A DNA stretch of 64,000 nt from Nitrosopumilus sp. (GTDB lineage: Archaea > Thermoproteota > Nitrososphaeria > Nitrososphaerales > Nitrosopumilaceae). The stretch lies in contig OZ241981.1 of the NCBI GenBank assembly GCA_965204345.1, forward strand, positions 1,568,001 to 1,632,000, in the 5' to 3' direction. The position numbers were made by a program, and so were the translations under genes. The number at the start of each line of letters is the position of its first letter. Position 1 is the first letter of the stretch. The notes below the pieces were generated by a model. The model had not been told where the DNA came from, ran no database searches, and saw nothing but the letters and a program-made list of their open reading frames with translations. Below, one piece after another: positions 1 through 64,000 of the stretch.

Positions 1-2
1 CT

Positions 3-818
3 TATGTACAATTACTAAAAGAGGATCTTGTAATCATGAGATTGGTTCCAAAGGATGGACCGGTTCCAGAATACAAAGCAGGTCAATTCATTACATTAGG
101 ACTGCCAAATCCTGTAGAGGATGGAAAGATTGTTAGACGTGCATATTCAATTGCATCCCATCCAGAAAACCGAGATTATGTTGAATTGGTAATTAGGTGG
201 GTTAGAAAGCCACTACCTGGCAGACTGACTACACAAATATTTAATGCAAAAGAAGGGGATGAAATTCTTTGGTTAAAGCCAACTGGTAAGGCGTTAGAAA
301 TTAATGAGGAATTAGCAAACGGTGAAAAAGACAATAGGCGGATTATTTGCATTGGCGGAGGAACAGGCTTGGCCCCCTTTGTAAGCTTTGCACAGCATCT
401 CCATGACATTAATGATAAGCGTGAAATCATAGTATTGCACGGAGCAAGCTATGTTGACGAATTAAGCTACAAGGACTTGCTAACCGGTCTTGAAAACGAT
501 AGTATTGCCAGAGGCAAGAATGAATGGAATTTCAGATACAGAGCTGCAATAAGCAGACCACAAGAATGGTTCAACAGATCATGGGCCGGCCAAGTTGGAA
601 GGGTTGAGACATTCCTACGACCAAGAGAAAACGGTGTATCCCCACTAGAGGAACTAATTGATGATAAAATTACAAAGGAAAACACAATATTCTATGTCTG
701 TGGTTGGCAGGGAACAATAGACGGGGTAATGGACTTTTTAAAGCCCAAAGGATTTGTTACTGAACATGACAAAAGAGAAGACGGTAGCTTTGAAGTCAAG
801 TACGAGTCATACGGATAG
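3..818 (+). CDS. Ferredoxin-NADP(+) reductase family FAD/NAD(P)-binding oxidoreductase (5'-truncated by window edge)
   Basis: RAYSIAS FAD motif, GGGTGLAPF NAD(P) motif, YVCGW and C-terminal ESYG. The frame is open upstream of the ATG at 36 (YVQLLKEDLVI), so the true start lies outside the window. Confidence 0.9.
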   Translation, partial: YVQLLKEDLVIMRLVPKDGPVPEYKAGQFITLGLPNPVEDGKIVRRAYSIASHPENRDYVELVIRWVRKPLPGRLTTQIFNAKEGDEILWLKPTGKALEINEELANGEKDNRRIICIGGGTGLAPFVSFAQHLHDINDKREIIVLHGASYVDELSYKDLLTGLENDSIARGKNEWNFRYRAAISRPQEWFNRSWAGQVGRVETFLRPRENGVSPLEELIDDKITKENTIFYVCGWQGTIDGVMDFLKPKGFVTEHDKREDGSFEVKYESYG

Positions 819-870
819 AAATTAAAAAATTCAATCATTGAAATATGAGGTTTATCTAGCTGATGTATAA

Positions 871-1470
871 TTGATTACGGCACTATATCTTGCACATCTA
901 AATCCGGTAACTAATGCGCATATAGAAATCATTTCAGAACTAAAAAAGGCAGCAGATGTTGTGAAGGTTATGCCTGTGGTATTCCGGGATGGAGACAGGG
1001 AAATCAACAGCAAGAGCTTCCCATTTAATTTTGAGACCAGAAAAAAAATGCTGACTGCGATATTTGGCGATTCAATTCAGATTACAGATGACTATGCCTT
1101 TGTTGCCCCGTTCAAAAAATATTTGCCGCCGCTAGTAAGACGCAAATCATGGAAGCTCCGAAAACAGATTCTTCAGGGGGTTGACGGGGAATTTTTTTCA
1201 TATACGGGAAACAAGGCAGAAGGATACATGTTGAAAATGTACAGATTAAAACCAAAAATTGGGGAAAGAAAGTCCCTGTCTGCAACATCAGTCAAAGAAA
1301 AACTGTATGATTCAGTGACCAAAAAAGAGTCTTCATGGAAAAAAGACGTGCCAGAAAAGATTGTAGGCATAATTGAGGAGGAGTGGAAGACAGTTGAAAA
1401 ATATGCAAACATGGAAGACATGACCACAAGGGTTGTAGGGATGAAATTCCCCAAAGAGGGGTACCATTGA
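871..1470 (+). CDS. HIGH-superfamily nucleotidyltransferase (cytidylyltransferase/NMNAT-like)
   Basis: N-terminal LNPVTNAH (HxGH variant), PFNFETRKKM, and SATSVKE resembling the SAT/ST motif of NMNAT/PPAT enzymes. Confidence 0.7.
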   Translation: MITALYLAHLNPVTNAHIEIISELKKAADVVKVMPVVFRDGDREINSKSFPFNFETRKKMLTAIFGDSIQITDDYAFVAPFKKYLPPLVRRKSWKLRKQILQGVDGEFFSYTGNKAEGYMLKMYRLKPKIGERKSLSATSVKEKLYDSVTKKESSWKKDVPEKIVGIIEEEWKTVEKYANMEDMTTRVVGMKFPKEGYH

Positions 1471-1504
1471 AAATAGATTAATACACACTGCGTAAAAGTT
1501 TCCT

Positions 1505-2422
1505 ATGAAACTTTCACTTTCAAAATACGTGTGGTTTGACGGAAGATATGTCCTTGCACAAAAAGCCCACGTTCCAATTACAACACATGCAATACACTAT
1601 GGAACCTCGGTCTTTGAAGGCATAAGGGCATATTGGAACGGGAGGAATCTTTACGTGTTTAGACTAGACGAACATGTAAAACGATTCAGAAAGTCAGGCC
1701 AATTCTATAATATCTCGCTTAATTTTTCGGATCAGCAAATTACTGATGCGGTAATAGGAATTTGCAAAAAAAATAAAATAAAAAAGTCCTGTTACATCAG
1801 GCCGTTTTACTTTGTGGGAGACTATGGAATTAACCTGCACGTAACTGAAAAAGCCCCTACAAACGTCGCAATCTTTACATTTCCTTTCGGTGATCTGTTT
1901 GACAAAAACGGAATTACCGCAGGAGTCGTATCCTGGAGAAAGTTTTCAGATGCCTCAACCCCGCCGCAAGCAAAAATGGGCGGAAACTATCTAAACTCAA
2001 TTATTGCCACACAAGAGGCAAAGCGCAACGGGGTAGATGAGGCAGTCCTGCTTGATCATAACGGAAATGTCAGTGAGGCGCCAGGTGAGAATATTTTCAT
2101 CGTAAGAAACGGCCAGCTGATAACACCGCCACTTGCATCGTCGGCTTTGGAGGGAATCACGCGCGATGCAATAATCAAAATTGCAAAAGATTTGGATGTG
2201 GATGTCATTGAAAGGGAAATCACAAGAAGCGAGCTGATCATATCAGATGAAATCTTTCTAACAGGCACAGCAGCTGAGATAACGCCCATCATAGAAATGG
2301 ATTCAAGGAAGATAGGCAACAGAAGACCAGGAGATATGACAAAAAAGATGATGCAGGAATATGCAGAGATTGTAATGAATAAAAATGAGGATTACGCCCA
2401 TTGGCTGACTGAGGTATACTGA
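1505..2422 (+). CDS. ilvE: Branched-chain amino acid aminotransferase (PLP class IV)
   Basis: HYGTSVFEGIRAY, AKMGGNY (PLP lysine), EAPGENIF, LEGITR, GTAAEITPI. Confidence 0.95.
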   Translation: MKLSLSKYVWFDGRYVLAQKAHVPITTHAIHYGTSVFEGIRAYWNGRNLYVFRLDEHVKRFRKSGQFYNISLNFSDQQITDAVIGICKKNKIKKSCYIRPFYFVGDYGINLHVTEKAPTNVAIFTFPFGDLFDKNGITAGVVSWRKFSDASTPPQAKMGGNYLNSIIATQEAKRNGVDEAVLLDHNGNVSEAPGENIFIVRNGQLITPPLASSALEGITRDAIIKIAKDLDVDVIEREITRSELIISDEIFLTGTAAEITPIIEMDSRKIGNRRPGDMTKKMMQEYAEIVMNKNEDYAHWLTEVY

Positions 2423-3357
2423 TGAAAATTGTACAAATTGGAACAGGCGGATGGGGAAAGAATCACACCAGGGTCTTGTCCCAGTTAGGCGTACTAGCAG
2501 CCGTATGTGATGCAGACTCACAGAAAAGCAAAGAGTATGGAGAACAGTATTCAGTTAACCACTATACATCATTAGATGAATTATTAGATTCTGAGGAGTT
2601 TGATGGTGCATTTGTTGTAACACCGACATCCACCCATGCTGAAATTGCACAAAAATTGCTAGAGATGAAAAAACACGTCTTTGTTGAAAAACCCATGACG
2701 TATCAGTCCGAAGACGGCAAAAGACTTGCAAGACTGGCAGAAAAAAATAAGGTTATTCTGACATGCGGGTACATTGAAAGATTCAATCCTGCTGTCGATG
2801 TTGTAAAAAATATGGTGAAAGAAAAAAGATATGGTGAGCTGATGATGCTTGAATTTCACAGGGAGAATAGAATGCCCCTGCACATCAAGGATGTGGGCAT
2901 TATTTATGATACTTCAGTACACGATATTGATACTGCTAACTGGCTGTTTGATGATATGCCCCAAGTAGTATTTGCAAGGGCGGGAAAAATAAAGCATGAA
3001 CATGAAGACTTTGCCAGCATTATGCTGGGATACAAAAATGACAGGGTTGCAATCATTTCATCAAACTGGATCACGCCAAAGAAAGTCAGAAAATTTAACG
3101 CAGTATGTGCAGATGCAATAGTCTCATCTGATTTTATCAGCCAGGAAATTATAGTGGAAAAAGATACAGAATCAGAAACGGTCCAAAACGAAAAACAGGA
3201 GCCATTACTACTAGAAATTCAGAGTTTTCTAGGGGCAATTGAGGGTAAAAACCAGCAAGTGGTAAAATCACACGAGGCAGTAAGTGTTACAAAGATTGCC
3301 GAAGCTGCACTTTTATCTAGCCAAAAGGGAATTCCCATTTATCTGGATTTAAAATGA
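2422..3357 (+). CDS. Gfo/Idh/MocA family oxidoreductase (WbpB/WlbA-like nucleotide-sugar dehydrogenase)
   Basis: IGTGGWG Rossmann motif, VEKPM, GYIERFNPAV, DTSVHDID. Start overlaps the ilvE stop (TGATG). Confidence 0.88.
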   Translation: MKIVQIGTGGWGKNHTRVLSQLGVLAAVCDADSQKSKEYGEQYSVNHYTSLDELLDSEEFDGAFVVTPTSTHAEIAQKLLEMKKHVFVEKPMTYQSEDGKRLARLAEKNKVILTCGYIERFNPAVDVVKNMVKEKRYGELMMLEFHRENRMPLHIKDVGIIYDTSVHDIDTANWLFDDMPQVVFARAGKIKHEHEDFASIMLGYKNDRVAIISSNWITPKKVRKFNAVCADAIVSSDFISQEIIVEKDTESETVQNEKQEPLLLEIQSFLGAIEGKNQQVVKSHEAVSVTKIAEAALLSSQKGIPIYLDLK

Positions 3358-3623
3358 ACAAGACAATGATGGATATTTTGGCATGTCCTATTGACAAGGC
3401 TCATCCCTTGGAACTATTTGAAATAAAGGCAAAAGGCGAAGTCGTCTCAGAGGGTGCACTATTCTGCCCAAAATGTTCCCGATTTTATCCAATTATTGAA
3501 GAAATTCCAATTATGCTGCCTGATGAATTGCGGGACAAAAAGCAAGAAATGGAATTTCTAAAAAATTACAGCGATAAATTACCTGAAAAAATTATTACAA
3601 AGGCAAACCCCTGGCATTTGTGA
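3354..3623 (+). CDS. Trm112 family methyltransferase activator
   Basis: DILACPIDK...EGALFCPKCSRFYPIIEEIPIML pattern. Confidence 0.88.
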   Translation: MNKTMMDILACPIDKAHPLELFEIKAKGEVVSEGALFCPKCSRFYPIIEEIPIMLPDELRDKKQEMEFLKNYSDKLPEKIITKANPWHL

Positions 3624-3627
3624 AACA

Positions 3628-4107
3628 ATGGTTACTACCAACTCAGTTTCAGAAAGGGCAAAGATTGGCCAAAATGTCCAGATTTGGCATTTTTCATATG
3701 TTGGAGATGATGTAGAGGTTGGGGATAACGTCAAAATTGGTTCCCTTGCACATATAGATTATGACGTAAAGATTGGAGAGAATACAAAGATTGAAGGCCA
3801 GGCATACATTCCGCCACTTTCAAGAATTGGAAAAAATGTATTCATTGGACCTGCAGCAGTACTGACAAATGATCCTTACCCGATGTGTGAGAAGATGAGG
3901 GGTGTTACAATTAAAGACAATGCCATAATTGGCGCACGCGCAGTCATCAGGGCAGGGGTTACCGTCGGAGAGAACAGCGTTGTAGCAATGGGGGCAGTAG
4001 TGGTAAGGGACGTTCCAGAAAATTCCGTTGTTATTGGCTCTCCTGCTACAGTTAGGTACAGCAGGGAAGAATACGACAAAAAACAAAGACGGTGGAAACA
4101 AGGCTAG
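3628..4107 (+). CDS. Hexapeptide-repeat N-acetyltransferase (WbpD-like)
   Basis: Left-handed beta-helix repeats (IGQNVQ, VGDNVK, IGENTK, IGKNVF), TNDPYP, VVRDVP..GSPA. Confidence 0.88.
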   Translation: MVTTNSVSERAKIGQNVQIWHFSYVGDDVEVGDNVKIGSLAHIDYDVKIGENTKIEGQAYIPPLSRIGKNVFIGPAAVLTNDPYPMCEKMRGVTIKDNAIIGARAVIRAGVTVGENSVVAMGAVVVRDVPENSVVIGSPATVRYSREEYDKKQRRWKQG

Positions 4108-4334
4108 CGCCCAATTTCTTGTCTGAAAATAAAGTTTTTTAACTTTGATAAGGTTACAATCCAAACCAAAACAAGGATTAACGCAATTGCAGCCTTGATC
4201 ACAGATGCAACAAGCCAGTTTAGATCACCAAAACCGGCAATGGTTATTGGTCCTAGTAGATTAACTACGATTCCGCCGCCAACCATCATTAGAACCCACA
4301 TTGCAAAAAGAAATCTATACAGACCAAACTTCAA
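4104..4334 (-). CDS. Small hypothetical membrane protein
   Basis: 76 aa with two hydrophobic segments; start overlaps the stop of the upstream glycosyltransferase. Confidence 0.7.
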   Translation of the reverse strand: MKFGLYRFLFAMWVLMMVGGGIVVNLLGPITIAGFGDLNWLVASVIKAAIALILVLVWIVTLSKLKNFIFRQEIGR

Positions 4335-5326
4335 AGTTTTACACCCATCATAAATGCAGTGATTACTGCCAGTGTCCCTGAAAATATTGCCAGCTTGAAG
4401 ATCGCAAATCCGACTTGCTTCTCAGACAATGGTCCTGCGCCTGTTAAAATCAGTCTCACCAAAGTGACAGGCGCTTTTGCATCATCTGTTGCCTTTAGTT
4501 TGAAATCCTCGGTATGCTCAACTGGGACGCCGCTGATTTGCCGATGCTCTACAACTCGTTTTACGCTTGAGAGAAACAAAAACGAATTGATTATTGCAGG
4601 CAGTAGGGCTACTGTTGCAACAATTTCTACCTCGCCCACAATGGCAATGGTGCCATACATTGCACCAAATGCCAGGGCTCCAGAATCACCAGGAAAAATT
4701 TTGCTTGGAATCTTGTGGTATTTGTAAAATGCCAAGGAAACAAACCCAAGCGGCAGACTGGCTATTGCAATCTCATAGTTTTGCATGACAAACAGACAAA
4801 TGGATAGTGAGAAACCTGCAATGACCATAAAGCCGCTTGCAACACCGTTTAGCACATCAATTGAATTAATTGTATTTCCAGTTACAGAAATCATGAAAAC
4901 TATCAATACCAAATACAAAATAGGAATTTGTACTTCGCCAAATAACGGGAACGCAAGATTTGTATCATATGCACCAAGTGCAATTATTGGAAGCGCTGCA
5001 ATTCCAAGTGCCACTGGTTTGAACCAGCCTCCCATGACTTTTCTATCATCAACATATCCAATTGCAAAAGCAGCAGACGTTGTAACCATAATTGCAAGAA
5101 TCTCATTTGTCTGTAAAAACGCATAAAGAACAATTTCGGATGCCACTATCCCGAAAATAATTGACAGGCCCCCGGGCCTTGCTATCATGATGTCTCCTTT
5201 TTTGTTCACGTCTTTTACTGTAAAATTTCTTTTTTCTAGAAATCTGATCAGCGGAGGAGTTGTTGCAAATACGACAAAAAATGCAACAATGCATGAGATT
5301 ACTGCAGGTATTACTAGCTCAATCAA
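4331..5326 (-). CDS. UDP-GlcNAc:dolichol-phosphate GlcNAc-1-P transferase (MraY/GPT family, AglH-like)
   Basis: Multi-pass membrane protein with GYVDD, NTINSIDVLNG and IFPGDSG motifs. Confidence 0.88.
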   Translation of the reverse strand: MIELVIPAVISCIVAFFVVFATTPPLIRFLEKRNFTVKDVNKKGDIMIARPGGLSIIFGIVASEIVLYAFLQTNEILAIMVTTSAAFAIGYVDDRKVMGGWFKPVALGIAALPIIALGAYDTNLAFPLFGEVQIPILYLVLIVFMISVTGNTINSIDVLNGVASGFMVIAGFSLSICLFVMQNYEIAIASLPLGFVSLAFYKYHKIPSKIFPGDSGALAFGAMYGTIAIVGEVEIVATVALLPAIINSFLFLSSVKRVVEHRQISGVPVEHTEDFKLKATDDAKAPVTLVRLILTGAGPLSEKQVGFAIFKLAIFSGTLAVITAFMMGVKL

Positions 5327-7453
5327 TTATCTAACCCTTTGTAGTTCTGCCTTTATGTTATCTGCTATGGTTGAGCCAATTTTATCAATCTCTGCCAATT
5401 TGTTTACCCGAATTTTTCTCAAATCATCCAAATTCTTTATCCCGTGTTTGTAAAGAATCCTGGCTCTGACTCGTCCAATTCCCTTGACTCTGACTAGATC
5501 AAGCAGTTCCTCTCTGATTCCATAAACAACCCTTCTTCTCAAATCACCCAGCTCTTCAAGCAAGTCGGCTCTTTGGACATTCTTTGAAATCTCTCTCAAG
5601 CAGTACGAGAGCCAGTTGGCATTTTCAGCCATTCTGTGCATGTCTCCGGATTCAATTCCTAATCTATCAGATAGGGATAGTTCAGTAGACTCGGTAATCC
5701 AAGACTGTAAAGCAAGCAGGCTCCTTGAGCAGTCATATTCAGATATCGGCTCTAGTAACTCTGAGGAATTATTCTCAATTAATAGACTGGCAGCTTCGTA
5801 GTCCTTTTGCCGAAGTGAGAATTTTGGGAAAAACTCCTCAGAGTTTGTAATCAGATGCAGGTATCCAAAAGTATGTTTTCTGTCTTGAGATACGCCCTCA
5901 ATTGCATCCCTAAAGTCTGTGGCAGTCACCGGATCAATGTACAGCATGGATGCCTTTTTTCCAAACTCAGTGGCAGCGTATCTTTGGCCCTTTTTTATAA
6001 TTAAGAGCTTGCTTGATAAAAACCTCAAGGAGATATCAATTGCAAACTTTATGGTTGGTTTTCTTGATTGCAATCCTCCCAGAGTCTGCAAAAAGAATTC
6101 CAGAATTTCCTCTTTTTTAATTCCCGGATGAGTTACTATGACACTTAGAATATGGGTCCGCAAAGACTTGTCATCAGTAATTCTTGATTCAATTGGTTCT
6201 GGCTCTCCATCAATGTAGTGCTCTGTCAGATCCTCCGTGTTTCCATTTCCGACAATTATTGATTCCCCATAATCATCATACTGCGGTCTTCCGGCCCGTC
6301 CGCAAAGCTGCTTGTATTCCAGGATGCTAATTGGCCTGTTTGCACCGACCTTTGCATTGTATCTGTTTACGTTTGATATTACAACCCTTCTTGCAGGCAG
6401 GTTAACGCCTGCTGCCAGTGTGGGAGTTGATGACAGCAGCTTGATGGTTCCCTTGCGAAATTCTGCCTCGACGGTCTCTCTGCACCTCTGATTCAGTCCC
6501 GCATGATGAAACGCAACCCCCTTTTTTACAAGCAGCGCCAGCGTCTTTACCAATTCGGTATGCTCGTTTTCAGACAGAATTTTTCTTGATGCCTCTTCTA
6601 GTGCTGTAATCTCTTTTTTTTCTAGCATTTTTGATATCACATCAGATGCCTTTGTTGCCAAAGACTTTGAGCGGGTTCTGGTTTCTGCAAACACCAGGGA
6701 TTGGCCCCCCTGTTCTACTGACTGCACGCCCAAGTCAATTGGGGTTCCACGTAAGCTGCGCTTAACCTCAAATGTCTTGCCATCACTCATTGTAACCTCG
6801 CCTCCGTCACATACCCCCTCAGAGAGAGGAACCGGTCTCCAGTCGTTTGTTACCAGCTTGCAACCAAGCCAATCTGCAATTTCATCAGAATTTGTAATTG
6901 TTGCGCTAAGACCGACAATCTGGGGTCTGGTATCTAGTAATTTTAACTGTGTTAGAATCATCTCAAGTGTCGGACCCCTGCTTTCATCTCCAATCAGGTG
7001 CACTTCATCAGAAATAACCAGACCTATATCATCAACCCATTCGGCACCATGCCTGATGACTGAATCCATCTTTTCATTAGTCAATATCAGCACGTTGCTT
7101 TTTTCTAGATTTTTTTCAATGTTTTCAAAGTCCCCGGTAGATACTGCGACCCTTACTTTGTTTCCCAAAGATACCTTTTCCAATTTTTTAAACTCTGTGA
7201 ATTTCTCAGCAGCTAGTGCTCGCAACGGACTGAGATAAACCACCTTTCCTTTGTTTTTTGAAATATAGCTCATCATTGCAAGCATTGCAATCAGGGTCTT
7301 TCCGCTTGCAGTGGGGGCAGAAACCAAAATGCTCTTCTCATCTAATAGTCCGGACTTTACACTGTCTGCCTGTGGGGGATACAATTCCTCAAAACCCTGG
7401 GATCTTAGAAACTCAATTGCAGAATTTGGAAGTTTCAGCTTATCTATTTTCAT
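5327..7453 (-). CDS. hel308: Hel308/Hjm Ski2-like SF2 DNA helicase
   Basis: APTASGKT, DEVH, GLSAT, FHHAGL, TLAAGVNLPA, QLCGRAGRP and C-terminal HhH (VKGIGRVRAR). Confidence 0.93.
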   Translation of the reverse strand: MKIDKLKLPNSAIEFLRSQGFEELYPPQADSVKSGLLDEKSILVSAPTASGKTLIAMLAMMSYISKNKGKVVYLSPLRALAAEKFTEFKKLEKVSLGNKVRVAVSTGDFENIEKNLEKSNVLILTNEKMDSVIRHGAEWVDDIGLVISDEVHLIGDESRGPTLEMILTQLKLLDTRPQIVGLSATITNSDEIADWLGCKLVTNDWRPVPLSEGVCDGGEVTMSDGKTFEVKRSLRGTPIDLGVQSVEQGGQSLVFAETRTRSKSLATKASDVISKMLEKKEITALEEASRKILSENEHTELVKTLALLVKKGVAFHHAGLNQRCRETVEAEFRKGTIKLLSSTPTLAAGVNLPARRVVISNVNRYNAKVGANRPISILEYKQLCGRAGRPQYDDYGESIIVGNGNTEDLTEHYIDGEPEPIESRITDDKSLRTHILSVIVTHPGIKKEEILEFFLQTLGGLQSRKPTIKFAIDISLRFLSSKLLIIKKGQRYAATEFGKKASMLYIDPVTATDFRDAIEGVSQDRKHTFGYLHLITNSEEFFPKFSLRQKDYEAASLLIENNSSELLEPISEYDCSRSLLALQSWITESTELSLSDRLGIESGDMHRMAENANWLSYCLREISKNVQRADLLEELGDLRRRVVYGIREELLDLVRVKGIGRVRARILYKHGIKNLDDLRKIRVNKLAEIDKIGSTIADNIKAELQRVR

Positions 7454-9537
7454 ACTCGGTTATAGTGACCGGGTTTTGATTCATAAATAGATGCTTCTCT
7501 GAGCATTCTTTGGATGTACTTTCTTGCCTCCTCTTCTGTGAATTTTTCACTCTTTTCTAGTTCCTTGACAAACCCCTTTTCATCTACCGGTATCTTGTTG
7601 TCCCCTTCAAGGCCCTTGAGTACGTCCATGAACAGCTGCATCTTTGAGACCTCGCTTCTTGGCTTTCCTTGCAATACGCCAAGATCCACCTTGCCTGTAT
7701 TGACATCAACTCCTGCATCTTGCAGCATGCTCTGAATTAGAAAGATTGCACGCTCTGCATCCTCTTCTTCTACCTTGTCTTTCATGAGTAGTCTTGCCCT
7801 TGCAGTAGAAAGCCTGATAATTCCCTCCAGTTGCCTGGGGGTAACTGTAATCATTTCTTCAGATTCCACATTTCTCATCTGCAGATAATAGTCCAAGATC
7901 TTTGTTTCTGCATCCTTTGTTAGTTCCGGTTCTCCGCGCTTTGCATATGCCAAATATTTTGTCAGTAAATCAACATCAACTACAGATTTTTTATCAATTT
8001 TTTGCGGAGTGTGCAAATCAATGATGTGCCTTGCAATCTGAGTGTCTCTTTCTCTGGTTGGAATGTCCCTTACAACAAAGATCAGGTCAAACCTTGTAAG
8101 CAACGGAATTGGCAGATTGACGTTTTCTGTAATGTTTTTGAATGGATCATACTTTCCATACATTGGGTTTGCAGCAGCTAAGATGGAAGTTCTGGCATTT
8201 AGCGTAGCTACGATGCCGCCCTTTGCAATGCTTGCAGACTGTTGCTCCATAACCTCGTGCAATGCACTGCGGTCTTCAGGTTTCATTTTGTCAAATTCGT
8301 CTATGCTTACGAGTCCCTGATCACCTAGTACGACGGCTCCTGCCTCTAGCATCATAATTCCGGTCTTGTCTCGAACTACTGCGGCAGTAAGACCAGCTGC
8401 GGTAGAACCCCTGCCAGAAGTGTACAGGCCTCTTGGTGCAATTCTTGCACAAAACTTTAGCATCTCGGATTTTGCAGTACCGGGATCTCCGACTAGAAAT
8501 ACGTTAATGTCCCCTCTGATCTTGCTTCCATCGCCAAGCAGCCGCTGATTGGAACCGACAATAAGTAACAGAATAGCCTCCTTGATTAGTGACTGGCCCT
8601 GAATGTGTGGTGCAAACGAATCAATCAATCTTTGGTATACATCGGGACTTTGGCCTAACCTCTTGATCATCTCTTCTTCTTCAGGAGAAATTTCCTCTCT
8701 TCCAATCTTTCTGTCAGTTTTAGAACCGCGTCCACTCAAAAATTCAATATTGTTTCCCTCAATTCTTAATCTGTACAATCCGCTGTGGCCTCTCTGAATT
8801 CCTGCAACGGATTCCTGCTCAACTCTGACTATGCCTGTGAGAATAACTCTGTCTCCGGGCCTTGAGTTATCTACCAAATCCTGCCTGGTTGTGACGTCAA
8901 TATAGTGGGGCAGCTGTCCTGGGGGCAGGTCTTCTGGAAGTTCCTGCAGTCTTAGTATCTGAAAATCAATAAACTTGCTTGCTTCAGGTTTTAGCTCAAA
9001 ATCCCTGTGCTTGCAGGCAGGATTATCACAGACTATGGGAATTTTCACATCCATCCCTTTGATTTGAATCACCTTGGTTGGATGCTCATCAGGACATACA
9101 AAGACCAATTCTTTTGCAAGCGGCTTTACCTCTGATGCTCTGACCACCATTCCTGAAACGCTGGTAATATGACCGATGGTTTCTGCATTGATCTGTCTTA
9201 GACTTCGCTCCAATGGGAAATTGATGAGCCTTACACGGACTTCATCTTTGATCTTTTCTGCATAATCGGGAAATCTTGTCTGCAGTGCTTCCTTGATTGC
9301 TCTTGCAAACGCATCAAATATCCTATCGGGATTTGTAGCAAAGATTGACTCAATTTGCGGTTCTATTACCAGATCATTGTAATCGACGATGATGTATTTG
9401 GAATTTTTTGGCATCATCTCATCGATTGCATCTACATACTTGTAGTTGCCATCCCTGTCCTTGAATCTAGTAAGAAATTCTTTTACTTTGTCTGACAGTG
9501 CAGAATCCGTAAATGTGCTAGCTTGAGCGGTGCTCAT
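7450..9537 (-). CDS. mcm: MCM replicative helicase
   Basis: GDPGTAKS Walker A, IDEFDKM Walker B, AAANP, RFDL arginine finger, N-terminal Zn motif. Confidence 0.97.
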   Translation of the reverse strand: MSTAQASTFTDSALSDKVKEFLTRFKDRDGNYKYVDAIDEMMPKNSKYIIVDYNDLVIEPQIESIFATNPDRIFDAFARAIKEALQTRFPDYAEKIKDEVRVRLINFPLERSLRQINAETIGHITSVSGMVVRASEVKPLAKELVFVCPDEHPTKVIQIKGMDVKIPIVCDNPACKHRDFELKPEASKFIDFQILRLQELPEDLPPGQLPHYIDVTTRQDLVDNSRPGDRVILTGIVRVEQESVAGIQRGHSGLYRLRIEGNNIEFLSGRGSKTDRKIGREEISPEEEEMIKRLGQSPDVYQRLIDSFAPHIQGQSLIKEAILLLIVGSNQRLLGDGSKIRGDINVFLVGDPGTAKSEMLKFCARIAPRGLYTSGRGSTAAGLTAAVVRDKTGIMMLEAGAVVLGDQGLVSIDEFDKMKPEDRSALHEVMEQQSASIAKGGIVATLNARTSILAAANPMYGKYDPFKNITENVNLPIPLLTRFDLIFVVRDIPTRERDTQIARHIIDLHTPQKIDKKSVVDVDLLTKYLAYAKRGEPELTKDAETKILDYYLQMRNVESEEMITVTPRQLEGIIRLSTARARLLMKDKVEEEDAERAIFLIQSMLQDAGVDVNTGKVDLGVLQGKPRSEVSKMQLFMDVLKGLEGDNKIPVDEKGFVKELEKSEKFTEEEARKYIQRMLREASIYESKPGHYNRV

Positions 9538-10048
9538 TTAGATCTCCTGTTATCTGTTTTTCAAATTCTGCGCTGTTATCATGAATTGTCTTGTAGAAAA
9601 CATTTTCTTCCACAGTCAGTTTACCGTATAGTTCGGAATTGAGCTTGATGGAATCTGCAAGTTTTACCAGCTTGCCTCTACGCATCCGGAATAATTCTAG
9701 CATCATGCTTTCAACTTTGTCAAAATCATTGCCATTAAGTTCCTTCATTGACTCTCTTAGCTTGATGTAAAAGTGCGGATCCAGTGTGGATATTTGGTAT
9801 TCTCCAACCATCTTTTCTTTTGATAGCGCTTGTTTTAGCTCAGTTATCATGTCTGGAGAATCTAGTACTCCTAAATTATTATCAGAGAGAATTTTGCCTA
9901 CCCACTGTGGCAGGTTATTGACCTCACCCTGAGTGCCCTCAATTTTCATTCCGGCCACATTATACTTGAAATCCTGATTGACTGTAACCTTGGCATCCTT
10001 TAGGCGGTATCCTATTGAATGCACTTTTTCTACTTTGTCTATTTCCAT
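9518..10048 (-). CDS. GINS complex subunit (Gins23/Psf2-like)
   Basis: LPQWVGKIL B-domain, LDPHFYIK, MRRGKLVKLA, LTVEE; directly upstream of mcm as in other archaea. Confidence 0.82.
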   Translation of the reverse strand: MEIDKVEKVHSIGYRLKDAKVTVNQDFKYNVAGMKIEGTQGEVNNLPQWVGKILSDNNLGVLDSPDMITELKQALSKEKMVGEYQISTLDPHFYIKLRESMKELNGNDFDKVESMMLELFRMRRGKLVKLADSIKLNSELYGKLTVEENVFYKTIHDNSAEFEKQITGDLNEHRSS

Positions 10049-10242
10049 TTTAGATCACTTTTACTGATTTAGATCCTCAAGTATGGGATCGATCACTTCT
10101 GTTAACAATTTGGTGAGATCATTTGATCCTAACTGAATTTGAGACTGATCGCACCTGTTTTGCCCCAAAGTCTGATTTTAAGATATGCCATATCATAATA
10201 ACCAATTCGGATTTATTAATGGGACTCAGCTTTTGATCTCAT
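10049..10242. promoter_or_regulatory. Divergent gins-mcm-hel308 / rfcS promoter region with a GATC cluster
   Basis: GATC at 10053, 10072, 10087, 10091, 10117, 10125, 10147 and 10235; TATA-like TTTATTAA near 10212 upstream of rfcS. Confidence 0.7.
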
Positions 10243-11193
10243 ATGGCTGCAACAGGCATGTGGGTAGAAAAGTATAGGCCAACAAAACTCTCTGAGATGG
10301 TAAATCAAACCGAGGTGATCGGCAGTCTGGAGGCCTTGATCAAGGATCCAACTGACATGCCACACCTGATGTTTTCAGGTTCTGCCGGAGTTGGAAAAAC
10401 AACCACTGCATTGTGTCTCTCAAGACAAGTCTTGGGAGAGTATGCCAAAGACTACACGCTAGAGCTAAACGCCTCTGATGAAAGGGGAATTGGCATGGTA
10501 AGGGAAAAAGTCAAAAAGTTTTCAAGATTTGCAGGAATGGCCGATGTGCCATTTAAGATCATAATTTTGGATGAGGCAGACGAGATGACAGGGGATGCCC
10601 AAACAGCATTAAGGAGAATAATTGAGGACACTGCAAAAATTTGCAGGTTTATCTTTATTGCAAATAACATTTCAAAGATTATCGACCCAATTCAAAGCAG
10701 ATGTGCTGTCTTTAAATTCATATCCGTTTCTGAGGAGGACATTATTGGCAGGCTAGAAGAGATTGCCAAAAAGGAAAAAATAAAGACTGACAAAAAAGGA
10801 CTCAAGGCAATTTATGAGTATTCAGAAGGGGACCTGAGACATGCAATTAATCTCATGCAGGCAACTGCAAGTCTTGGTGGAATTACCGAAGAGAACGTAA
10901 AGTCATCAGCCGGACTAACAAAGACTAGTGACGTTGATAAAGTTCTCGAAACTGCATTATCTGGCAAAGTTGCAGAGGCCAGAGAGAAGATGATAGAGCT
11001 AATCAAGGTTTATGGAATGTCAGAATCTGATTTTCTAAAGTATCTAAACTCTGCGGTATTCAAGTCAAAACATGCCAAACTTGGAGACATTCTGGAGGTA
11101 ATTGCAAAGTATGATTATAGGGTACTAGTCGGAGCAAATTCTGAGATTCAGCTGTCTGCAATGCTGGCAGAACTAGCCAAGATAGAGAATTAG
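10243..11193 (+). CDS. rfcS: Replication factor C small subunit
   Basis: WVEKYRP, GSAGVGKTT, ELNASDERG, LDEADEM, SRC motif, GDLRHAIN. Confidence 0.96.
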   Translation: MAATGMWVEKYRPTKLSEMVNQTEVIGSLEALIKDPTDMPHLMFSGSAGVGKTTTALCLSRQVLGEYAKDYTLELNASDERGIGMVREKVKKFSRFAGMADVPFKIIILDEADEMTGDAQTALRRIIEDTAKICRFIFIANNISKIIDPIQSRCAVFKFISVSEEDIIGRLEEIAKKEKIKTDKKGLKAIYEYSEGDLRHAINLMQATASLGGITEENVKSSAGLTKTSDVDKVLETALSGKVAEAREKMIELIKVYGMSESDFLKYLNSAVFKSKHAKLGDILEVIAKYDYRVLVGANSEIQLSAMLAELAKIEN

Positions 11194-11269
11194 AAAAATG
11201 CAGACTAGAAGTCTTTTGTCTGCCCACAGACAACAAATCAGCATGTTTTGGAGCTAACCATAAAGTGGT

Positions 11270-11566
11270 TCACACAGGCATCAGGTTTTTGTCTTTCTGC
11301 ATTTGTCTATAGGACTGAAAATAGTCAGAACCGGTAATGCGCATGAACACCCAAGATCTCAAAATCTTTTCTTGATTCGTGCCTGTCCTAACACTTGATT
11401 TTAAGGCAAGAAATGCTTGTAAAATCCTGACTAGTGTGATTCCATCAGCCTTTTGCCATCTTGTGCATTTATCAGCATCTTTTTGAGTATCAAAAAATCC
11501 CATTTTGATACATTGTATCTGTTCTTTGCATTTAGCAAATAGGGATTCAAACACAGAATATTCCAA
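11270..11566 (-). CDS. Hypothetical protein (uncertain)
   Basis: 98-aa ORF in an otherwise empty gap, with no recognisable motif. Confidence 0.3.
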   Translation of the reverse strand: MEYSVFESLFAKCKEQIQCIKMGFFDTQKDADKCTRWQKADGITLVRILQAFLALKSSVRTGTNQEKILRSWVFMRITGSDYFQSYRQMQKDKNLMPV

Positions 11567-11592
11567 CCCTTTTTTTGCATTAATTTTTTATT

Positions 11593-11847
11593 TTGTTATT
11601 GTCTGGAAAAAGTGTGGCGTTAAAATGGTCAAAATTTCATTTCTATGATTGGATTCCGATGGTTGTCCGGCTACAGTCTGTCAAGGATAGTGATTGGCAG
11701 CAAACTCGCAAATCCATGCTTAAAACAACTTTGAAATTCAAATATGACACATTGGAAAAGTGGCTTGAACAAAACAAATACTCTGAAAAATCTAAAGTTC
11801 AGACTCAACATTACGTACAGGCATTAAGACGGAGCGGCCTGCTTTAG
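11593..11847 (+). CDS. Small basic hypothetical protein
   Basis: 84-aa ORF with protein-like composition (Trp-rich, ends VQTQHYVQALRRSGLL); stop overlaps the convergent gene. Start uncertain. Confidence 0.6.
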   Translation: MLLSGKSVALKWSKFHFYDWIPMVVRLQSVKDSDWQQTRKSMLKTTLKFKYDTLEKWLEQNKYSEKSKVQTQHYVQALRRSGLL

Positions 11848-13184
11848 TAATTTGATTTGTTTAGATACTCCATAATCTTTGGATGACACAAGATTGAGCT
11901 GTGTGCTGCCGAATCAGTCCCAATGCCATAGCTAACTGTAGAATCCCCCACAAAATACAGTCCTTTGATTTTGCTTACTTTATGCGGCATTTTTTGCTTC
12001 CAAACCATTCCCGGTTCTTTTACCACTGCCTCTACCAGTTTCCATGCCATTGGACGCTCCCAAAGCAAGGAATCCTCAAAATTGGGATAAATTTCAGATA
12101 TCTCCTTTCTCATTTTTTCGCTTACCTCCTTGATCTTTGATGGGCTTTCAGTATATTCTGATGGGACAGGGGTTCCGGCCATCAGGAGGTGCTGTCCCGG
12201 AGGAGAAACTTTTGGGGTTATGTTTGTTATGAAAAAAATCCCTTTTGCAGTATAATCCCCAACTGGAAACACCACCTGTCTTGTGTCTATCCTCTCAGAA
12301 GTACAAAAATGAGTCTCAATAACAGATGTTGTCTTGTTTAGTTTTTCTATCTGCTCTAACATCTTTTTATCAAAGACTCCCTCATCAAAAAGCTGCTTTA
12401 CTGCCAGATATGCCGGATACGAAACGACTACGCAATCAGATTTTATGAGCTTGTTGTTACTGTCAATAACTCCTTCCACTCTGTTATCCTTGATCAGAAT
12501 CTTCTTAATCGGCGTGCTAAGGTTGACCCTGTTTCCGTTTTCCTGTATGTATCTTGATAGTATTTCTGATATCCTGTCATATCCACCTTCGTCCGGGTAG
12601 GCAAATTCGCTAGTTCCTCCCTTGAATGGATTTGCCCTAATCATGGTCCTCGTGAATTCTCCCAAGGAAATATGCTCTGGCGTGTCTGCAAAGGCAAGCA
12701 TACAGACTGCATCAAAAAAGGATCTTGTGCTGTGATCTAATTTTTCTGTCAAGTCAACTAATGATCTGTTGTCATTTTTTTCAGCCTTGTCCATAGATGA
12801 GAAAGCCATAGGAAGCAAAATACGCAAAAGTTTCAGCCTACTCTTAAATGGTATTAGTGACAATCCAAAAATATCAGAAATTCCTTTGGGATACTTGAAG
12901 AATCCTTGTCCGTTATAAAATGCAATATCGTCTACTATGGCAAGTTTTAGTCTGGAAACAATATCAACCTGTTCAAGAATCTGGTATACTGCTGATGTTT
13001 TGTAAAAAGGCATAATGTGAAATCCGTTATCCAAAATGTGGTTGCGAAACACCGAACATGCGGTCCTGCCTCCGGGCTTGGAGGATTTTTCAAATATCTG
13101 TACAGATATGTTGTCTTTTGTAAGCAGAGCTCCAGTTGATAATCCACTAATGCCTGCACCTATTATTGCCACTTTTTTTAACAA
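11844..13184 (-). CDS. FAD-dependent oxidoreductase, phytoene desaturase/amine oxidase family
   Basis: IIGAGISGL...FEKSSKPGGR dinucleotide fold, DNGFH, and C-terminal GLYFVGDS...GIG. Confidence 0.85.
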   Translation of the reverse strand: MLKKVAIIGAGISGLSTGALLTKDNISVQIFEKSSKPGGRTACSVFRNHILDNGFHIMPFYKTSAVYQILEQVDIVSRLKLAIVDDIAFYNGQGFFKYPKGISDIFGLSLIPFKSRLKLLRILLPMAFSSMDKAEKNDNRSLVDLTEKLDHSTRSFFDAVCMLAFADTPEHISLGEFTRTMIRANPFKGGTSEFAYPDEGGYDRISEILSRYIQENGNRVNLSTPIKKILIKDNRVEGVIDSNNKLIKSDCVVVSYPAYLAVKQLFDEGVFDKKMLEQIEKLNKTTSVIETHFCTSERIDTRQVVFPVGDYTAKGIFFITNITPKVSPPGQHLLMAGTPVPSEYTESPSKIKEVSEKMRKEISEIYPNFEDSLLWERPMAWKLVEAVVKEPGMVWKQKMPHKVSKIKGLYFVGDSTVSYGIGTDSAAHSSILCHPKIMEYLNKSNY

Positions 13185-13612
13185 TTCTACAAATTCTCAA
13201 CTATGCACTTTTTTAAACTACCCTAGATGCAAAACAAGTTACCACTAGGTACGAGTATGCATCACCCTGAAAATCATCTGAATAAATTTTTGAATAAGTG
13301 AGAAAATGCATAATCAGAATAGACATGCCAGCTAACGATAAAACAACAGCGATAAAATTATTTTTTCAGGATTATCACTAGCAAGATGAGAAAACTCTTT
13401 TCTGGCACAAAAGAAGTACTGCCTAAAAATAGCATCCAAAATTTTATTGCTGAATTATAGTGAGGTTCTTTTGCTGTATGTGACTGGGAATCCTTGATAG
13501 TTTTGGAGAAAACTCAGGTCTGTAAACTTGACAGCCAAAACTCTATACCGCATTTCTTAACAGTGTCAACCGACAGATTTTCTCTAGCGTGTACCATCAT
13601 TAATTATAAAAA

Positions 13613-13696
13613 CGCAGAGAGAGGGATTTGAACCCCCGTATGCTTGCGCACACAGGCTCTCAAGGCCCGCGCCCTACCGAGCTAGGCGACCTCTGC
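13613..13696 (-). tRNA. tRNA-Ser (anticodon UGA), intron-less, long variable arm
   Basis: Reverse complement folds as a cloverleaf: GCAGAGG/TCTCTGC acceptor stem, CGGGC-CTTGAGA-GCCTG anticodon arm, variable arm, GGGGG-TTCAAAT-CCCTC T arm, discriminator G. Confidence 0.95.
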
Positions 13697-13769
13697 AGAA
13701 GTTCTTAGATAATAGCGATTAAAATCTGTTGAGGTAAAATAGAAAAATAAGAAAAAAGAAAAAATTTCT

Positions 13770-14318
13770 TTAATCGTGTGCGTGTGGATTTTCAGAACCG
13801 GATTTCATAATTACATATGTTCCGGCTGCTTTTTCGTGCCATTCCTGGTTAGCTGACTCGATACGGATAGCTCCTTCAGGACAAATTTCTTGACAAGCCA
13901 TACAAACTGTACAATCATGTTCTCTGATTGGCTGGGATTTGTCTGTATAATCTAATCTCTCATCCTGTTCTGTCAAGCCAGTACCGTCAAAAGTCTCTCC
14001 CATTGCTTTGTCTGCTGGGATGTCTTTTTCGGTTCTGTACCATTGGAATGTTTGAACTGGACATACACTCATGCATGAACCAGCTGCAACACATGAATCC
14101 CAATCGACTGCAACAGTAGTGCCATGAATTCCAAGAGGAACTTGTTCCTCTCCTCGTTCTGCATAGGCTGCTTTTACATCGTCGTTTGAGAATGCTGCAC
14201 CATCTGATCTTCCGTCACCCCAGATATAATGAAAATTTTCACCATCTGAATGGTTAGTTTGGCCTTTTGGCTTTACGTCATTGTGACAAAAGTCTTCAGG
14301 GATTTGTAGATCTGCCAT
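13770..14318 (-). CDS. Dicluster Fe-S ferredoxin (Zfx-like), paralog 2
   Basis: CVAAGSCMSVCP and CTVCMACQEICP motifs; [12 protein letters not shown] resembles archaeal zinc-containing ferredoxins. Confidence 0.9.
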   Translation of the reverse strand: MADLQIPEDFCHNDVKPKGQTNHSDGENFHYIWGDGRSDGAAFSNDDVKAAYAERGEEQVPLGIHGTTVAVDWDSCVAAGSCMSVCPVQTFQWYRTEKDIPADKAMGETFDGTGLTEQDERLDYTDKSQPIREHDCTVCMACQEICPEGAIRIESANQEWHEKAAGTYVIMKSGSENPHAHD

Positions 14319-14348
14319 ACATACATTATTTCAGAATATTATTTAAAG

Positions 14349-14416
14349 CTAGACAAAATTAGTCGAGACTAAATCAAAAATAAATAGAAAAATCATTAGT
14401 CTCTAGGTTTGTCTAG
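14349..14416. repeat. Nested inverted repeats between the ferredoxin genes
   Basis: CTAGACAAA (14349) / TTTGTCTAG (14408); GAGACTAA (14365) / TTAGTCTC (14396); internal palindrome TTAGTC-GA-GACTAA (14359-14372). Confidence 0.7.
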
Positions 14417-14419
14417 ATT

Positions 14420-14941
<522 letters not shown>

Positions 14942-15058
14942 TTACAGTTATTATTTAAATCTAGAGAGCTTGGTTTCTGCCAAACAGGCAAATGATCGAT
15001 CAATTAGGAACGAAAAATTTCCTTACGTTCATAACGATCAAGGTATAATTCTCCGGAT

Positions 15059-15724
15059 ATGGATATTATAAAGTATAATGTGTATAGGGGGCCAAACCTT
15101 GGAGTGTACATTACAGTTAATGACAGTATTGGGCTAGTCCCGATGGGATTTGCAGAAAGCAAAGCCGAGAAACTTGCAGAATATATGAACATTGAAATTC
15201 ATTATACGGCAGTTGCAAATACCCGGCTGATTGGCGCACTAGCAGTAATGAACAACAAAGGAATCTTGCTGCCTAGCACTGCATATCAAGACGAGTATGA
15301 TTATTTGAAGAAAGAGACTGACTTGGAGGTTGGTGTCTTAGATACAAAGTTTAACGCGTTAGGAAACGTGATCTGTGCAAATGACAAAGGGGCAGTGGCC
15401 TCTCCATGGCTTTCAAAAGACGATTGCAGTACCATATCTGATGTCTTGGGCGTTGAGGTAATTCAGAAAAAGATTGCCGGACACAACCAGACAGGTGTGG
15501 TGCTAGTTGCAAATAATTCAGGCGCTGCAATTCATCCGGAAACTGACGAGGAGGACATGAAGGTTATATCCAACACTCTAGGCGTAAAAGTAGAGCAGAG
15601 CTCAATTAACAACGGCATTCCATATGTGTCATCGGGAATTCTGGCAAACAACCACTGTCTGGTGGTGGGTTCACTGACTACCGGCCCTGAGATTATGATG
15701 CTGACTAGGGCGTTTCTAAATTAA
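15059..15724 (+). CDS. eif6: Translation initiation factor 6 (aIF6)
   Basis: PNLGVY, RLIGAL, ALGNVICANDKGA, SINNGIPYVSSGILAN, TTGPE. Confidence 0.93.
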   Translation: MDIIKYNVYRGPNLGVYITVNDSIGLVPMGFAESKAEKLAEYMNIEIHYTAVANTRLIGALAVMNNKGILLPSTAYQDEYDYLKKETDLEVGVLDTKFNALGNVICANDKGAVASPWLSKDDCSTISDVLGVEVIQKKIAGHNQTGVVLVANNSGAAIHPETDEEDMKVISNTLGVKVEQSSINNGIPYVSSGILANNHCLVVGSLTTGPEIMMLTRAFLN

Positions 15725-16988
15725 GAACGGACCTTGGGTCTTCTGTTAGCTTTTCAATTGAGACAGTTCCTTCAGTCCCAGTACTCATGTCTTTGAGCAC
15801 GGCATTCCCGTTTTCTAGCTCTTGCGGTCCGACAATTATTGCAAATCTTGCGTCTGTTGCAATATCCATCTGCTTTTTCATGTTACGTCCTGCCAGGTCA
15901 ATGTCAGTTGGAATGTTGTTTAGACGCAGCAATGATGCGATGGAGTGAGCTACCTTCTGCATTTCATTATTGATGTACAGCACTGCAACCCTCTTTTGCG
16001 CTGTTTCTGGAATTATTTTCTGCTCTTGCATTGCTAGTATGATTCTCTCTACCCCTCCTGCAACCCCCGTTGCGCCAATGTCCTCTCTGTTAAATGCCCT
16101 AGTCAGTGCGTCATATCTGCCACCGCCTGCCAGTGCGCCTAGTGTGGAGTTTTTATCAAAGACCTCAAAAACGATACCTGAATAGTAATCCAGTCCCCTA
16201 ACTATGCCGAAATTAATTCTGACATTTGAGACTCCCCTGTTGCTTAGTGAGTCTACTAGCTGTTTTAGTTCGTCCCATGACTCTAGCTGCGCTGTATCAA
16301 ATGAATCCTCCACTTCTGCCACTGTTCCTTTGATCTGTGAGAACTCTAGAACTTTTTCCAGCTTGCCAGTTTCATATCCTTTTGACTCAAACTCTTTTAG
16401 AATTTGCTCCTTGGATTTTTTTGCAATCTTGTCTACTGCCCTTAGAATGTCTGCAACCAGTCCGGGTTCCTTTGAATCAAATATTTTATTGATGTACGAC
16501 TCTGCGAGATTGCGGTGATTGACGTCAATTGTAATGTCCTTGAGCAGCAGCGAATCAAATAATCGCGATGTAATCTCTATTATCTCAGACTCTGATTCGA
16601 GGCCGGCCTTTCCATAAACTTCGATATCCCACTGGTGAAAGTATCGATATCTTCCTTTTTGTGGTTCGTCATATCGGAACACTCCGCCAAATGCTGAGAT
16701 TTTGGCTGGCAGCCTCATTGATTTTTGAGCCGCTGCATATCTTGTTAGTCCCATTGTAAAGTCAAAACGCAGTGCCACCTCTCTGTCTCCCTTGTCTTTG
16801 AAATAGTAAATCTCGTCTCTGATTCCGGGGCCTGACTTGGTTTCCAGGGTGGTTAGCAGCTCAATTGGAGATGGATCCATAAATGAAAATCCGTACAGAT
16901 TTGATAATCTCTTGAAATGACTTCTTACGTGCTCGATGCCTGCGTTTTCTTTAGCCTCAAAGTCCTTCATTCCGCGCGGCAGTTCCAA
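15705..16988 (-). CDS. hisS: Histidine-tRNA ligase
   Basis: LPRGMKDF, LRFDFT, FRYDEPQKGRYRYFHQ, RGLDYYSG, GGGRYD. Confidence 0.96.
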   Translation of the reverse strand: MELPRGMKDFEAKENAGIEHVRSHFKRLSNLYGFSFMDPSPIELLTTLETKSGPGIRDEIYYFKDKGDREVALRFDFTMGLTRYAAAQKSMRLPAKISAFGGVFRYDEPQKGRYRYFHQWDIEVYGKAGLESESEIIEITSRLFDSLLLKDITIDVNHRNLAESYINKIFDSKEPGLVADILRAVDKIAKKSKEQILKEFESKGYETGKLEKVLEFSQIKGTVAEVEDSFDTAQLESWDELKQLVDSLSNRGVSNVRINFGIVRGLDYYSGIVFEVFDKNSTLGALAGGGRYDALTRAFNREDIGATGVAGGVERIILAMQEQKIIPETAQKRVAVLYINNEMQKVAHSIASLLRLNNIPTDIDLAGRNMKKQMDIATDARFAIIVGPQELENGNAVLKDMSTGTEGTVSIEKLTEDPRSVLNLETP

Positions 16989-17107
16989 GATAATTTCTCA
17001 TCAAATGATTATGATTTAGATATTTCTCTAGTGTGTGCGTATATGTGCAGTTGATCAGTATATCACAAACATTAAGATTTATAGAATAAAGTGATCACCT
17101 GTATTGA

Positions 17108-17851
17108 TTGTCTGATAAGATACTGCCTGATGAGAATTCTGACTATAGCTTGCCTGGTAGAATGGAGGAGAGTAATTCTGCATATTTTGGACCTGGACCA
17201 CAAATAGAGGAAAGAGAGGATGATGTGCCCAAATCAAAAAGCAAGGCATTGGCAATTGCATCAGTTGTCTTTGTGTTGATATCTGCAGGATTTTTTTCAT
17301 ATTATTTCTTGAATCAGAACCAAATCGATGCAGGGATCTTGGATAATGATGCCTTTAAGACACTAGAAGAGAAGATGGTGAGCCATTATGGCGTGAGATC
17401 GTATGGCAGTGATCATGCACATGCTGCACTAGCTGTTTTTGTGGAGAATGAAAGGATAGACTTTGGCCTGGAGCAGTTTCAGCTTCGAAGCAAGTACATC
17501 CATTTTGAGAATCACAACCCATATCAGATTCACAAGCATGCAACTAATGTTCCATTGCACATGCTATTTGCATCAATAGGAATGGAAATTACGCCTCAAT
17601 GCATAGAGTTCTACGATAGAGTGGATTCGAGGATGTACTGTAGTGATTCGGAGAATTCTTTGGTGTTTCTGATTAACGGGGAACAGCATTCAGATATTAC
17701 CACATATGAAATAAAACACAATGACAGAATCCTGATATCCTTTGGAGATTACGAGTCAGTTTCTGCACAGCTGGGATTTTTAGAGTCACTGGAAATTCAT
17801 GATGTTCCAAAAAGAAATCAGCTAGTGCCGGGACAAGACATCTCAGTTTGA
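17108..17851 (+). CDS. Membrane-anchored hypothetical protein with His-rich motifs
   Basis: Single TM helix followed by DHAHAALAVFV, YIHFENH and IHKHA. Confidence 0.75.
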   Translation: MSDKILPDENSDYSLPGRMEESNSAYFGPGPQIEEREDDVPKSKSKALAIASVVFVLISAGFFSYYFLNQNQIDAGILDNDAFKTLEEKMVSHYGVRSYGSDHAHAALAVFVENERIDFGLEQFQLRSKYIHFENHNPYQIHKHATNVPLHMLFASIGMEITPQCIEFYDRVDSRMYCSDSENSLVFLINGEQHSDITTYEIKHNDRILISFGDYESVSAQLGFLESLEIHDVPKRNQLVPGQDISV

Positions 17852-18016
17852 GTTTGCAAGTTCCAATGGCATAATTCTCATGCTTTGGAATCTTTTACAT
17901 TACATTTGTGAATCCTGATAAAATACTCGCTGGAGGGATGGATTCTCTCATAGATGAAAATGCTGACTGGGGAAAAAACGTAAAAGAGATTAAAGCCAAA
18001 GATTAGGGTTGGAGAA

Positions 18017-18568
18017 ATGAAGCCGATAATAGTTTTTGCAATAACAATTCCAATTGTTGCTGCTGTTGTGGTGGCATTTTCCGTGTTTTTAGTGCCGCCA
18101 ATGGGGCAGCAAAATTTTGAGGAGGACACACATGAGAATCAACATGAAGATGCCGCATGGCAATCACTACAAAAAATGCAGGGTGAATCTGTGGTTTCTG
18201 CAAAGTGCTCAGGCACTCAGAGATGCATCTTGGGAGTTGTAACTGACATCATTGATGGGGATACCATACGAGTCGGTGGGGAATCAGTTCGTTTTGCGCT
18301 ATCATCAGCTCCGGAACTTGATGAAACAAGAGGAACGGAGGCAAGGGAATTCATTGGTGCTATCTGTCCTCCGGGCTCTGATGTTACAGTCGATCAGGAT
18401 GACTTGCAGCCTGTTGACAGGTATGGCAGAGTGCTCGGTGTGATTTACTGCAATGACGTGAATCTTAATGAAAGATTGCTAGAATCCGGATGGGGCTATC
18501 TTTCATCACAGTTTTGCAGTACAAGTGAGTTTGAAAATGCTTCATGGGCTCAGAAATACGGATGCTAG
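18017..18568 (+). CDS. Secreted/membrane-anchored thermonuclease (SNase family)
   Basis: N-terminal TM, IIDGDTI, VRFALSSAPE, DRYGRVLG, NLNERLLESG. Confidence 0.88.
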   Translation: MKPIIVFAITIPIVAAVVVAFSVFLVPPMGQQNFEEDTHENQHEDAAWQSLQKMQGESVVSAKCSGTQRCILGVVTDIIDGDTIRVGGESVRFALSSAPELDETRGTEAREFIGAICPPGSDVTVDQDDLQPVDRYGRVLGVIYCNDVNLNERLLESGWGYLSSQFCSTSEFENASWAQKYGC

Positions 18569-18623
18569 CCTCTTTTTGGGACACTAGAACATGGAATAAA
18601 TATCTCTGAGAAAATTGCACATT

Positions 18624-18803
18624 ATGACAAAAAGCATCAGTTGTTCAGATGCAGGAAAAGACTGTGGATGGTCTGCAACTGCAGAATCTGAAGAAGAGTT
18701 GATGAGGCAGGTTACAGAGCATGTTCTATCTGATCATAAGGAAATTGATATAAATGATGATGGTAACGTTGCCCAAATCAAAGCACTCATCAAAGAAGTT
18801 TAA
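18624..18803 (+). CDS. DUF1059-like small metal-binding protein
   Basis: SCSDAGKDCGWSATAESEEELMRQVTEH...H pattern; ATG at 18624 preferred. Confidence 0.8.
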   Translation: MTKSISCSDAGKDCGWSATAESEEELMRQVTEHVLSDHKEIDINDDGNVAQIKALIKEV

Positions 18804-18825
18804 ATTTCTATAACTAGGCCAAGAT

Positions 18826-19035
18826 ATGCCACATTTTTTTGATGTTAATTTTGATCTTGTATTGAGTTCTAGCCCACGTTTAACACATGATATACTTGAA
18901 GAGAATGTATACGTAATAAAATTTTGGTCTAGGCCTCAAGAACCATTAGATATAAGATCAGAACTTGTTGAATCTGGCAAATCTTTGAAAACAAATTCTA
19001 AAAAAATGGTGGGTCATATTCAAAAAATAAAATAG
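18826..19035 (+). CDS. Small hypothetical protein (uncertain)
   Basis: 69-aa ATG ORF at the edge of the AT-rich region, no motif. Confidence 0.35.
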   Translation: MPHFFDVNFDLVLSSSPRLTHDILEENVYVIKFWSRPQEPLDIRSELVESGKSLKTNSKKMVGHIQKIK

Positions 19036-19102
19036 TAACACGACAGAATAAAGCTTACAGGTTATCTTTTGAGTATCACTTGCACTTGATCCAACTAGTC
19101 TT

Positions 19103-20242
19103 TTAGATTAAACAAGCAACTACTATTTCAACCAGTTCTGAATCAGATTCATATGGTAATTTTACAGTAGTAAAACTAGGTGTTTTGCTAATTTCTTCAT
19201 ATTCTTCTACTTCCATGCCGTCAACTAAATAAAAGAAATAGTGAGAATCTGCAATTCCGTTGAATTCAATACAATAGTCTTTAAACATATTAGACTCAAT
19301 GGATGGAAGCGTTACCACCAAATTCCCTTCCTCTTTTGTAGGTGTTAGAGATACATTCAAAACATAATCCTCAATCACATATCCTGCATCTGAATAAATC
19401 TCAACAGAGTCAACTATTCCTTCATTTGTTTGATATGTAATGTGATGATAGTCCCCATCATAAAAAACGGATGTGGTAACCTGTGGTGCGTCATATTCTG
19501 AATATAACACAGTATCCCAGCTTAGGTGTTTTGCGGTTTCAAAGTAAACACAGGCCCAATTAGAATTAGGCCGTAAAACAAGTACGTGCTCGGGATTAGG
19601 GCAAGTGAGAGGTTCACCTACTTGCCTGTCCTCTAAAATTTCCTTTAGTGTATGATGGAAATGCCATGTTGAGTTTGTTAAAACCATTTTTTCAAAGATG
19701 GTTTCCACATCTACATCAGCTGAATTTTCTAATTCTGTGATAAATGCATCTCTGTTTCCTGCATAACTGCTAGTCTCAAAGTCATCAGGATCAACCATAA
19801 CTATCATCTTTCTGTATTTGTTGTCTGGAAATACATCATAAACACCATTTTTGTTCAGATAATTCCCAGTCAAGGTCTCCAAAGCATTATCAAAGATTGC
19901 CTGTGTCTCCTCATTCAATATGTAAGACTCGATATTCAATTTTTCAACTTCAGCTGCCTTTTTCCATAATCTGTCGTTTTCTGCCTTTTTGTCTTTGATT
20001 CGTTTTTCAATCTTTATGATATCCGCACTAGATAATTTTGATTTATCTTTTAGTTTTTTGCTATCCTCTTCAATTGATTCCTTGTTATCCCAAATCTTTG
20101 CGAGGATCTCCTCATACAGAGATACATAGTCTGTCATGTCTGATTCTTTCTTTGCTTCTGAAAGTTGTATGCCACTAAATGGCAAAATCATTGTAGCAAT
20201 CAAGGATGCAAACAGTATTGTTTTTGCGTTTTTTGCAATCAT
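19103..20242 (-). CDS. Secreted mosaic hypothetical protein
   Basis: Signal peptide KTILFASLIATMILPFSG, coiled coil, CPNPEHVLVLRPNSNWACV module, and a C-terminal domain resembling that of the PEFG-CTERM proteins. Confidence 0.8.
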   Translation of the reverse strand: MIAKNAKTILFASLIATMILPFSGIQLSEAKKESDMTDYVSLYEEILAKIWDNKESIEEDSKKLKDKSKLSSADIIKIEKRIKDKKAENDRLWKKAAEVEKLNIESYILNEETQAIFDNALETLTGNYLNKNGVYDVFPDNKYRKMIVMVDPDDFETSSYAGNRDAFITELENSADVDVETIFEKMVLTNSTWHFHHTLKEILEDRQVGEPLTCPNPEHVLVLRPNSNWACVYFETAKHLSWDTVLYSEYDAPQVTTSVFYDGDYHHITYQTNEGIVDSVEIYSDAGYVIEDYVLNVSLTPTKEEGNLVVTLPSIESNMFKDYCIEFNGIADSHYFFYLVDGMEVEEYEEISKTPSFTTVKLPYESDSELVEIVVACLI

Positions 20243-20435
20243 TACTACATGTTATATGCGTACATTACCTAAAAATTGATATTGATTTGCAACATGATTT
20301 TTCATTATACAATATTTTAATTTTTTTGCAGCATACAGTGGAACTCATTCAATAAAGATGATGCTGAATTTTGCAGTGCTGTAAAATGTGGAATATCTGG
20401 TACTGTATGAAATGCAATCAAGATCTAAAATTAAC

Positions 20436-20915
20436 CTAAAATGTCCATTTTTCACTTTGAAACATTCCTGTCAATTTCAAACTTTCAATACCGAATGTTC
20501 TTGAAACGTGAGGGATTCGATCAGTTTTGATATCATTTTCATCTGTAACTATAATTGGCTTTGAGCCTAAAATATTTGATTTCAAAGATCTTGCCAGTGC
20601 TATAAGAAAAGGATCTGCTGTTTCTCTTGTAGCATGAGGGCTTATCAACTTAGGATATTTATGTACTATTTCTTGTGCAAATTTGATTACATCTGAAGAA
20701 TTATCCAAAAACATTCTCTTATTTTCCTTACACCACTTTATCAAATCACCATCTCCTCCTTGTTCAATCTCTTTGAAAACTTGATTAGGTGCCAAAATGT
20801 TTTTGGCTTTAATCAAATCTTCAACGCTTCCCCATAAACTAGAAAATACTTTTTTTGGGTAATGCTGAGATAATAGTATCAGTGCACTTGCATCAACAAC
20901 ATAAATCGAGTTCAT
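20436..20915 (-). CDS. PIN-domain protein (DUF4411-like)
   Basis: YVVDASALI, VFKEI, ADPFLIALA, IVTDE, RIPHV: PIN acidic residues in a DUF4411-like layout. Confidence 0.85.
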   Translation of the reverse strand: MNSIYVVDASALILLSQHYPKKVFSSLWGSVEDLIKAKNILAPNQVFKEIEQGGDGDLIKWCKENKRMFLDNSSDVIKFAQEIVHKYPKLISPHATRETADPFLIALARSLKSNILGSKPIIVTDENDIKTDRIPHVSRTFGIESLKLTGMFQSEKWTF

Positions 20916-20921
20916 TCTTTA

Positions 20922-22100
20922 CTAAATTTTTGATTGAAGTTTATCAAAATATTTTACTTTCAAATTCAAATAGCTAATCATAGAATTTGTTGTAATCAGT
21001 TGTTTGTTTTTAGAATCAGAAACTAATCGGACATATTTTTTTCCCTTTTGATTGATGCATTTATCAGCCTGACTTATAGCTCCTCCTCCTTTTTTCTTAG
21101 GCTTTGAAGGAGATTCCCAAATAATCTTGCCATAGTATTCTAGATACATTTTCTTGTATGATTTATTTGCAGACAGGTTCAAAATTCTAACAATAGTTGC
21201 TTTTTTACTAGCTCTAAATTTTTTTGATAGATTTTCTACTATTCTTATGTCTTCGAATTTTTCTTCATTTGTTCTGAGTTCTCTTAAAAATTCTTTTTTA
21301 GGCATAAGTAATGAGCCGGCAAAAGCATTACACCATTTTTCAATTTGTTGTGTTTTATTTGAATTAGAATCAAAGTTTTCAGAATTAGGTAAGCAAATTC
21401 CGTCTTTTTTTAGTAAAACATGGGCATATTCATGAAGTAAAGTAAACGTTCTAGGTTTTACGTCATCTGCTGAATTTACTACTATTATTCTTGGAAATTG
21501 ATCAGTTAGTGAGAATCCACGTGCCTCAGTTATTGGCATATTTGATTGTAGAACAAAAATATTCATTGATTCTATTTTCTCTCTTAATTCACTATAGACT
21601 TGCTGAATTGGTTTTTTGGCGACTCTGCCATCATCTTTTTTTGTTTCAAATTCAAAATTCAACTTTCGTCGCTGATATAATGCAACCTCTTCAGGATCAT
21701 CTTTCAAGCTAACGTTTTCAACATCAGGTTCTTCCTCCATATTTTGAAGTTCGATTAATTCACGAGCAGTTGATTGAATATAACGTGCATTTCTTATTGC
21801 ATCTAGAGTTTTTTTAGAAAGTCTTTCATTTTCAAATCCAGCAATTTTTCTATAATCAGTTAACTTATCTTCTTTTGGAGGTTCTGGAAGAAAAAATACT
21901 GCCAAAGGTTTCTTGATATTAAATGCAATTTTTTCCAATTTTGATAATTCTATTGATGATGCTTTACTTTGCCATTGTGTGATTTGTTCTGGATCAATTT
22001 TGGTTTTTTGAGATAATTCCTTAATACTCCATCCAGTACTATCGATACTCCATTTTAGCACTTTGGGATTGATTTTAACAAGTGTTTTTTGATTCCTCAT
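20922..22100 (-). CDS. XRE-HTH plus ImmA/IrrE family metallo-endopeptidase
   Basis: N-terminal HTH (INPKVLKW...LEKIA...PLAVFFLPEPP), RGFSL, FTLLHEYAH zinc motif, EKWCNAFAGSLLMP. Confidence 0.9.
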   Translation of the reverse strand: MRNQKTLVKINPKVLKWSIDSTGWSIKELSQKTKIDPEQITQWQSKASSIELSKLEKIAFNIKKPLAVFFLPEPPKEDKLTDYRKIAGFENERLSKKTLDAIRNARYIQSTARELIELQNMEEEPDVENVSLKDDPEEVALYQRRKLNFEFETKKDDGRVAKKPIQQVYSELREKIESMNIFVLQSNMPITEARGFSLTDQFPRIIVVNSADDVKPRTFTLLHEYAHVLLKKDGICLPNSENFDSNSNKTQQIEKWCNAFAGSLLMPKKEFLRELRTNEEKFEDIRIVENLSKKFRASKKATIVRILNLSANKSYKKMYLEYYGKIIWESPSKPKKKGGGAISQADKCINQKGKKYVRLVSDSKNKQLITTNSMISYLNLKVKYFDKLQSKI

Positions 22101-22627
22101 CTTTTTGAATATTATTTTAATGGTATTAATTAATTATAGATTCCAAATGATTCTAAATATCAGACCATCTCTTACCATGAACGTATCGATTAATTCCATA
22201 AACTCTTTTTGCTTTATGTTGAGTACAGGCTCCTTTACAGACCATGATAAAATTATGCCAAAAAATACAATTTATGAATCTTGAACCATCAAACTTAATA
22301 ACTTTAAACATGGAAAAACTATGTCGACATCTCCTGAAAGGGAACTTTTGTAAGGTATCGCACCTTGCTAGGCTACTGGAAATGTCCTTGCGGACTTTTC
22401 AGTAGAGATTTAATTCAAAGCAAATCCTCTGATTGGAAATCTCTTGATTTTGGATTACTGTAAATTTACCATCCTAACGTAACAATAAACCAGCTGAATG
22501 TAACACTGGGTTTGAAATGGGAGAAATTTGTGAAATGTACCTAAAGATATACCAGTGTAAAATTAGCAACATAACTTGTCTGTCAAATTTTAACAACTCT
22601 TATTTTGGATATGGTTTGATGAATTGT

Positions 22628-23275
22628 ATGGAAATTACTGTTGATCAGATGTATAAAATTGAAAATAAAGGACATGATATGGGATTTTTTAAAAAATTCA
22701 TGATGGAAAATGCCGGTGCAGCATCTGTCAGGCAATTGACGAATAAATTTGAGACACTGGATTCAAAAAACATTCTGATTTTTGCTGGACTGGGAAATAA
22801 TGGCGGTGATGGGCTGGTAATGGCAAGACATCTGGCAGGCCATGGTGCCAAAGTCACAGTAATGCTTTTGGGCACTCCTGAAAAAATCAAAACCGAAGAA
22901 AGCAGCTGGAACTGGTCCATTTTGCAAAAAATGCCTTCTGTAAAGTTACTGACCGGAGATACCTTGGAGTTTGATTTTGCCCCTGATCTCATAATAGATG
23001 CAATACTTGGCACCGGCATCTCCGGAGATATCCGAGAGCCGTATGCATCTGCAATAAATTACATTAACCAGACCCCCTGCTACAAGTTTGCAGTGGATGT
23101 GCCTTCCGGGCTAGACCCCCAAACAGGAGAGGTTGCAAACATTTACTCAAAATGCGACATGACTGTAACTTTTCATAAGATAAAACAGGGCATTCCCAAA
23201 AGAAAAGACTTGACTGGCGAACTGTTTGTAGAAAAAATTGGAATTCCACCCGAAGCTGAAGAGGGCATTTTATGA
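22628..23275 (+). CDS. nnrE: NAD(P)H-hydrate epimerase (YjeF N-terminal domain)
   Basis: MMENAG, GLGNNGGDG, DAILGTG, AVDVPSG, TVTFH; ATG at 22628 preferred over 22517. Confidence 0.92.
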   Translation: MEITVDQMYKIENKGHDMGFFKKFMMENAGAASVRQLTNKFETLDSKNILIFAGLGNNGGDGLVMARHLAGHGAKVTVMLLGTPEKIKTEESSWNWSILQKMPSVKLLTGDTLEFDFAPDLIIDAILGTGISGDIREPYASAINYINQTPCYKFAVDVPSGLDPQTGEVANIYSKCDMTVTFHKIKQGIPKRKDLTGELFVEKIGIPPEAEEGIL

Positions 23276-23883
23276 AAGTGCATCAAATTCAGGTTGGAAG
23301 CATGCAAAATTTTTCCTATATTGTCGAAGACGAAGATACTAGCGAGGCAATCATAATTGATCCCTCTTGGGACTTGATGGAATTGGAAATGGTAATCAAA
23401 AAAAATGATCTAAAGATAAAGTACATTGTAAATACCCATCACCATTTTGATCATACTTTGGGAAATGAGGCCATGGTTGAATCCACCGGGGCCCCGGTAA
23501 TCCAGCATGAGTCATCTGAACTAAAACATGAAATTGCAGTAAAAGATGGAGATTTTATAGAATTTGGCAACAATTCAAAATTAAGAGTCCTTCACACACC
23601 TGGCCATTCCCAGGACAGTATTTGTCTGATTGGTGATGGGAAAATTTTCTCAGGTGACACCCTCTTTGTTGGAAACTGTGGCAGAATTGACCTGCCCGGA
23701 GGTAATGCAAAAGATCTCTATCATAGTCTTTTTGATGTTTTGTATAATTTAGATGAGAACTTGGTAATGTATCCGGGACACAACTATGGAAGCTCTGAGA
23801 TCTCTACACTTGGAGAAGAAAAAATGACTAATCATGTGATGCAAAGACGTACCGAGCAACAGTTTCTTGATATGATGGGCTGA
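23272..23883 (+). CDS. MBL-fold metallo-hydrolase (glyoxalase II family)
   Basis: THHHFDH, HTPGHS, SGDTLF, PGHNY. Confidence 0.92.
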   Translation: MKVHQIQVGSMQNFSYIVEDEDTSEAIIIDPSWDLMELEMVIKKNDLKIKYIVNTHHHFDHTLGNEAMVESTGAPVIQHESSELKHEIAVKDGDFIEFGNNSKLRVLHTPGHSQDSICLIGDGKIFSGDTLFVGNCGRIDLPGGNAKDLYHSLFDVLYNLDENLVMYPGHNYGSSEISTLGEEKMTNHVMQRRTEQQFLDMMG

Positions 23884-23890
23884 TAATCTT

Positions 23891-24949
23891 ATGGATAACC
23901 TTGAATTATTTGGAGACGCCAATAAATCCCAAAACTTTCTTGATGTCATAAAATCCAAAAGACTGCTCTTTTCATTTGTGACATCTTATACTGAAACCTG
24001 TGAAATTCCTGGAATTACTTTTGCAGGCGCAGACAAGGACTCTGTACAGTTCACTCCTCCTGCAGATGCAGAGTATCTTCATTATGGATATTGCAAGACA
24101 ATTGATAAGATTCCCATGACTCCTGACGGAAAGCCTACTCCTGGCGTACTGACTAAAACTGCATTGGAATCTGCAAGCATTCCCCATCTGACTATCAATG
24201 CCGGCAGCAAGATTCCTCCCCAGTTACCCTTTATTGAAACAGGACTCTCTTTTGGGAGGAATATCTCAATACAGCCTGCAATGACTGATTCACAGGTATC
24301 ACACGCAGTTGATTATGGGCGGATTGTTGGAAGAAACATGGCATCCCTTACTGACTGCCTGATAATTGGGGAGAGCATCCCTGGGGGGACAACCACTGCT
24401 TTGGCTGCGCTGCGTTCTCTTGGATTTGATGCTAAAGTTAGCTCTAGCATGCCTGATAATCCGACTGAGTTAAAAAACAAGATTGTTGATTCTGCCCTTA
24501 AAAGGGTTGACTCTGATCATCCCTATGGCATTATGGCAAAAGTTGGGGATCCCATGATTCCGTTTGTAGCAGGAATGCTAAGCTCAGCCTCTAGCGTGTG
24601 TAATGTTATGCTGGCCGGTGGCACTCAAATGGCTGCAGTATTGGCATTTGCATCCAAAATTGGATTCAATGAAGAAAAAACCGCCATTGGGACTACCTCT
24701 TATGTAACAGGTGATAAAAGTGCGAATTTTAAGGAACTTGTGCAAAAGATCGCCGACATCCCAATTATTGTGGTAAATCCCAAATTGGAGGATTCCAGAT
24801 ATTCGGGGCTAAGATCTTTCTCAGAAGGATTTGCCAAGGAGGGTGTTGGTGCCGGCGGAAGTATAATTTCCTCCATGCTCAAAACCGGCAATGATTCTAC
24901 AAAATTTTTGGAATTGGCAGAAAAAGAATACCGCAGACTGACTACTTGA
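23891..24949 (+). CDS. cobT: Archaeal-type nicotinate-nucleotide:dimethylbenzimidazole phosphoribosyltransferase
   Basis: TPPADAE, PTPGVLT, GESIPGGTTTA, LAGGTQM, KEGVGAGG. Confidence 0.85.
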   Translation: MDNLELFGDANKSQNFLDVIKSKRLLFSFVTSYTETCEIPGITFAGADKDSVQFTPPADAEYLHYGYCKTIDKIPMTPDGKPTPGVLTKTALESASIPHLTINAGSKIPPQLPFIETGLSFGRNISIQPAMTDSQVSHAVDYGRIVGRNMASLTDCLIIGESIPGGTTTALAALRSLGFDAKVSSSMPDNPTELKNKIVDSALKRVDSDHPYGIMAKVGDPMIPFVAGMLSSASSVCNVMLAGGTQMAAVLAFASKIGFNEEKTAIGTTSYVTGDKSANFKELVQKIADIPIIVVNPKLEDSRYSGLRSFSEGFAKEGVGAGGSIISSMLKTGNDSTKFLELAEKEYRRLTT

Positions 24950-26702
24950 CTGTGACTGATTTTGCCAAATTTCTGGGATAATCCGGGTCTGTCTCTTTTT
25001 CAAGAGCTGCATAATATGACAGCAGCTGTATTGGAACAATCTCTGAAATTGGATATGATGTTTCATTTGAAATGGGGATTTTTATCCAAAAATCGTACAC
25101 GTCACTTTCAATATCTGAAATTCCTATAATCTTGGCACCGCGTGCTTTGATTTCCCTAGCACTCGTTAGTGTGTCTGAGTATGTTGAGTCATTTGGATTG
25201 ATAATTATCACAAATACGTTTGAGTCCATGAGTGCAAGAGGGCCGTGCTTTAACTCCCCTCCCGGAATGCCTTCTGCATGAATGTACGTAAGCTCCTTTA
25301 GTTTTAGTGATGCCTCTAATGCAATTGGATAGTTTATGCCCCTGCCTAGGACATAAATGTCTGAAATATTTTTTAACCTGCCTGCTATCCTTTGAGTTTT
25401 TTCTGCGTCTTCTAATGATTCTGAAACATACTTTGAAATCATTTCAAAATCTATTTCTATCTTATCACCACATAGCCTCTGTATGATTTTGTAGAGTATT
25501 ACCAGCTGTGAAGTAAAGCTCTTTGTTGCTGCAACTCCTATTTCCGGCCCGCAGTTCATGCCTATTACTATGTCTGCCTCCCGTGATAATGACGATGTTA
25601 GTAAATTAACAATGGCTATGACTTTACAGCTTGCCTTTTTTGCAATCTTTACTGCCTCTAAAACGTCTGCACTTTCCCCACTCTGGGATATGGCAACGAT
25701 GACGGAATTATCCTCAATCACATCTGGCGTAAACTGAAGTTCACTTGACATGATTGGCTCTGCCTTAATTTTGGCATATTTTGATAGGATTTGTTTTGCA
25801 ATTAACGCTGAATTGTAGCTGGTTCCACTTCCTGTTATGTAGATATTTTTTGCATCTCTTATGAGAGCCGCTGTCTTTTTGATTGCCTCTGATGTTTTTA
25901 CCCCTGCCTTTAACACCGTCTCAGGCTGCTCGTAAATCTCTTTTAGTGTAAAGTGTGCATAATCTCCCTTGTATGCGTCTCCGAACTCCTTTGATACCTT
26001 TGTAATTCCATACTTTGCACGCTCCCCATGAAAATCCAGGATTTGAAACTTGTTTTTATCCAAAATTACAAAATTGCCATTTTCTAAATATATTGCATCA
26101 TCTGTATACTCAATAAATCCTAAAATGTCACTTGACAAAAAGAAATCGCCCTGGCCGATTCCAATTATTAATGGCTTGTGAAACCTTGCCGCTGCAAGCT
26201 GGCCGTTTTCAAACATTGCAACAAAAGCATACTGTCCCTTTATTTGTGACACTGTTTTTAAGATCGCCTCTTTGACAGTCTTTGTTATCTCATAGTGCTT
26301 TTGAAGCAGGTTTGCAATAATTTCACTATCTGTCTCACTCTTGAAACTGTATCCCTCTTCTTGCAGTTCTTTTCTTAACTCTTCAAAATTCTCTATTATT
26401 CCATTATGTACAATTGCAATTTTTCCTGAGTTGCTTGGATGCGGATGCGCGTTAAAATCTGTAATTTTCCCATGTGTTGCCCATCTGGTATGGCCTATTC
26501 CTGTTTTTCCTGGAAGCATGTCTAGCTGAATCTCTGAATTTACCTCGTTTACCTTTCCAATCCCTTTTTTTAATTCAATTTGACTGTTTGATTCAGTTGC
26601 AACGCCTACGCTATCGTATCCCCTATACTCCATTCTTTTGAGCCCTTTGACCAAAATTGGTGCTGCCGGCTCGTCTCCACAATAGCCAATTATTGAACAC
26701 AT
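24942..26702 (-). CDS. glmS: Glutamine-fructose-6-phosphate transaminase (isomerizing)
   Basis: N-terminal Cys, EYRGYDS, GHTRWATHG, HNGIIEN, SQSGE, KHGPLAL, PRNLAKSVTV. Confidence 0.97.
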   Translation of the reverse strand: MCSIIGYCGDEPAAPILVKGLKRMEYRGYDSVGVATESNSQIELKKGIGKVNEVNSEIQLDMLPGKTGIGHTRWATHGKITDFNAHPHPSNSGKIAIVHNGIIENFEELRKELQEEGYSFKSETDSEIIANLLQKHYEITKTVKEAILKTVSQIKGQYAFVAMFENGQLAAARFHKPLIIGIGQGDFFLSSDILGFIEYTDDAIYLENGNFVILDKNKFQILDFHGERAKYGITKVSKEFGDAYKGDYAHFTLKEIYEQPETVLKAGVKTSEAIKKTAALIRDAKNIYITGSGTSYNSALIAKQILSKYAKIKAEPIMSSELQFTPDVIEDNSVIVAISQSGESADVLEAVKIAKKASCKVIAIVNLLTSSLSREADIVIGMNCGPEIGVAATKSFTSQLVILYKIIQRLCGDKIEIDFEMISKYVSESLEDAEKTQRIAGRLKNISDIYVLGRGINYPIALEASLKLKELTYIHAEGIPGGELKHGPLALMDSNVFVIIINPNDSTYSDTLTSAREIKARGAKIIGISDIESDVYDFWIKIPISNETSYPISEIVPIQLLSYYAALEKETDPDYPRNLAKSVTVK

Positions 26703-26776
26703 GAATGTATTATCTGATAAAAGGGGTTATTTACTAATATGTATCGCAGAAAGGCGCCAGGCGGTTAAATATATCA

Positions 26777-27640
26777 TTGGCATTACTCTGTTATGATATG
26801 TTGACACTCCTAGATGCCACCTCCCCCCTGGTCATTCTTTGGGCTAATGGCACAATCCATACTAGCAAAAGTTCCAAAAAATACCTAAAATTATTGGATC
26901 TGAGTTCTGGCAAGGCACTGCTGTCACAGTGCAATCAGATATGGCCACACTATGGCGAGGTGATTAAAAACAGAAAAAAATGTATCTTAAATTTGATTCT
27001 TGATAATATTCTAAGAAAAAAAATTACACAAGTGGCAGTCCTTGGCAGTGGTCTGGACGCCCTATCCTTGGAGATTGCATCAAGGGTAAAGGGTGTCACA
27101 GTTTATGAAACGGATGCAACACAGATGGATCTTAAGCGCAGTCTCATAAAACAGGCAGACCCTAAACTCTGTAATTCAATCAAGTGCATAACATCTGATC
27201 TAACAGATACCCAAAAGACCCTTGATGACCTAGTTGAGAATGGATGGGATGGCAGCAAGCCATCAGTTCTGATATTTGAGGGAATATCTTATTTTTTGAC
27301 AGAGAAGAATTTGTGGAACCTAATTGGAATGTTTAAAACAAAGAATCAACAAAATGTACTGCTCTTGGAATATCTTTTGGATGCTAGCCTAGTCTCCAAA
27401 GACAGATCAAAGATAAGCGGACAGGTCTTTGATGCAATTCAAAAGGGCACTGGTCTTGGCAACACAACTCTGGTTACTAGATACATGCGGGATCAAATAG
27501 AGTGCAATCTTGAGAAATTTGGCGGGCGTGTGACTCTGCAGTACACTATGAAAGATATGGAAAAAGACAGGGTTGGACATAATATACATTTTAAGACAAG
27601 TAAGAGTGGCTGGATTGAGATATGCCAAATCTCAATTTGA
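26777..27640 (+). CDS. Class I SAM-dependent methyltransferase (leucine carboxyl methyltransferase-like)
   Basis: QVAVLGSGLD, YETD, SDL, LIFEGISYFL; the start may be the ATG at 26798. Confidence 0.8.
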   Translation: MALLCYDMLTLLDATSPLVILWANGTIHTSKSSKKYLKLLDLSSGKALLSQCNQIWPHYGEVIKNRKKCILNLILDNILRKKITQVAVLGSGLDALSLEIASRVKGVTVYETDATQMDLKRSLIKQADPKLCNSIKCITSDLTDTQKTLDDLVENGWDGSKPSVLIFEGISYFLTEKNLWNLIGMFKTKNQQNVLLLEYLLDASLVSKDRSKISGQVFDAIQKGTGLGNTTLVTRYMRDQIECNLEKFGGRVTLQYTMKDMEKDRVGHNIHFKTSKSGWIEICQISI

Positions 27641-27958
27641 CTGTCTTACCTGCACGGATTGAAATTCTTAAGGGATTGGCATCTGAGATGCCTGGCATCT
27701 GTCATATAATCAAGATTAATGCAATCATAATGCAAATGAGTTTAATCAATGATTGATTTGGATTCTAAACAATTTGTTGTGCTGTCTTTTTGGATCTGAC
27801 TCATGTCTTGAAAGAATGTGACTCTGATTGGCTAAATTGTCGTTGCTGTTCTGTTATTGACCTGTTTCTGAACCCAAACTAGCTGTTTTCATCTTTTTTT
27901 TGGACAAAAATCTGTTTCAGATAATCTGTATGACCCTTTACAAGCCATTTTTTTTCAA

Positions 27959-28531
27959 TTATTTGGCCGAAGAATCTTCTTCTTTAGCTGCCTTTTCAAC
28001 AGGATCTTCTTCCCCTCCAGGTTTTAGTTGATCTTGCTCTAACATTGTTGGAATCTTTGATTCTGGAGTAAAATGAATGCTGTTTTCTTCTTCTACTGTA
28101 ACAGTATATGATGGAATATTGATTTTTCTCTCTCCAATCATAATGTGACCATGAATAACAGCCTGTCTTGCTTGATATGGTGTCTTAAATCCAAATTTCC
28201 TTGAAACCATGGTCTGTAATCTTCTTGAAAGCAGGTCTTCTGCATTTAAGTTCAATACATCATCTAATGTTGCATCTTCGCTCACTAGTCCAATTCGTGC
28301 AAGTGATTTCATTAGTATCGGTTCCTTTTCTGCTCTAACCTCTTGTCTTAATGCAAGCAATGATCTTGCCTGATGTCTTACCCGTGATAATTCAGTATGA
28401 GCTTTCCATAATTCTTTTTTGGTTCTTAATCCAAACGTGCCCAGAATTTTTAATTCATCCATTTTTAATTCATAATTAAGAGGCCTCTTTGGTTTTCTCC
28501 AAATCTTACGTGGATATTTTGGATCACCCAT
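27959..28531 (-). CDS. rps4: 30S ribosomal protein S4 (uS4)
   Basis: MGDPKYPRK, FGLRTKKELW, RRLQT, QARQAVIHGHI. Confidence 0.96.
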   Translation of the reverse strand: MGDPKYPRKIWRKPKRPLNYELKMDELKILGTFGLRTKKELWKAHTELSRVRHQARSLLALRQEVRAEKEPILMKSLARIGLVSEDATLDDVLNLNAEDLLSRRLQTMVSRKFGFKTPYQARQAVIHGHIMIGERKINIPSYTVTVEEENSIHFTPESKIPTMLEQDQLKPGGEEDPVEKAAKEEDSSAK

Positions 28532-28540
28532 TCATAACAC

Positions 28541-29137
28541 CTATTCTTTCTTCTCCTCTGCTCCTGCTGCTGCTGCTGCCGGAGCTGGTGTTTCAGCTGC
28601 TGGTGCTGCTTCTCCTTCTGCCGGTGCTGCCGCTGCTGCTGCCGGAGCTCCTGCGCCACCCTTCTTGACTGGTGCTGCAAGTCCTCCTTTTGCAACTCCT
28701 ACTGCGCCGCCCTTTCTGCCTGAGGTTCTGGTTCTTTGTCCCCTAACTTTAAGACCGCTTAGATGGCGATAACCTCTCCAGCTGGCTGTAATTCTTTCCC
28801 TTTCAATATCATTTCTCAATGTAAATGGAATATCTGATGTTAACAAATGCAAATCCTTTCCGGTTTCAATATCTTTTCTTCTATTGAGGAACCATGCTGG
28901 AAAGTCTCCTCCAATTGGATCTGTAATTAGTTTTTCAATTGCCTGAACATTATCCTCTGTAAGATTGCCTATGTTGGAGTTGGAATCAATTTTTAGTGTA
29001 TCTAGGATTGCTGTGGCAAAATTATAGCCTATTCCTTTAATTTGGGTTAAACCCACTATTGTTTTCTTTTCCCCTTTGATATCGTTTCCAACGATCCTCA
29101 CAATGTGCCTATATTCTTGTGCGCTCAAGTATTCCAA
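28541..29137 (-). CDS. rps13: 30S ribosomal protein S13 (uS13) with Ala/Pro-rich C-terminal extension
   Basis: [44 protein letters not shown]. Confidence 0.96.
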
Positions 29138-29255
29138 AATTCAAAGAATCCCCGATAAAAACCATGCTAGGCACCAAACCAGCTGTTTTTTGAATTATTT
29201 GACTTTAATTTTGGTTTATAGATTATGCCTAATGTTGAGAAATTTTTGAATCTGA

Positions 29256-29408
29256 CTATCTAAAGTCTTCATCATCAGTCCAGTCATTGCCCTGAACATT
29301 CCATTGGCTGCATTTACAGCACTTTTTGATTCCCCTTTGGGCATCAATATCAACACAGAAACAGTGTATTCCTCTTCCTGATGGATCCTTGCTGCATAAT
29401 TTTTGCAT
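29256..29408 (-). CDS. Small Cys-rich protein (50 aa), not in the supplied ORF track
   Basis: Manual translation: MQKLCSKDPSGRGIHCFCVDIDAQRGIKKCCKCSQWNVQGNDWTDDEDFR*. Confidence 0.55.
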   Translation of the reverse strand: MQKLCSKDPSGRGIHCFCVDIDAQRGIKKCCKCSQWNVQGNDWTDDEDFR

Positions 29409-29492
29409 GTTTTTATCATTTTCTTTTTCCTAATTATCTTATTGGCAAAACCTGCTCAAAAAGTTATAACTCTCAAAATTCTCTACAATATT

Positions 29493-29804
29493 GTGAGTGA
29501 AACCTTTGATCGTGAAAAAGTCATAGAATGCATGTTTGATCCTACGACTTCATCCATTTTGGCAGAGCTCGAAGATGGGGAAAAAGACTGCTCATATTTA
29601 GCCGAGCAATCCTCAGTTTCAGAATCCGAAGTCCTTGAAAGATTATCGTACCTGATTGAGCATAAGTTTATTTTAAAGAATTCTGATGGTGACAAGTGCA
29701 CTTTGTCTGCCAACCCTCAAAAGTTATCAAGCATCATTGAAGATGGAGATAATTTTGATGCCACTATCAATGGATTGGAAAAAATGGACAGCTATCTAAA
29801 CTAG
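29493..29804 (+). CDS. Winged helix-turn-helix (ArsR-like) protein
   Basis: FDPTTSSILAELEDGEKDCSYLAEQ...ERLSYLIEHKFI; GTG start at 29493 preferred. Confidence 0.7.
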   Translation: MSETFDREKVIECMFDPTTSSILAELEDGEKDCSYLAEQSSVSESEVLERLSYLIEHKFILKNSDGDKCTLSANPQKLSSIIEDGDNFDATINGLEKMDSYLN

Positions 29805-30302
29805 TTTTTTCCTGTTTTTAATCCCTAGCACCGCTGCAACTAGCAATCCTATCATTCCTACAATGATAATGGATAAAGCAATGATTGACAGGATTAGTTT
29901 TTTGTTGGCATCTGGCAATGGTCCTATTGCCCCTGTAACATAGATTTCATCATCACTTGAACTTTCAATAATCAGCTGATATGTTCCGGTTTCAAATACA
30001 TCAAACTCTTTTTCAAAATTTTCTTCGCCAATCCTTTGGGATACAATTTCAATACTTGACGGGTCTAAAATTTTTGCCGATATTGCGTTCTCTTTGAATT
30101 CCATTACCTGAACTGCAAAGATTCCCACCGGAGTCTCGTCCTTGCTCATTTCTACTGGGATTGTGACTGTCTCTACAGAGTTTACTCTTCCGTTTCCCTG
30201 ACTAATTCCCTCTAGTGTTATCTGATTTTCAACTACTGATACTGCTAATCCTGACACAATTAGCAACCCAAAAATTATTATGACCAGTCCTGACTTTTGC
30301 AC
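29796..30302 (-). CDS. Hypothetical membrane protein (N- and C-terminal TM helices)
   Basis: Hydrophobic ends flanking a beta-rich soluble domain. Confidence 0.75.
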   Translation of the reverse strand: MQKSGLVIIIFGLLIVSGLAVSVVENQITLEGISQGNGRVNSVETVTIPVEMSKDETPVGIFAVQVMEFKENAISAKILDPSSIEIVSQRIGEENFEKEFDVFETGTYQLIIESSSDDEIYVTGAIGPLPDANKKLILSIIALSIIIVGMIGLLVAAVLGIKNRKKLV

Positions 30303-30321
30303 AGATTTTGATTCATTATCT

Positions 30322-30403
30322 TTAGTTTAAACCTAATTTTTTTCAAACCTTTTGTATTTTTCATAAAAAGTTAGATTGAACTAAGAAAGTTAGCTTGGGG
30401 TAA
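30322..30403. promoter_or_regulatory. Putative DtxR/MntR-type metal-regulator boxes upstream of the MCO-ZIP operon
   Basis: TTAG-N7-CTAA (30322-30336), TTAG-N6-CTAA (30371-30384) and a repeated AAGTTAG, directly before TATA-like TTTAAATA. Confidence 0.45.
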
Positions 30404-30436
30404 ATTTAAATAAAGATCTCAATTTTTTGACATATC

Positions 30437-31495
30437 TTGAAGGCCAGTCGCTCCACTGTAATGGCTCTGTTACTTTCATTTGTAGTTGGCTTTTCTGTGA
30501 TTGCGCTCTTCCCAACTTTTTCTGATGCCAAGTCTGAGCCAAAAACATTTGTCACACATTCTGGCGCTGTGGTTCAAACCACCGGTGAAATAATTGATCC
30601 GTTGTATACTGTTTCAACCGTGGAGTTTGATCCGATGGAATATCTTAGGGATTTCAATTATGGCAGAGTCTCTCAACTGTCTGATGGAACCACTCTGAGA
30701 GAATTTACAATTATTGCAGAGGATGATAAGATTATGGAAGTTTCTCCTGGCGTGTTTTACAACGTCTGGACTTTTAATGGAACCGTTCCCGGTCCTACCA
30801 TTAGAGCCACAGAAGGCGACTTGCTTAAAATCAATTTCATCAACAATGGCTCTAAGGAGCACACAATACATTTCCATGGAATTCATCCGGCCGGAATGGA
30901 TGGTGTCTTTGAACCTGTTGGAGGCAACGGTGGCAGGTTTGTATATGAATTTGAGGCTGGCCCTGTTGGGGTTCATCCTTATCACTGTCATGTCATGCCA
31001 TTGGAGGAACACATCATTCATGGACTTTACGGCGTGTTTATTGTAGACCCTAAAGAAGAACGTCCTCCTGCTGATGAAATGGTCATGGTTCTAAACGGAC
31101 TGGATACTGATTTTGATGCTGAAAATAATTTTTATGCTGCAAATACAATTCCCTTCTATTATCAACATCATCCCATTCAAATCAGTACCGATGAGTTAAT
31201 TCGGGTTTATGTTGTCAATATGGTGGAATTTGATCCAATAAACAACTTTCATCTTCATGGCAATCTGTACAAGTATTACCCGACAGGAACAGATCTTGTG
31301 CCATCGTTTTACACTGACATGATTACATTATCCCAAACCGAGCGTGGAATTATGGAATTTGTATATACTTTTCCGGGAAAATACCTCTTTCATGCTCACA
31401 AAGTAGAGTTCTCTGAAAAAGGATGGGTTGGAATATTTTTGGTAAGTGATTCCCCCCAAAAGGATACTGCTAAGGATTTAGACTATGAAACTTGA
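30437..31495 (+). CDS. Two-domain multicopper oxidase
   Basis: HTIHFHG, YHCH...HIIHGLYG, NFHLHG, FHAH copper motifs; signal peptide. Confidence 0.92.
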   Translation: MKASRSTVMALLLSFVVGFSVIALFPTFSDAKSEPKTFVTHSGAVVQTTGEIIDPLYTVSTVEFDPMEYLRDFNYGRVSQLSDGTTLREFTIIAEDDKIMEVSPGVFYNVWTFNGTVPGPTIRATEGDLLKINFINNGSKEHTIHFHGIHPAGMDGVFEPVGGNGGRFVYEFEAGPVGVHPYHCHVMPLEEHIIHGLYGVFIVDPKEERPPADEMVMVLNGLDTDFDAENNFYAANTIPFYYQHHPIQISTDELIRVYVVNMVEFDPINNFHLHGNLYKYYPTGTDLVPSFYTDMITLSQTERGIMEFVYTFPGKYLFHAHKVEFSEKGWVGIFLVSDSPQKDTAKDLDYET

Positions 31496-32672
31496 CAATA
31501 ACAACAGCAATTCTTCAAAAATCAGAATCATTGCCAGTGGGGTGATACCATTTGCATTTGTCGTTCTTATGATGCTGTATATTTTTGGTCCGGGTGCCTC
31601 CTTGCTGGATTTTGGCGTTCAATTGCCTGAAATTACCATTGAAAAAGTAGATTTTATTGATTCTGAAATTCAGGCCACTGTCAGAAACACCGGCCCGATT
31701 CCAGTTGAAGTGGTCATGGCTGATGTAAATGATCGAATCCAGCCTGCTGCTGTAGAGCCTGATAGATTTCTAGAACGGTTTGAAACCACCTTGGTCCGAA
31801 TTCCCTTTGAATGGAATCACGCAGAGCCATACGTTGTTGGAATTACTATTGAGGATGGAACTAGATTTGAAAAAAAAATTGAGGCTGCCGCACCTGCATT
31901 GGAATTGTCTTGGGATCTTGCAATCTTCTTTGCAGTAATTGGCACCTATGTTGGAATTATTCCGGTAATGATTGGCCTGTTGTGGCTTCCATTCATTAAA
32001 AAGATTAGCAAGCAGAAATATCATTTCTTTCTGGCTTTGACTGCAGGACTGCTCTTCTTTTTAGCCATTGATTCTGTAGAGGAGGCCATTGAGATATCTG
32101 ATGAAAACCTGGCTGCTAGTTTCAATGGGACCCTGCTTGTAGTTACTGTGACAGCATTATCGTTCCTTGGATTATACTACTCTGGAAACAGTCTCCTCAA
32201 AAAAGCAAATTCCTCAAAGTTCACCAAGCCTGTGGCAATTGCATTTATGATATCCATTGGAATCGGCCTGCACAACTTTGGTGAGGGACTGGCAATTGGG
32301 GCTGCAGTTGGAATGGGTTCCATTGCATTTAGCACGTTTTTGATTGTGGGGTTTGCTTTACACAATACTACTGAGGGACTGGCAATTGCCGCTCCCATGT
32401 CCAGAGGCAAATTAATGCTAGGCAAATTATTTGCCATGGGCATCATTGCCGGAAGTCCTGCAATCTTTGGCGCTTGGATTGGAGGCTTTGCTTATTCGCC
32501 CTTTACCTCCGTAATTTTCTTGGCAGTTGGGGCAGGCGCAATTTTTCAGGTAATATTTGTAATTTCAAAATGGATTCAAGATGAAAGCAACAACAACCTC
32601 TCTAACATGTATGTGGTTTCCGGATTTGCTATTGGAATGTCGGTGATGTACCTTACTAGCATTTTGGTTTAG
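31485..32672 (+). CDS. ZIP family divalent metal transporter
   Basis: GLHNFGEGLAIG and LHNTTEG ZIP signature, multiple TMs, N-terminal extracellular domain. Confidence 0.9.
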   Translation: MKLDNNNSNSSKIRIIASGVIPFAFVVLMMLYIFGPGASLLDFGVQLPEITIEKVDFIDSEIQATVRNTGPIPVEVVMADVNDRIQPAAVEPDRFLERFETTLVRIPFEWNHAEPYVVGITIEDGTRFEKKIEAAAPALELSWDLAIFFAVIGTYVGIIPVMIGLLWLPFIKKISKQKYHFFLALTAGLLFFLAIDSVEEAIEISDENLAASFNGTLLVVTVTALSFLGLYYSGNSLLKKANSSKFTKPVAIAFMISIGIGLHNFGEGLAIGAAVGMGSIAFSTFLIVGFALHNTTEGLAIAAPMSRGKLMLGKLFAMGIIAGSPAIFGAWIGGFAYSPFTSVIFLAVGAGAIFQVIFVISKWIQDESNNNLSNMYVVSGFAIGMSVMYLTSILV

Positions 32673-34021
32673 ATTGGCTCTGGATGTATTGTGATTACAG
32701 AGTTTTTAATTTCAATTCTAATCAGGTGCTCAATCTCCGATGTCAGATCATGAACCTTTTCAATTGATAACTCCTTGTTAAACGAGCAGTCAATATCTAT
32801 TTTGAGAATATTCTCAAATTTTAGGGACATTATTCTGCCTATTCTTTGAATGTCTGGGTACTTTTCCAGTATTGTCTTGATCTTCTCCTCTGTCTCAATG
32901 TCCTCTATGTTGAAATTTTCTGGAACTGTCACAAACGGTTCCAAATGTATGGTGGCATGGGCAATGACTGGTATCTCCTGTTGAATTTTTTCTTCTATTA
33001 TTTCAGAAATTTTATGGGCTGCCAACAGGTTAATTTCCCTATTGACCATTACATGCAAATTTGCATATGTCTTACCTCTTGTTTTGTGAGTAGTGACGTT
33101 ATGCACTCCCTTTACGCCCTCTATGCATTTTGCAATATCTAAAATCTTTGCATCCAATGGCACGTTTTGCCAATCCGGCTCAAAATGTATGGTAGTTGAT
33201 GCGTTTGGTATCTTGTTTTTTATGTTCCTCTCAACCCTGTTGCTTATCTCATGAGCCCTGTCAAAACTGGTATCACCCCTCAATGAGATAGTTACATCTG
33301 CAAATACTGTGTCCCCTGACTTTCTCATTAGTATGGGTCCTGCATCTATGACCCCCTCTGTAGATACTGAAATTTCCCTAACATTTTTTACAAGTTCCGG
33401 GGATATTATGTCTGTTAGGTCCATTGCAGTTCTGTATACTAGCTTTACACTGAGTATTGCCAGCAATACACCCAGAATCAATGCGGCAACAAAATCTCCA
33501 AAGTATAATCCGTATGAAACCAGTACTATGCCTGCAATTGCCACTGCTGTGGATCCGAGATCCATAAACGCGTGATAGAAATCTGCCTTTAGCGTCGAGC
33601 CCCCAATTTTTTTAATGGATCTTCTCAGCAGGATAATTCTGAAAAAATCAATACCTATGGTGTACAGGCCTCCTATTATCGCAAACAATCCTGGCAAAAC
33701 ATTGGGCGGAGGACTCTGTAGCCTGTTGATGGACTCGTATATGAAAAAGCAGGCAATCAAAAAAATTGCTATGCCCCCAATTAATCCCCCAAGTGATTCA
33801 ATCTTTCCGTGCCCATAGGTGTGCTCTGCATCCGGCGGCTTGACTGCCCACCTTGCAGCTAAAAGTAAAACAAGTGTAACCACACTGTCTAGCAGCGCAT
33901 GAATGCTGTCTGTGATGAGAGCCAGGCTATTTGAAATCAGGCCAAAAATTAGTTCTACCAAAAATGCTGAAAATATGGATATTAATGAAATTTGTAAAAC
34001 CCTGGTCCTTTGCACGAACAT
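32669..34021 (-). CDS. Cation diffusion facilitator transporter with repeated C-terminal dimerisation domains
   Basis: SLALITDSIHALLD, HTYGHGKIE, HAFMD, three IHxEP-terminated domains. Confidence 0.92.
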   Translation of the reverse strand: MFVQRTRVLQISLISIFSAFLVELIFGLISNSLALITDSIHALLDSVVTLVLLLAARWAVKPPDAEHTYGHGKIESLGGLIGGIAIFLIACFFIYESINRLQSPPPNVLPGLFAIIGGLYTIGIDFFRIILLRRSIKKIGGSTLKADFYHAFMDLGSTAVAIAGIVLVSYGLYFGDFVAALILGVLLAILSVKLVYRTAMDLTDIISPELVKNVREISVSTEGVIDAGPILMRKSGDTVFADVTISLRGDTSFDRAHEISNRVERNIKNKIPNASTTIHFEPDWQNVPLDAKILDIAKCIEGVKGVHNVTTHKTRGKTYANLHVMVNREINLLAAHKISEIIEEKIQQEIPVIAHATIHLEPFVTVPENFNIEDIETEEKIKTILEKYPDIQRIGRIMSLKFENILKIDIDCSFNKELSIEKVHDLTSEIEHLIRIEIKNSVITIHPEPI

Positions 34022-34110
34022 CTTTTTTTAATAATCCGAGTTACGTATTACAGTTTTCTAAGAAAAAATCATGCGACAACGTTATTTGCGATTAAACAGG
34101 GTTTAGAAAC

Positions 34111-37100
34111 ATGCTTGATGCAAAATATCTCGTTTTAGCGGTAACTTTTTCAACGCTTTTGCTGATTCCTGCCTCTGGCGCTGATGCATCAAGCAATCCC
34201 AACCTGTTTGTATCTGCTGAAAATTCTCAATTTGAGAATCATTTTTCTGGCTCTATGGTAATTGAGGTTGTAATAATTGATTCAGACATTAGTGATACCG
34301 GCCAAGGCAAGGGTGAGCCTGATGTTACAATCAATGGAAAGTCATTACGAATGGTTCAGGCAACTGATGGAAACTGGTATGCCTATTTTGCAAATGTTGA
34401 GAGGGCAAAGGAAGCTGATTCGACGGTAGGTCTGGCCGGTCAAGGGTTGGATTTTGGGGTTTTCTGCAGCAGGGACACAAGTGCCTCAGTGCCCGGCATT
34501 TCTCTCTCTGAAACTGACGGATTTGCATTACCCCGCTCTGCGCTAGGCTCTACTGATGGTGCTGCCTCCTTTACTTCCTGTACCGGATCTCCTTCTGGCG
34601 TAAACTTGAATAATGTTGTGAGAAACGCAAAATCAATTAACACAAATTCTGCCATCCCGTCTGGTCAAATTGGGTTAGACCCTGGTGCCTGGCCGCTAAT
34701 CCAGCTTTATTCCTTTGGCGATGTTGTAGTCCAATACAACCCCGGAGGCTCGTCCCAGCAGGTTTCTTTGGAATATGGTGAAATTCCAAACATTTCAATG
34801 CGTCTTGATAGGGAACTTTATCCAAACAGCGCTGAGATCTTCTTTACTCTAAGCGATTTTCAGTTAAATCAAGATCCGACTGATGAGGACTCTTGGACTT
34901 TTGGTGCAGGTCATATGCCTGCAACATTTTATCAAGCATATGCCTCCTCCGGTGTGTCTTCTGCAAATGGTGCAGCCGGACTGGTAGATTTAACTCCACA
35001 CCTCTCTGATCTTGGCTTTGAGAGCAATGGACGACTCTTAGTTGATCTTGGCTCTGTTGTCCAATTACAATCCAATAATGAGCAGCCTGAAACTAGTGTC
35101 TCCAATGGTATTGATACATTTACTGAAATTCTCACTCTGGTTGAAGACGGTCCTAACTCTGGCATCTTTGACAGCGCCGATTATAATGATCAATCCACAT
35201 TGGGAATCTTGGATGGTGCCCCCCGTGGTCAGTCCGGCTCTGTGACGTATGATGACAAATCTGTCTCAATACTGACTGGTTCCTCGTCTGCAGCTGTTTC
35301 TTTGAATGCCGCTCCCAACACCACCACCACCACCATTAGTGTCGGAGATGGGATGCAACCACTAAAGCCTGGAACAAAGTTTAGAATCACGCTAGTTGAC
35401 TCTGATCAGAATATCAACTCCGGGTCTAGGGATAATTTGGATGTATTTCGAGATACTGCAATGATTCCCACTCTGACCCTTGGATCTCCCGTTACTCTTG
35501 AGAATGCCCGGGATGTGCTATTTCATACCTCGTCTCTGACTTTTCCTGTGGGCGATTCTGTGATCTCTTTTGTGCCTAATTCTAATTCTGACAGGCTGCA
35601 AATTGATACTTTTGGCTTGGCTCCTGCCTCATATGAGGCACTTTCTGTGAATCTGGGCATCTCAGCATCCTCTCTAATGTCTGTCCTGCTTGATACTTCC
35701 CAACCAAATACTGATGGCACTAATTGGATAAATTATGATCTCCGCTCTTTTGAAAATGATCTTGGAATATCTGATTTTAGCAACACTTCGGTCTCTCTTC
35801 ATTTTGGAACCCTTGCTGGTACATCTGTAACCATAGTTGATGCCGGAGACATCTCATCCCCTAAGGGATTTATCCAAATTGATGATTCTGATGTTGCTGA
35901 TATCTCCGATGAGAGTGGAACGGCATTCCTTGTAATTGACTTTGGCTCTTCTGGGACTTTTTCTGTTTCTGATGGGGATAACAAACAACCAATCGTTTTT
36001 GATATTTTTTCATTTGGACTGCAGGACAGTCAAGACATAAACAATTCTATTTATCGTTTTGAATTAGAAGAGACGTCTGATAATTCATCTACTTTTGAGG
36101 GTACCTTGGAATATTCCGTATCAAGCAAACCAAATATTTTGGATTCTTCGTTTATCCAAACCATCCGGCCAATCGATGATCAAGTCAAGTTCGTTGTAAC
36201 TGACAGGCTAATTGATGATCAAGGCATTTCCATCTCTTACTCTGATCTTGACGCGGCCGGAGTCTTTGCATTGGCATCTACAAAGTCTGATATTAGGACA
36301 ACTGCAGGCATTGTATCTTCTGACTCTCAATCCTATAGGTTTGGACAACCTGTCACCATAACCCTCAATGATCCGGATCTCAATTTACGAAATGATCTAG
36401 TTGATATTTATTTTGTAATCGATGATTCTGATTCCCCCGGTGTTGACACAGTTGGAAAAAATGACATACCTCTGCTTGAGATTTTAATCAAGGATATCCG
36501 TTACAAGCGCTGTACTGTAGACGGTATTGATTATGGTGGTTTGGGGGCAAGCGGCTTTACTCTTGTTGAAACTGGTCCTAGTACGGGAATCTTTGAGGGA
36601 CTGTTTAAAATGCCTTCCAAAATTTGCAATGAATCTGGAACCGGACTAGTCTCTTCGGCTGGTGGCAGTCTTGATGCAAAATATTTTGATTCTAGGGACG
36701 ATTCTGGAAATTCCAATGTCTTTACTCTGTTGAATAACAAGCCATCTTCATACTCTAGTTCCCCACAGCTTAGTGCATATGACGTTGTAAAGCCCCTCTC
36801 AGGAGACGTTGTAGAAATTATTCTTTCTGGCAGTTTAGATAATCCTCGGAGAGGCATGCCTTTGGCAGTCACTATCGTTTCCCCTGATGGTATAACTCAA
36901 AATTTTGCTGCGACATTAACTAGCGCTGGCAGCTACAAATCCGTCATATCTGTTGATGAGCATACATTGTCTGGCGTTTACCAAATTCAGCTGTCTTACA
37001 ACAATTCTCATGTAAAGACTCTTTCATTTGTTGTATCTGATACCACTATTCCTGATTGGGTCAAAAACAATGCAAAATGGTGGTCTTCTGGCACTGTATC

Positions 37101-37308
37101 TGATTCTGAATTCATTAGTGGAATCAAATATCTCATCCAAGAAGGACTTGTTACCATATTCCCTGGAACATCTATTTCTGTTTCCGAACAAGAAGTTCCT
37201 GATTGGGTCAAAAACAATGCAAAATGGTGGTCAGACGATCAAATATCTGATGAAGACTTTGCAATGTCAATTCAATACTTGATCAAAAAGGGCATAATTA
37301 GAATATAA
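34111..37308 (+). CDS. Large secreted S-layer-like cell-surface protein
   Basis: Signal peptide, NPNLFVSAENS, repeated (L/F)xETxxxSGIF-type motifs, and two C-terminal PDWVKNNAKWW repeats typical of thaumarchaeal surface proteins. Confidence 0.85.
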   Translation: MLDAKYLVLAVTFSTLLLIPASGADASSNPNLFVSAENSQFENHFSGSMVIEVVIIDSDISDTGQGKGEPDVTINGKSLRMVQATDGNWYAYFANVERAKEADSTVGLAGQGLDFGVFCSRDTSASVPGISLSETDGFALPRSALGSTDGAASFTSCTGSPSGVNLNNVVRNAKSINTNSAIPSGQIGLDPGAWPLIQLYSFGDVVVQYNPGGSSQQVSLEYGEIPNISMRLDRELYPNSAEIFFTLSDFQLNQDPTDEDSWTFGAGHMPATFYQAYASSGVSSANGAAGLVDLTPHLSDLGFESNGRLLVDLGSVVQLQSNNEQPETSVSNGIDTFTEILTLVEDGPNSGIFDSADYNDQSTLGILDGAPRGQSGSVTYDDKSVSILTGSSSAAVSLNAAPNTTTTTISVGDGMQPLKPGTKFRITLVDSDQNINSGSRDNLDVFRDTAMIPTLTLGSPVTLENARDVLFHTSSLTFPVGDSVISFVPNSNSDRLQIDTFGLAPASYEALSVNLGISASSLMSVLLDTSQPNTDGTNWINYDLRSFENDLGISDFSNTSVSLHFGTLAGTSVTIVDAGDISSPKGFIQIDDSDVADISDESGTAFLVIDFGSSGTFSVSDGDNKQPIVFDIFSFGLQDSQDINNSIYRFELEETSDNSSTFEGTLEYSVSSKPNILDSSFIQTIRPIDDQVKFVVTDRLIDDQGISISYSDLDAAGVFALASTKSDIRTTAGIVSSDSQSYRFGQPVTITLNDPDLNLRNDLVDIYFVIDDSDSPGVDTVGKNDIPLLEILIKDIRYKRCTVDGIDYGGLGASGFTLVETGPSTGIFEGLFKMPSKICNESGTGLVSSAGGSLDAKYFDSRDDSGNSNVFTLLNNKPSSYSSSPQLSAYDVVKPLSGDVVEIILSGSLDNPRRGMPLAVTIVSPDGITQNFAATLTSAGSYKSVISVDEHTLSGVYQIQLSYNNSHVKTLSFVVSDTTIPDWVKNNAKWWSSGTVSDSEFISGIKYLIQEGLVTIFPGTSISVSEQEVPDWVKNNAKWWSDDQISDEDFAMSIQYLIKKGIIRI

Positions 37309-37363
37309 TCTTGTCAAATATTGTTCCATTGAAAATATAAATACTCTTAACTCGTGATTCAAG

Positions 37364-38380
37364 ATGAAAATGAGGCTAACTGGATTTCTGGCATTTACAT
37401 TATTATCATTTTCAATTTTATCATATGGTGTTAGTGGAGCTGCTTTTGCAGCAGTTCCCAATCCTGCATTGCCTGTATCTACTGATGTAGGCATTGTGTC
37501 AAATGGCGGATCTGTGGAAATATCTGGAACCCTTCCAAATTATGACTCTTCGTCTGGTAAAGGACTTACTTTCCTTGTTCTTTCTCCTGATAATTCCATT
37601 GTAAACATTGGACAACTAACTCCAGGTTCTGATGGCTCTTTTGCAAAAAGTTTTGTTGCTGGTGGCCCTCTGTGGAAATTAGCTGGTGATTACACTATAA
37701 AATTAACATATGGTGCTGATAGCTCTGAAGTTTCTGTAGAATATACTGGCGGTGAGGCTGAGAAAAAAGAAGATCCACCTATAAAAGTTCCACCTGAAGA
37801 TCCACCAGAAATAAAACCACCACCACCTGCAGAAGATCCACCAGAAATAACACCACCACCCCCACCACCACCACCTGCAGAAGATCCACCAAAGGACGAC
37901 TCAGACATCTGTGGACGAGGAACTGTACTAGGCGACGATGGACTTTGCTACCCCGAAGTAACTGACGAACCCCAAAGTAGTAGTAGTAGTAGTGGCGGCG
38001 GATGTTTGATTGCAACGGCAGCATATGGTACAGAATTAGCACCACAAGTTCAATTCCTGAGAGAAATTAGGGATAATACTGTAATGAGTACTTCTTCTGG
38101 CACATCATTCATGTCTGGATTTAACCAGTTGTACTATTCATTCTCACCAACAATTGCAGACATGGAACGAGAAAACCCAATGTTCCAACAAGCAGTTAGG
38201 GCATTTATCACTCCGATGATCTCAACACTGTCAATTATGACTTTGGCTGATGCTGGTTCAGAGGCTGAAGTTTTAGGATTTGGAATCTCTGTGATTGCCC
38301 TTAATTTGGGAATGTACATTGCCGCACCGGCATTGATTGGATTCAAAGTTAGCAGAATCATCATCAAATCTAGAAACTAG
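37364..38380 (+). CDS. Surface protein with Pro-rich linker and CFI-box-CTERM-like C-terminus
   Basis: Signal peptide, EDPP/PPPP repeats, GGGCLIATAAYGTELAPQVQFLREIRD, C-terminal TM. Confidence 0.85.
   Translation: MKMRLTGFLAFTLLSFSILSYGVSGAAFAAVPNPALPVSTDVGIVSNGGSVEISGTLPNYDSSSGKGLTFLVLSPDNSIVNIGQLTPGSDGSFAKSFVAGGPLWKLAGDYTIKLTYGADSSEVSVEYTGGEAEKKEDPPIKVPPEDPPEIKPPPPAEDPPEITPPPPPPPPAEDPPKDDSDICGRGTVLGDDGLCYPEVTDEPQSSSSSSGGGCLIATAAYGTELAPQVQFLREIRDNTVMSTSSGTSFMSGFNQLYYSFSPTIADMERENPMFQQAVRAFITPMISTLSIMTLADAGSEAEVLGFGISVIALNLGMYIAAPALIGFKVSRIIIKSRN
37770..37993 (+). repeat. Intragenic repeats encoding an EDPP/poly-Pro linker and poly-Ser
   Basis: GAAGATCCACC occurs four times with CCA triplet runs; AGT triplet run near 37977-37993. 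Confidence 0.8.
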
Positions 38381-38427
38381 TCCAATCTCACTCTAGGTTA
38401 TTATACTGAAACACACTATGATATTTT

Positions 38428-38751
38428 ATGAATATTGAATATGAGGAATTTGAAACAGTTGAGGATATTCTTATGTATATGGCATCTGCTGCCCCTCCGA
38501 TGAAAAATACAATGCCTATCAATTCTTACAAGGGATATGTCATGTCTTTTATTCCCCTTAGTCCTGCAACCGGAGAAACATATCTCATGCTTTATGCAAA
38601 AGGCTCACTAGAACCGGGAATCTATGAGTTTGATGTTTCATCAAAATCTTTCAAAAAGGTTGAGAGTGTTGAAAGAGCAGACAAAGTCTACTTTATTTCA
38701 TTAACTCCAAAACGCAATACCATAGCTGATGTTGCCATTCAAAGCCTATAA
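38428..38751 (+). CDS. Hypothetical protein
   Basis: 107-aa ATG ORF with a TATA-like element upstream; no motif recognised. Confidence 0.7.
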   Translation: MNIEYEEFETVEDILMYMASAAPPMKNTMPINSYKGYVMSFIPLSPATGETYLMLYAKGSLEPGIYEFDVSSKSFKKVESVERADKVYFISLTPKRNTIADVAIQSL

Positions 38752-40326
38752 TTTCTTTGTTTGAATTTTTGGTGCAGATACTGATCTGCTTCTTGCGTAT
38801 TTGCCTATGATTTCATCTGGAGTCCTTCCATTAAACAGATCCTTGCATAATCCCCTAAGGTATCTCATAATTGCCCATGTTCCCGCCTTGAGAATTCCAT
38901 ACATGAATATCTTCATTGGGGGCCCATACGTCTTGTTTCTAAGAATAATTGGAATGATATCATTGATGACACGCAAATTATTTTCCCAGCACTTCCAGAA
39001 CAGTGTAAACTGTGCCTCATTCAAGTTTCCAAAATGCATTGAATTCTTTTCACTAAAATCCTGATAAAGCAACGGTGCCACCAGTCCTCTGAAATCCATC
39101 TCTCTGAAATCGCTCATCATGTCTATTGTATATTGAATGTCGTCTGGCGTTTCGTCAGGCCAGCCAATAATTATTGTTGCAGCTGGGAACCAGTGATTTT
39201 CGTTTAGTATTTTTGCCCCTTCTCTGACAACACTTCCCCATTCTTCTGGGGCAAACGGCTTTGTCTTTACTCCTAGATGTTTTTTTACCATGTCCGGTGC
39301 CACAGTCTCAATCCCCAGGTTGGTTGCAAGCCATCTGCCTGTCCTGTCCTGCTCATTGATATGTGAAATTTGCTGCATTAGCCTAGGATCTGCTGCCACA
39401 GCAGAAAATGTCATGTGCGTAGTGCCGACAAAGTTTGCTCCCAACCCTTTAAGCCCTTTCCACAAATCTACAATCGCATCCCTGTTTGGAACAAAGTCCC
39501 TGTTGTCACATCCATACAGAAGCATTTCATCAGAATGCAGCCAGATTGAATCAAATCCATAATCCAGATTGGTTTTTGCCTCATGTTGTAGCCGCTCTAG
39601 TGGCAAATCCTTCTTTGATCTTTTGTTTACATCACAAAAATCACATCCTCTTCCGCATCCCCGCATTGCCTCAATCAATGAATTGATTGTAGGACCCTCG
39701 ATAACTGGAATATTTTCAAGATTTCTTACAAAACAATGCATCAGTTCCGGGGCATCATTTTTTTCCAAATCCTGGAACAAATCAACTGCTAGCTCGTCTG
39801 CTTCCCCTACCACCACTGTATCAATTCCATGTATTTTCATTCTGTCTGATTTTGCCAGCTCCCACGCTCCATTTCCTCCAACTACCACCTTGAAATCATG
39901 CTTCTTTTTGAGCTGAATTATGTTGGCACACATTTTTTTAAATTTCATTGCAACGTAGGATAATTTTTCTGGCGACATTGTTGTAGTAACCGGTGCCATT
40001 CCTAGAGGGTCCATCACATTAATCCCAACAACCTTGGTGTCTGCCCCGATTGATTTTTCTAACATTTCTGGATGTGCCATAAACACGTCCTCTCTTTTGT
40101 ATCCTCCCTGAATCAGAGAGCTCTCTATTCTTCTTAATCCGACCTGGGCGACTTTTACTTCGCCTGTAATTGGATCTGTTTCAACAGATGGGCAAAACAC
40201 CTTGTCAAAAACCCATTCTGGTAATACTTCATAAGGACCACATGCAATAAATCCATAAAGAAAATTTCCCCTGTAATTTGTCATCAAACTACGATCAGCA
40301 GTTAATACTATGCGTTTGCCAGCCAA
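38746..40326 (-). CDS. B12-binding-like radical SAM protein, probable GDGT ring synthase (GrsA/GrsB-like)
   Basis: RGCGRGCDFC CxxxCxxC motif, VVVGGNGAWEL, and N-terminal IVLTADRSLMTNY / GLRRIE that I recall from Grs homologs. Confidence 0.7.
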   Translation of the reverse strand: MAGKRIVLTADRSLMTNYRGNFLYGFIACGPYEVLPEWVFDKVFCPSVETDPITGEVKVAQVGLRRIESSLIQGGYKREDVFMAHPEMLEKSIGADTKVVGINVMDPLGMAPVTTTMSPEKLSYVAMKFKKMCANIIQLKKKHDFKVVVGGNGAWELAKSDRMKIHGIDTVVVGEADELAVDLFQDLEKNDAPELMHCFVRNLENIPVIEGPTINSLIEAMRGCGRGCDFCDVNKRSKKDLPLERLQHEAKTNLDYGFDSIWLHSDEMLLYGCDNRDFVPNRDAIVDLWKGLKGLGANFVGTTHMTFSAVAADPRLMQQISHINEQDRTGRWLATNLGIETVAPDMVKKHLGVKTKPFAPEEWGSVVREGAKILNENHWFPAATIIIGWPDETPDDIQYTIDMMSDFREMDFRGLVAPLLYQDFSEKNSMHFGNLNEAQFTLFWKCWENNLRVINDIIPIILRNKTYGPPMKIFMYGILKAGTWAIMRYLRGLCKDLFNGRTPDEIIGKYARSRSVSAPKIQTKKL

Positions 40327-40390
40327 TTATCCAACTTCGCTTAGGTATGTTATATATCATTTACGAGATTATCTAACTAATCCTGAAATG

Positions 40391-41173
40391 CTATTTGCAA
40401 CTGTTTCTCTTAATTGCCCTATTTGCAATATTTGCCGCTATTCCTCCGGCGGCAATTCCGTTGTCTATGTTAACTACTGATAATCCCAATGAACAGCTTT
40501 GAAGCATTGATGCAAGGGCAGCAATCCCCTTCTCCCCGTATCCATACCCCACAGATGTTGGAATCCCAATGACTGGTATGTCCACCAGTGCTGAGACTAG
40601 TGTAGCCAAGGCTCCCTCCATTCCAGCTGCAACTATTATACAGTCCACATCCTCATCCACCATTTTTTTTAATATGGGAAAAACTCTCTGTATTCCCGCT
40701 ACTCCCACGTCATGGCTTGTAATACACTTGCAATTCATTGCCTCACACATCAGTCTTGATTCTTCTGCAACCCCGATATCTGATGTACCTGCGGTCATAA
40801 TTCCGACCTTTCCGCCATGAAATTTGATTGGTTTTTTAAATAATAGCAGGGACGATGAATTTTTGCCCGTCTTGATTTTCACCCCCTGTCTCTTTGCAAA
40901 TGACAAGACTTTTGGATAATCCTCTTTTCTAATTCTTGATATTACTGCCGAATTTGTTTTTTCCAGAGTTTTTTTTGTAATTTTTTTGATCTCGCCGAGT
41001 TCCTTTGTTTCAGCAAAAATTACCTCGGGAATTCCCCTTCTCTTTCTTCTATTGATGTCAATCTTGGCAAATCCTTCCACCTCTTCAATAGAATAAAGCG
41101 ACAAGAGCTTTTTTGCATTGGTAACTGAGATCCTTCCTTTCTCCAGGGATTCTAAAATTTCATGAACTTCCAT
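40391..41173 (-). CDS. larB: Nickel-pincer cofactor biosynthesis protein LarB
   Basis: RRGIPEVIFAETK, TAGTSDIGVAEE, DVGVAG, AGMEGAL, PTSVGYG, VVNIDNG. Confidence 0.93.
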   Translation of the reverse strand: MEVHEILESLEKGRISVTNAKKLLSLYSIEEVEGFAKIDINRRKRRGIPEVIFAETKELGEIKKITKKTLEKTNSAVISRIRKEDYPKVLSFAKRQGVKIKTGKNSSSLLLFKKPIKFHGGKVGIMTAGTSDIGVAEESRLMCEAMNCKCITSHDVGVAGIQRVFPILKKMVDEDVDCIIVAAGMEGALATLVSALVDIPVIGIPTSVGYGYGEKGIAALASMLQSCSLGLSVVNIDNGIAAGGIAANIANRAIKRNSCK

Positions 41174-41206
41174 TGAAAGGTTTTCTTTGCCTGTCTAAAA
41201 AAATGC

Positions 41207-42121
41207 TTAGATCTGAATGCCTGAGATGGCACCCTTTACGCTCTGAACAGCCTTGTCAAACACCTGTTTTTCCTCGTTGTCAAGATCCAACTCTATGATT
41301 TTTTCTATCCCGTTTCTTCCAATAACTGCCGGAACTCCGATTGTAACATCTGAATGTCCGTATTCGCCATCCAAATACGTTGCAACCGGGATGACCTGTC
41401 TTTTGTCCCTTGTGACTGATTCAACAATTGCCGAGATTGCATTTCCCGGCGCATGAACCGTAGCACCTTTTAATTCAATTACCTTGGCGGCAACCTTCCT
41501 TGTGTTTGTGACTAGTTCGTCTAGCTTTGCTTTTGGAAGAAGTGATGATAAAGGAATTCCTGATACTGATGAAAACCTTGGCAATGGCAGCATATTTTCT
41601 CCATGCTCTCCGATAACCAGTGCCCTGATAGAATCCCTTGAATGTCCTGTTGCCTCGTGAATAAACTGCCTGAATCTTGACAGGTCCAGCATTCCTCCCA
41701 TGCCAAATACCCTGCTTCTCTCAAACCCCGATACCTTGTAAGTGATGTATGCCATTGGGTCTAATGGGTTGGTAACTGGAATAATCATAGAGTCATCTGC
41801 ATATCTTTTTACATTCTCAACGACGCTTTTCACAATTGATGCGTTAATTTTTAAGAGATCCATTCTTGTCATTCCCGGCTTTCTTCCAGAGCCGGCTACC
41901 ACTACTACGACATTTGATCCTCTCATGTCTGCAAAATCATTTGAACCCCTTACTTCCACATCAATTCCCTGCTCTGATAACATGTGGTTGATGTCCATCG
42001 CTTCCCCCTGCGGGAGGCCCTCGGCTACATCCAATAACAAAATTTGATCATCCAGACGTTTTAATGCCGAAAACAGTGCTGCATCCCCACCCACCTTTCC
42101 GGATCCAATAATCGTAATCAT
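41207..42121 (-). CDS. mdh: Malate dehydrogenase (LDH-like)
   Basis: [18 protein letters not shown] (malate-specific Arg), TNPLD, LDLSRF, GEHGE. Confidence 0.92.
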
Positions 42122-42210
42122 AAACACAAGCACTGATTTTCAATAATTAAATCTAATGAAATACCTGGCATATTAGTCGAATTTATAAGCATTTTTGATA
42201 ATTTTTAATC

Positions 42211-43446
42211 ATGGTTCTCATAATTGATCCCCAAATTGCAGGCATATCCGGGGACATGCTTCTTTGCTCGTTAGTGGACTTGGGCGCCAATAAGGATAAG
42301 ATAATTTCCGGCGTCAGGGAGGCTGCAAAATTCCTCCCTGACTCTGTCATTGAGGACTTTGGATTTGGCAAAACTCAAAAACACGGAATTGAATCCTGCC
42401 ATTTAGTTTTGGAACTTGTCGAACACACTGATCAGCGAAAAGGCATTGAAATGAAAAATGCAATAGTTAGCGGTGTCAGTCAGCTAGATCTTTCAGAGAA
42501 GGCCAACTCTTTTGCCAAGTCCTGCATTGACACCCTGATCTCCTCTGAATCCAAAATACACGGAATCCCTGAGGACTCTGTACATTTCCATGAGGCATCC
42601 GGCATTGACACCCTGATAGATATTGTTGGAATCACTATTGCCTTGGATGACTTGGGATTATTTGATGAGACAATTTTTTGTCTGCCTGTCTCAGTTGGTG
42701 GGGGCTCTGTAACCTTCTCACATGGCACCATGTCCAATCCTGCCAGTGCAATACTTGAAATTTTTAAAGATTCCAACCTGCTCATAAGGGGCAGTGACGT
42801 AAATGAGGAACTTACCACTCCCACAGGAGCTTGCATCCTGGCAAACCTGACAAATAACTCCCTGAACCACTACCCATTGATGAAGATCACGTCTGTAGGC
42901 TATGGTGCTGGACAAAAAGACTATGACACCTTTTCTAATGTCCTCAAGATCACACGCGGCCCTGAGGGGCCTCTTAATGCTGATTCTGTCAAGATTCTAG
43001 AAACAAATGTGGATGACGTTTCTGGGGAAATACTGGGAAATCTAATTGAAAAGCTCATGGAAAAGGGCGCACGTGATGTCTCCATTTATCACGGAATAAC
43101 AAAAAAGGGCAGGCCCACAAATCTTGTATCTGTAATCTGCAATGATGAGACTCTTGATGACCTTGTTGATACGCTGGTACTGGAAACTGGCACCCTGGGA
43201 ATTCGGGTCTCTGATTCTGATAGGCTTACCGTGCCACGCTCCACTCACAGTGTCTCACTGTCCATAAATGGAAATTCCTTTCAGGTCGGCTACAAAAAAT
43301 CCTCCTTTAAGGGAAAGACTGATTTTAAAATTGAGTTTGAGGACTTGAAAGAAATATCCGCATCTGCTAACAAATCCCTAAAAGAGACTGAGTCCATTCT
43401 AAGAAGACAGATTGAAGTTTTGGAGCTTGAAAATGCCAACCCTTGA
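42211..43446 (+). CDS. larC: Nickel-pincer cofactor biosynthesis protein LarC (Ni insertion)
   Basis: GISGDM, VHFHE, ELTTPTGA, LETNVDD, TKKGRP, ETGTLGIR, KIEFED. Confidence 0.93.
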   Translation: MVLIIDPQIAGISGDMLLCSLVDLGANKDKIISGVREAAKFLPDSVIEDFGFGKTQKHGIESCHLVLELVEHTDQRKGIEMKNAIVSGVSQLDLSEKANSFAKSCIDTLISSESKIHGIPEDSVHFHEASGIDTLIDIVGITIALDDLGLFDETIFCLPVSVGGGSVTFSHGTMSNPASAILEIFKDSNLLIRGSDVNEELTTPTGACILANLTNNSLNHYPLMKITSVGYGAGQKDYDTFSNVLKITRGPEGPLNADSVKILETNVDDVSGEILGNLIEKLMEKGARDVSIYHGITKKGRPTNLVSVICNDETLDDLVDTLVLETGTLGIRVSDSDRLTVPRSTHSVSLSINGNSFQVGYKKSSFKGKTDFKIEFEDLKEISASANKSLKETESILRRQIEVLELENANP

Positions 43447-44230
43447 CAGCCTTCTAAACTGGTTTGAAAATAAGGGCACAGTGATGGTTGCCCTTTCTGG
43501 CGGCGTTGATAGCGCGCTTGTTGCACATGCTGCCTTTGAAAAGCTTGGGAATTCTGCTATTGCAGTAACTGCAGATTACAAAACCCTTTCTGAGGAAGAA
43601 CTGCTTACTGCCAAACGGATTTGTTCGGAGATTGGCATTTCACAACTGCTCTTGGATTATAACGAGCTTGAAAATGATGATTTTGTAAGAAATGACTCCA
43701 GTCGGTGCTTTCACTGCAGGCTGGAGCTGGGAGACCGCTTGGTCAGACTTGCAAGGGAGCATAACGCAGATCTGATAGTTGACGGAACAAATCTTGATGA
43801 TTTAGGTGATTATAGGCCTGGCATCAAGGCCTTAAAACAAAATGGCATACGCAGTCCCTTAGTCGAGACTGCCTTTTCCAAATCTGACATTCGCAAACTT
43901 GCAAAGTCAGTTGGCCTCTCTGTATTTGACAAGCCTTCCAATTCCTGCCTGGCCTCCAGAATTCCTTGGGGTCAGCGAGTTACTGCAGAAAAACTAGCTC
44001 GAATTGAACTCGGTGAGATACTAGTCAAGCAGCTCACAGACGTAAAACAGGTGCGAGTACGCGATATTGACAGCTCTGCCAAAATTGAGGTCGACAAACA
44101 AATGATTCCCAGATTCAACAGTGACGTTCTGAGCCAAATTACCACAAAATTCAAGATGATTGGCTTTACTTCTGTGGAGATTGATCAAGAGGGGTACAAA
44201 CCGGGAAAGATTAACGTGATTGCAGATTGA
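43433..44230 (+). CDS. larE: ATP-dependent sulfur transferase LarE
   Basis: SGGVDS PP-loop, RCFHC, DGTNLDD...YRPG, KPSNSCLASRIP, QVRVR; ATG at 43433. Confidence 0.93.
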   Translation: MPTLDSLLNWFENKGTVMVALSGGVDSALVAHAAFEKLGNSAIAVTADYKTLSEEELLTAKRICSEIGISQLLLDYNELENDDFVRNDSSRCFHCRLELGDRLVRLAREHNADLIVDGTNLDDLGDYRPGIKALKQNGIRSPLVETAFSKSDIRKLAKSVGLSVFDKPSNSCLASRIPWGQRVTAEKLARIELGEILVKQLTDVKQVRVRDIDSSAKIEVDKQMIPRFNSDVLSQITTKFKMIGFTSVEIDQEGYKPGKINVIAD

Positions 44231-45384
44231 TTTATCTTGATAATGCAGCATCCACACAAATTCATAAAGACGTTCTAGATTGCATGCTGCCTTACCTCAA
44301 GGAACACTATGGCAATGCCTCTTCCATTCACAGATCTGGGAGGCTGGCTCGCAAAGCAGTTGAGAAAGCCAGAAAACAGGTTGCCTCTTTGATTAACGCA
44401 GACCCCTCTGAAATCCTAATCACTTCTGGTGGCACCGAGTCTAATAATACTGCTCTGAGAGGAATTGCCGCACCTGACACTCACATTGTTACATCCTCTA
44501 TTGAGCATGATGCCGTCTTGGAACCATGTAAAAGACTAGTCCAGGATGATGGGATTCATGTTGATTATCTTTCTGTCGATTCCTTGGGTGCTGTAGATCT
44601 TGCAGAACTAGAGAGATGCATCATGCCTAACACATGCCTTGTCTCAATCATGTTTGGAAACAATGAGGTTGGCACAGTCCAACAAATCTCTAGGATTGCT
44701 AAAATATGCCATGAAAAAAATATCCCCTTTCATACTGATGCAGTCCAAGCCATTGGTAAAATCCCTGTAGATGTCAAGGAATTAGGCATAGATCTGCTAT
44801 CAATCTCCTCTCACAAACTTTATGGTCCCAAGGGAGTAGGCGCATTGTATGTCAAAAAAGGCATCAAGATCAGTCCCACAATTTTAGGGGGCGGCCAGGA
44901 ACATGGTCTGCGCTCTGGCACTGAAAGTGTTGCAAATATTGTAGGTTTTGGAAAGGCCTGTGAGATGGCCAAGATTAATCTAGATGAAAACATTGCCCAT
45001 CTGACAAAATTACGGGATGTCCTGATCAAAAAAGTATTGGATGAGATTCCAAAAGTAACGCTAAATGGCGATCCCAAATCAAGGCTTCCCAATAACGCGC
45101 ACTTTACATTCCTTGGTGTAAATGGCGAGGATCTAATAATCAAGCTTGACGAATGTGGAATTGCAGCCTCTACTGGCTCTGCATGTTCTGTCAACACCCA
45201 GCGTGCTTCTCATGTTTTAGAGTCCATGGGATTCTCACATGAACAAATTACAGGCTCCTTGCGACTAACTGTTGGCATCTTCAACGATGAAAAAGAAATT
45301 GAGCAAGCTATGGTTTCTCTTAAAAAAATAGTCAAAGAACTGCGATCTTTTTCACCGTTTAAAGAAAAATATTCCTTTAATTAA
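44227..45384 (+). CDS. iscS: Cysteine desulfurase (IscS/NifS family)
   Basis: YLDNAAST, TSGGTESNN, HTDAVQ, SSHKLYGPKG, ASTGSAC; start overlaps the larE stop. Confidence 0.93.
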   Translation: MIYLDNAASTQIHKDVLDCMLPYLKEHYGNASSIHRSGRLARKAVEKARKQVASLINADPSEILITSGGTESNNTALRGIAAPDTHIVTSSIEHDAVLEPCKRLVQDDGIHVDYLSVDSLGAVDLAELERCIMPNTCLVSIMFGNNEVGTVQQISRIAKICHEKNIPFHTDAVQAIGKIPVDVKELGIDLLSISSHKLYGPKGVGALYVKKGIKISPTILGGGQEHGLRSGTESVANIVGFGKACEMAKINLDENIAHLTKLRDVLIKKVLDEIPKVTLNGDPKSRLPNNAHFTFLGVNGEDLIIKLDECGIAASTGSACSVNTQRASHVLESMGFSHEQITGSLRLTVGIFNDEKEIEQAMVSLKKIVKELRSFSPFKEKYSFN

Positions 45385-45389
45385 AACAT

Positions 45390-46190
45390 CTAAATCATCT
45401 GAAATTTATTTCTAGTAATTACAATTATGGATATTATTCCTATTGCCAAGACCATCATTACAATCGGCCCAAATTCAGGAAGAGCATACGTTCCAATGAT
45501 CTCTATGGCCGAGTCTCCTGCTTCAAAATTAATTGTTATGACCCTTGATTCTGAATGTACTACTGATTCTACATATGAGGCTTCAATTCCATCTATTAGG
45601 ATAATAAAGGCAACGTCTTTTCCGTCTTGATTTTCGGCCCCGACAAACTCCCTTGGCAAATCCAGTGTAACTGACCCCTCATCTGCAGCATTAATTTGTA
45701 CAATAATTGCAAAGATATCTGAATCTACTGTAATGTCCTTAACTGTTCCGCCCTGAATTGTATATTCCACATCAAATGTTCCGTGACTGCCTGCATCCAC
45801 CTCGTAGCTCTTTGTAGTTGTAATTACATCTGATTTTGAAGAATAGCTAAATTCAGACTCTGCAATGCTTCCCTCACCGTATGATGCCCTGACTGTATAT
45901 TCCCCAGATTTTTTCCATAATGGCCCCTCTGCAATTATTGTGTGAGAGTAACTTCCATCCTGCGCTATTGTAATCTGTGCAATATCTAACAAATTTCCCT
46001 CCAAAAACAACTGTAGCGTAGCTGGAGTCTCGCCTATGATTGCAGATACTGTTCCTGAGACTACGATTGTATCGCCCTCATCATAGTGATTGTCGTCTGT
46101 TTGAACTGATATCCTGAATTCTTGTGCAAAAGCCATTGCTGTTGAAATTGTCAACACAAAGATTAGGCCATAAAATATTCTTGAACCCAC
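45390..46190 (-). CDS. PEFG-CTERM surface protein
   Basis: Signal peptide; C-terminal PEFG plus TM plus basic tail. Confidence 0.88.
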   Translation of the reverse strand: MGSRIFYGLIFVLTISTAMAFAQEFRISVQTDDNHYDEGDTIVVSGTVSAIIGETPATLQLFLEGNLLDIAQITIAQDGSYSHTIIAEGPLWKKSGEYTVRASYGEGSIAESEFSYSSKSDVITTTKSYEVDAGSHGTFDVEYTIQGGTVKDITVDSDIFAIIVQINAADEGSVTLDLPREFVGAENQDGKDVAFIILIDGIEASYVESVVHSESRVITINFEAGDSAIEIIGTYALPEFGPIVMMVLAIGIISIIVITRNKFQMI

Positions 46191-46267
46191 AAACTTTTGA
46201 TTGCTTGTTTGTATATTTTCTTTACTATCAAAAACTAAAAAATGAAAAAATAAGAAGTTGTGTGATT

Positions 46268-47158
46268 TTAGTATCTTGGCATAATGCTTAGCCTTGATCT
46301 TGCAGATACTGCAATTATTGAGATAATTGCCACTGCTAGAATCATTGCTGCAATTGTACCAAATTCTGGAATCACATAGGTACCAATTATCTCAATTTGT
46401 TCAGCGCCTGCTGGGAACATTACTGTTACTTTATTTGCAACAATTTCAGCATCATCCCATTCTTCTCCATCAACTAGTACCATGAAGATACCGTCCTGGA
46501 CTGCTTTTGATGGTGTTACTGTTAATATTCCATCGGTTTCAGCGTTGATATTGATGACAATTGACTTGTCATTAGTGTTGATAGTCGTACCAGTTACAGT
46601 TCCGCCTGAAATGTCATATGGTATGCACTGATCATCTACAGATAGATCATCAGCACCACATTGTCTTGCTGACATTGGCGTATCGTAATTTGGTATATAT
46701 TCAACTCCACCAGTTAGTTCAACTTGGGCACTGTTACTTTTTTCACTGCTACCATAGTTTACTTTAATGGTGTAGGTACCGTCGTATTTCCATATTGCAC
46801 CTGCCGTGTTTAGAATTGTCTCAAAACTGCCATCATCAGCCACATTGATTTGATCAATTGTAACAATGGAGTTTAACGGGTTCACAACAGTTACTGTAAC
46901 TGGAAATCCAAAAGCTACATTAGCTACTTGTCCCTTTACCACAATCATGTCATTGTGACCATAATCTGTTTTATCTGTCCAAACAGATATTGGAATGGCC
47001 TCAAGTAACATCTGGTTTGCGGCCACTCTAGACTCGTCTATGTTGCAACCTACACATGCTTGTGGAAGTTCTTCTTCTTCTGCATATGCAGATGTTGCAG
47101 TTAGCGTGCCTATTGTAGTCAAAAGGGCCAGTAGTGCAAACGACGTACGGTTGTTCAT
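46268..47158 (-). CDS. PEFG-CTERM surface protein
   Basis: Signal peptide; ends PEFGTIAAMILAVAIISIIAVSARSRLSIMPRY. Confidence 0.9.
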   Translation of the reverse strand: MNNRTSFALLALLTTIGTLTATSAYAEEEELPQACVGCNIDESRVAANQMLLEAIPISVWTDKTDYGHNDMIVVKGQVANVAFGFPVTVTVVNPLNSIVTIDQINVADDGSFETILNTAGAIWKYDGTYTIKVNYGSSEKSNSAQVELTGGVEYIPNYDTPMSARQCGADDLSVDDQCIPYDISGGTVTGTTINTNDKSIVININAETDGILTVTPSKAVQDGIFMVLVDGEEWDDAEIVANKVTVMFPAGAEQIEIIGTYVIPEFGTIAAMILAVAIISIIAVSARSRLSIMPRY

Positions 47159-47222
47159 CTTGTTGCGATTTACACCTGTCTCTATTTATGTATATTTAAA
47201 AAGAGAAAAAAGTTGTGTTAAC

Positions 47223-48086
47223 TTAGTATCTTGGCATAATGCTAAGTCTTGATTTTGCAGATACTGCAATTATTGAGATAATTGCCACTGCTAGAATCAT
47301 TGCTGCAATTGTACCAAATTCTGGAACTACGACTCCGTCTTTAATATCTACTTCAGTCGAGGCAGTATATTTTGGATCTTCAAATTGCTGTGCGGTTACT
47401 GTGTAAAAACCATCTTGTTTCCATAGTGACCCGCCTACTGTGATTTCTGCAGCGAATCCTCCTTCAATCTCAGGTGATATCTGATCAATTGCTATTACAT
47501 TTCCATTTGGTGCTGTTACGGTTAACGTAATATCTTGACTCACCCTGTCAGTTGTTCCCGTTATCTCAAACATTGTAGAACCGTTATCGATAACTATTGG
47601 ATCAAGCATGAGCCCTGCATCTGTTGCTACGTTATTTACATTTGGTGAGATGATCCCCGTTTGCAAATTAGATTCGGTAACAGAAGTTCCTTCGGCCATG
47701 CCATTTGTTACTTCAACAAGAACCTTCAATGTGTAAAATGAATTTGCCCCTGTACCTTGCATTATTTCAAAGCTGTAAAATCCATTCTCTTTCCACGTAG
47801 GTCCGACTATGAATTTTGTCTCAAATTCCCCATTATCGTCCGGTGTCACCTGATCTACGTCGACAATGTTATTGCCGCTTGGAGATGTAACTCTAAAGGT
47901 AACATCTGAAATGTCAGAGGCTGTTATACCTGTCAGGGTAATCGTATCTGAGCCTTTCTCAGCCATTGCTGTAACTGATATTCCAGTAGATTGGGCAAAA
48001 GCATCTTGCTGAATTGAAGTCATTGAAATTAATGACAGTGCCATAAGGACTATTGCCATTGGTGTTGTGGAATGTTTAAAATTCAT
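47223..48086 (-). CDS. PEFG-CTERM surface protein (two internally repeated beta domains)
   Basis: Signal peptide; duplicated VT.P.GN...DQ..P...G.F....WK..GFY domain; PEFG tail. Confidence 0.9.
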   Translation of the reverse strand: MNFKHSTTPMAIVLMALSLISMTSIQQDAFAQSTGISVTAMAEKGSDTITLTGITASDISDVTFRVTSPSGNNIVDVDQVTPDDNGEFETKFIVGPTWKENGFYSFEIMQGTGANSFYTLKVLVEVTNGMAEGTSVTESNLQTGIISPNVNNVATDAGLMLDPIVIDNGSTMFEITGTTDRVSQDITLTVTAPNGNVIAIDQISPEIEGGFAAEITVGGSLWKQDGFYTVTAQQFEDPKYTASTEVDIKDGVVVPEFGTIAAMILAVAIISIIAVSAKSRLSIMPRY

Positions 48087-48147
48087 TCTAATTCCACCCA
48101 GCTATGTTGTTATTTATGTATATTTAAAAAGAGAAAAAGGGTGAAAT

Positions 48148-48999
48148 TTAGTATCTTGGCATAATACTTAGCCTTGATTTTGCAGATATTGCAATTATTG
48201 AGATAATTGCCACTGCTAGAATCATTGCTGCAATTGTACCAAATTCTGGGACTACAAATGTTCCAACTATTTCAATCTCTTCAGCACCTGCTGGGAATGA
48301 TATGGTGAGCATTCTGTCAGTTGATGATACTGTTTCATCAAACTCCACTTCTTCGAGATCAATTAGCACGAAAAAGTCAGCGTCTGCACCATCAGTATCC
48401 ATTGAATCTAACACAGATCTGGGGATTGTGAGTGTAAGTGAACCGTCTTCTGTGGCATCAATAGATATGATTAGTGACTTGGCATCCACGTCAGGTATTA
48501 CGCTAAGTATCTTTCCGCCTGTAATTTCATATCCTATCAGATCACTGGAACCCTCAACTGAAATTGTTGTATCAGTTATTCCAGATGATCCGCCACTAGT
48601 AGGTGGTGCTACAGGTGGTACTGTAGTGACTCCTCCGAATTCAAATTCTGCTATTGCTGTTGGATTGTTTCCAAATGTTGCTGAAATTGTGTATGTTCCT
48701 TCAGTTTTTATCAGACCTCCTGCTTTAAATTCTGTACTGAATTTTTTATCAGCACCTATATCTATTTGATCAATTGATACTATGCTTCCGCTAGGAGATA
48801 TAAGTATCAAAGAGACTGGAATTCCTCCCAATAGGTCTCTTACCTCTCCTGAAACTACAATTGTCTCGCCTTCTGCATAAGATGGCTTGTCTGTAGTAAC
48901 AACAATCGAATTTTGTAGTTGTCCAAATGCTGGTGTCATACCTATACTTACAATCATGATTGCAGTCAAGGCAAACACCGGTAGATGAGCTTTCATCAT
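48148..48999 (-). CDS. PEFG-CTERM surface protein
   Basis: Signal peptide; TTDKPSYAEGETI; PEFG tail. Confidence 0.9.
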   Translation of the reverse strand: MMKAHLPVFALTAIMIVSIGMTPAFGQLQNSIVVTTDKPSYAEGETIVVSGEVRDLLGGIPVSLILISPSGSIVSIDQIDIGADKKFSTEFKAGGLIKTEGTYTISATFGNNPTAIAEFEFGGVTTVPPVAPPTSGGSSGITDTTISVEGSSDLIGYEITGGKILSVIPDVDAKSLIISIDATEDGSLTLTIPRSVLDSMDTDGADADFFVLIDLEEVEFDETVSSTDRMLTISFPAGAEEIEIVGTFVVPEFGTIAAMILAVAIISIIAISAKSRLSIMPRY

Positions 49000-49176
49000 T
49001 TTTACGCTCAGATTTGTACTATTTAAGGTTGTGGCAAAATTTATTGACTAATAGAATAAAGACAATTCCTCTAACGAATTTCAGATTAGATATATATTAA
49101 CCCGAGCGTGAATTTTTGACAGTTTGTGTGTATTATTTACTGTTACATTTAATGTTGGGTGCGGGGTGTTGTAGTG

Positions 49177-49428
49177 ATGGCAACTAAGAAAAATCAAATT
49201 CTAGTGCCTGATCATGTTTATGTTCCAAAACATGAAATCATCAGCAAGCAAGAAGCTGAGGATGTGCTAAAAAAATATAACTGTAAACCTACCGAACTGC
49301 CATTAATCTTTGTTAATGATCCTGCAATTTTGGGACTTGGCATAAAGCCCGGTGACATGATTAAGATCACTAGAAAAAGTCCGACTGCCGGTGAGAGTCT
49401 GTACTACAGATACGTGGTGGAAGTTTAG
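49177..49428 (+). CDS. rpoH: DNA-directed RNA polymerase subunit H (Rpo5)
   Basis: HVYVPKHEI, LPLIFVNDPA, RKSPTAG..YYRYV. Confidence 0.95.
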   Translation: MATKKNQILVPDHVYVPKHEIISKQEAEDVLKKYNCKPTELPLIFVNDPAILGLGIKPGDMIKITRKSPTAGESLYYRYVVEV

Positions 49429-49430
49429 AA

Positions 49431-52400
49431 ATGACACATCCTTCAACCAAGCGCTGGCCGGTAATTCAGGATATCTTAAAGCGTGAGGGCATTGCACGTC
49501 AGCATCTGAATTCCTTTGATGAATTCCTGGAAAGGGGACTTCAGAGCATCATCAATGAAGTTGGCCAGATTGATATTGAAAATGCTGAATACCCCTACAA
49601 GATACAGTTAGGCAAAGTCAAGCTTCAGCAACCAAGAATGATGGAGCTTGACGGTTCCATCACTCATATTACACCGGCTGAGGCAAGACTAAGAAACGTC
49701 TCATATTCTGCTCCCGTCATGATGGAGGCAAGCGTTGTAGAGGATGGAAAAATCTTGGAATCCAGGTTTGTACATATTGGAGACGTTCCGGTCATGGCAA
49801 AATCAAACGCCTGCATCTTGCATAATTTCACTAATCAGAAACTAGTTGAACACGGTGAGGACCCAAGTGACCCCGGAGGCTATTTTATCATTAACGGTTC
49901 TGAAAGAGTAATTGTCGGATTGGAGGATCTCTCTTACAATAAAATAATTGTAGACAGGGAGACTGTTGGTGGAAATGTTGCCTTTAAAGCAAAGGTGTAT
50001 TCGTCTATTGTTGGATATCGTGCAAAACTAGAACTTGTCATGAAAAATGACGGACTAATTGTTGCCAGAATTCCCGGCTCCCCAGTTGACATTCCCGTGG
50101 TTACACTAATGAGGGCACTCGGATTGGAATCTGATAGAGAGATTGCATCTGTGGTCTCCCTGGTAAATGAGATACAAGATGAGCTGGAGGGCTCCTTTGA
50201 AAAAGCAGGCGACGTTCCTACATCCAAGGATGCAATCGTGTATATCAGCAAGAGGATTGCACCCGGAATGCTAGAGGAGTTCCAGATAAAACGTGCCGAG
50301 ACGCTGCTTGACTGGGGACTGTTGCCTCATTTGGGAAAACATCCAGAAAACAGAAAGGAAAAGGCGCAGTTCCTAGGGGAAGCTGCATGTAAGTTATTGG
50401 AATTAAAGCTTGGCTGGATTACTCCTGATGACAAGGATCATTATGGCAACAAGGTGATAAAGTTTGCAGGACAGATGCTAGCTGACTTGTTTAGAACTGC
50501 CTTTAGAAATTTGGTCCGGGATATGAAATACCAACTAGAACGCTCCGGACAAAAACGCGGAATCAATGCCGTATCTGCGGCAATACGCCCCGGAATTATT
50601 ACTGACAAGCTAAACAATGCCATTGCAACTGGAAACTGGGGCCGTGGCCGTGTAGGCGTTACTCAGCTGCTTGATCGAACCAACTATCTTTCAACAATCA
50701 GCCATCTTAGAAGAATCCAGTCTCCCTTGAGCAGGACACAGCCAAACTTTGAGGCAAGAGATTTGCATGCTACCCACTTTGGAAGAATCTGTCCCAGTGA
50801 GACACCTGAAGGCTCAAACTGTGGCCTGGTAAAGAATTTGGCCCTGTCTGGAATTATCTCTGTAAATGTTGCCTCTGAGGAAATTGTAGAAAAACTCTAT
50901 GATCTTGGAACCGTTCATTTCTTTGAAGCAAAGGAGGATTTGAAAAAAGACGGAACCAGAATATTTGTAGACGGCCGCCTTATTGGATATTACAACAACG
51001 GCCAGGAACTGGCAGAATCCCTTAGGGATCTTAGGAGAACCTCAAAAATTCATCCCCACGTTGGAGTCTCATTCCACAAGTCCGACATTGAGGGCTCTAC
51101 AAGAAGGCTGTATGTTAACTGCAATGCCGGCAGGGTTTTGCGCCCATTAATCATTGTCAAGGACAACAAGTCCCTGCTGACTCCTGAACTGTTGGAGAAA
51201 ATCTCCAAAAAGCTGCTCTCTTGGACTGATCTTTTGAGAATGGGCATTCTCGAGGTAATTGATGCCAATGAGGAAGAAAACTGCTATGTTACCCTCGATG
51301 AAAAGGACACCAAAAAGCATACTCATCTTGAAGTCTTTCCTCCGTCTATTTTGGGCGCCGGTGCCTCAATCATTCCATATCCTGAACATAACCAATCTCC
51401 AAGAAATACATACGAGTCAGCAATGGCAAAACAGAGCCTGGGATTCTCCACACCCATGATGAACACTAGCACGTATGTCAGACAGCATCTTATGCTGTAT
51501 CCCCAGGTTCCAATTGTCAACACAAAGGCAATGAAACTCTTGGGCTTGGAGGATAGGCCTGCAGGTCAGAATTGTGTGGTTGCCGTACTGCCATTTGACG
51601 GATACAATATTGAGGATGCCATTGTTCTAAGCAAGGCATCTGTGGATAGGGGCCTGGGCCGAACGTTCTTCTTTAGGATTTATGATGCTGAGGCAAAACA
51701 ATATCCCGGTGGAATGCGTGATACCTTTGAGATCCCCAACGCTGAGGATAACATAAGAGGCTACAAGGGAGAGCGTGCATACCGGCTGCTTGAGGATGAT
51801 GGGGTTGTTGCATCAGAAGCTCCTGTCAAGGGAGGCGATATTCTAATTGGAAAGACCAGTCCTCCAAGGTTCATGGAGGAATACAGGGAGTTTGAGTCAT
51901 CTGGTCCGTACAGGCGGGATACCTCTGTTGGCGTGAGACCCTCTGAAACCGGGGTTATTGATACTGTAGTTATGACCCAGTCAAATGAGGGCGGAAAGAT
52001 GTATAAAATTAGGGCAAGGGACATGAGAATCCCTGAAATTGGCGATAAGTTTGCATCAAGACACGGACAAAAGGGCGTACTTGGAATTCTAGCCAAGGCC
52101 GAAGACCTGCCATACACTGCAACTGGAATGTCCCCTGATGTCCTGATTAATCCCCACGCATTTCCCTCAAGAATGACTGTTGGCATGATGATGGAGTCCG
52201 TTTGTGGCAAGGCAGCCGCGCTGCGTGGAACGCGCTTTGATGGTTCTGCCTTTGTTGGCGAAAAAATGGATGAGGTCAAGGAGGTAATGGATGCACACGG
52301 CTTCAAGTATTCTGGCAAGGAGGTAATGTATGACGGACGAACCGGAAAATCATTCCCTGTAGATGTCTTTATTGGCGTTGTATACTATCAAAAGCTCCAT

Positions 52401-52778
52401 CATATGGTGGCAGACAAGATCCATGCAAGGGCGCGCGGACAGGTTCAGATGCTGACCAAACAGCCCACCGAAGGAAGGGCAAGGGGTGGAGGATTAAGAT
52501 TTGGTGAGATGGAAAGAGACTGCCTGATTGCCTATGGCGCCTCTATGATTCTAAAGGACAGATTGTTAGACGAGTCTGACAAGTCCGATGTCTTTGTATG
52601 TGAGAGATGCGGGCTGGTAGCCTATCATGATGTTAAACAAAGAAAGTATGTCTGCAGGGTCTGCGGCGACAAGGCCAAGGTGTCATCCGTATCTGTGGCA
52701 TATGCCTTCAAGCTGCTCTTGCAAGAGATGCAAAGTCTTAACGTTGCACCCCGCCTGCTAATCAAGGAGAAGATCTAA
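49431..52778 (+). CDS. rpoB: DNA-directed RNA polymerase subunit B (Rpo2)
   Basis: GYFIINGSERV, ETPEG, GDKFASRHGQKG, RFGEMERD, C-terminal Zn finger. Confidence 0.98.
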   Translation: MTHPSTKRWPVIQDILKREGIARQHLNSFDEFLERGLQSIINEVGQIDIENAEYPYKIQLGKVKLQQPRMMELDGSITHITPAEARLRNVSYSAPVMMEASVVEDGKILESRFVHIGDVPVMAKSNACILHNFTNQKLVEHGEDPSDPGGYFIINGSERVIVGLEDLSYNKIIVDRETVGGNVAFKAKVYSSIVGYRAKLELVMKNDGLIVARIPGSPVDIPVVTLMRALGLESDREIASVVSLVNEIQDELEGSFEKAGDVPTSKDAIVYISKRIAPGMLEEFQIKRAETLLDWGLLPHLGKHPENRKEKAQFLGEAACKLLELKLGWITPDDKDHYGNKVIKFAGQMLADLFRTAFRNLVRDMKYQLERSGQKRGINAVSAAIRPGIITDKLNNAIATGNWGRGRVGVTQLLDRTNYLSTISHLRRIQSPLSRTQPNFEARDLHATHFGRICPSETPEGSNCGLVKNLALSGIISVNVASEEIVEKLYDLGTVHFFEAKEDLKKDGTRIFVDGRLIGYYNNGQELAESLRDLRRTSKIHPHVGVSFHKSDIEGSTRRLYVNCNAGRVLRPLIIVKDNKSLLTPELLEKISKKLLSWTDLLRMGILEVIDANEEENCYVTLDEKDTKKHTHLEVFPPSILGAGASIIPYPEHNQSPRNTYESAMAKQSLGFSTPMMNTSTYVRQHLMLYPQVPIVNTKAMKLLGLEDRPAGQNCVVAVLPFDGYNIEDAIVLSKASVDRGLGRTFFFRIYDAEAKQYPGGMRDTFEIPNAEDNIRGYKGERAYRLLEDDGVVASEAPVKGGDILIGKTSPPRFMEEYREFESSGPYRRDTSVGVRPSETGVIDTVVMTQSNEGGKMYKIRARDMRIPEIGDKFASRHGQKGVLGILAKAEDLPYTATGMSPDVLINPHAFPSRMTVGMMMESVCGKAAALRGTRFDGSAFVGEKMDEVKEVMDAHGFKYSGKEVMYDGRTGKSFPVDVFIGVVYYQKLHHMVADKIHARARGQVQMLTKQPTEGRARGGGLRFGEMERDCLIAYGASMILKDRLLDESDKSDVFVCERCGLVAYHDVKQRKYVCRVCGDKAKVSSVSVAYAFKLLLQEMQSLNVAPRLLIKEKI

Positions 52779-55700
52779 TGTCCGTTCAGGCAATCAAGGC
52801 AATTGACGGAATTCGATTCTCTGTATGGTCTCCTACTGAGATTAGAAAGTATTCCGTGGCTGAAATCACTGCACCTGAGACATATGATGAGGATGGAATG
52901 CCTGTTCAGGGAGGCCTCATGGATGGAAGACTGGGCACTCTGGAGCCTGGACAAAAATGTCTGACCTGTGGAAATACCGCAGCAAGGTGCCCTGGACACT
53001 TTGGACACATTGAACTTGCAGAACCGATTCTGCATATTGCATTTATTGACAATATCTACAAACTTTTACAGTCAACATGCCGCTCCTGCACTAGACTCAA
53101 GGTGCCCCAAGAGGACCTAAACGCGTTCAAAAAGATCAAGGACAAGCATGCAGCATATACTGTAATCTCACAAAAGCGTATTCCAGAGCAGATCATTGAA
53201 AAGGCAAAGAAGGCAAAGGAGTGTCCCCATTGCGGAAAGACACAGTATGAGCTAGTCTTTACAAAGCCTACCATCTTTGTTGAAAAAACCGAGATTGGCG
53301 AGCACAGATTGCTGCCAATTACAATCAGGGAAAGATTTTCACAAATCACCGATGATGATCTGCAGCTGCTCTCATATGATCCAGAGACTGCCAGACCAGA
53401 GTGGTTTATTTTACAGGCACTGCCTGTCCCTCCCGTCACTGTAAGACCATCCATAATTCTTGAGACAGGAATCCGCTCTGAGGATGACCTGACACACAAG
53501 ATGGTCGATATCATCCGGGTTAACCAAAGGCTAAAAGAGAGCAAGGAGGCAGGAACCCCTCCCTTGATTGTACAGGACTTGGTTGATTTGCTGCAGTATC
53601 ATTCCACGACATACTTTGATAATGAGGTCTCTGGAATTCCACAGGCCCATCACCGTTCGGGACGTCCATTAAAGACACTGACTCAGAGGCTCAAAGGAAA
53701 GGAGGGCAGGTTCAGGGGCTCACTGTCCGGAAAGAGGGTCGACTTTTCAAGCAGAACCGTAATTTCCCCAGACTCCAACCTGGACTTGTCTGAGGTAGGT
53801 GTTCCAGAACAGGTTGCAATGAAGCTAACCATTCCGGAAATTGTTACTGAATGGAACATTGAGAGGATGAGACGGCTTGTAATTAACGGGCCTGACAAGT
53901 TTCCCGGTGTAAACTATATTGTCAGACCAGACGGCGTAAAAATCAGGTTAGACTTTGTAGAGGATCGCTCTACAATTGCCGAAACACTTGAGATTGGCTA
54001 TCTGATTGAGAGGCATCTTGCAGACGGCGACATTGTCATGTTTAACAGGCAGCCATCCCTTCACCAGATGTCCATTATGGCCCACTATGTCAAGGTTCTT
54101 CCAGGCAAGACCTTTAGGCTACATCCGTCTGTCTGTCCGCCATACAACGCAGACTTTGATGGCGATGAGATGAACCTTCACGTTCCCCAGAGTGAGGAGG
54201 CAAGGGCTGAGGCAATTCTTCTAATGAGGGTCCAAGACCAGCTAATCTCTCCAAGATATGGAGGCCCAATTATTGGTGCACTAAGGGACTTTGTAACTGG
54301 CGCATATCTTCTAACCAAGGACGATACTATCCTGTCCATCCAGGAATTCTCAAACTATGCAATGCTTGGCGGCTATACAGGCGCGCTTCCAAAGCCTTCA
54401 GCCAAGACAAAAGACGGCAAGAGTGTCGCATACACTGGAAAGCAGCTCTTCTCGCTGTTTCTTCCAGATGACTTTAACTATGTACTTACATCAAAGTGGT
54501 CCAAGGGAACAAATGGCAAGGCAAAGGACGTTGTCATTAAAAACGGCCAGCTGATAAGCGGCGTAATTGACAAGACATCCATTGGTGCCGAAGAGCCTGA
54601 GAGTATTCTGCACAGAATCACAAAGGACTATGGGAATGCAATTGGCAAGAACTTTCTAAACTCCATTCTGATTATGGTAAAGCAGTTTATCACCCATTAT
54701 GGTTTCAGTTACGGGTATGGCGATCTTGAGGTTCCAGAAAAGAACGTCCAGAAAATTTTAGATGACATTGAGGATACGTACGATGTGGTTGCCGATCTGA
54801 CTGACCAGTATGAAAAGGGAACCCTCAAGCTTACCAGGGGCATGAAGGCAGATGAGGCCCTAGAGGCATACATTGTCAATGAGCTGGGCAAGGCCAGGGT
54901 AAAGGCAGGCGATACTGCCAATGATTCCTTGGATGATAGCAATGCCGGAAAGATTATGGCAACGACTGGTGCTAGGGGTTCGGCACTAAACGTGGGTCAG
55001 ATGGCAGGCGCACTAGGCCAGCAGTCAAGGAGGGGAAACAGGATGAATGACGGTTACAGTAATCGCGCATTAACGCACTATCAGGAACATGAAAGCAATC
55101 CTGATGCACACGGCTTTGTAAAGTCCAACTACAGAACCGGCCTGAGCACGCTTGAGTTTTTCTTCCATGCGATGGGTGGACGCGAGGGCCTTGTAGATAC
55201 GGCAGTTAGAACCCAGCAGAGCGGTTACATGCAGCGCAGGCTGATTAACGCACTGGAGCATATCCGATTAGAGTATGACGGAACGGTACGAGACCCACAT
55301 GGGCATATCGTGCAGTTTCTTTATGGTGAGGATGGAATCGACGTGCAAAAAAGTGATCACGGAGAGGCATTTAATGCCAGCCGACTTGCAGAGTCGCAAA
55401 CCATTATTGATTCTGGAAAAAAGGCAACCAGGGATGAGATTGACACGCTTGCAAAGAAATACACCAAGACATTTAATCCGAGACTGACATCCCTTGTGAC
55501 TGATGCCCTGCAAAAATCAAACCTAAGCAAGGACGGCGTGGAATCTGTCTGCAAGAAGGGACTATCATTATACAACAAGGCCAAGGTAGAGCCCGGACAG
55601 GCCGTGGGAATTGTTACTGCCCAGTCCATTGGTGAGCCTGGAACTCAGATGACACTGAGGACCTTCCACTTTGCTGGAATCAAGGAAAGAAACGTTACCC

Positions 55701-56587
55701 TGGGACTTCCACGGCTAATTGAGCTAGTTGATGCGAGAAAAAAGCCTGTAACTCCTACCATGGATATCTATCTTGATGAAGAGTCCAAAAAATCCAGAGA
55801 AAAGGCAATCGAGGTGGCAAGAAACGTGTTGCAGACCAAGGTCAGTGCCCTGGTTGCCGACACTGAAACTGACTATTCTACTAATATCAAGCTAGTTCTG
55901 AGTGAGAACAGGCTTAGGGAGAGGGGATGCACCGTATCTGAGGTAGAAGCTGCCCTTTCATCAAACAAGAAATTCAAGATGGCAGTAGCCGGTGAGCTGA
56001 TTACCCTGAGCCTGGTTGAAGAGTCTGATACTGCAACTGCAATTGCCATTAGGAACAAGGTTCTCAATACGACTGTCAAGGGGGTTCCTGACATTGAGCG
56101 GGTTACGCTGGTCCAAAAGGACGACGAATGGGTCATTCAGACCACCGGTTCTAACATTGCCAAGCTACTTGAGGTAAGGGGCATTGACAAGAGAAATGTC
56201 AGAACCAACAATGTCTTTGAGATTGCCGGAACACTTGGCATAGAGGCCGCACGAAACTCCCTAATTGACGAGCTTAACCATACATTGGGTGATCAGGGAC
56301 TCGAAGTCGACAACAGGTATATCATGCTGGTATCTGATTTAATGTGCTCCAGGGGATACATGCAGCAGATTGGCAGACACGGCATTGCCGGCACCAAGGA
56401 CAGCGTTCTTGCAAGGGCAGCATTTGAGATTACCGTTCCGACAATCGCACACGCCGCACTTGCAGGAGATGTCGAGCAGCTCAAGGGCATTACCGAAAAC
56501 GTCATTGTAGGCAGCAACATTCCGATTGGCAGCGGCACCGTTGATCTGTACATGCAAGTCTCCAAAAAGAAGCTGGCTGCACGCTAG
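52778..56587 (+). CDS. rpoA: DNA-directed RNA polymerase subunit A, unsplit A'/A'' (Rpo1)
   Basis: CPGHFGH, NADFDGD active site, and GEPGTQMTLRTFH in one 1269-aa ORF. Confidence 0.98.
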   Translation: MSVQAIKAIDGIRFSVWSPTEIRKYSVAEITAPETYDEDGMPVQGGLMDGRLGTLEPGQKCLTCGNTAARCPGHFGHIELAEPILHIAFIDNIYKLLQSTCRSCTRLKVPQEDLNAFKKIKDKHAAYTVISQKRIPEQIIEKAKKAKECPHCGKTQYELVFTKPTIFVEKTEIGEHRLLPITIRERFSQITDDDLQLLSYDPETARPEWFILQALPVPPVTVRPSIILETGIRSEDDLTHKMVDIIRVNQRLKESKEAGTPPLIVQDLVDLLQYHSTTYFDNEVSGIPQAHHRSGRPLKTLTQRLKGKEGRFRGSLSGKRVDFSSRTVISPDSNLDLSEVGVPEQVAMKLTIPEIVTEWNIERMRRLVINGPDKFPGVNYIVRPDGVKIRLDFVEDRSTIAETLEIGYLIERHLADGDIVMFNRQPSLHQMSIMAHYVKVLPGKTFRLHPSVCPPYNADFDGDEMNLHVPQSEEARAEAILLMRVQDQLISPRYGGPIIGALRDFVTGAYLLTKDDTILSIQEFSNYAMLGGYTGALPKPSAKTKDGKSVAYTGKQLFSLFLPDDFNYVLTSKWSKGTNGKAKDVVIKNGQLISGVIDKTSIGAEEPESILHRITKDYGNAIGKNFLNSILIMVKQFITHYGFSYGYGDLEVPEKNVQKILDDIEDTYDVVADLTDQYEKGTLKLTRGMKADEALEAYIVNELGKARVKAGDTANDSLDDSNAGKIMATTGARGSALNVGQMAGALGQQSRRGNRMNDGYSNRALTHYQEHESNPDAHGFVKSNYRTGLSTLEFFFHAMGGREGLVDTAVRTQQSGYMQRRLINALEHIRLEYDGTVRDPHGHIVQFLYGEDGIDVQKSDHGEAFNASRLAESQTIIDSGKKATRDEIDTLAKKYTKTFNPRLTSLVTDALQKSNLSKDGVESVCKKGLSLYNKAKVEPGQAVGIVTAQSIGEPGTQMTLRTFHFAGIKERNVTLGLPRLIELVDARKKPVTPTMDIYLDEESKKSREKAIEVARNVLQTKVSALVADTETDYSTNIKLVLSENRLRERGCTVSEVEAALSSNKKFKMAVAGELITLSLVEESDTATAIAIRNKVLNTTVKGVPDIERVTLVQKDDEWVIQTTGSNIAKLLEVRGIDKRNVRTNNVFEIAGTLGIEAARNSLIDELNHTLGDQGLEVDNRYIMLVSDLMCSRGYMQQIGRHGIAGTKDSVLARAAFEITVPTIAHAALAGDVEQLKGITENVIVGSNIPIGSGTVDLYMQVSKKKLAAR

Positions 56588-56918
56588 TAGTTCTTGTAAC
56601 CTGATCAATGTTATAGTTCTTCAAACCCTGCAGAATCCCTGGATATGCTGAGGGCTTTTGTTGTGAATCCAACGCAGAGATTCATCTATGAATACTTGGG
56701 GTCATCAGCATTGTTGGTATTTTGGATGTTTTGCAATGTATCCTAACGCTTTACTCATTTATTGACGGCTAAAACATCAATGTCAGAGTGCCCGTTTTTG
56801 AACTCGTGTTTTTGCTGGATGCTAAAGGAATACCACTAGTAAAAATTGCAATACAAAAAGCAGTAACAATGAAAATAATGGTCATTTAACAGGAGCTAGA
56901 GTAACTAATAAAATTGGT

Positions 56919-57038
56919 TTAACGTATAGCCCAACTCAAAAAAAAAATATATGTTTTGCAATATCTGCATCTTGGAAAATCACTAACATTGTTCTTCTTG
57001 CATGCAGGAGACTTCTTAAACTCTAATTTTTCAGGCAT
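56919..57038 (-). pseudogene. Tiny or degenerate zinc-ribbon ORF
   Basis: MPEKLEFKKSPACKKNNVSDFPRCRYCKTYIFFLSWAIR*: SPAC..CRYC lacks the first Cys and runs into a 10-nt homopolymer. Confidence 0.3.
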
Positions 57039-57296
57039 TTACCATAGGAAATAACCAATATCATAGTTAAGTTATGAGCACTCAAAACCGTTTTTGAGCC
57101 TTCTTGTAAAATGGAAGGTCAAAAACCTATTTTTAGAAAAATCCGGTATTATGACAAAAAAGACTTAGTGCAATACCAGGAAATACATACCACATTATCA
57201 AGACATCCAGGAAGTAAGACTTAGGATTAACACCAGGAAGTAAAATCTAAAATCTGTCTTCAAAAAGTTAGAATTACAATTTTTAACATTTTATTT

Positions 57297-58136
57297 TTAA
57301 TTCAAACTGGTTTTCATCGATACAATTTTGTCAGTTTGTAACTGTATAACACAATCAACAAGTAAAGGATGACCTGGAATAAGCAATGTTGTTACTGAAG
57401 TTGTCTTAGGCTCTACATCAATCAACGAAAAACCGTATGATACCTCATTACCATCAATATCCACTCCTAAAACATCATATTCCAATTGGTATGAAACAGG
57501 AGTATGATTATACACAGAATAATCAACTTGAACATGAGGCGGATGAAGACTATCATCACAAGTCTCTACATTATGCATAAAAAGATCAGAACTAACGTTT
57601 GATATCACACTTTCAAAAATCGAATTATCATCATATAATGAAAACAAAGCTCCAAATGACTCATTAACAGGAATAACTAATTGAATTGGTACGAAAAGGT
57701 CATTAAATCTATTTTTATCTTTAGAAGATAAACCATTGTAAAATTCGTTATAATACATATCAACATCTTTTTTACTTTCGGGAGGCATTGCGTCATAATA
57801 CTTTTGATGTTCAGGACTCCAATTATCATTAGTTTCAATAATTCCTAAATCTGTATCCAAATTATCATTAGTTTCAATAATTCCTAAATCTGTATCCAAA
57901 TTATCATTAGTTGTTATCATTTCTGAATCTGAATTTAATTCCAAAATTCCATTATCAATCATCCATTGAATCCCATTGATATATTCCTGATCAGTAATTA
58001 GACCCTGACCCCAGTATAATGCCACGTTCTTAAGCCATTCTGGTAAGACTGATTCATTAGCACTAACTTCCTTTAGTGCAGGATCAACACCTATCATCAT
58101 AATAGCAAATAATATCAAAAATGACACTTTATTCAA
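57297..58136 (-). CDS. Secreted hypothetical protein with PEWLKNVA..W module and 13-aa tandem repeat
   Basis: Signal peptide, LPEWLKNVALYWGQGLITDQEYINGIQWMIDNGIL, TNDNLDTDLGIIE twice, C-terminal Cys-flanked beta domain. Confidence 0.8.
   Translation of the reverse strand: MNKVSFLILFAIMMIGVDPALKEVSANESVLPEWLKNVALYWGQGLITDQEYINGIQWMIDNGILELNSDSEMITTNDNLDTDLGIIETNDNLDTDLGIIETNDNWSPEHQKYYDAMPPESKKDVDMYYNEFYNGLSSKDKNRFNDLFVPIQLVIPVNESFGALFSLYDDNSIFESVISNVSSDLFMHNVETCDDSLHPPHVQVDYSVYNHTPVSYQLEYDVLGVDIDGNEVSYGFSLIDVEPKTTSVTTLLIPGHPLLVDCVIQLQTDKIVSMKTSLN
57821..57913. repeat. 39-bp in-frame tandem repeat (~2.4 copies)
   Basis: AATTATCATTAGTTTCAATAATTCCTAAATCTGTATCCA at 57821 and 57860, partial copy at 57899. 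Confidence 0.9.
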
Positions 58137-58234
58137 TAATGATTTACAAAATGACGTATTAATAAAATCAACTACCCAATAACTAGGATTTTACACTAAA
58201 AAACGTCTAAATCACTTTTTGATCTTCACTGGTT

Positions 58235-58921
58235 TTAATTAATATTTTCCTGATCAATCTTAAGGTCACAATCAACAAGGTCGGGATGATCATCAATTAG
58301 TACGGTATTGTATGAAGTATCAACTGGTAAAACCTCAATACTTGTTTTACCTAATGATACCACATTACCACTCCAATCCAAACCTAAAACATCATATGTC
58401 AAATTATGCGTAGTGGGATTATTGTTAGTTACAGAATAATCTACTTTTACAACCCCTGAGGATTCCGAAATATCACAGGTTAACACTTTTGTATTAATAT
58501 TACCAAGAGTAACAAAAAATCTCTTTGACTCAGGATCAAGTTCAAAATAGACTTTTAGAAGTTCTGGTGAGATAACAAACTCATATTGAAGTTTAGAAGG
58601 TAAATTATCATAGGCATGCCTATCTATATCATCAAAATTATCATAAATCTGCTTAAATTCAGGATAGTTAGTATCATACAATTCTTTAGGGTCAGGCGTC
58701 ATAACATTAGAAGCCATATTATCATAAAATTCTTTCATATCAGGATTTAGACCATCATAAAATTCTTCAAATTTAGAAGAATAACTAACACTATTTACAA
58801 TAGTTCCTGGTGAAGCATACTCAAAACTATAATTGCTTTTAGCAGGTACTGACCCTAAATTTATTGCAAAAATTGCAACTATAGGAACTATAATCAATAA
58901 GGCTAAAACCAGTTTATTCAA
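58235..58921 (-). CDS. Membrane-anchored hypothetical protein, paralog of 57297-58136
   Basis: Both share TCD...VxVDYSVxN...LxYDVLGxDxxGNxVSxG...IxVxP...LI..HPxLVDC and FYxGL helical repeats. Confidence 0.8.
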   Translation of the reverse strand: MNKLVLALLIIVPIVAIFAINLGSVPAKSNYSFEYASPGTIVNSVSYSSKFEEFYDGLNPDMKEFYDNMASNVMTPDPKELYDTNYPEFKQIYDNFDDIDRHAYDNLPSKLQYEFVISPELLKVYFELDPESKRFFVTLGNINTKVLTCDISESSGVVKVDYSVTNNNPTTHNLTYDVLGLDWSGNVVSLGKTSIEVLPVDTSYNTVLIDDHPDLVDCDLKIDQENIN

Positions 58922-58967
58922 TATACCATTTTTTGATGATATAGATAAAAACTCAACTATTAGACAT

Positions 58968-59498
58968 CTAATTATCGATTTTATTGATCAAGCTGCAGTA
59001 TTTACAATCATCATGGTAATCATTATACTTTATACAAAATTCCATACAGCAATTAAGACAACAATGAAGACAACAATGAAGACACAGCATATGATCAAAC
59101 ATACGCTTTTTTCTAATATTGTAATCACAACATAGACACTTAGGCAAGAGGAACTCCCTATTTGGATAATATAGATACCTGCATACGTCAGCGTGGTCAT
59201 TATCTGTCTTTTGGGTCTGGTCAGTGTCCTTATCAGGCGGTATTGTCTCAACATCAAAGTACCATAAATCAGGATTATGGATTTTGTTGTATTCCTGCAA
59301 ATTCTCTAATGTATAGAAGCCTACTAAGTGCCATTTTTCTCTAATTACATTGTCAAAAAGGTCCAATTGGATTTTTTTCTTGTTTGAATTGTGCTTTTGC
59401 CTTTCAAATCGACATGGTTTTGTGTTTGAATTGTGCTTTTCCCTTTCAAGTCCTTGTCTGTGCTTAGGACAAATCATCCCAAAAGATGAAACATGCAA
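58968..59498 (-). CDS. Cys-rich hypothetical protein
   Basis: 176 aa with CLHCCLHCCLNCC, further CxC/CxxC motifs and duplicated ERxKHNSN. Confidence 0.5.
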   Translation of the reverse strand: MHVSSFGMICPKHRQGLEREKHNSNTKPCRFERQKHNSNKKKIQLDLFDNVIREKWHLVGFYTLENLQEYNKIHNPDLWYFDVETIPPDKDTDQTQKTDNDHADVCRYLYYPNREFLLPKCLCCDYNIRKKRMFDHMLCLHCCLHCCLNCCMEFCIKYNDYHDDCKYCSLINKIDN

Positions 59499-59624
59499 TT
59501 ACACTAAAGAACCTAAAGGGATTTTTTCTCTGAGGAATATGAAAGAAAAATATCAATAAAATCAGACACTGTTAAAAGAATTCTCAAATACCTAGAACAT
59601 TCTGTAAAAGCAGCTCTAAAAGAA

Positions 59625-60362
59625 CTAAATTAAAAATTCTGATGCGTGTCTTCCCTCTTCGGTAATTTCAATCCATCTGGTCCTTCCAATCTTGTTGACT
59701 TTGATAAACCTCCATTGCTTCTCCAGTGCAGAAATTATGCCCTTCTCCAGGCTTGCAAATGTGGCCTGACTCTTGTTCTCAGCGTTAACTATGATTAGTT
59801 TTTGCTCCAATGCCTTTTTTGCCATGTCCTTTTTTGATATTCTGCCGCCCGAATCCGCTATAATCTTTAATGCCTGAACATGCTTGTCATCTGGTCTTTG
59901 AATCTCATATGCTGGGATGGATTTGATATCCTTGATTCCCTTGGATATTGGCTTGCCTGAAAATCCCAGATACTCTTTTGCCTCTGCATAAAACGGATTT
60001 ACATTCTTATTATCATTGAACATCATTGATGCCATCATGCAACCAATGGCCTGAATTTTGGATCCTGAGGCCAAGTTAACTGAAATTATATTTCCAGATT
60101 CCTGTGCAATCAGTTTCTTTACGGTTTTGATTATCTGAAATAATGCAGTTCTGTTGTGATGCTCTATTGTGACTTCGATGTTTAGTTTTTTTAGCCGTTC
60201 TGAAATTTCCTGATAAAACTTTGTTGCCTTGTCCTCGCTTGGATTCTCATGAACCAGCAGGATCACCCTGTCTGCCCGCAGGTTTTTGGCAGGCAAGACA
60301 ATTCTGTCGATTTCATAGCCTACGGGGGCAATATGTACTCGCAAATTTGGAATTTCAGGCAT
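59625..60362 (-). CDS. DUF6293/HFX_2341-like regulator (CARF-like Rossmann domain plus winged HTH)
   Basis: RVHIAPVGYEIDRI...ADRVILL, VNLASGSKIQA, C-terminal wHTH (ISKKDMAK...LEKQWRFIKV..IGR...ITEEG); ATG at 60362 preferred. Confidence 0.75.
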   Translation of the reverse strand: MPEIPNLRVHIAPVGYEIDRIVLPAKNLRADRVILLVHENPSEDKATKFYQEISERLKKLNIEVTIEHHNRTALFQIIKTVKKLIAQESGNIISVNLASGSKIQAIGCMMASMMFNDNKNVNPFYAEAKEYLGFSGKPISKGIKDIKSIPAYEIQRPDDKHVQALKIIADSGGRISKKDMAKKALEQKLIIVNAENKSQATFASLEKGIISALEKQWRFIKVNKIGRTRWIEITEEGRHASEFLI

Positions 60363-60372
60363 AACAGTGTCT

Positions 60373-60388
60373 ATAGTATGTATACTAT
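60373..60388. promoter_or_regulatory. Palindromic operator candidate between the regulator and the PIN gene
   Basis: ATAGTAT-GT-ATACTAT, a perfect 7-bp inverted repeat in the 66-bp divergent spacer. Confidence 0.55.
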
Positions 60389-60428
60389 GGTCATGATATA
60401 TAATAATTTCCAAGGCGCTAACTAGTTC

Positions 60429-60854
60429 ATGAAACAAACACAAACCCAAAAAATCGTACTAGACACGTGTCTGGTAATAGATCTAGTTGAAAAACCAAAA
60501 TTTGCCTTTAAATTCAAAGACAATCTAAAAGGTAAATCAATCAAGGTAGTTCTCTGTGATGTCGTACTACATGAATTACGCAAGGTAAAGAGGTGGTCTG
60601 CAAATACTGTCATCAGACAAATCACAGAAATTCTTGGAAGACAGGTAGAACTATCTCAAATTAGCGAACAAGACAAAAAAACTGCAAAAGATATCTCAGA
60701 CAAATTCCGAATATGCCACAACGGGGACAACAAAATTCTCAGTCTGTGCAAGACAAGAGATTTTATTTTGGTAACCTTTGATGGGATGCTTCTAACGACT
60801 TGTGGCATTGTAGGGGTTGCGGGATTTCATCCGTCAAATGTGAGGGGAATTTAA
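60429..60854 (+). CDS. PIN-domain (VapC-like) ribonuclease
   Basis: IVLDTCLVID, VLHEL, GDNKIL, LVTFD catalytic acidic set. Confidence 0.85.
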   Translation: MKQTQTQKIVLDTCLVIDLVEKPKFAFKFKDNLKGKSIKVVLCDVVLHELRKVKRWSANTVIRQITEILGRQVELSQISEQDKKTAKDISDKFRICHNGDNKILSLCKTRDFILVTFDGMLLTTCGIVGVAGFHPSNVRGI

Positions 60855-60855
60855 A

Positions 60856-60939
60856 ATGGCCTCAAAGATGTATCCTAGAATCATTAGGGAATTTGAAGAT
60901 GAGCGGGACGAGCCGATGGTTTACGGAGACTCGTCATGA
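60856..60939 (+). CDS. Micro-ORF (27 aa)
   Basis: MASKMYPRIIREFEDERDEPMVYGDSS*; starts 1 nt after the PIN stop, with a purine-rich GAGGGG upstream. Confidence 0.35.
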   Translation: MASKMYPRIIREFEDERDEPMVYGDSS

Positions 60940-61046
60940 CCGTTTTATTCAGAGAAAAAGACGATTCGTCCCAAGGCGGCATTGCACCGTCTTTTGCAAA
61001 TCTCAAAGAAAGACTGGAAGAATGCCAAAGGGGGAGTTTAAATTGA
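60936..61046 (+). CDS. Micro-ORF (36 aa)
   Basis: MTVLFREKDDSSQGGIAPSFANLKERLEECQRGSLN*; ATGA overlap with the previous ORF and GGAG upstream. Confidence 0.35.
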   Translation: MTVLFREKDDSSQGGIAPSFANLKERLEECQRGSLN

Positions 61047-61240
61047 AATGTCCCAACTGTGACAAAGAGTGGATTGCAGAGATTTTTTGGGGGTATCCTG
61101 GAGATATGGAATCCCTAAAAGGGCAATTAGACAAAAAGGAAATTGTTCTTGGAGGATGCCTTGTAACTGGTTTTGATCCAAAATGGGAATGCAACAACTG
61201 CCATCATAGATGGGGAGAACGTGAAGACCTCGATGTCTAA
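61022..61240 (+). CDS. Small zinc-ribbon protein
   Basis: CPNC...IFWGYP...LGGC...PKWECNNC; start is either ATG 61022 or TTG 61043. Confidence 0.7.
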   Translation: MPKGEFKLKCPNCDKEWIAEIFWGYPGDMESLKGQLDKKEIVLGGCLVTGFDPKWECNNCHHRWGEREDLDV

Positions 61241-61517
61241 AATTGTTCCTAAAGACTCTCACAAAAAGAGCATGTCTGAGGCATTTGCCAACTCGTTTGG
61301 GGGATATCCTATAGGGTATGGCCTGGGAATTGTCATACTGCCATTGTCCCTGGGGTGGATTCAGGAGGATCCATTAATTGCAAACATGGCAATCACATTT
61401 GTCTATGCCTCTGTTTCATTTGCTAGAAGCTATTTTCTTAGAAGGGTCTTTGAGAGATTTGGAATTGATGATAATTTCATCAGGCTAGGTATAAAACTAG
61501 TTAAAAAAATAATTTGA
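61233..61517 (+). CDS. Small two-TM membrane protein (DUF7220-like)
   Basis: SMSEAFANSFGGY...ITFVYASVSFARSYFLRRVFE; start overlaps the previous stop. Confidence 0.65.
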   Translation: MSKIVPKDSHKKSMSEAFANSFGGYPIGYGLGIVILPLSLGWIQEDPLIANMAITFVYASVSFARSYFLRRVFERFGIDDNFIRLGIKLVKKII

Positions 61518-61800
61518 ATAAATCTAAATTTGCTTTATTCATACAATTAGAGAAAAACATACTGGAATTTATGTTAGATCTCTAACGTAATACTTCTGCC
61601 CTTGAATGTAACAGTCAAAGTATCTAAATTATGTTAGATTCTATGTTCCGAATTGGATACTAGGGACAAATGTCCCGAGTTTGGAACAATGTAATTTCTG
61701 CATGCTTTGGATGTGCAATTTTACTTACAGGAAAGTCAGATAGAAAATCATCAAAGCCTTTAACTCAAGAAATAATTGATAATCGGGAGAAATTCTCAGC

Positions 61801-62424
61801 ATGATGGAACGAAGTATCTTAAAATCCAGCAAAAGAATAGGCAAGTATGAGGCCCCAATTATAAAAAAATTAGAACCATTTTTTCAAAATCAGGGGTTTC
61901 AAGTTGTTCCTCATGCTCGATTTAATATTTCATGGGGAAATATTATTTCTGACATTGATTTGTTATTGATTAAAGAAAACAAAGTTGGAATTGTTGAGGT
62001 AAAATCATCTCATGATAATTTGAAAAGAGCAAAAAAACAAATTTCAAACATTAAAGATTATGTTGATTTTGCATATATTGCAACTGATTTTAAACCAAGA
62101 AAATTACCTACTCCAATAGCTGGTTGGATTTTTGTTAAAGATGAAGTTACAATAATGAAACATCCTAGAACCATTAATAATGAGCCTTCTCATTTTTCTG
62201 TTGACTCTTTACCAAAAAAATGTCTTAAACGATATTTGGATCAGAAAAATATCTCATCAAAAGGAATGTCAAAATATGAAATAACTAATAATATCATGTC
62301 CTTTCCAACAAAAAATCTCAAAGAAGAAGTAAAATCAATGGCTACATGTGGCCAGGAATGTGATACTAGCTGTCCAATATCTGAATTTGAGAAATTTTTG
62401 ATTCCTACTCTAATTTCTAAATAA
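61801..62424 (+). CDS. PD-(D/E)XK nuclease-fold protein (sce7726/MmcB-like)
   Basis: IDLLLI...IVEVKSSHDNLKRAKKQ...VDFAYIA; C-terminal CxxxCxxxCP. Confidence 0.7.
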   Translation: MMERSILKSSKRIGKYEAPIIKKLEPFFQNQGFQVVPHARFNISWGNIISDIDLLLIKENKVGIVEVKSSHDNLKRAKKQISNIKDYVDFAYIATDFKPRKLPTPIAGWIFVKDEVTIMKHPRTINNEPSHFSVDSLPKKCLKRYLDQKNISSKGMSKYEITNNIMSFPTKNLKEEVKSMATCGQECDTSCPISEFEKFLIPTLISK

Positions 62425-62585
62425 TTTTAGATTTGAAAATGCCTAAATATGGTGTAATAAGTTTGGAATTGTAGAAAAATTGCCTAATCTTTTATCATTC
62501 TCATTTAACAGGTACACAAAAAATGACGGCTTGTACATGCAGGCAAGCAGGAAAAAATAAGGAGAACAAAATTAGGTGATGTAAC

Positions 62586-62819
62586 ATGGCTGATGAAATC
62601 TCCACCCTCATGAACAACAAAAAAGACAAGGTCGTCTTGCTCCGATTAAGAAACACCAAAACTATTCAGGGGATTCTCAAGGATTTTGATATCCACATGA
62701 ACCTTACGCTGGATAATGCTGAAGATATCTCTGATGAAAAACATGAAAAGCTTGGAAAAATCCTGCTGCGTGGAGATAACATCCTGGCAGTTTCCCTACC
62801 TGATGAGGAAGAAACTTAG
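62586..62819 (+). CDS. Sm-like (Lsm) RNA-binding protein
   Basis: GILKDFDIHMNLTLDNAE (Sm1) and LLRGDNI (Sm2); AGGTGA RBS upstream. Confidence 0.93.
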   Translation: MADEISTLMNNKKDKVVLLRLRNTKTIQGILKDFDIHMNLTLDNAEDISDEKHEKLGKILLRGDNILAVSLPDEEET

Positions 62820-62850
62820 AAACCTGCTCATTAAACATTAAATCCAATAT

Positions 62851-64000
62851 GTGCCAACATTCTTTGTGGACTTTCTTTTGATATTCCTGTCTCTGATACT
62901 TCTTCCGGCATTTGGGGAATCCATTCCTGACTATAATAATCCGTACTCTCCAATCTTTACTGACAAATCTGTTTATTCGTGGACTGATAAGATCCAAATC
63001 CAAATCGTCTCTCCTAGTTGGAATTCTAACAGAAACCTGATTGATTCTATCGGAGGCACCGACGATCATGCAATAAGGATTGCCACGTCTGAGCATTCCC
63101 TGGTTCCATATCGGTTTACCGAAACAGGTACCAATTCCGGAATCTTTACTGCAGAGGTAATCCTTACCGGGTTTGAACATGATGCCGATGGCGACGGTGA
63201 TATTGACACCATTCCCAAGACCGGCGGTACCGGTCCTACCAATGGCTTTTTGCAAGTTGACAGGGACTCGGCCATCACCATATCGTTTGAGTTTGCAGAC
63301 GGCGTAGTCCTAACAGAATCTGTAGATGTCAGATGGAATCTTGCCACAATTGAGTTTCAGGAGGAGGTCCTGTTCTCAGATGATACTATACCTGTTCGTA
63401 TTGTGGATGCAGACATGAACCTGAATCCCGAATCCCTTGACAGTGTCTCTGCATACATTACTTCTGATTCTGATCTTGCGGGAATTGAAATTAATGCCAT
63501 TGAGACATCTGAAAGTTCTGGCATCTTTGTTGCCACATTTTCTATGTCACAAGCTTTGCCTTCTAGTGGAAACAGGCTCTATGCACTGCTTGGAGACAAG
63601 GTAATTGCCAAATACAATGATCATACCCTGCCCGAACCGTTTTCAGAGTCTGATAACCTGGGGATTGAAACCTTTGCCAATTTAGGCTCATCCACTCCCC
63701 CACTTGAAAGGCTTGAAAATTCCAATATTCGCTTCTCAGACAGTTCTGGCAACCGCCTGACCTCGTTTTCACCAAATGTATCCGTACAAATAGTTGGAAC
63801 CATAAAAAACCCCCATGACATTGGGCAAAAGTTTGTTTATCTGTTTCAAGTAAAGGATTCTGATGACTATGTTGAATCCCTTTCTTGGATACAAAGCGAG
63901 TTATCCCGCCAACAGTCTCTTGATGTCTCTCGATCTTGGATGCCTGAAAAATCCGGCGTATACAAAATTGAAACCTTTGTTTGGAACTCCTTTGCTGATC
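62851..64000 (+). CDS. Secreted S-layer-like surface protein (3'-truncated by window edge; not in ORF track)
   Basis: From GTG 62851 the frame reads VPTFFVDFLLIFLSLILLPAFGESIPDYNNPYSPIFTDKSVYSWTD...FTETGTNSGIF...YKIETFVWNSFAD; I saw no stop before the window end. Confidence 0.8.
   Translation, partial: MPTFFVDFLLIFLSLILLPAFGESIPDYNNPYSPIFTDKSVYSWTDKIQIQIVSPSWNSNRNLIDSIGGTDDHAIRIATSEHSLVPYRFTETGTNSGIFTAEVILTGFEHDADGDGDIDTIPKTGGTGPTNGFLQVDRDSAITISFEFADGVVLTESVDVRWNLATIEFQEEVLFSDDTIPVRIVDADMNLNPESLDSVSAYITSDSDLAGIEINAIETSESSGIFVATFSMSQALPSSGNRLYALLGDKVIAKYNDHTLPEPFSESDNLGIETFANLGSSTPPLERLENSNIRFSDSSGNRLTSFSPNVSVQIVGTIKNPHDIGQKFVYLFQVKDSDDYVESLSWIQSELSRQQSLDVSRSWMPEKSGVYKIETFVWNSFAD

What the first reader, a model, noticed from the sequence alone, without database searches (positions are those of the whole stretch)
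10049..10242. Dense GATC cluster in the divergent promoter of the replisome genes: possible methylation-timed replication control in an archaeon
Seen: 8 GATC sites in 186 bp (7 within 98 bp, including tandem GATCGATC, with GATCACTT and GATCCT each twice), against roughly one expected by chance. The spacer drives gins-mcm-hel308 one way and rfcS the other. Established: in gammaproteobacteria GATC clusters at oriC and the dnaA promoter are read in the hemimethylated state (Dam/SeqA). Inference: a Dam-like methyltransferase and an unknown hemimethylation reader could couple helicase and clamp-loader expression, or a secondary origin, to the cell cycle. No ORB G-string is visible, so a canonical Orc1/Cdc6 origin is less likely.
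Basis: partly seen in the sequence, partly recalled or inferred. Interest (0 to 1): 0.8.

Follow-up and report, generated by a model that had tools for sequence, protein, structure and literature searches.

The report
Conserved GATC array at replisome promoter
Seven GATC sites packed between the replicative-helicase genes and the clamp-loader gene of an ammonia-oxidising archaeon are kept in almost all of its relatives, so this is a real, apparently undescribed control element that may link DNA methylation to making the replication machinery.

Summary
GATC occurs at window 10053, 10072, 10087, 10091, 10117, 10125, 10147 and 10235, where 0.68 is expected. This is the densest of the window's 41 intergenic regions.

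It is not chance. All 80 related Nitrosopumilaceae loci keep gins23 and rfcS divergent. The spacer holds at least 6 GATC per 100 bp in 71 of 80 loci, 5 in 7, 4 in one and fewer in one. Fourfold-degenerate sites of rfcS are only 53% identical between pairs.

Seven boxes are conserved. The eighth (10235) is specific to the window. Beyond GATC the boxes share only about 1.3 bits of flank information. However, a 12-bp palindrome, GATCAATTGATC, is unique to this spacer.

Published work shows a persistent orphan GATC m6A methyltransferase in 27 of 29 Nitrososphaerota genomes, and 98% GATC methylation in the genome that supplied locus L075.

Best reading: a GATC-box control module that contains the gins23-mcm-hel308 promoter and abuts the rfcS TATA, probably read in a methylation-sensitive way. 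A methylation-blind operator array is nearly as likely. An origin is not supported.

The reader protein, the methylation state at these sites and the transcription starts are untested. I found no description in the searched literature.

The parts
10049..10153 (.). Conserved GATC-box array (boxes 1-7), running from the gins23 start codon outwards
   Evidence: Alignments of 63 long-type and 14 short-type spacers. GATC columns are 95% identical to the consensus, other block columns 78%.
10052..10060 (.). Box 1, AGATCACTT; the GATC lies 5-8 nt upstream of the gins23 ATG
   Evidence: Present in 57 of 58 canonical long spacers. Repeat family D1.
10068..10078 (.). Box 2, TTTAGATCCTC
   Evidence: Present in 49 of 58. 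Lost in L013, L027, L029 and L065.
10086..10102 (.). Boxes 3 and 4, GGATCGATCACTTCTGT (relatives: GGATCGATCAATTCTGT)
   Evidence: Present in 55 and 53 of 58. GATCGATC lies inside 64 of 77 defined spacers and at only 3 places elsewhere in the sequences searched.
10114..10131 (.). Boxes 5 and 6, TGAGATCATTTGATCCTA; relatives carry the perfect palindrome GATCAATTGATC
   Evidence: Both boxes are present in 58 of 58. The palindrome is in 68 of 77 defined spacers and has 0 hits outside spacers. Its 3 other hits are at the spacer position of loci I had dropped. The window has one mismatch.
10143..10153 (.). Box 7, GACTGATCGCA
   Evidence: Present in 48 of 58 long spacers. Absent from all 14 short spacers.
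10235..10238 (.). Eighth GATC, 5-8 nt upstream of the rfcS ATG; specific to the window
   Evidence: Only the window among 63 long spacers has GATC in the last 14 nt. In 11 of 14 short spacers a GATC lies in the last 12 nt at an equivalent place.
10154..10173 (.). Unconserved segment of the spacer; serves as an internal neutral control
   Evidence: Identity to the consensus falls to about 20-60% directly right of box 7.
10174..10223 (+). Conserved right-hand boxes GATTTTAAG and TAACCAATTCGGATTTATTAATGGG, including the rfcS TATA-like TTTATT at 10212-10217 (-31 from the ATG)
   Evidence: alignment. TATA-like hexamers start at about -29 to -33 before many genes of the window. Only the GATTTATTA(A/G)TGGG part survives in the short form.
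9518..10048 (-). gins23, first gene of the leftward operon
   Evidence: NCBIfam NF053565 Gins23, 129.6 bits, cut-off 120. Pfam Sld5.
7450..9537 (-). mcm
   Evidence: Pfam MCM, MCM_OB, MCM_lid and MCM_N. Found next to gins23 in 78 of 80 loci.
5327..7453 (-). hel308-type helicase
   Evidence: Pfam DEAD, Helicase_C, Helicase_dom4_arc and HHH_5. The NCBIfam helicase models score below their cut-offs. Found in 69 of 80 loci.
10243..11193 (+). rfcS (replication factor C small subunit)
   Evidence: NCBIfam NF001679, 374 bits, cut-off 303.

Best explanation
The roughly 100 bp next to the gins23 start codon form a conserved cis-regulatory module made of seven GATC-core boxes.

In the compact 123-125-bp form of the spacer, the array fills all the DNA between the gins23 ATG and the rfcS TATA box. 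The gins23-mcm-hel308 core promoter must therefore lie inside the array, and the rfcS promoter directly abuts it. This is an inference from the anatomy.

The lineage carries a persistent orphan GATC N6-adenine methyltransferase (from the literature). The boxes are therefore expected to be fully methylated for most of the cycle and hemimethylated just after the fork passes.

I propose that an unidentified protein binds the boxes with GATC as its recognition core. I further propose that its binding depends on the methylation state, so that transcription of the replicative helicase operon, and probably of the clamp loader, is set by replication or methylation status.

Shown: the array, its conservation, its position relative to the genes and to the rfcS TATA, and GATC as the only element common to all boxes.

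Inferred: protein binding, methylation at these sites, methylation sensitivity, and the direction of the effect on transcription.
For: 1. Density. There are 7 GATC in 98 bp against 0.36 expected per 100 bp, and the spacer ranks 1 of 41 intergenic regions.
2. Conservation. In 76 usable loci the spacer GATC count is 7 in 44, 6 in 16, 5 in 4, 8-10 in 10, 4 in 1 and 2 in 1, against 0.33-0.89 expected. Every 100-bp window with at least 6 GATC in 1.38 Mb (window plus loci) lies in this spacer.
3. Selection. Fourfold-degenerate sites of the adjacent rfcS are 53% identical (median over all pairs; saturation about 39%). The spacer segment right of box 7 is unalignable, yet GATC columns are 95% conserved.
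4. GATC is the common unit. No other permutation of A, C, G and T has more than 3 consensus sites, and the 3 are ATCG, which overlaps the GATC boxes. Flanks add about 1.3 bits over background GATC sites (10.3 bits against 8.9-9.2).
5. The window's own lineage has changed AATT to ACTT or ATTT in boxes 4 and 5/6 while keeping every GATC.
6. Rearranged lineages (L003, L039, L069; L005, L071) keep 8-10 GATC although the order of the sub-modules changed.
7. A GATC lies just upstream of the rfcS ATG in 11 of 14 short-type spacers and in the window alone among 63 long-type spacers, in different sequence contexts.
8. Methylation in the lineage. Orphan GATC m6A MTase group HG3 is in 27 of 29 Nitrososphaerota genomes, and its authors suggest an unknown epigenetic function (PMC10609329, passages). 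In Nitrosarchaeum BD3, the source of L075 with 7 GATC in its 125-bp spacer, 9446 of 9618 GATC are methylated (PMC6329791, passages). GATC is also methylated in marine thaumarchaeal MAGs (PMC8919816, passages).
9. No RNA or coding alternative fits.
Against: - No methylation data exist for these sites and no MTase gene lies in the window. No reader protein is known, and no SeqA-family domain is among the 59 window ORFs scanned. That covers only 64 kb.
- The middle of the array is conserved nearly base for base, not just at GATC.
- Three or four boxes share the longer motif GATCAATT, including a palindrome unique to this spacer. This is what an ordinary dimeric regulator would leave.
- Lineage-specific extra GATCs are not in excess. 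There are 6 positions in 58 canonical spacers, mid-range among the 24 ACGT permutations (range 2-9). I therefore see no sign of selection for GATC number as such within that group.
- The conservation test is not corrected for phylogeny.
- All 80 loci belong to one family, and more distant Nitrososphaerota were not examined.
- The gins23 TATA and transcription start could not be placed. The only A/T-rich candidate near the ATG (TCTAAA at -25 to -20) is out of register with the window's other promoters and is not conserved.
Confidence: 0.45

Rival explanations
1. Methylation-blind operator array. The boxes are binding sites of an ordinary sequence-specific archaeal transcription factor, a dimer that recognises GATCAATTGATC and related half-sites. 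It co-regulates the two divergent replisome promoters. That the core reads GATC is incidental, and methylation is tolerated or irrelevant.
For: - The perfect 12-bp palindrome is in 68 of 77 defined spacers and nowhere else in 1.38 Mb.
- GATCAATT occurs three times in the canonical array.
- CGATCAATT-type boxes recur in a second conserved divergent spacer, ferredoxin/eIF-6. There the mean is 1.74 GATC in about 127 bp over 65 loci, against about 0.4 expected from the loci's background GATC density.
- The central 55 bp are at least 90% conserved at most positions, not only at GATC.
- There is no excess of newly gained GATCs.
Against: - Boxes 1, 2 and 7 do not carry the AATT extension, and over all boxes the flanks add only about 1.3 bits.
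- The window keeps all seven GATCs while changing the AATT part in two boxes.
- The 13-mer CGATCAATTCTGT with up to 1 mismatch is essentially confined to this spacer: 67 hits there, 5 in ferredoxin/eIF-6 and 5 elsewhere, 2 of which are the gins23/rfcS spacers of dropped loci.
- The window shows no regulon signal: 27 matches with up to 3 mismatches against 25 expected.
- In a lineage where about 98% of GATC are methylated, any protein that contacts GATC in the major groove meets N6-methyl groups, so indifference to them would itself need explaining (inference).
Confidence: 0.35
2. Non-transcriptional chromosome site. The GATC array is a loading, anchoring or boundary site for a chromatin, SMC-type or segregation protein, or for the MTase itself. 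It lies in this spacer for reasons unrelated to expression of the flanking genes.
For: - The array is unique within the sequence examined. A single-copy chromosomal landmark would look like this.
- No canonical gins23 TATA could be placed inside it.
Against: - Synteny with gins23 and rfcS is kept in 80 of 80 loci, and the array stays tightly apposed to both start codons even when the spacer shrinks to 123-125 bp. This argues for a link to these promoters.
- Weaker GATC boxes occur at a second promoter region.
Confidence: 0.08
3. Replication origin or secondary origin, regulated through GATC as in oriC.
For: - In E. coli, oriC is a GATC cluster (recalled knowledge).
- Archaeal origins often lie next to replication genes.
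Against: - The only repeats are the GATC-bearing ones plus a short A/T palindrome.
- Spacer GC is 0.35 and the lowest 40-bp window is 0.25, so there is no long A/T-rich unwinding element.
- No orc1/cdc6 gene lies in the 64 kb.
- The whole spacer is 123-125 bp in 14 genomes and must hold two promoters.
- N. maritimus is reported to have a single origin, and that origin is recovered by Ori-Finder 2 (PMC4010727 and PMC4164010, passages). I did not see its coordinates.
- GC skew in the window follows the coding strand only.
Confidence: 0.04
4. No function: chance, or a by-product of local mutation or recombination.
For: On the window alone, the cluster is only borderline after correcting for all tetramers (about 0.06).
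Against: The seven boxes are retained across 70 distinct block sequences (of 72 aligned) while neutral sites are near saturation.
Confidence: 0.01

Closest known systems
GATC clusters of the E. coli dnaA promoter and oriC, sequestered by SeqA when hemimethylated (Dam/SeqA system; details recalled, not from a call)
   Same: A dense run of GATC sits in the control region of genes for the replication machinery, in a lineage with an orphan GATC m6A methyltransferase. Neighbouring sites are 4-26 bp apart, which is within the range I recall SeqA needs for paired sites.
   Different: The host is an archaeon, and the genes are helicase and clamp-loader genes rather than the initiator. No SeqA homologue is known or seen. 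Part of the array has a longer sequence motif. Methylation, hemimethylation lag and sequestration are all untested here.
CcrM/GcrA methylation-dependent cell-cycle promoters of Caulobacter (PMC3667746 and PMC4647560: search listing and abstracts only)
   Same: An orphan adenine methyltransferase combined with a factor whose action at promoters depends on methylated sites, controlling cell-cycle genes.
   Different: The motif there is GANTC and each promoter has one or a few sites. The system is bacterial and sigma-70 based. Here there are seven sites in 98 bp at an archaeal TBP/TFB promoter.
Dam-competition switches (pap with Lrp, agn43 with OxyR; recalled)
   Same: GATC sites embedded in the binding sites of a regulator, so that binding and methylation exclude each other.
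   Different: Those are phase-variation switches of surface structures with 2-3 GATCs. Nothing here suggests bistability.
MluI cell-cycle boxes (MBF) and E2F sites upstream of eukaryotic DNA-synthesis genes (recalled)
   Same: A short palindromic box repeated upstream of replication genes. This is a functional analogy for a methylation-blind reading.
   Different: Different motif and factors, and no DNA methylation is involved.
Sulfolobus cell-cycle promoter control (TFB2, aCcr1 boxes; bioRxiv 10.64898/2026.09.06.749720, passages)
   Same: Archaeal cyclic transcription that includes gins23. Two to three repressor boxes occur per promoter.
   Different: A different phylum, and a named repressor box (aCcr1-box) that the passages describe without giving its sequence. 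The passages read make no mention of methylation.
Archaeal Orc1/Cdc6 origins with ORB repeats
   Same: An intergenic site beside replication genes that contains repeats.
   Different: Fails the tests for repeats, an unwinding element and orc1/cdc6 adjacency (see Membership tests).

Membership tests
Dam/SeqA-type GATC sequestration cluster | GATC density far above chance in the control region of a replication gene | tested here: met
   7 GATC in 98 bp. Uniform placement reaches this in 10 of 20000 trials. The spacer ranks 1 of 41 intergenic regions.
Dam/SeqA-type GATC sequestration cluster | The GATC sites themselves are conserved among relatives | tested here: met
   At least 6 per 100 bp in 71 of 80 loci. 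GATC columns are 95% conserved while fourfold sites are 53% identical.
Dam/SeqA-type GATC sequestration cluster | The organism has a GATC-specific N6-adenine methyltransferase and methylated GATC | not testable with these tools
   Only 64 kb of this genome is available and it holds no MTase. For the lineage: 27 of 29 Nitrososphaerota genomes carry the MTase, and 98.2% of GATC are methylated in the genome of L075 (passages).
Dam/SeqA-type GATC sequestration cluster | A protein that binds hemimethylated GATC (SeqA or an analogue) | not testable with these tools
   No SeqA-family hit among the 59 window ORFs scanned against Pfam. The rest of the genome was not seen.
Dam/SeqA-type GATC sequestration cluster | Prolonged hemimethylation of the cluster after replication | not testable with these tools
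   Needs per-strand methylation data from growing cells.
Archaeal Orc1/Cdc6 replication origin | Repeated ORB or mini-ORB elements | tested here: not met
   Only GATC-bearing repeats and one 10-nt A/T palindrome were found. The C-run at 10163-10166 is not conserved.
Archaeal Orc1/Cdc6 replication origin | An A/T-rich duplex unwinding element | tested here: not met
   Spacer GC is 0.35 and the lowest 40-bp window is 0.25. The spacer is only 123-125 bp in 14 genomes.
Archaeal Orc1/Cdc6 replication origin | Adjacent orc1/cdc6 gene | tested here: not met
   None among the 59 ORFs of the 64-kb window.
Archaeal Orc1/Cdc6 replication origin | Marker-frequency peak or initiation in vivo | not testable with these tools
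   Experimental.
Archaeal transcription-factor operator at a divergent promoter | TATA/BRE at the usual distance from the genes served | tested here: inconclusive
   rfcS has TTTATT starting at -31, like other genes of the window. No in-register, conserved TATA was found for gins23.
Archaeal transcription-factor operator at a divergent promoter | Dyad-symmetric site longer than a tetranucleotide | tested here: met
   GATCAATTGATC is in 68 of 77 defined spacers. The window has one mismatch (GATCATTTGATC).
Archaeal transcription-factor operator at a divergent promoter | The same motif at other promoters (a regulon) | tested here: inconclusive
   CGATCAATT-type boxes occur in the ferredoxin/eIF-6 spacer. 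There is no enrichment of the 13-mer in the window (27 against 25 expected). No other replication genes lie in the sequence held.
Archaeal transcription-factor operator at a divergent promoter | An identified cognate DNA-binding protein | not testable with these tools
   No candidate. The small ORFs downstream of rfcS are absent from all 80 loci.

The most novel reading that the evidence does not exclude
An archaeal analogue of Dam/SeqA control that is not homologous to it. When the replication fork passes the gins23-mcm-hel308 / rfcS control region, seven m6A-GATC boxes become hemimethylated. An unknown protein reads that state and resets transcription of the replicative helicase and clamp loader once per cycle. 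This would give the first concrete function for the orphan GATC methyltransferase that persists across Nitrososphaerota, and would be a cell-cycle timer in an archaeon that lacks CDKs.
Probability: 0.22. Interest if true: 0.9.

Novelty: new variant of a known kind. Interest (0 to 1): 0.7.

Why it matters
Surveys report that Nitrososphaerota keep an orphan GATC m6A methyltransferase almost universally, and that its function is unknown (PMC10609329, passages). How thaumarchaea time the expression of their replication machinery is also unknown.

This array is a specific, short and strongly conserved target at the promoter of the replicative helicase operon, so both questions can be tested on it directly. 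Suitable tests are methylation-state probes, pull-downs, per-site kinetics from existing SMRT data, and comparison of genomes with and without the MTase.

Even under the conservative reading, it is the first candidate cis-regulatory module for replisome genes in this ecologically dominant group.

Tried and rejected
- RNA element. RNAalifold on 19 diverse spacers in gins23 sense gave -4.67 kcal/mol. It predicted 12 pairs, nearly all GATC pairing with GATC; only 2 pairs showed a both-sides change (3 sequence instances), and the covariation term was +0.13 kcal/mol. Rfam gave no hit at E up to 1.
- DNA hairpin or cruciform. The z-score was -1.66, and 13 of 200 shuffles folded at least as well.
- Hidden coding. 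Only seven 20-49-aa ORFs overlap the spacer. Relatives have indels there.
- Origin. Rejected on repeats, A/T content, size, lack of orc1/cdc6 and uninformative skew.
- Excess of independent GATC gains. Not found.
- A common extended motif for all boxes. Weak, about 1.3 bits.
- A regulon in the window for CGATCAATTCTGT. Not found. The apparent 13-mer identity between the two spacers holds only at consensus level, with 5 loci in the ferredoxin/eIF-6 spacer.
- A candidate regulator among neighbouring small ORFs (11270-11566 on the minus strand, 11593-11847 on the plus strand). They are absent from all 80 loci and probably not genes.
- Other replication genes in the flanks of L001, L055, L060 and L079, to test a regulon. 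None among the 29 of 58 flank ORFs scanned against Pfam (the ORFs nearest rfcS, which match window genes already annotated, were left out).
- Papers not held: Ahlgren et al. 2017 and Pelve et al. 2013. One search was rejected for a bad character and re-sent.
- The supplement table of PMC10609329 was seen, but I could not map its columns to the GATC MTase group.
- No paper among those found by searches mentions a GATC cluster at gins23, mcm or rfcS.

Full report
THE OBSERVATION

The 194-bp spacer at window 10049-10242 holds GATC at 10053, 10072, 10087, 10091, 10117, 10125, 10147 and 10235. The tandem GATCGATC and the repeated GATCACTT and GATCCT are present as described.

The window has 231 GATC in 64 kb, slightly fewer than the 271 +/- 15 of dinucleotide shuffles. 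The spacer therefore expects 0.68. The best 100-bp window elsewhere in the 64 kb has 3 sites against 7 here.

With uniform placement of 231 sites, 7 within 98 bp occurs in 10 of 20000 trials. After allowing for 136 tetramer classes the figure is about 0.06. Tetramer clusters with lower Poisson probabilities exist in the window, at 28.56 kb and 37.8 kb. Of 41 intergenic regions this one ranks first: 41 GATC/kb against 3.4/kb for the rest and 3.5/kb for coding DNA.

THE GENES

- Leftward: gins23 (9518-10048; NCBIfam equivalog above its cut-off), mcm (7450-9537), a Hel308-type helicase (5327-7453) and a family-4 glycosyltransferase (4331-5326).
- Rightward: rfcS (10243-11193).
- No DNA methyltransferase and no orc1/cdc6 lie among the 59 ORFs of the window scanned against Pfam.

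RELATIVES

One scan of genome contigs with RfcS found 176 relatives. The best 80 were kept (82-92% identity). All are Nitrosopumilus, Nitrosarchaeum and similar genomes.

All 80 keep gins23 and rfcS head to head. The spacer is about 190 bp in 62 loci and 123-125 bp in 14. Four loci (L023, L045, L048, L052) were left out of the exact spacer counts because a tblastn match did not start at residue 1.

In the 76 counted loci the spacer has this many GATC, against 0.33-0.89 expected from each locus's own density:

| GATC in spacer | loci |
|---|---|
| 7 | 44 |
| 6 | 16 |
| 5 | 4 |
| 8 | 5 |
| 9 | 3 |
| 10 | 2 |
| 4 | 1 |
| 2 | 1 |

Counting the densest 100-bp window in all 80 loci, the spacer has at least 6 GATC in 71, 5 in 7, 4 in one (L013) and fewer than 4 in one (L065). 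The four dropped loci have 6, 8, 6 and 9.

No other place in the 1.38 Mb held reaches 6. Two places reach 5 (L055 5262-5353 and L079 20239-20327). These flanks are largely syntenic copies of one neighbourhood, not a genome-wide sample. The first 600 nt of both flanking coding regions are at background density.

SELECTION

Fourfold-degenerate sites of rfcS are 53% identical (median of all pairs; saturation about 39%). The spacer segment right of box 7 does not align.

In a block alignment of 72 sequences (70 distinct; five rearranged ones left out), the 28 GATC columns are 95% identical to the consensus and the other 84 block columns 78%. The Mann-Whitney p of 1e-5 is not corrected for phylogeny.

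In 58 canonical long spacers, boxes 1 to 7 are present in 57, 49, 55, 53, 58, 58 and 48 sequences. The eighth site of the window (10235) is found in no other long spacer.

ANATOMY

The canonical array reads GAGATCACTT, then about 12 variable nt, then TTTAGATCCTCAAGTATCGGATCGATCAATTCTGTTAACAATTTAGTGAGATCAATTGATCCTAATTAAT, then AGGCTGATCGC.

To its right the long form has:
- an unconserved stretch;
- the boxes GATTTTAAG and TAACCAATTCGGATTTATTAATGGG.

The TTTATT in the second box starts at -31 from the rfcS ATG. Many other genes of the window have a TATA-like hexamer at the same distance.

The 123-125-bp form keeps boxes 1-6 and joins them directly to GATTTATTAGTGGG. The array therefore fills all the space between the gins23 ATG and the rfcS TATA, and it must contain the gins23 promoter.

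I could not place that promoter. The nearest A/T-rich hexamer (TCTAAA, -25 to -20) is out of register and varies among relatives. In 11 of 14 short spacers a new GATC lies just before the rfcS ATG, as it does in the window.

WHAT THE BOXES SHARE

No other permutation of A, C, G and T has more than three consensus sites, and the three are ATCG, which overlaps the GATC boxes.

Orientation-optimised profiles of the 211 distinct contexts of 525 spacer GATCs hold 10.3 bits. Equal-sized samples of background GATC sites hold 8.9-9.2 bits. All boxes together therefore share only about 1.3 bits beyond GATC.

Against a pure GATC reading:
- Boxes 4, 5 and 6 share GATCAATT.
- The palindrome GATCAATTGATC is in 68 of 77 defined spacers and has no hit outside spacers. 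Its three remaining hits are at the spacer position of dropped loci.
- The central 55 bp are conserved at most positions.
- Lineage-specific extra GATCs are not more frequent than for comparable tetramers (6 positions; range 2-9).

For it:
- The window changed AATT to ACTT or ATTT in two boxes and kept every GATC.
- The rearranged lineages keep 8-10 GATC.

L065 has lost five GATCs, with substitutions confined to the outer G and C, while keeping the palindrome. L013, L027 and L029 have lost boxes 2 and 7.

ALTERNATIVES CHECKED

- No conserved RNA structure and no Rfam family.
- No notable DNA hairpin.
- No conserved ORF.
- An origin is unlikely. There are no ORB-like repeats. GC is 0.35 with no long A/T-rich stretch. 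The spacer is very small in the short form. There is no orc1/cdc6 in the window. GC skew only follows the coding strand.
- N. maritimus is reported to have one origin, which Ori-Finder 2 recovers (PMC4010727 and PMC4164010, passages). The primary paper is not held, and I did not see the coordinates.

METHYLATION IN THE LINEAGE (from papers, passages read)

- A REBASE survey finds an orphan GATC m6A MTase group in 27 of 29 Nitrososphaerota genomes. It remarks that GATC and AGCT methylation may have a common, unknown epigenetic function (PMC10609329).
- In Nitrosarchaeum BD3, 9446 of 9618 GATC are m6A (PMC6329791). Locus L075 comes from that assembly, by its record title, and has 7 GATC in 125 bp.
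- A review reports more than 99% GATC methylation in Ca. Nitrosomarinus catalina and names the MTase (PMC11033074). The primary paper is not held, and it may say more about site distribution.
- Marine thaumarchaeal MAGs also show GATC methylation (PMC8919816).
- None of the papers returned by searches mentions a GATC cluster at these genes.

INTERPRETATION

The array is a conserved cis-regulatory module of the replisome promoters (about 0.8 for this general claim). I rank the finer readings as follows.

| Reading | Probability |
|---|---|
| Methylation-sensitive protein-binding array | 0.45 |
| Methylation-blind operator array of an ordinary regulator | 0.35 |
| Non-transcriptional chromosome site | 0.08 |
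| Origin | 0.04 |
| No function | 0.01 |

- The closest known system in logic is the Dam/SeqA-controlled dnaA promoter of E. coli (recalled knowledge).
- Membership cannot be claimed. The MTase in this genome, a reader protein and a hemimethylation lag are all untested.

LIMITS

- Only one family was sampled.
- Whole genomes were not available, so a genome-wide ranking and a search for other clusters at replication genes could not be done.

Noticed in passing
window 14930-15058; same spacer in 65 loci: The divergent ferredoxin-like (14420-14929, minus strand) / eIF-6 (15059-15724, plus strand) spacer also carries GATC boxes of the CGATCAATT type. The window has GATCGATCAATT at 14994 and GATC at 15036. 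In 65 loci the counts are 0 in 8, 1 in 19, 2 in 23, 3 in 12 and 4 in 3, a mean of 1.74 in about 127 bp against about 0.4 expected from the loci's background GATC density. It may be a second, weaker target of the same factor.
   Followed up: partly
L065 9808-10000; L013, L027, L029 9810-10000: L065 has only 2 of the 7 GATCs. Five were lost, four by a change of the G (to A or T) and one by C to T, with the flanks and the palindrome kept. L013, L027 and L029 have lost boxes 2 and 7.
   Followed up: no
window 10174-10223: Long-form spacers have further strongly conserved boxes: GATTTTAAG, a loosely palindromic ATAT..ATAT stretch (inverted repeat 10178-10198), and TAACCAATTCGG directly upstream of the rfcS TATA. 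All are deleted in the 123-125-bp form except the TATA part. They may be a second promoter or a regulator site for rfcS.
   Followed up: no
window 11200-13700: The amine-oxidase gene (11844-13184, minus strand) and two small ORFs downstream of rfcS have no counterpart in any of the 80 loci. In L001 a pair of ORFs and an eIF-6-length ORF follow rfcS directly, at the spacing of the window's ferredoxin/eIF-6 genes; I did not scan them against Pfam. This looks like an insertion specific to the window.
   Followed up: partly
window 18000-24000: A low-GC stretch (0.34 against about 0.40) holds a DUF4411 protein (20436-20915, minus strand) next to an IrrE/Peptidase_M78 protein (20922-22100, minus strand). 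This looks like a toxin-antitoxin-like or mobile pair.
   Followed up: no
window 28558-28651 and 37775-37890: Two dense short-repeat runs lie inside coding regions. CTGC/CAGC occurs 13-14 times at the 3' end of the S13 gene. CACC/CCAC occurs 13-14 times in an ORF with no family (37364-38380). Statistically these are stronger tetramer clusters than the GATC one, but they sit inside coding regions; I did not examine them further.
   Followed up: no
window 45390-48999: Four adjacent minus-strand ORFs (266-296 aa) have no Pfam family. At least two have near-identical upstream sequences, and four GATCAATT copies (46852, 47483, 48357, 48768) are spread over three of them.
   Followed up: no
whole window: GATC is mildly under-represented overall: 231 observed against 271 +/- 15 in dinucleotide shuffles, with 99 of 100 shuffles at or above 231.
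   Followed up: no
L060 16865-17782: A TFIIB-family (TFB) gene lies about 7 kb downstream of rfcS in Nitrosarchaeum LAS73. There is no evidence that it relates to the array.
   Followed up: no

Follow-up and report, generated by a model that had tools for sequence, protein, structure and literature searches.

A probable decayed integrative element at the 3' end of rpoA, an RNA polymerase gene, in a Nitrosopumilus genome

The window analysed here is a stretch of 64 kb from a Nitrosopumilus sp. genome, called G000 below (contig OZ241981.1, positions 1,568,001 to 1,632,000). It contains rpoB and rpoA, directly adjoining, and further along lsm (Table 1). The product of rpoA is an essential, near-invariant subunit of RNA polymerase. 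Between the end of rpoA and lsm lies an insert of about 6 kb, and G+C drops from roughly 0.48 in rpoA to 0.27-0.43 (500-nt windows) across about 56600-62500. The window as a whole is at about 0.40.

Table 1. Features around the rpoA-lsm junction of G000, in window positions; attachment sites and cargo are named according to the preferred reading.
Feature	Position	Strand	Basis
rpoB, directly upstream of rpoA	49431..52778		
rpoA, unsplit RNA polymerase subunit A, 1269 aa, target of the island	52778..56587	+	Pfam Rpb1 domains 1-5, E 1.5e-92 to 6.5e-25
attL core, 10 nt still identical to attR	56547..56556	+	exact repeat; wider core-site equivalent 56544-56559
Element-type replacement tail, gtC TCC AAA AAG AAG	56560..56572	+	same tail at attL of relatives
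LAAR-stop extension of RpoA	56573..56587	+	alignment with attL of occupied relatives; TAG kept in left arm of G145 and G113
Island left end, past 56672 free of ORFs of at least 60 aa; position of the integrase in intact relatives	56588..57296	.	ORF list and homology searches
279-aa cargo protein, hydrophobic N-terminus, three 39-nt tandem repeats	57297..58136	-	no Pfam match
228-aa cargo protein, paralogue of the 279-aa protein	58235..58921	-	direct repeat D2, 71% over 103 nt; no Pfam or PADLOC match
176-aa Cys-rich ORF	58968..59498	-	ORF list, Pfam search
Cargo protein with CARF-like Rossmann domain and winged helix (HFX_2341_N / DUF6293_C, Csa3-like)	59625..60449	-	Pfam E 6.5e-35 and 4.4e-19; PADLOC CARF3 E 1.1e-69
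PIN-domain cargo protein	60429..60854	+	Pfam PIN E 4.9e-10
146-aa ORF, weak CapR-like zinc-ribbon match below curated cut-off	60800..61240	+	21 bits against a cut-off of 24.2
DUF7220 membrane protein	61173..61517	+	Pfam E 3.6e-17; tblastn 84% over 50 aa in the G017 island
207-aa ORF, weak match to the nuclease part of the Csx1 model	61801..62424	+	PADLOC E 1.2e-5; no Pfam match
Conserved right arm of the element, invariant block AAATGCCTAAATATGG	62432..62530	+	77-88% identity to 13 other island sequences
attR: core 62532-62541 and displaced ancestral rpoA tail LYMQASRKK-stop	62531..62560	+	relic plus spacer equals rpoA tail plus spacer of empty-site genomes
lsm (Sm-like protein), direct neighbour of rpoA at empty sites	62586..62819	+	Pfam LSM E 1.2e-18

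The rpoA gene of G000 ends in CTG TAC ATG CAA GTC TCC AAA AAG AAG CTG GCT GCA CGC TAG, which reads LYMQVSKKKLAAR and a stop. The 10-mer TGTACATGCA is found exactly twice in the window, both times on the forward strand, at 56547 in the end of rpoA and at 62532 before lsm. Immediately past it the two copies diverge. An earlier note on this DNA, made from the letters alone, took the pair to be the attachment sites attL and attR of an integrated element. On its own the repeat is weak, because the word was selected after being seen: the expected count in the window is 0.18, and 1 of 100 shuffles had two or more copies. It becomes solid through comparison with relatives.

Within the genus, 140 genomes have an rpoA match, and in 109 of these under 60 nt separate rpoA from the start of lsm, the empty junction that the earlier note had proposed to look for. 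The tail and spacer at these empty sites match not the current rpoA tail of G000 but the relic in front of its lsm, and most of these genomes have an AGC-type tail. The relic is TTG TAC ATG CAG GCA AGC AGG AAA AAA TAA, 30 nt that are followed by 25 nt and then lsm. It is the original end of rpoA, displaced, as had been supposed.

The signature of an insert at the end of rpoA is present in 16 of the 151 genus genomes, G000 included, with inserts of 0.44-32 kb. The sequence of right arm, relic and lsm is shared by 14 genomes plus G148. All occupied genomes have the right arm immediately 5' of the relic, and it is retained even in 0.44-kb scars. At the other end, the tail GTC TCC AAA AAG AAG or a near variant was found at attL in all 13 other occupied genomes examined, in G068, and also in metagenome loci L112-L118. 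The insertion also separates lsm from rpoA.

What lies between these shared ends is unrelated from island to island. G113 for example carries restriction-modification genes, a UvrD-type helicase-nuclease and an HD-domain protein. Of the G000 cargo, only the DUF7220 gene is strongly matched in another island, and the sole other cargo with any match is the 279-aa frame, at a weak 28-35% in G144 and G113.

The junctions can be located by comparing occupied G113 with empty G004. On the host sides, 555 of 600 nt match upstream of the core at attL, and 243 of 281 nt past the core at attR. On the element sides the matches are 145/297 and 63/129 nt, or about 49%. The switch from host type to element type falls exactly at the core.

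Could the 10-nt match be accidental, and are the 6 kb an intergenic gene cluster of the ordinary, strain-specific sort? Finding the word twice in 64 kb is, at one shuffle in a hundred, only mildly unlikely, and repeat finders list hundreds of short repeats in this A+T-rich stretch. Against this, the relic reads on in frame as the tail of rpoA, with an empty-site spacer, 15 other genomes show the same architecture, and elsewhere a dedicated integrase sits at this junction. This reading is scarcely credible, and it is refuted by the empty-site tails, the shared ends in relatives and the comparison of G113 with G004.

The 10 nt seen in G000 are probably not the whole of the core. The identical stretch of attL and attR measures 16 nt in G113, 18 nt in G015 and 12 nt in G017. 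The core is probably ACTTG-TACATG-CAAGT, identical at both ends in G113 and G015, so that the 10-nt core of the earlier note is present but likely too short.

The last codons of the G000 rpoA are now those of the element. GTC TCC AAA AAG AAG is synonymous with the ancestral GTA AGC AAG AAA AAA, and both encode VSKKK. The replacement C-terminus that had been suggested, extra LAAR included, is therefore right as to the supplied tail. The residues are the same as the original ones, and LAAR is not a design of the element. In 12 other occupied genomes a stop follows KKK directly (TGA in 11, TAG in G153), with KKR instead in G152. By alignment, LAAR is secondary: G000 has lost the TGA stop of the element, and its frame runs on as far as a TAG that G145 and G113 also keep. 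The extension is covered by contigs of runs X10, X1 and X2, with no difference listed. Altered RpoA ends are ...KKKLAAR in G000, ...KKTKPTK in G017 and ...KKSGSAK at locus L113.

The enzyme is to be found in the relatives. In G113, G068 and ten further loci (nine metagenome contigs and one Nitrosarchaeum genome contig), a 420-aa tyrosine-recombinase-like gene starts about 42 nt after the rpoA stop. The G113 gene is at L067:3360-4619, and the G068 copy is 82% identical to it. In both genomes the full-length 420-aa match lies in a 430-aa open frame that adjoins attL, and the core is within rpoA, upstream of the integrase start codon. The family has 98 cluster representatives. Following the suggestion to search metagenomes for an rpoA tail beside a recombinase, such a tail was found directly 5' of the integrase gene in nine of the ten informative loci, those with 70 nt or more of upstream sequence, and this holds for integrase identities as low as 53%. 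The Nitrosarchaeum contig has the same arrangement.

What kind of enzyme this is has to be pieced together. The PF00589 scores are 24.5 bits (G113) and 24.9 bits (G068), below the Pfam gathering cut-off of 27.1, and many family members do have a precomputed PF00589 match in the protein collection. The best hit of a PDB-sequence profile search has an E of only 0.07. An AlphaFold model was compared to the PDB with Foldseek, and the listed matches at E <= 0.03 are exclusively tyrosine recombinases (probability 0.80-1.00, and 1.00 for the top ten; best E 1e-4). Top matches are XerA (5hxy, 4a8e), Cre/Tre, IntI, Brujita Int, Tn1549 Int and lambda Int. The model supports a predicted two-domain tyrosine-recombinase fold, and because its mean pLDDT is 70 and the TM-scores on the query are low (0.17-0.26), this support is confined to the fold class.

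The canonical catalytic set of tyrosine recombinases is R...K...H-x-x-R...H/W...Y. R154, H292 and Y300 are invariant in 14 integrase sequences and align with the GVR and GH motifs of XerA. Box II is Y266-S-L-K269, or Y-x-x-K, where XerA has H-V-L-R and the canonical form is H-x-x-R.

G000 itself gave no integrase match, neither by tblastn with the G113 protein nor by hmmsearch --max with the family profile against six-frame pieces. As relatives do have the gene, the G000 copy is a decayed member of the family, in line with the earlier note's view of a decayed island lacking an integrase, and the mechanism has to be read from the relatives since neither integrase nor remnant is detectable here. 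Among 13 fetched occupied genomes with an attL side, an intact integrase is missing in 11, a count that leaves out G065 and the two genomes with an intact integrase, G113 and G068. N-terminal stubs of 34-45 aa are present in G156, G153 and G014.

The distribution of the islands was viewed on a tree of rpoA. This is a single gene adjoining the site (2.25 kb just upstream) with partly hand-picked rows, and on it the occupied genomes are scattered, with an AU p of 1.8e-48 against one clade. The starred branches force at least seven changes. Occupied and empty genomes are sisters in the pairs G113/G004 and G153/G158, each with support 100.

The deepest branches are occupied: G148, G000, G156, G154 and G152, with the most decayed relics. 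This fits a single ancient integration in the ancestor of the genus, followed by vertical descent, complete cargo turnover and repeated loss, in which case G000 did not acquire its island separately and the family may have ceased to move long ago. The 11 genomes lacking an intact integrase fit as well, as does the outcome of a search for the attP form (right arm joined to element-type tail), found in none of the 151 genus genomes and in no viral contig. But a clean loss that restores an AGC-type tail is an excision at the core, so the same recombination would still be required. The sister pairs have pristine relics, and metagenomes often contain intact integrases (46-85% identity), which in nine of the ten informative loci above are beside rpoA. 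The basal placement may also be a composition artefact, as the tree tool flagged differing composition between rows, G000 included. All in all this history is unlikely.

Alternatively, island alleles could have spread by homologous recombination in the rpoA and lsm flanks, in the way of other hotspots of variable islands, the repeat being a fossil of the first event. The flanking genes are highly conserved, and cargo differs entirely between islands. In the sponge-metagenome contigs the interior of the island (57243-59475) varies between strains with both junctions retained. Yet on the rpoA tree occupied genomes group with empty relatives and not with each other, and in G113 versus G004 the switch is exactly at the core. 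This makes such a spread very improbable, more so than the single ancient entry.

The reading preferred here, at a probability of roughly 0.88, is that 56557-62541 is what remains, after decay, of a site-specific integrative element which entered the last codons of rpoA, driven by an integrase. We infer the following course of events. A circular element would have had an attP in imitation of the final ~30 nt of rpoA. The element's own putative tyrosine-recombinase-type integrase would recombine attP with ...GAC TTG TAC ATG CAA GT... in rpoA, presumably with the crossover inside the dyad-symmetric core, made up of ACTTG, the 6-nt spacer TACATG, and CAAGT. At attL this would join the body of rpoA to the element's synonymous tail. 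At attR, the original tail and lsm would end up about 6 kb downstream, behind the right arm.

Later, in G000, the integrase gene was lost, and a mutated element stop codon added LAAR to RpoA. The relic tail gained about four changes, which leaves just 10 nt of core identical. The island is thus fixed, and immobile on its own. It is present in contigs of each of four studies. No joint skipping the island was seen in the contigs of four runs; for this search as for that of attP, assemblies drop rare forms.

A wider picture can be drawn, and taken jointly its parts fall somewhat short of even odds. In it, the final rpoA codons have remained the att site of one integrase lineage in Nitrosopumilus, in Nitrosarchaeum and in one or more hosts further removed. 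The rpoA-lsm junction would be a standing entry port for islands of defence and other cargo, and the right arm may have been adopted by the host as promoter or leader of lsm.

The G000 island itself is an immobile, fixed remnant, and as such ordinary genome history. The wider interest is that a core transcription subunit is a recurrent attachment site for mobile DNA in globally abundant nitrifiers, that RpoA can have its final residues replaced and extended, and that this hotspot of variable islands is readable directly in metagenomes. If the integrase is active, it would offer a ready-made single-copy integration system for organisms without genetic tools. The compact integrase/att pair is a candidate genetic tool for ammonia-oxidising archaea.

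Integration of this kind is not new. As far as the available part of Krupovic et al. 2019 (PMC6563490) goes, 14 of 68 mapped elements in the phylum are integrated in the 3' end of a protein gene, and att sites have a median of 17 bp. The earlier note called the target unusual, which is apt for the gene and not for the mode. Neither 'RNA polymerase' nor 'rpoA' appears anywhere in the main text of that paper, and rpoA is not among the 14 protein-gene targets it gives. This is a known kind of element, and rpoA as its target was not found in print.

SSV-type ('suicidal') integrases, as described in the available part of PMC7253208, similarly belong to archaeal tyrosine-recombinase elements with site-specific integration. 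Their attP however is part of the integrase gene, and integration splits that gene. The integrase of G113 and G068 is whole beside attL, with the core upstream of its start, which rules out this type.

Family 1 casposons also have Nitrosopumilus hosts and use the 3' end of an essential information-processing gene (EF-2), but come with a Cas1 integrase, terminal inverted repeats and target-site duplications (PMC6563490, in the part available). A casposon is ruled out here: no protein of the G000 or G113 islands matched the Cas1 family, a repeat search of the G000 window gave no inverted repeat pairing both island ends, and past the core the two repeat copies diverge in the manner of att sites. 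The recombinase of the relatives is instead predicted to have a tyrosine-recombinase fold.

Another likeness is to the dusA-specific integrases, in the available part of PMC4482086 a distinct tyrosine-integrase lineage that uses one conserved housekeeping gene, brings variable cargo and restores the gene. Those islands are bacterial and occupy the 5' end of dusA, whereas here the host is archaeal and the site is the 3' end of an RNA polymerase subunit gene.

Among the near likenesses, in the available part of PMC6563490, is also NitEve-E2, which occupies the gene for a Zn-finger protein in Nitrososphaera evergladensis. It shares the phylum, a short att site (13 bp), the hit on the last codons of a gene, the substitute end with stop, and an empty site in a related genome. 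What differs is the target, here rpoA, and that a single integrase lineage holds this same target across at least two genera.

The RNA polymerase gene rpoA lies directly behind rpoB in the window and ends in ...LYMQVSKKKLAAR and a stop. Some 6 kb later, just before lsm, stands what reads as a second rpoA tail, LYMQASRKK and a stop, and the two places share the 10-mer TGTACATGCA. An earlier note had described the two tails and their shared 10-mer, and it is correct as written: the 10-mer has exactly two copies in the 64-kb window, at 56547 and 62532. Taken alone, this repeat would be weak evidence; its expected count is 0.18, and at least two copies turn up in 1 of 100 shuffles of the window. 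The G+C fraction goes from about 0.48 in rpoA to 0.27-0.43 over the insert (500-nt windows). Another patch of low G+C lies at 20001-22000, with 0.31 where the window as a whole has about 0.40, and it may be foreign DNA too.

Features of the rpoA-lsm region and cargo of the island in the window
Feature	Position	Strand	Description
rpoA	52778..56587	+	unsplit RNA polymerase subunit A, 1269 aa, Rpb1 domains 1-5
relic LYMQASRKK and stop	62531-62560		in frame; followed by 25 nt, then lsm
lsm	62586..62819		25 nt behind relic
cargo: two paralogous proteins			hydrophobic N-termini
cargo: CARF + winged-helix protein			PADLOC CARF3, E 1e-69
cargo: PIN protein
cargo: DUF7220 protein
cargo: 207-aa protein			weak nuclease-domain match

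The earlier note proposed looking at this junction in relatives. The last 299 RpoA residues and Lsm were searched in 151 genomes of the genus, and the match coordinates compared. Of the 140 genomes with an rpoA match, 109 have the start of lsm less than 60 nt behind rpoA. The gap is 60-300 nt in 4 (about 190 nt in G081, G085, G142 and G146) and at least 300 nt in 13; it is 1.4 kb in G141. The two genes are on opposite strands in 4 (in G002, G018 and G151 lsm is inverted, 3-11 kb from rpoA) and on separate contigs in 4. Another 6 have no lsm match, yet in one of these, G103, lsm lies directly behind rpoA at the contig end.

Most of the empty sites have the tail CAA GTA AGC AAG AAA AAA TAG and behind it a spacer, for example GAGAA...TTAGGTGATAATT-ATG. 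This is the relic of the window with its spacer, and not the present rpoA tail of the window. This means that the relic is the ancestral rpoA end, which bears out the claim that the original tail was displaced. A direct comparison is offered by an empty and an occupied relative, G004 and G113. On the attL side their identity is 92.5% as far as the core, and on the attR side it is 86.5% beyond the core; over the element's own sides of the junctions it is about 49%.

Occupied sites can be recognised by what stands just before the relic. Tracing a 15-nt word immediately 5' of it reveals a right arm, conserved over about 100 nt, that stands directly before the rpoA-tail relic and lsm in 14 genomes. 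With a diverged copy in G148, and G068, where a short contig holds the attL side only, 16 of the 151 genomes are occupied. The attL sides were fetched for 13 occupied genomes besides the window's own, and for G068; all carry the replacement tail CAA GTC TCC AAA AAG AAG or a near variant. The serine codon is TCC in the new tail versus AGC in the old, and 7 of 21 positions differ, so the new tail did not arise by drift of a duplicate but is a synonymous copy of foreign origin.

In 12 of those 13 genomes a stop follows directly behind KKK (KKR in G152), being TGA in 11 and TAG in G153; G068 also has TGA there. The window's genome has lost the TGA stop that most other occupied genomes have at the end of RpoA, and the frame continues to a TAG that is also found in the left arms of G145 and G113. 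The earlier note held that the element supplied a replacement C-terminus with an extra LAAR. The supplied tail stands, but LAAR stems from the lost stop and the read-on to the conserved left-arm TAG. Element-supplied RpoA ends have drifted elsewhere too, to ...SKKTKPTK in G017 (L032) and ...SKKSGSAK at metagenome locus L113; it seems that the protein's last residues can vary freely.

The core that is identical at both ends measures 18 nt in G015, 16 nt in G113 (ACTTGTACATGCAAGT), 12 nt in G017 and 10 nt in the window. It reads as two 5-nt inverted repeats, ACTTG and CAAGT, flanking a 6-nt spacer, an arrangement typical of tyrosine-recombinase core sites.

The island of G113 opens with a gene that begins 42 nt past the rpoA stop and encodes 420 aa. 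The protein scores 24.5 bits against Pfam Phage_integrase, under the cut-off of 27.1; a full-length copy at the same place in G068, 82% identical, scores 24.9 bits. G156, G153 and G014 retain stubs of the gene's first 34-45 codons. At E <= 1e-10 the family comprises 98 cluster representatives, 94 of them at least 46% identical, and some sources call its members site-specific integrase of Nitrosopumilus. An AlphaFold model from 14 sequences (mean pLDDT 70) has as its best PDB matches in Foldseek XerA, Cre, IntI, Brujita Int, Tn1549 Int and lambda Int, with E-values from 1e-4, probability 1.00 for the top ten and low TM-scores. Residues R154, H292 and Y300 are invariant and align with the XerA motifs, but box II reads Y-x-x-K, not H-x-x-R. 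The protein is therefore labelled a predicted tyrosine-recombinase-like integrase, of putative activity.

Other kinds of element fit less well. A casposon is rejected, as the island proteins of the window's genome and G113 give no Cas1 match and no inverted repeats pair the ends. An SSV-type element is rejected as well: in G113 and G068 the integrase gene is whole beside attL, with the core upstream of it. Reading the island as a transposon is likewise rejected.

The earlier note suggested a search of metagenomes for an rpoA tail beside a recombinase. A metagenome scan with the integrase gives 15 loci, 10 of which have at least 70 nt 5' of the gene. At 9 of these 10, including integrases of as little as 53% identity, the gene is immediately preceded by an rpoA end: ...DLYMQVSKKK, ...QVSKKS, ...QISKKS or ...KVVED, each before a stop. 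A Nitrosarchaeum genome contig has the same adjacency. The most distant relative, L126 (46% identity), has no rpoA tail upstream, and ARAGORN calls no tRNA there. The element-side tail changes in step with the integrase lineage, as expected if the tail belongs to the element's attP. Among these loci (L112-L126), 11 of the 12 with an integrase N-terminus sit on contigs that stop within 320 nt upstream of the gene; 3 further loci are cut inside it. These breaks coincide with the rpoA end or lie just within it, which is what co-assembly of strains with and without the element would produce.

Insert sizes vary widely, from 0.44 kb (G145) and 0.48 kb (G152) through 2.5-13.7 kb in nine genomes, the window's included, to 32 kb in G113. 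The two shortest (L070 and L074; 437 and 483 nt between rpoA and lsm) hold just left-arm and right-arm sequence and the relic, and are thus minimal scars with the interior deleted. The right arm (62432-62530 in the window) persists even there. The 13 other island sequences that keep it at 77-88% identity all have different cargo; the arm contains an invariant A+T-rich block, AAATGCCTAAATATGG (L053, L044, L057 and other loci). The arm aside, the cargo of the window's genome shares only a DUF7220 gene with that of G017, and its 279-aa ORF has weak 28-35% matches in the islands of G144 and G113. No known RNA family accounts for the arm: over 56400-62900, Rfam has a single match, which at 19 bits falls short of the gathering score of 86. 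The arm may be a promoter or leader for lsm, which the insertion parts from rpoA, or an arm site of the integrase.

The intact 32-kb element of G113 (L067:3318-19901 and L068:1-15350) carries defence and DNA-repair cargo: a Bsp6I-like restriction enzyme with C5 methylase, two more DNA methylases, a UvrD/PD-(D/E)xK helicase-nuclease, an HD-domain protein, an endonuclease III-like protein and a methyladenine glycosylase. Pfam finds no recognisable replication, conjugation or virion genes in it. In G144 (L077, L078) the element-tailed rpoA and the right arm with lsm are on opposite strands, 24 kb apart, which suggests an inversion with one breakpoint within the element. In G148 (L076) the relic region, about 100 nt before lsm, has grown into short tandem copies of GCATGCAAGCAA-like units.

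A tree of 2.25 kb of rpoA DNA upstream of the site has 54 rows. Occupied genomes make up 15 of them; the other 39 comprise 18 hand-picked genomes, G103, and 20 of the first 24 relatives drawn. G065 is absent because it has no rpoA match. The occupied genomes are scattered over the tree. The starred branches force at least 7 changes, in a tree of one gene whose composition is uneven among rows, the window's included. The best tree with the occupied genomes together is rejected (AU p 1.8e-48), and two pairs of occupied and empty sisters, G113/G004 and G153/G158, have support 100. Repeated gain and repeated clean loss are both recombination at the rpoA core.

The earlier note saw no integrase in the window's island, and none is found in this genome by tblastn with the G113 protein, pseudogenes included, nor by hmmsearch --max with a 14-sequence profile against all six-frame pieces. 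Nor is there a sizeable ORF in the 709 nt behind rpoA. Contigs of 4 public runs from 4 studies, compared with 56000-63000, bridge both island junctions; no joint skips the island, though in contigs, as opposed to reads, rare excision is invisible. The island is thus fixed and immobile in this lineage. An excised or attP form, searched as an arm-plus-tail pattern, is found neither in viral contigs nor in the 151 genomes, and viral contigs have no match to the G113-type integrase. The stretch 57243-59475, with the paralogous genes (279 and 228 aa), differs between strains: sponge-metagenome contigs have joints skipping 957 and 1256 nt. The 279-aa gene holds three 39-nt tandem repeats, at 57821-57937. 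About 25 kb before the window start, G000:C1:1542505-1543263 (minus strand) encodes a tyrosine-recombinase homologue with 30% identity to the rpoA-site integrase, in an open frame of 395 aa; presumably it belongs to a different element.

Integrated elements of this kind are not new. Krupovic et al. 2019 (PMC6563490) mapped 68 in thaumarchaea: 39 in tRNA genes, 15 intergenic and 14 in 3'-distal parts of protein genes, one of these 14 bringing a new stop codon. The targets listed in that paper do not include rpoA, and its main text has no occurrence of "RNA polymerase" or "rpoA"; titles and abstracts from further literature searches describe no rpoA-targeting archaeal element. As far as these searches reach, the rpoA target and its dedicated integrase lineage are not in print. 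With the corrections made here, the earlier interpretation is supported. The window's copy is an ordinary decayed remnant; the moderate interest lies in the rpoA site as a recurrent hotspot with its integrase/att pair. The mode of integration itself is already known from the 14 elements at the 3' ends of protein genes.
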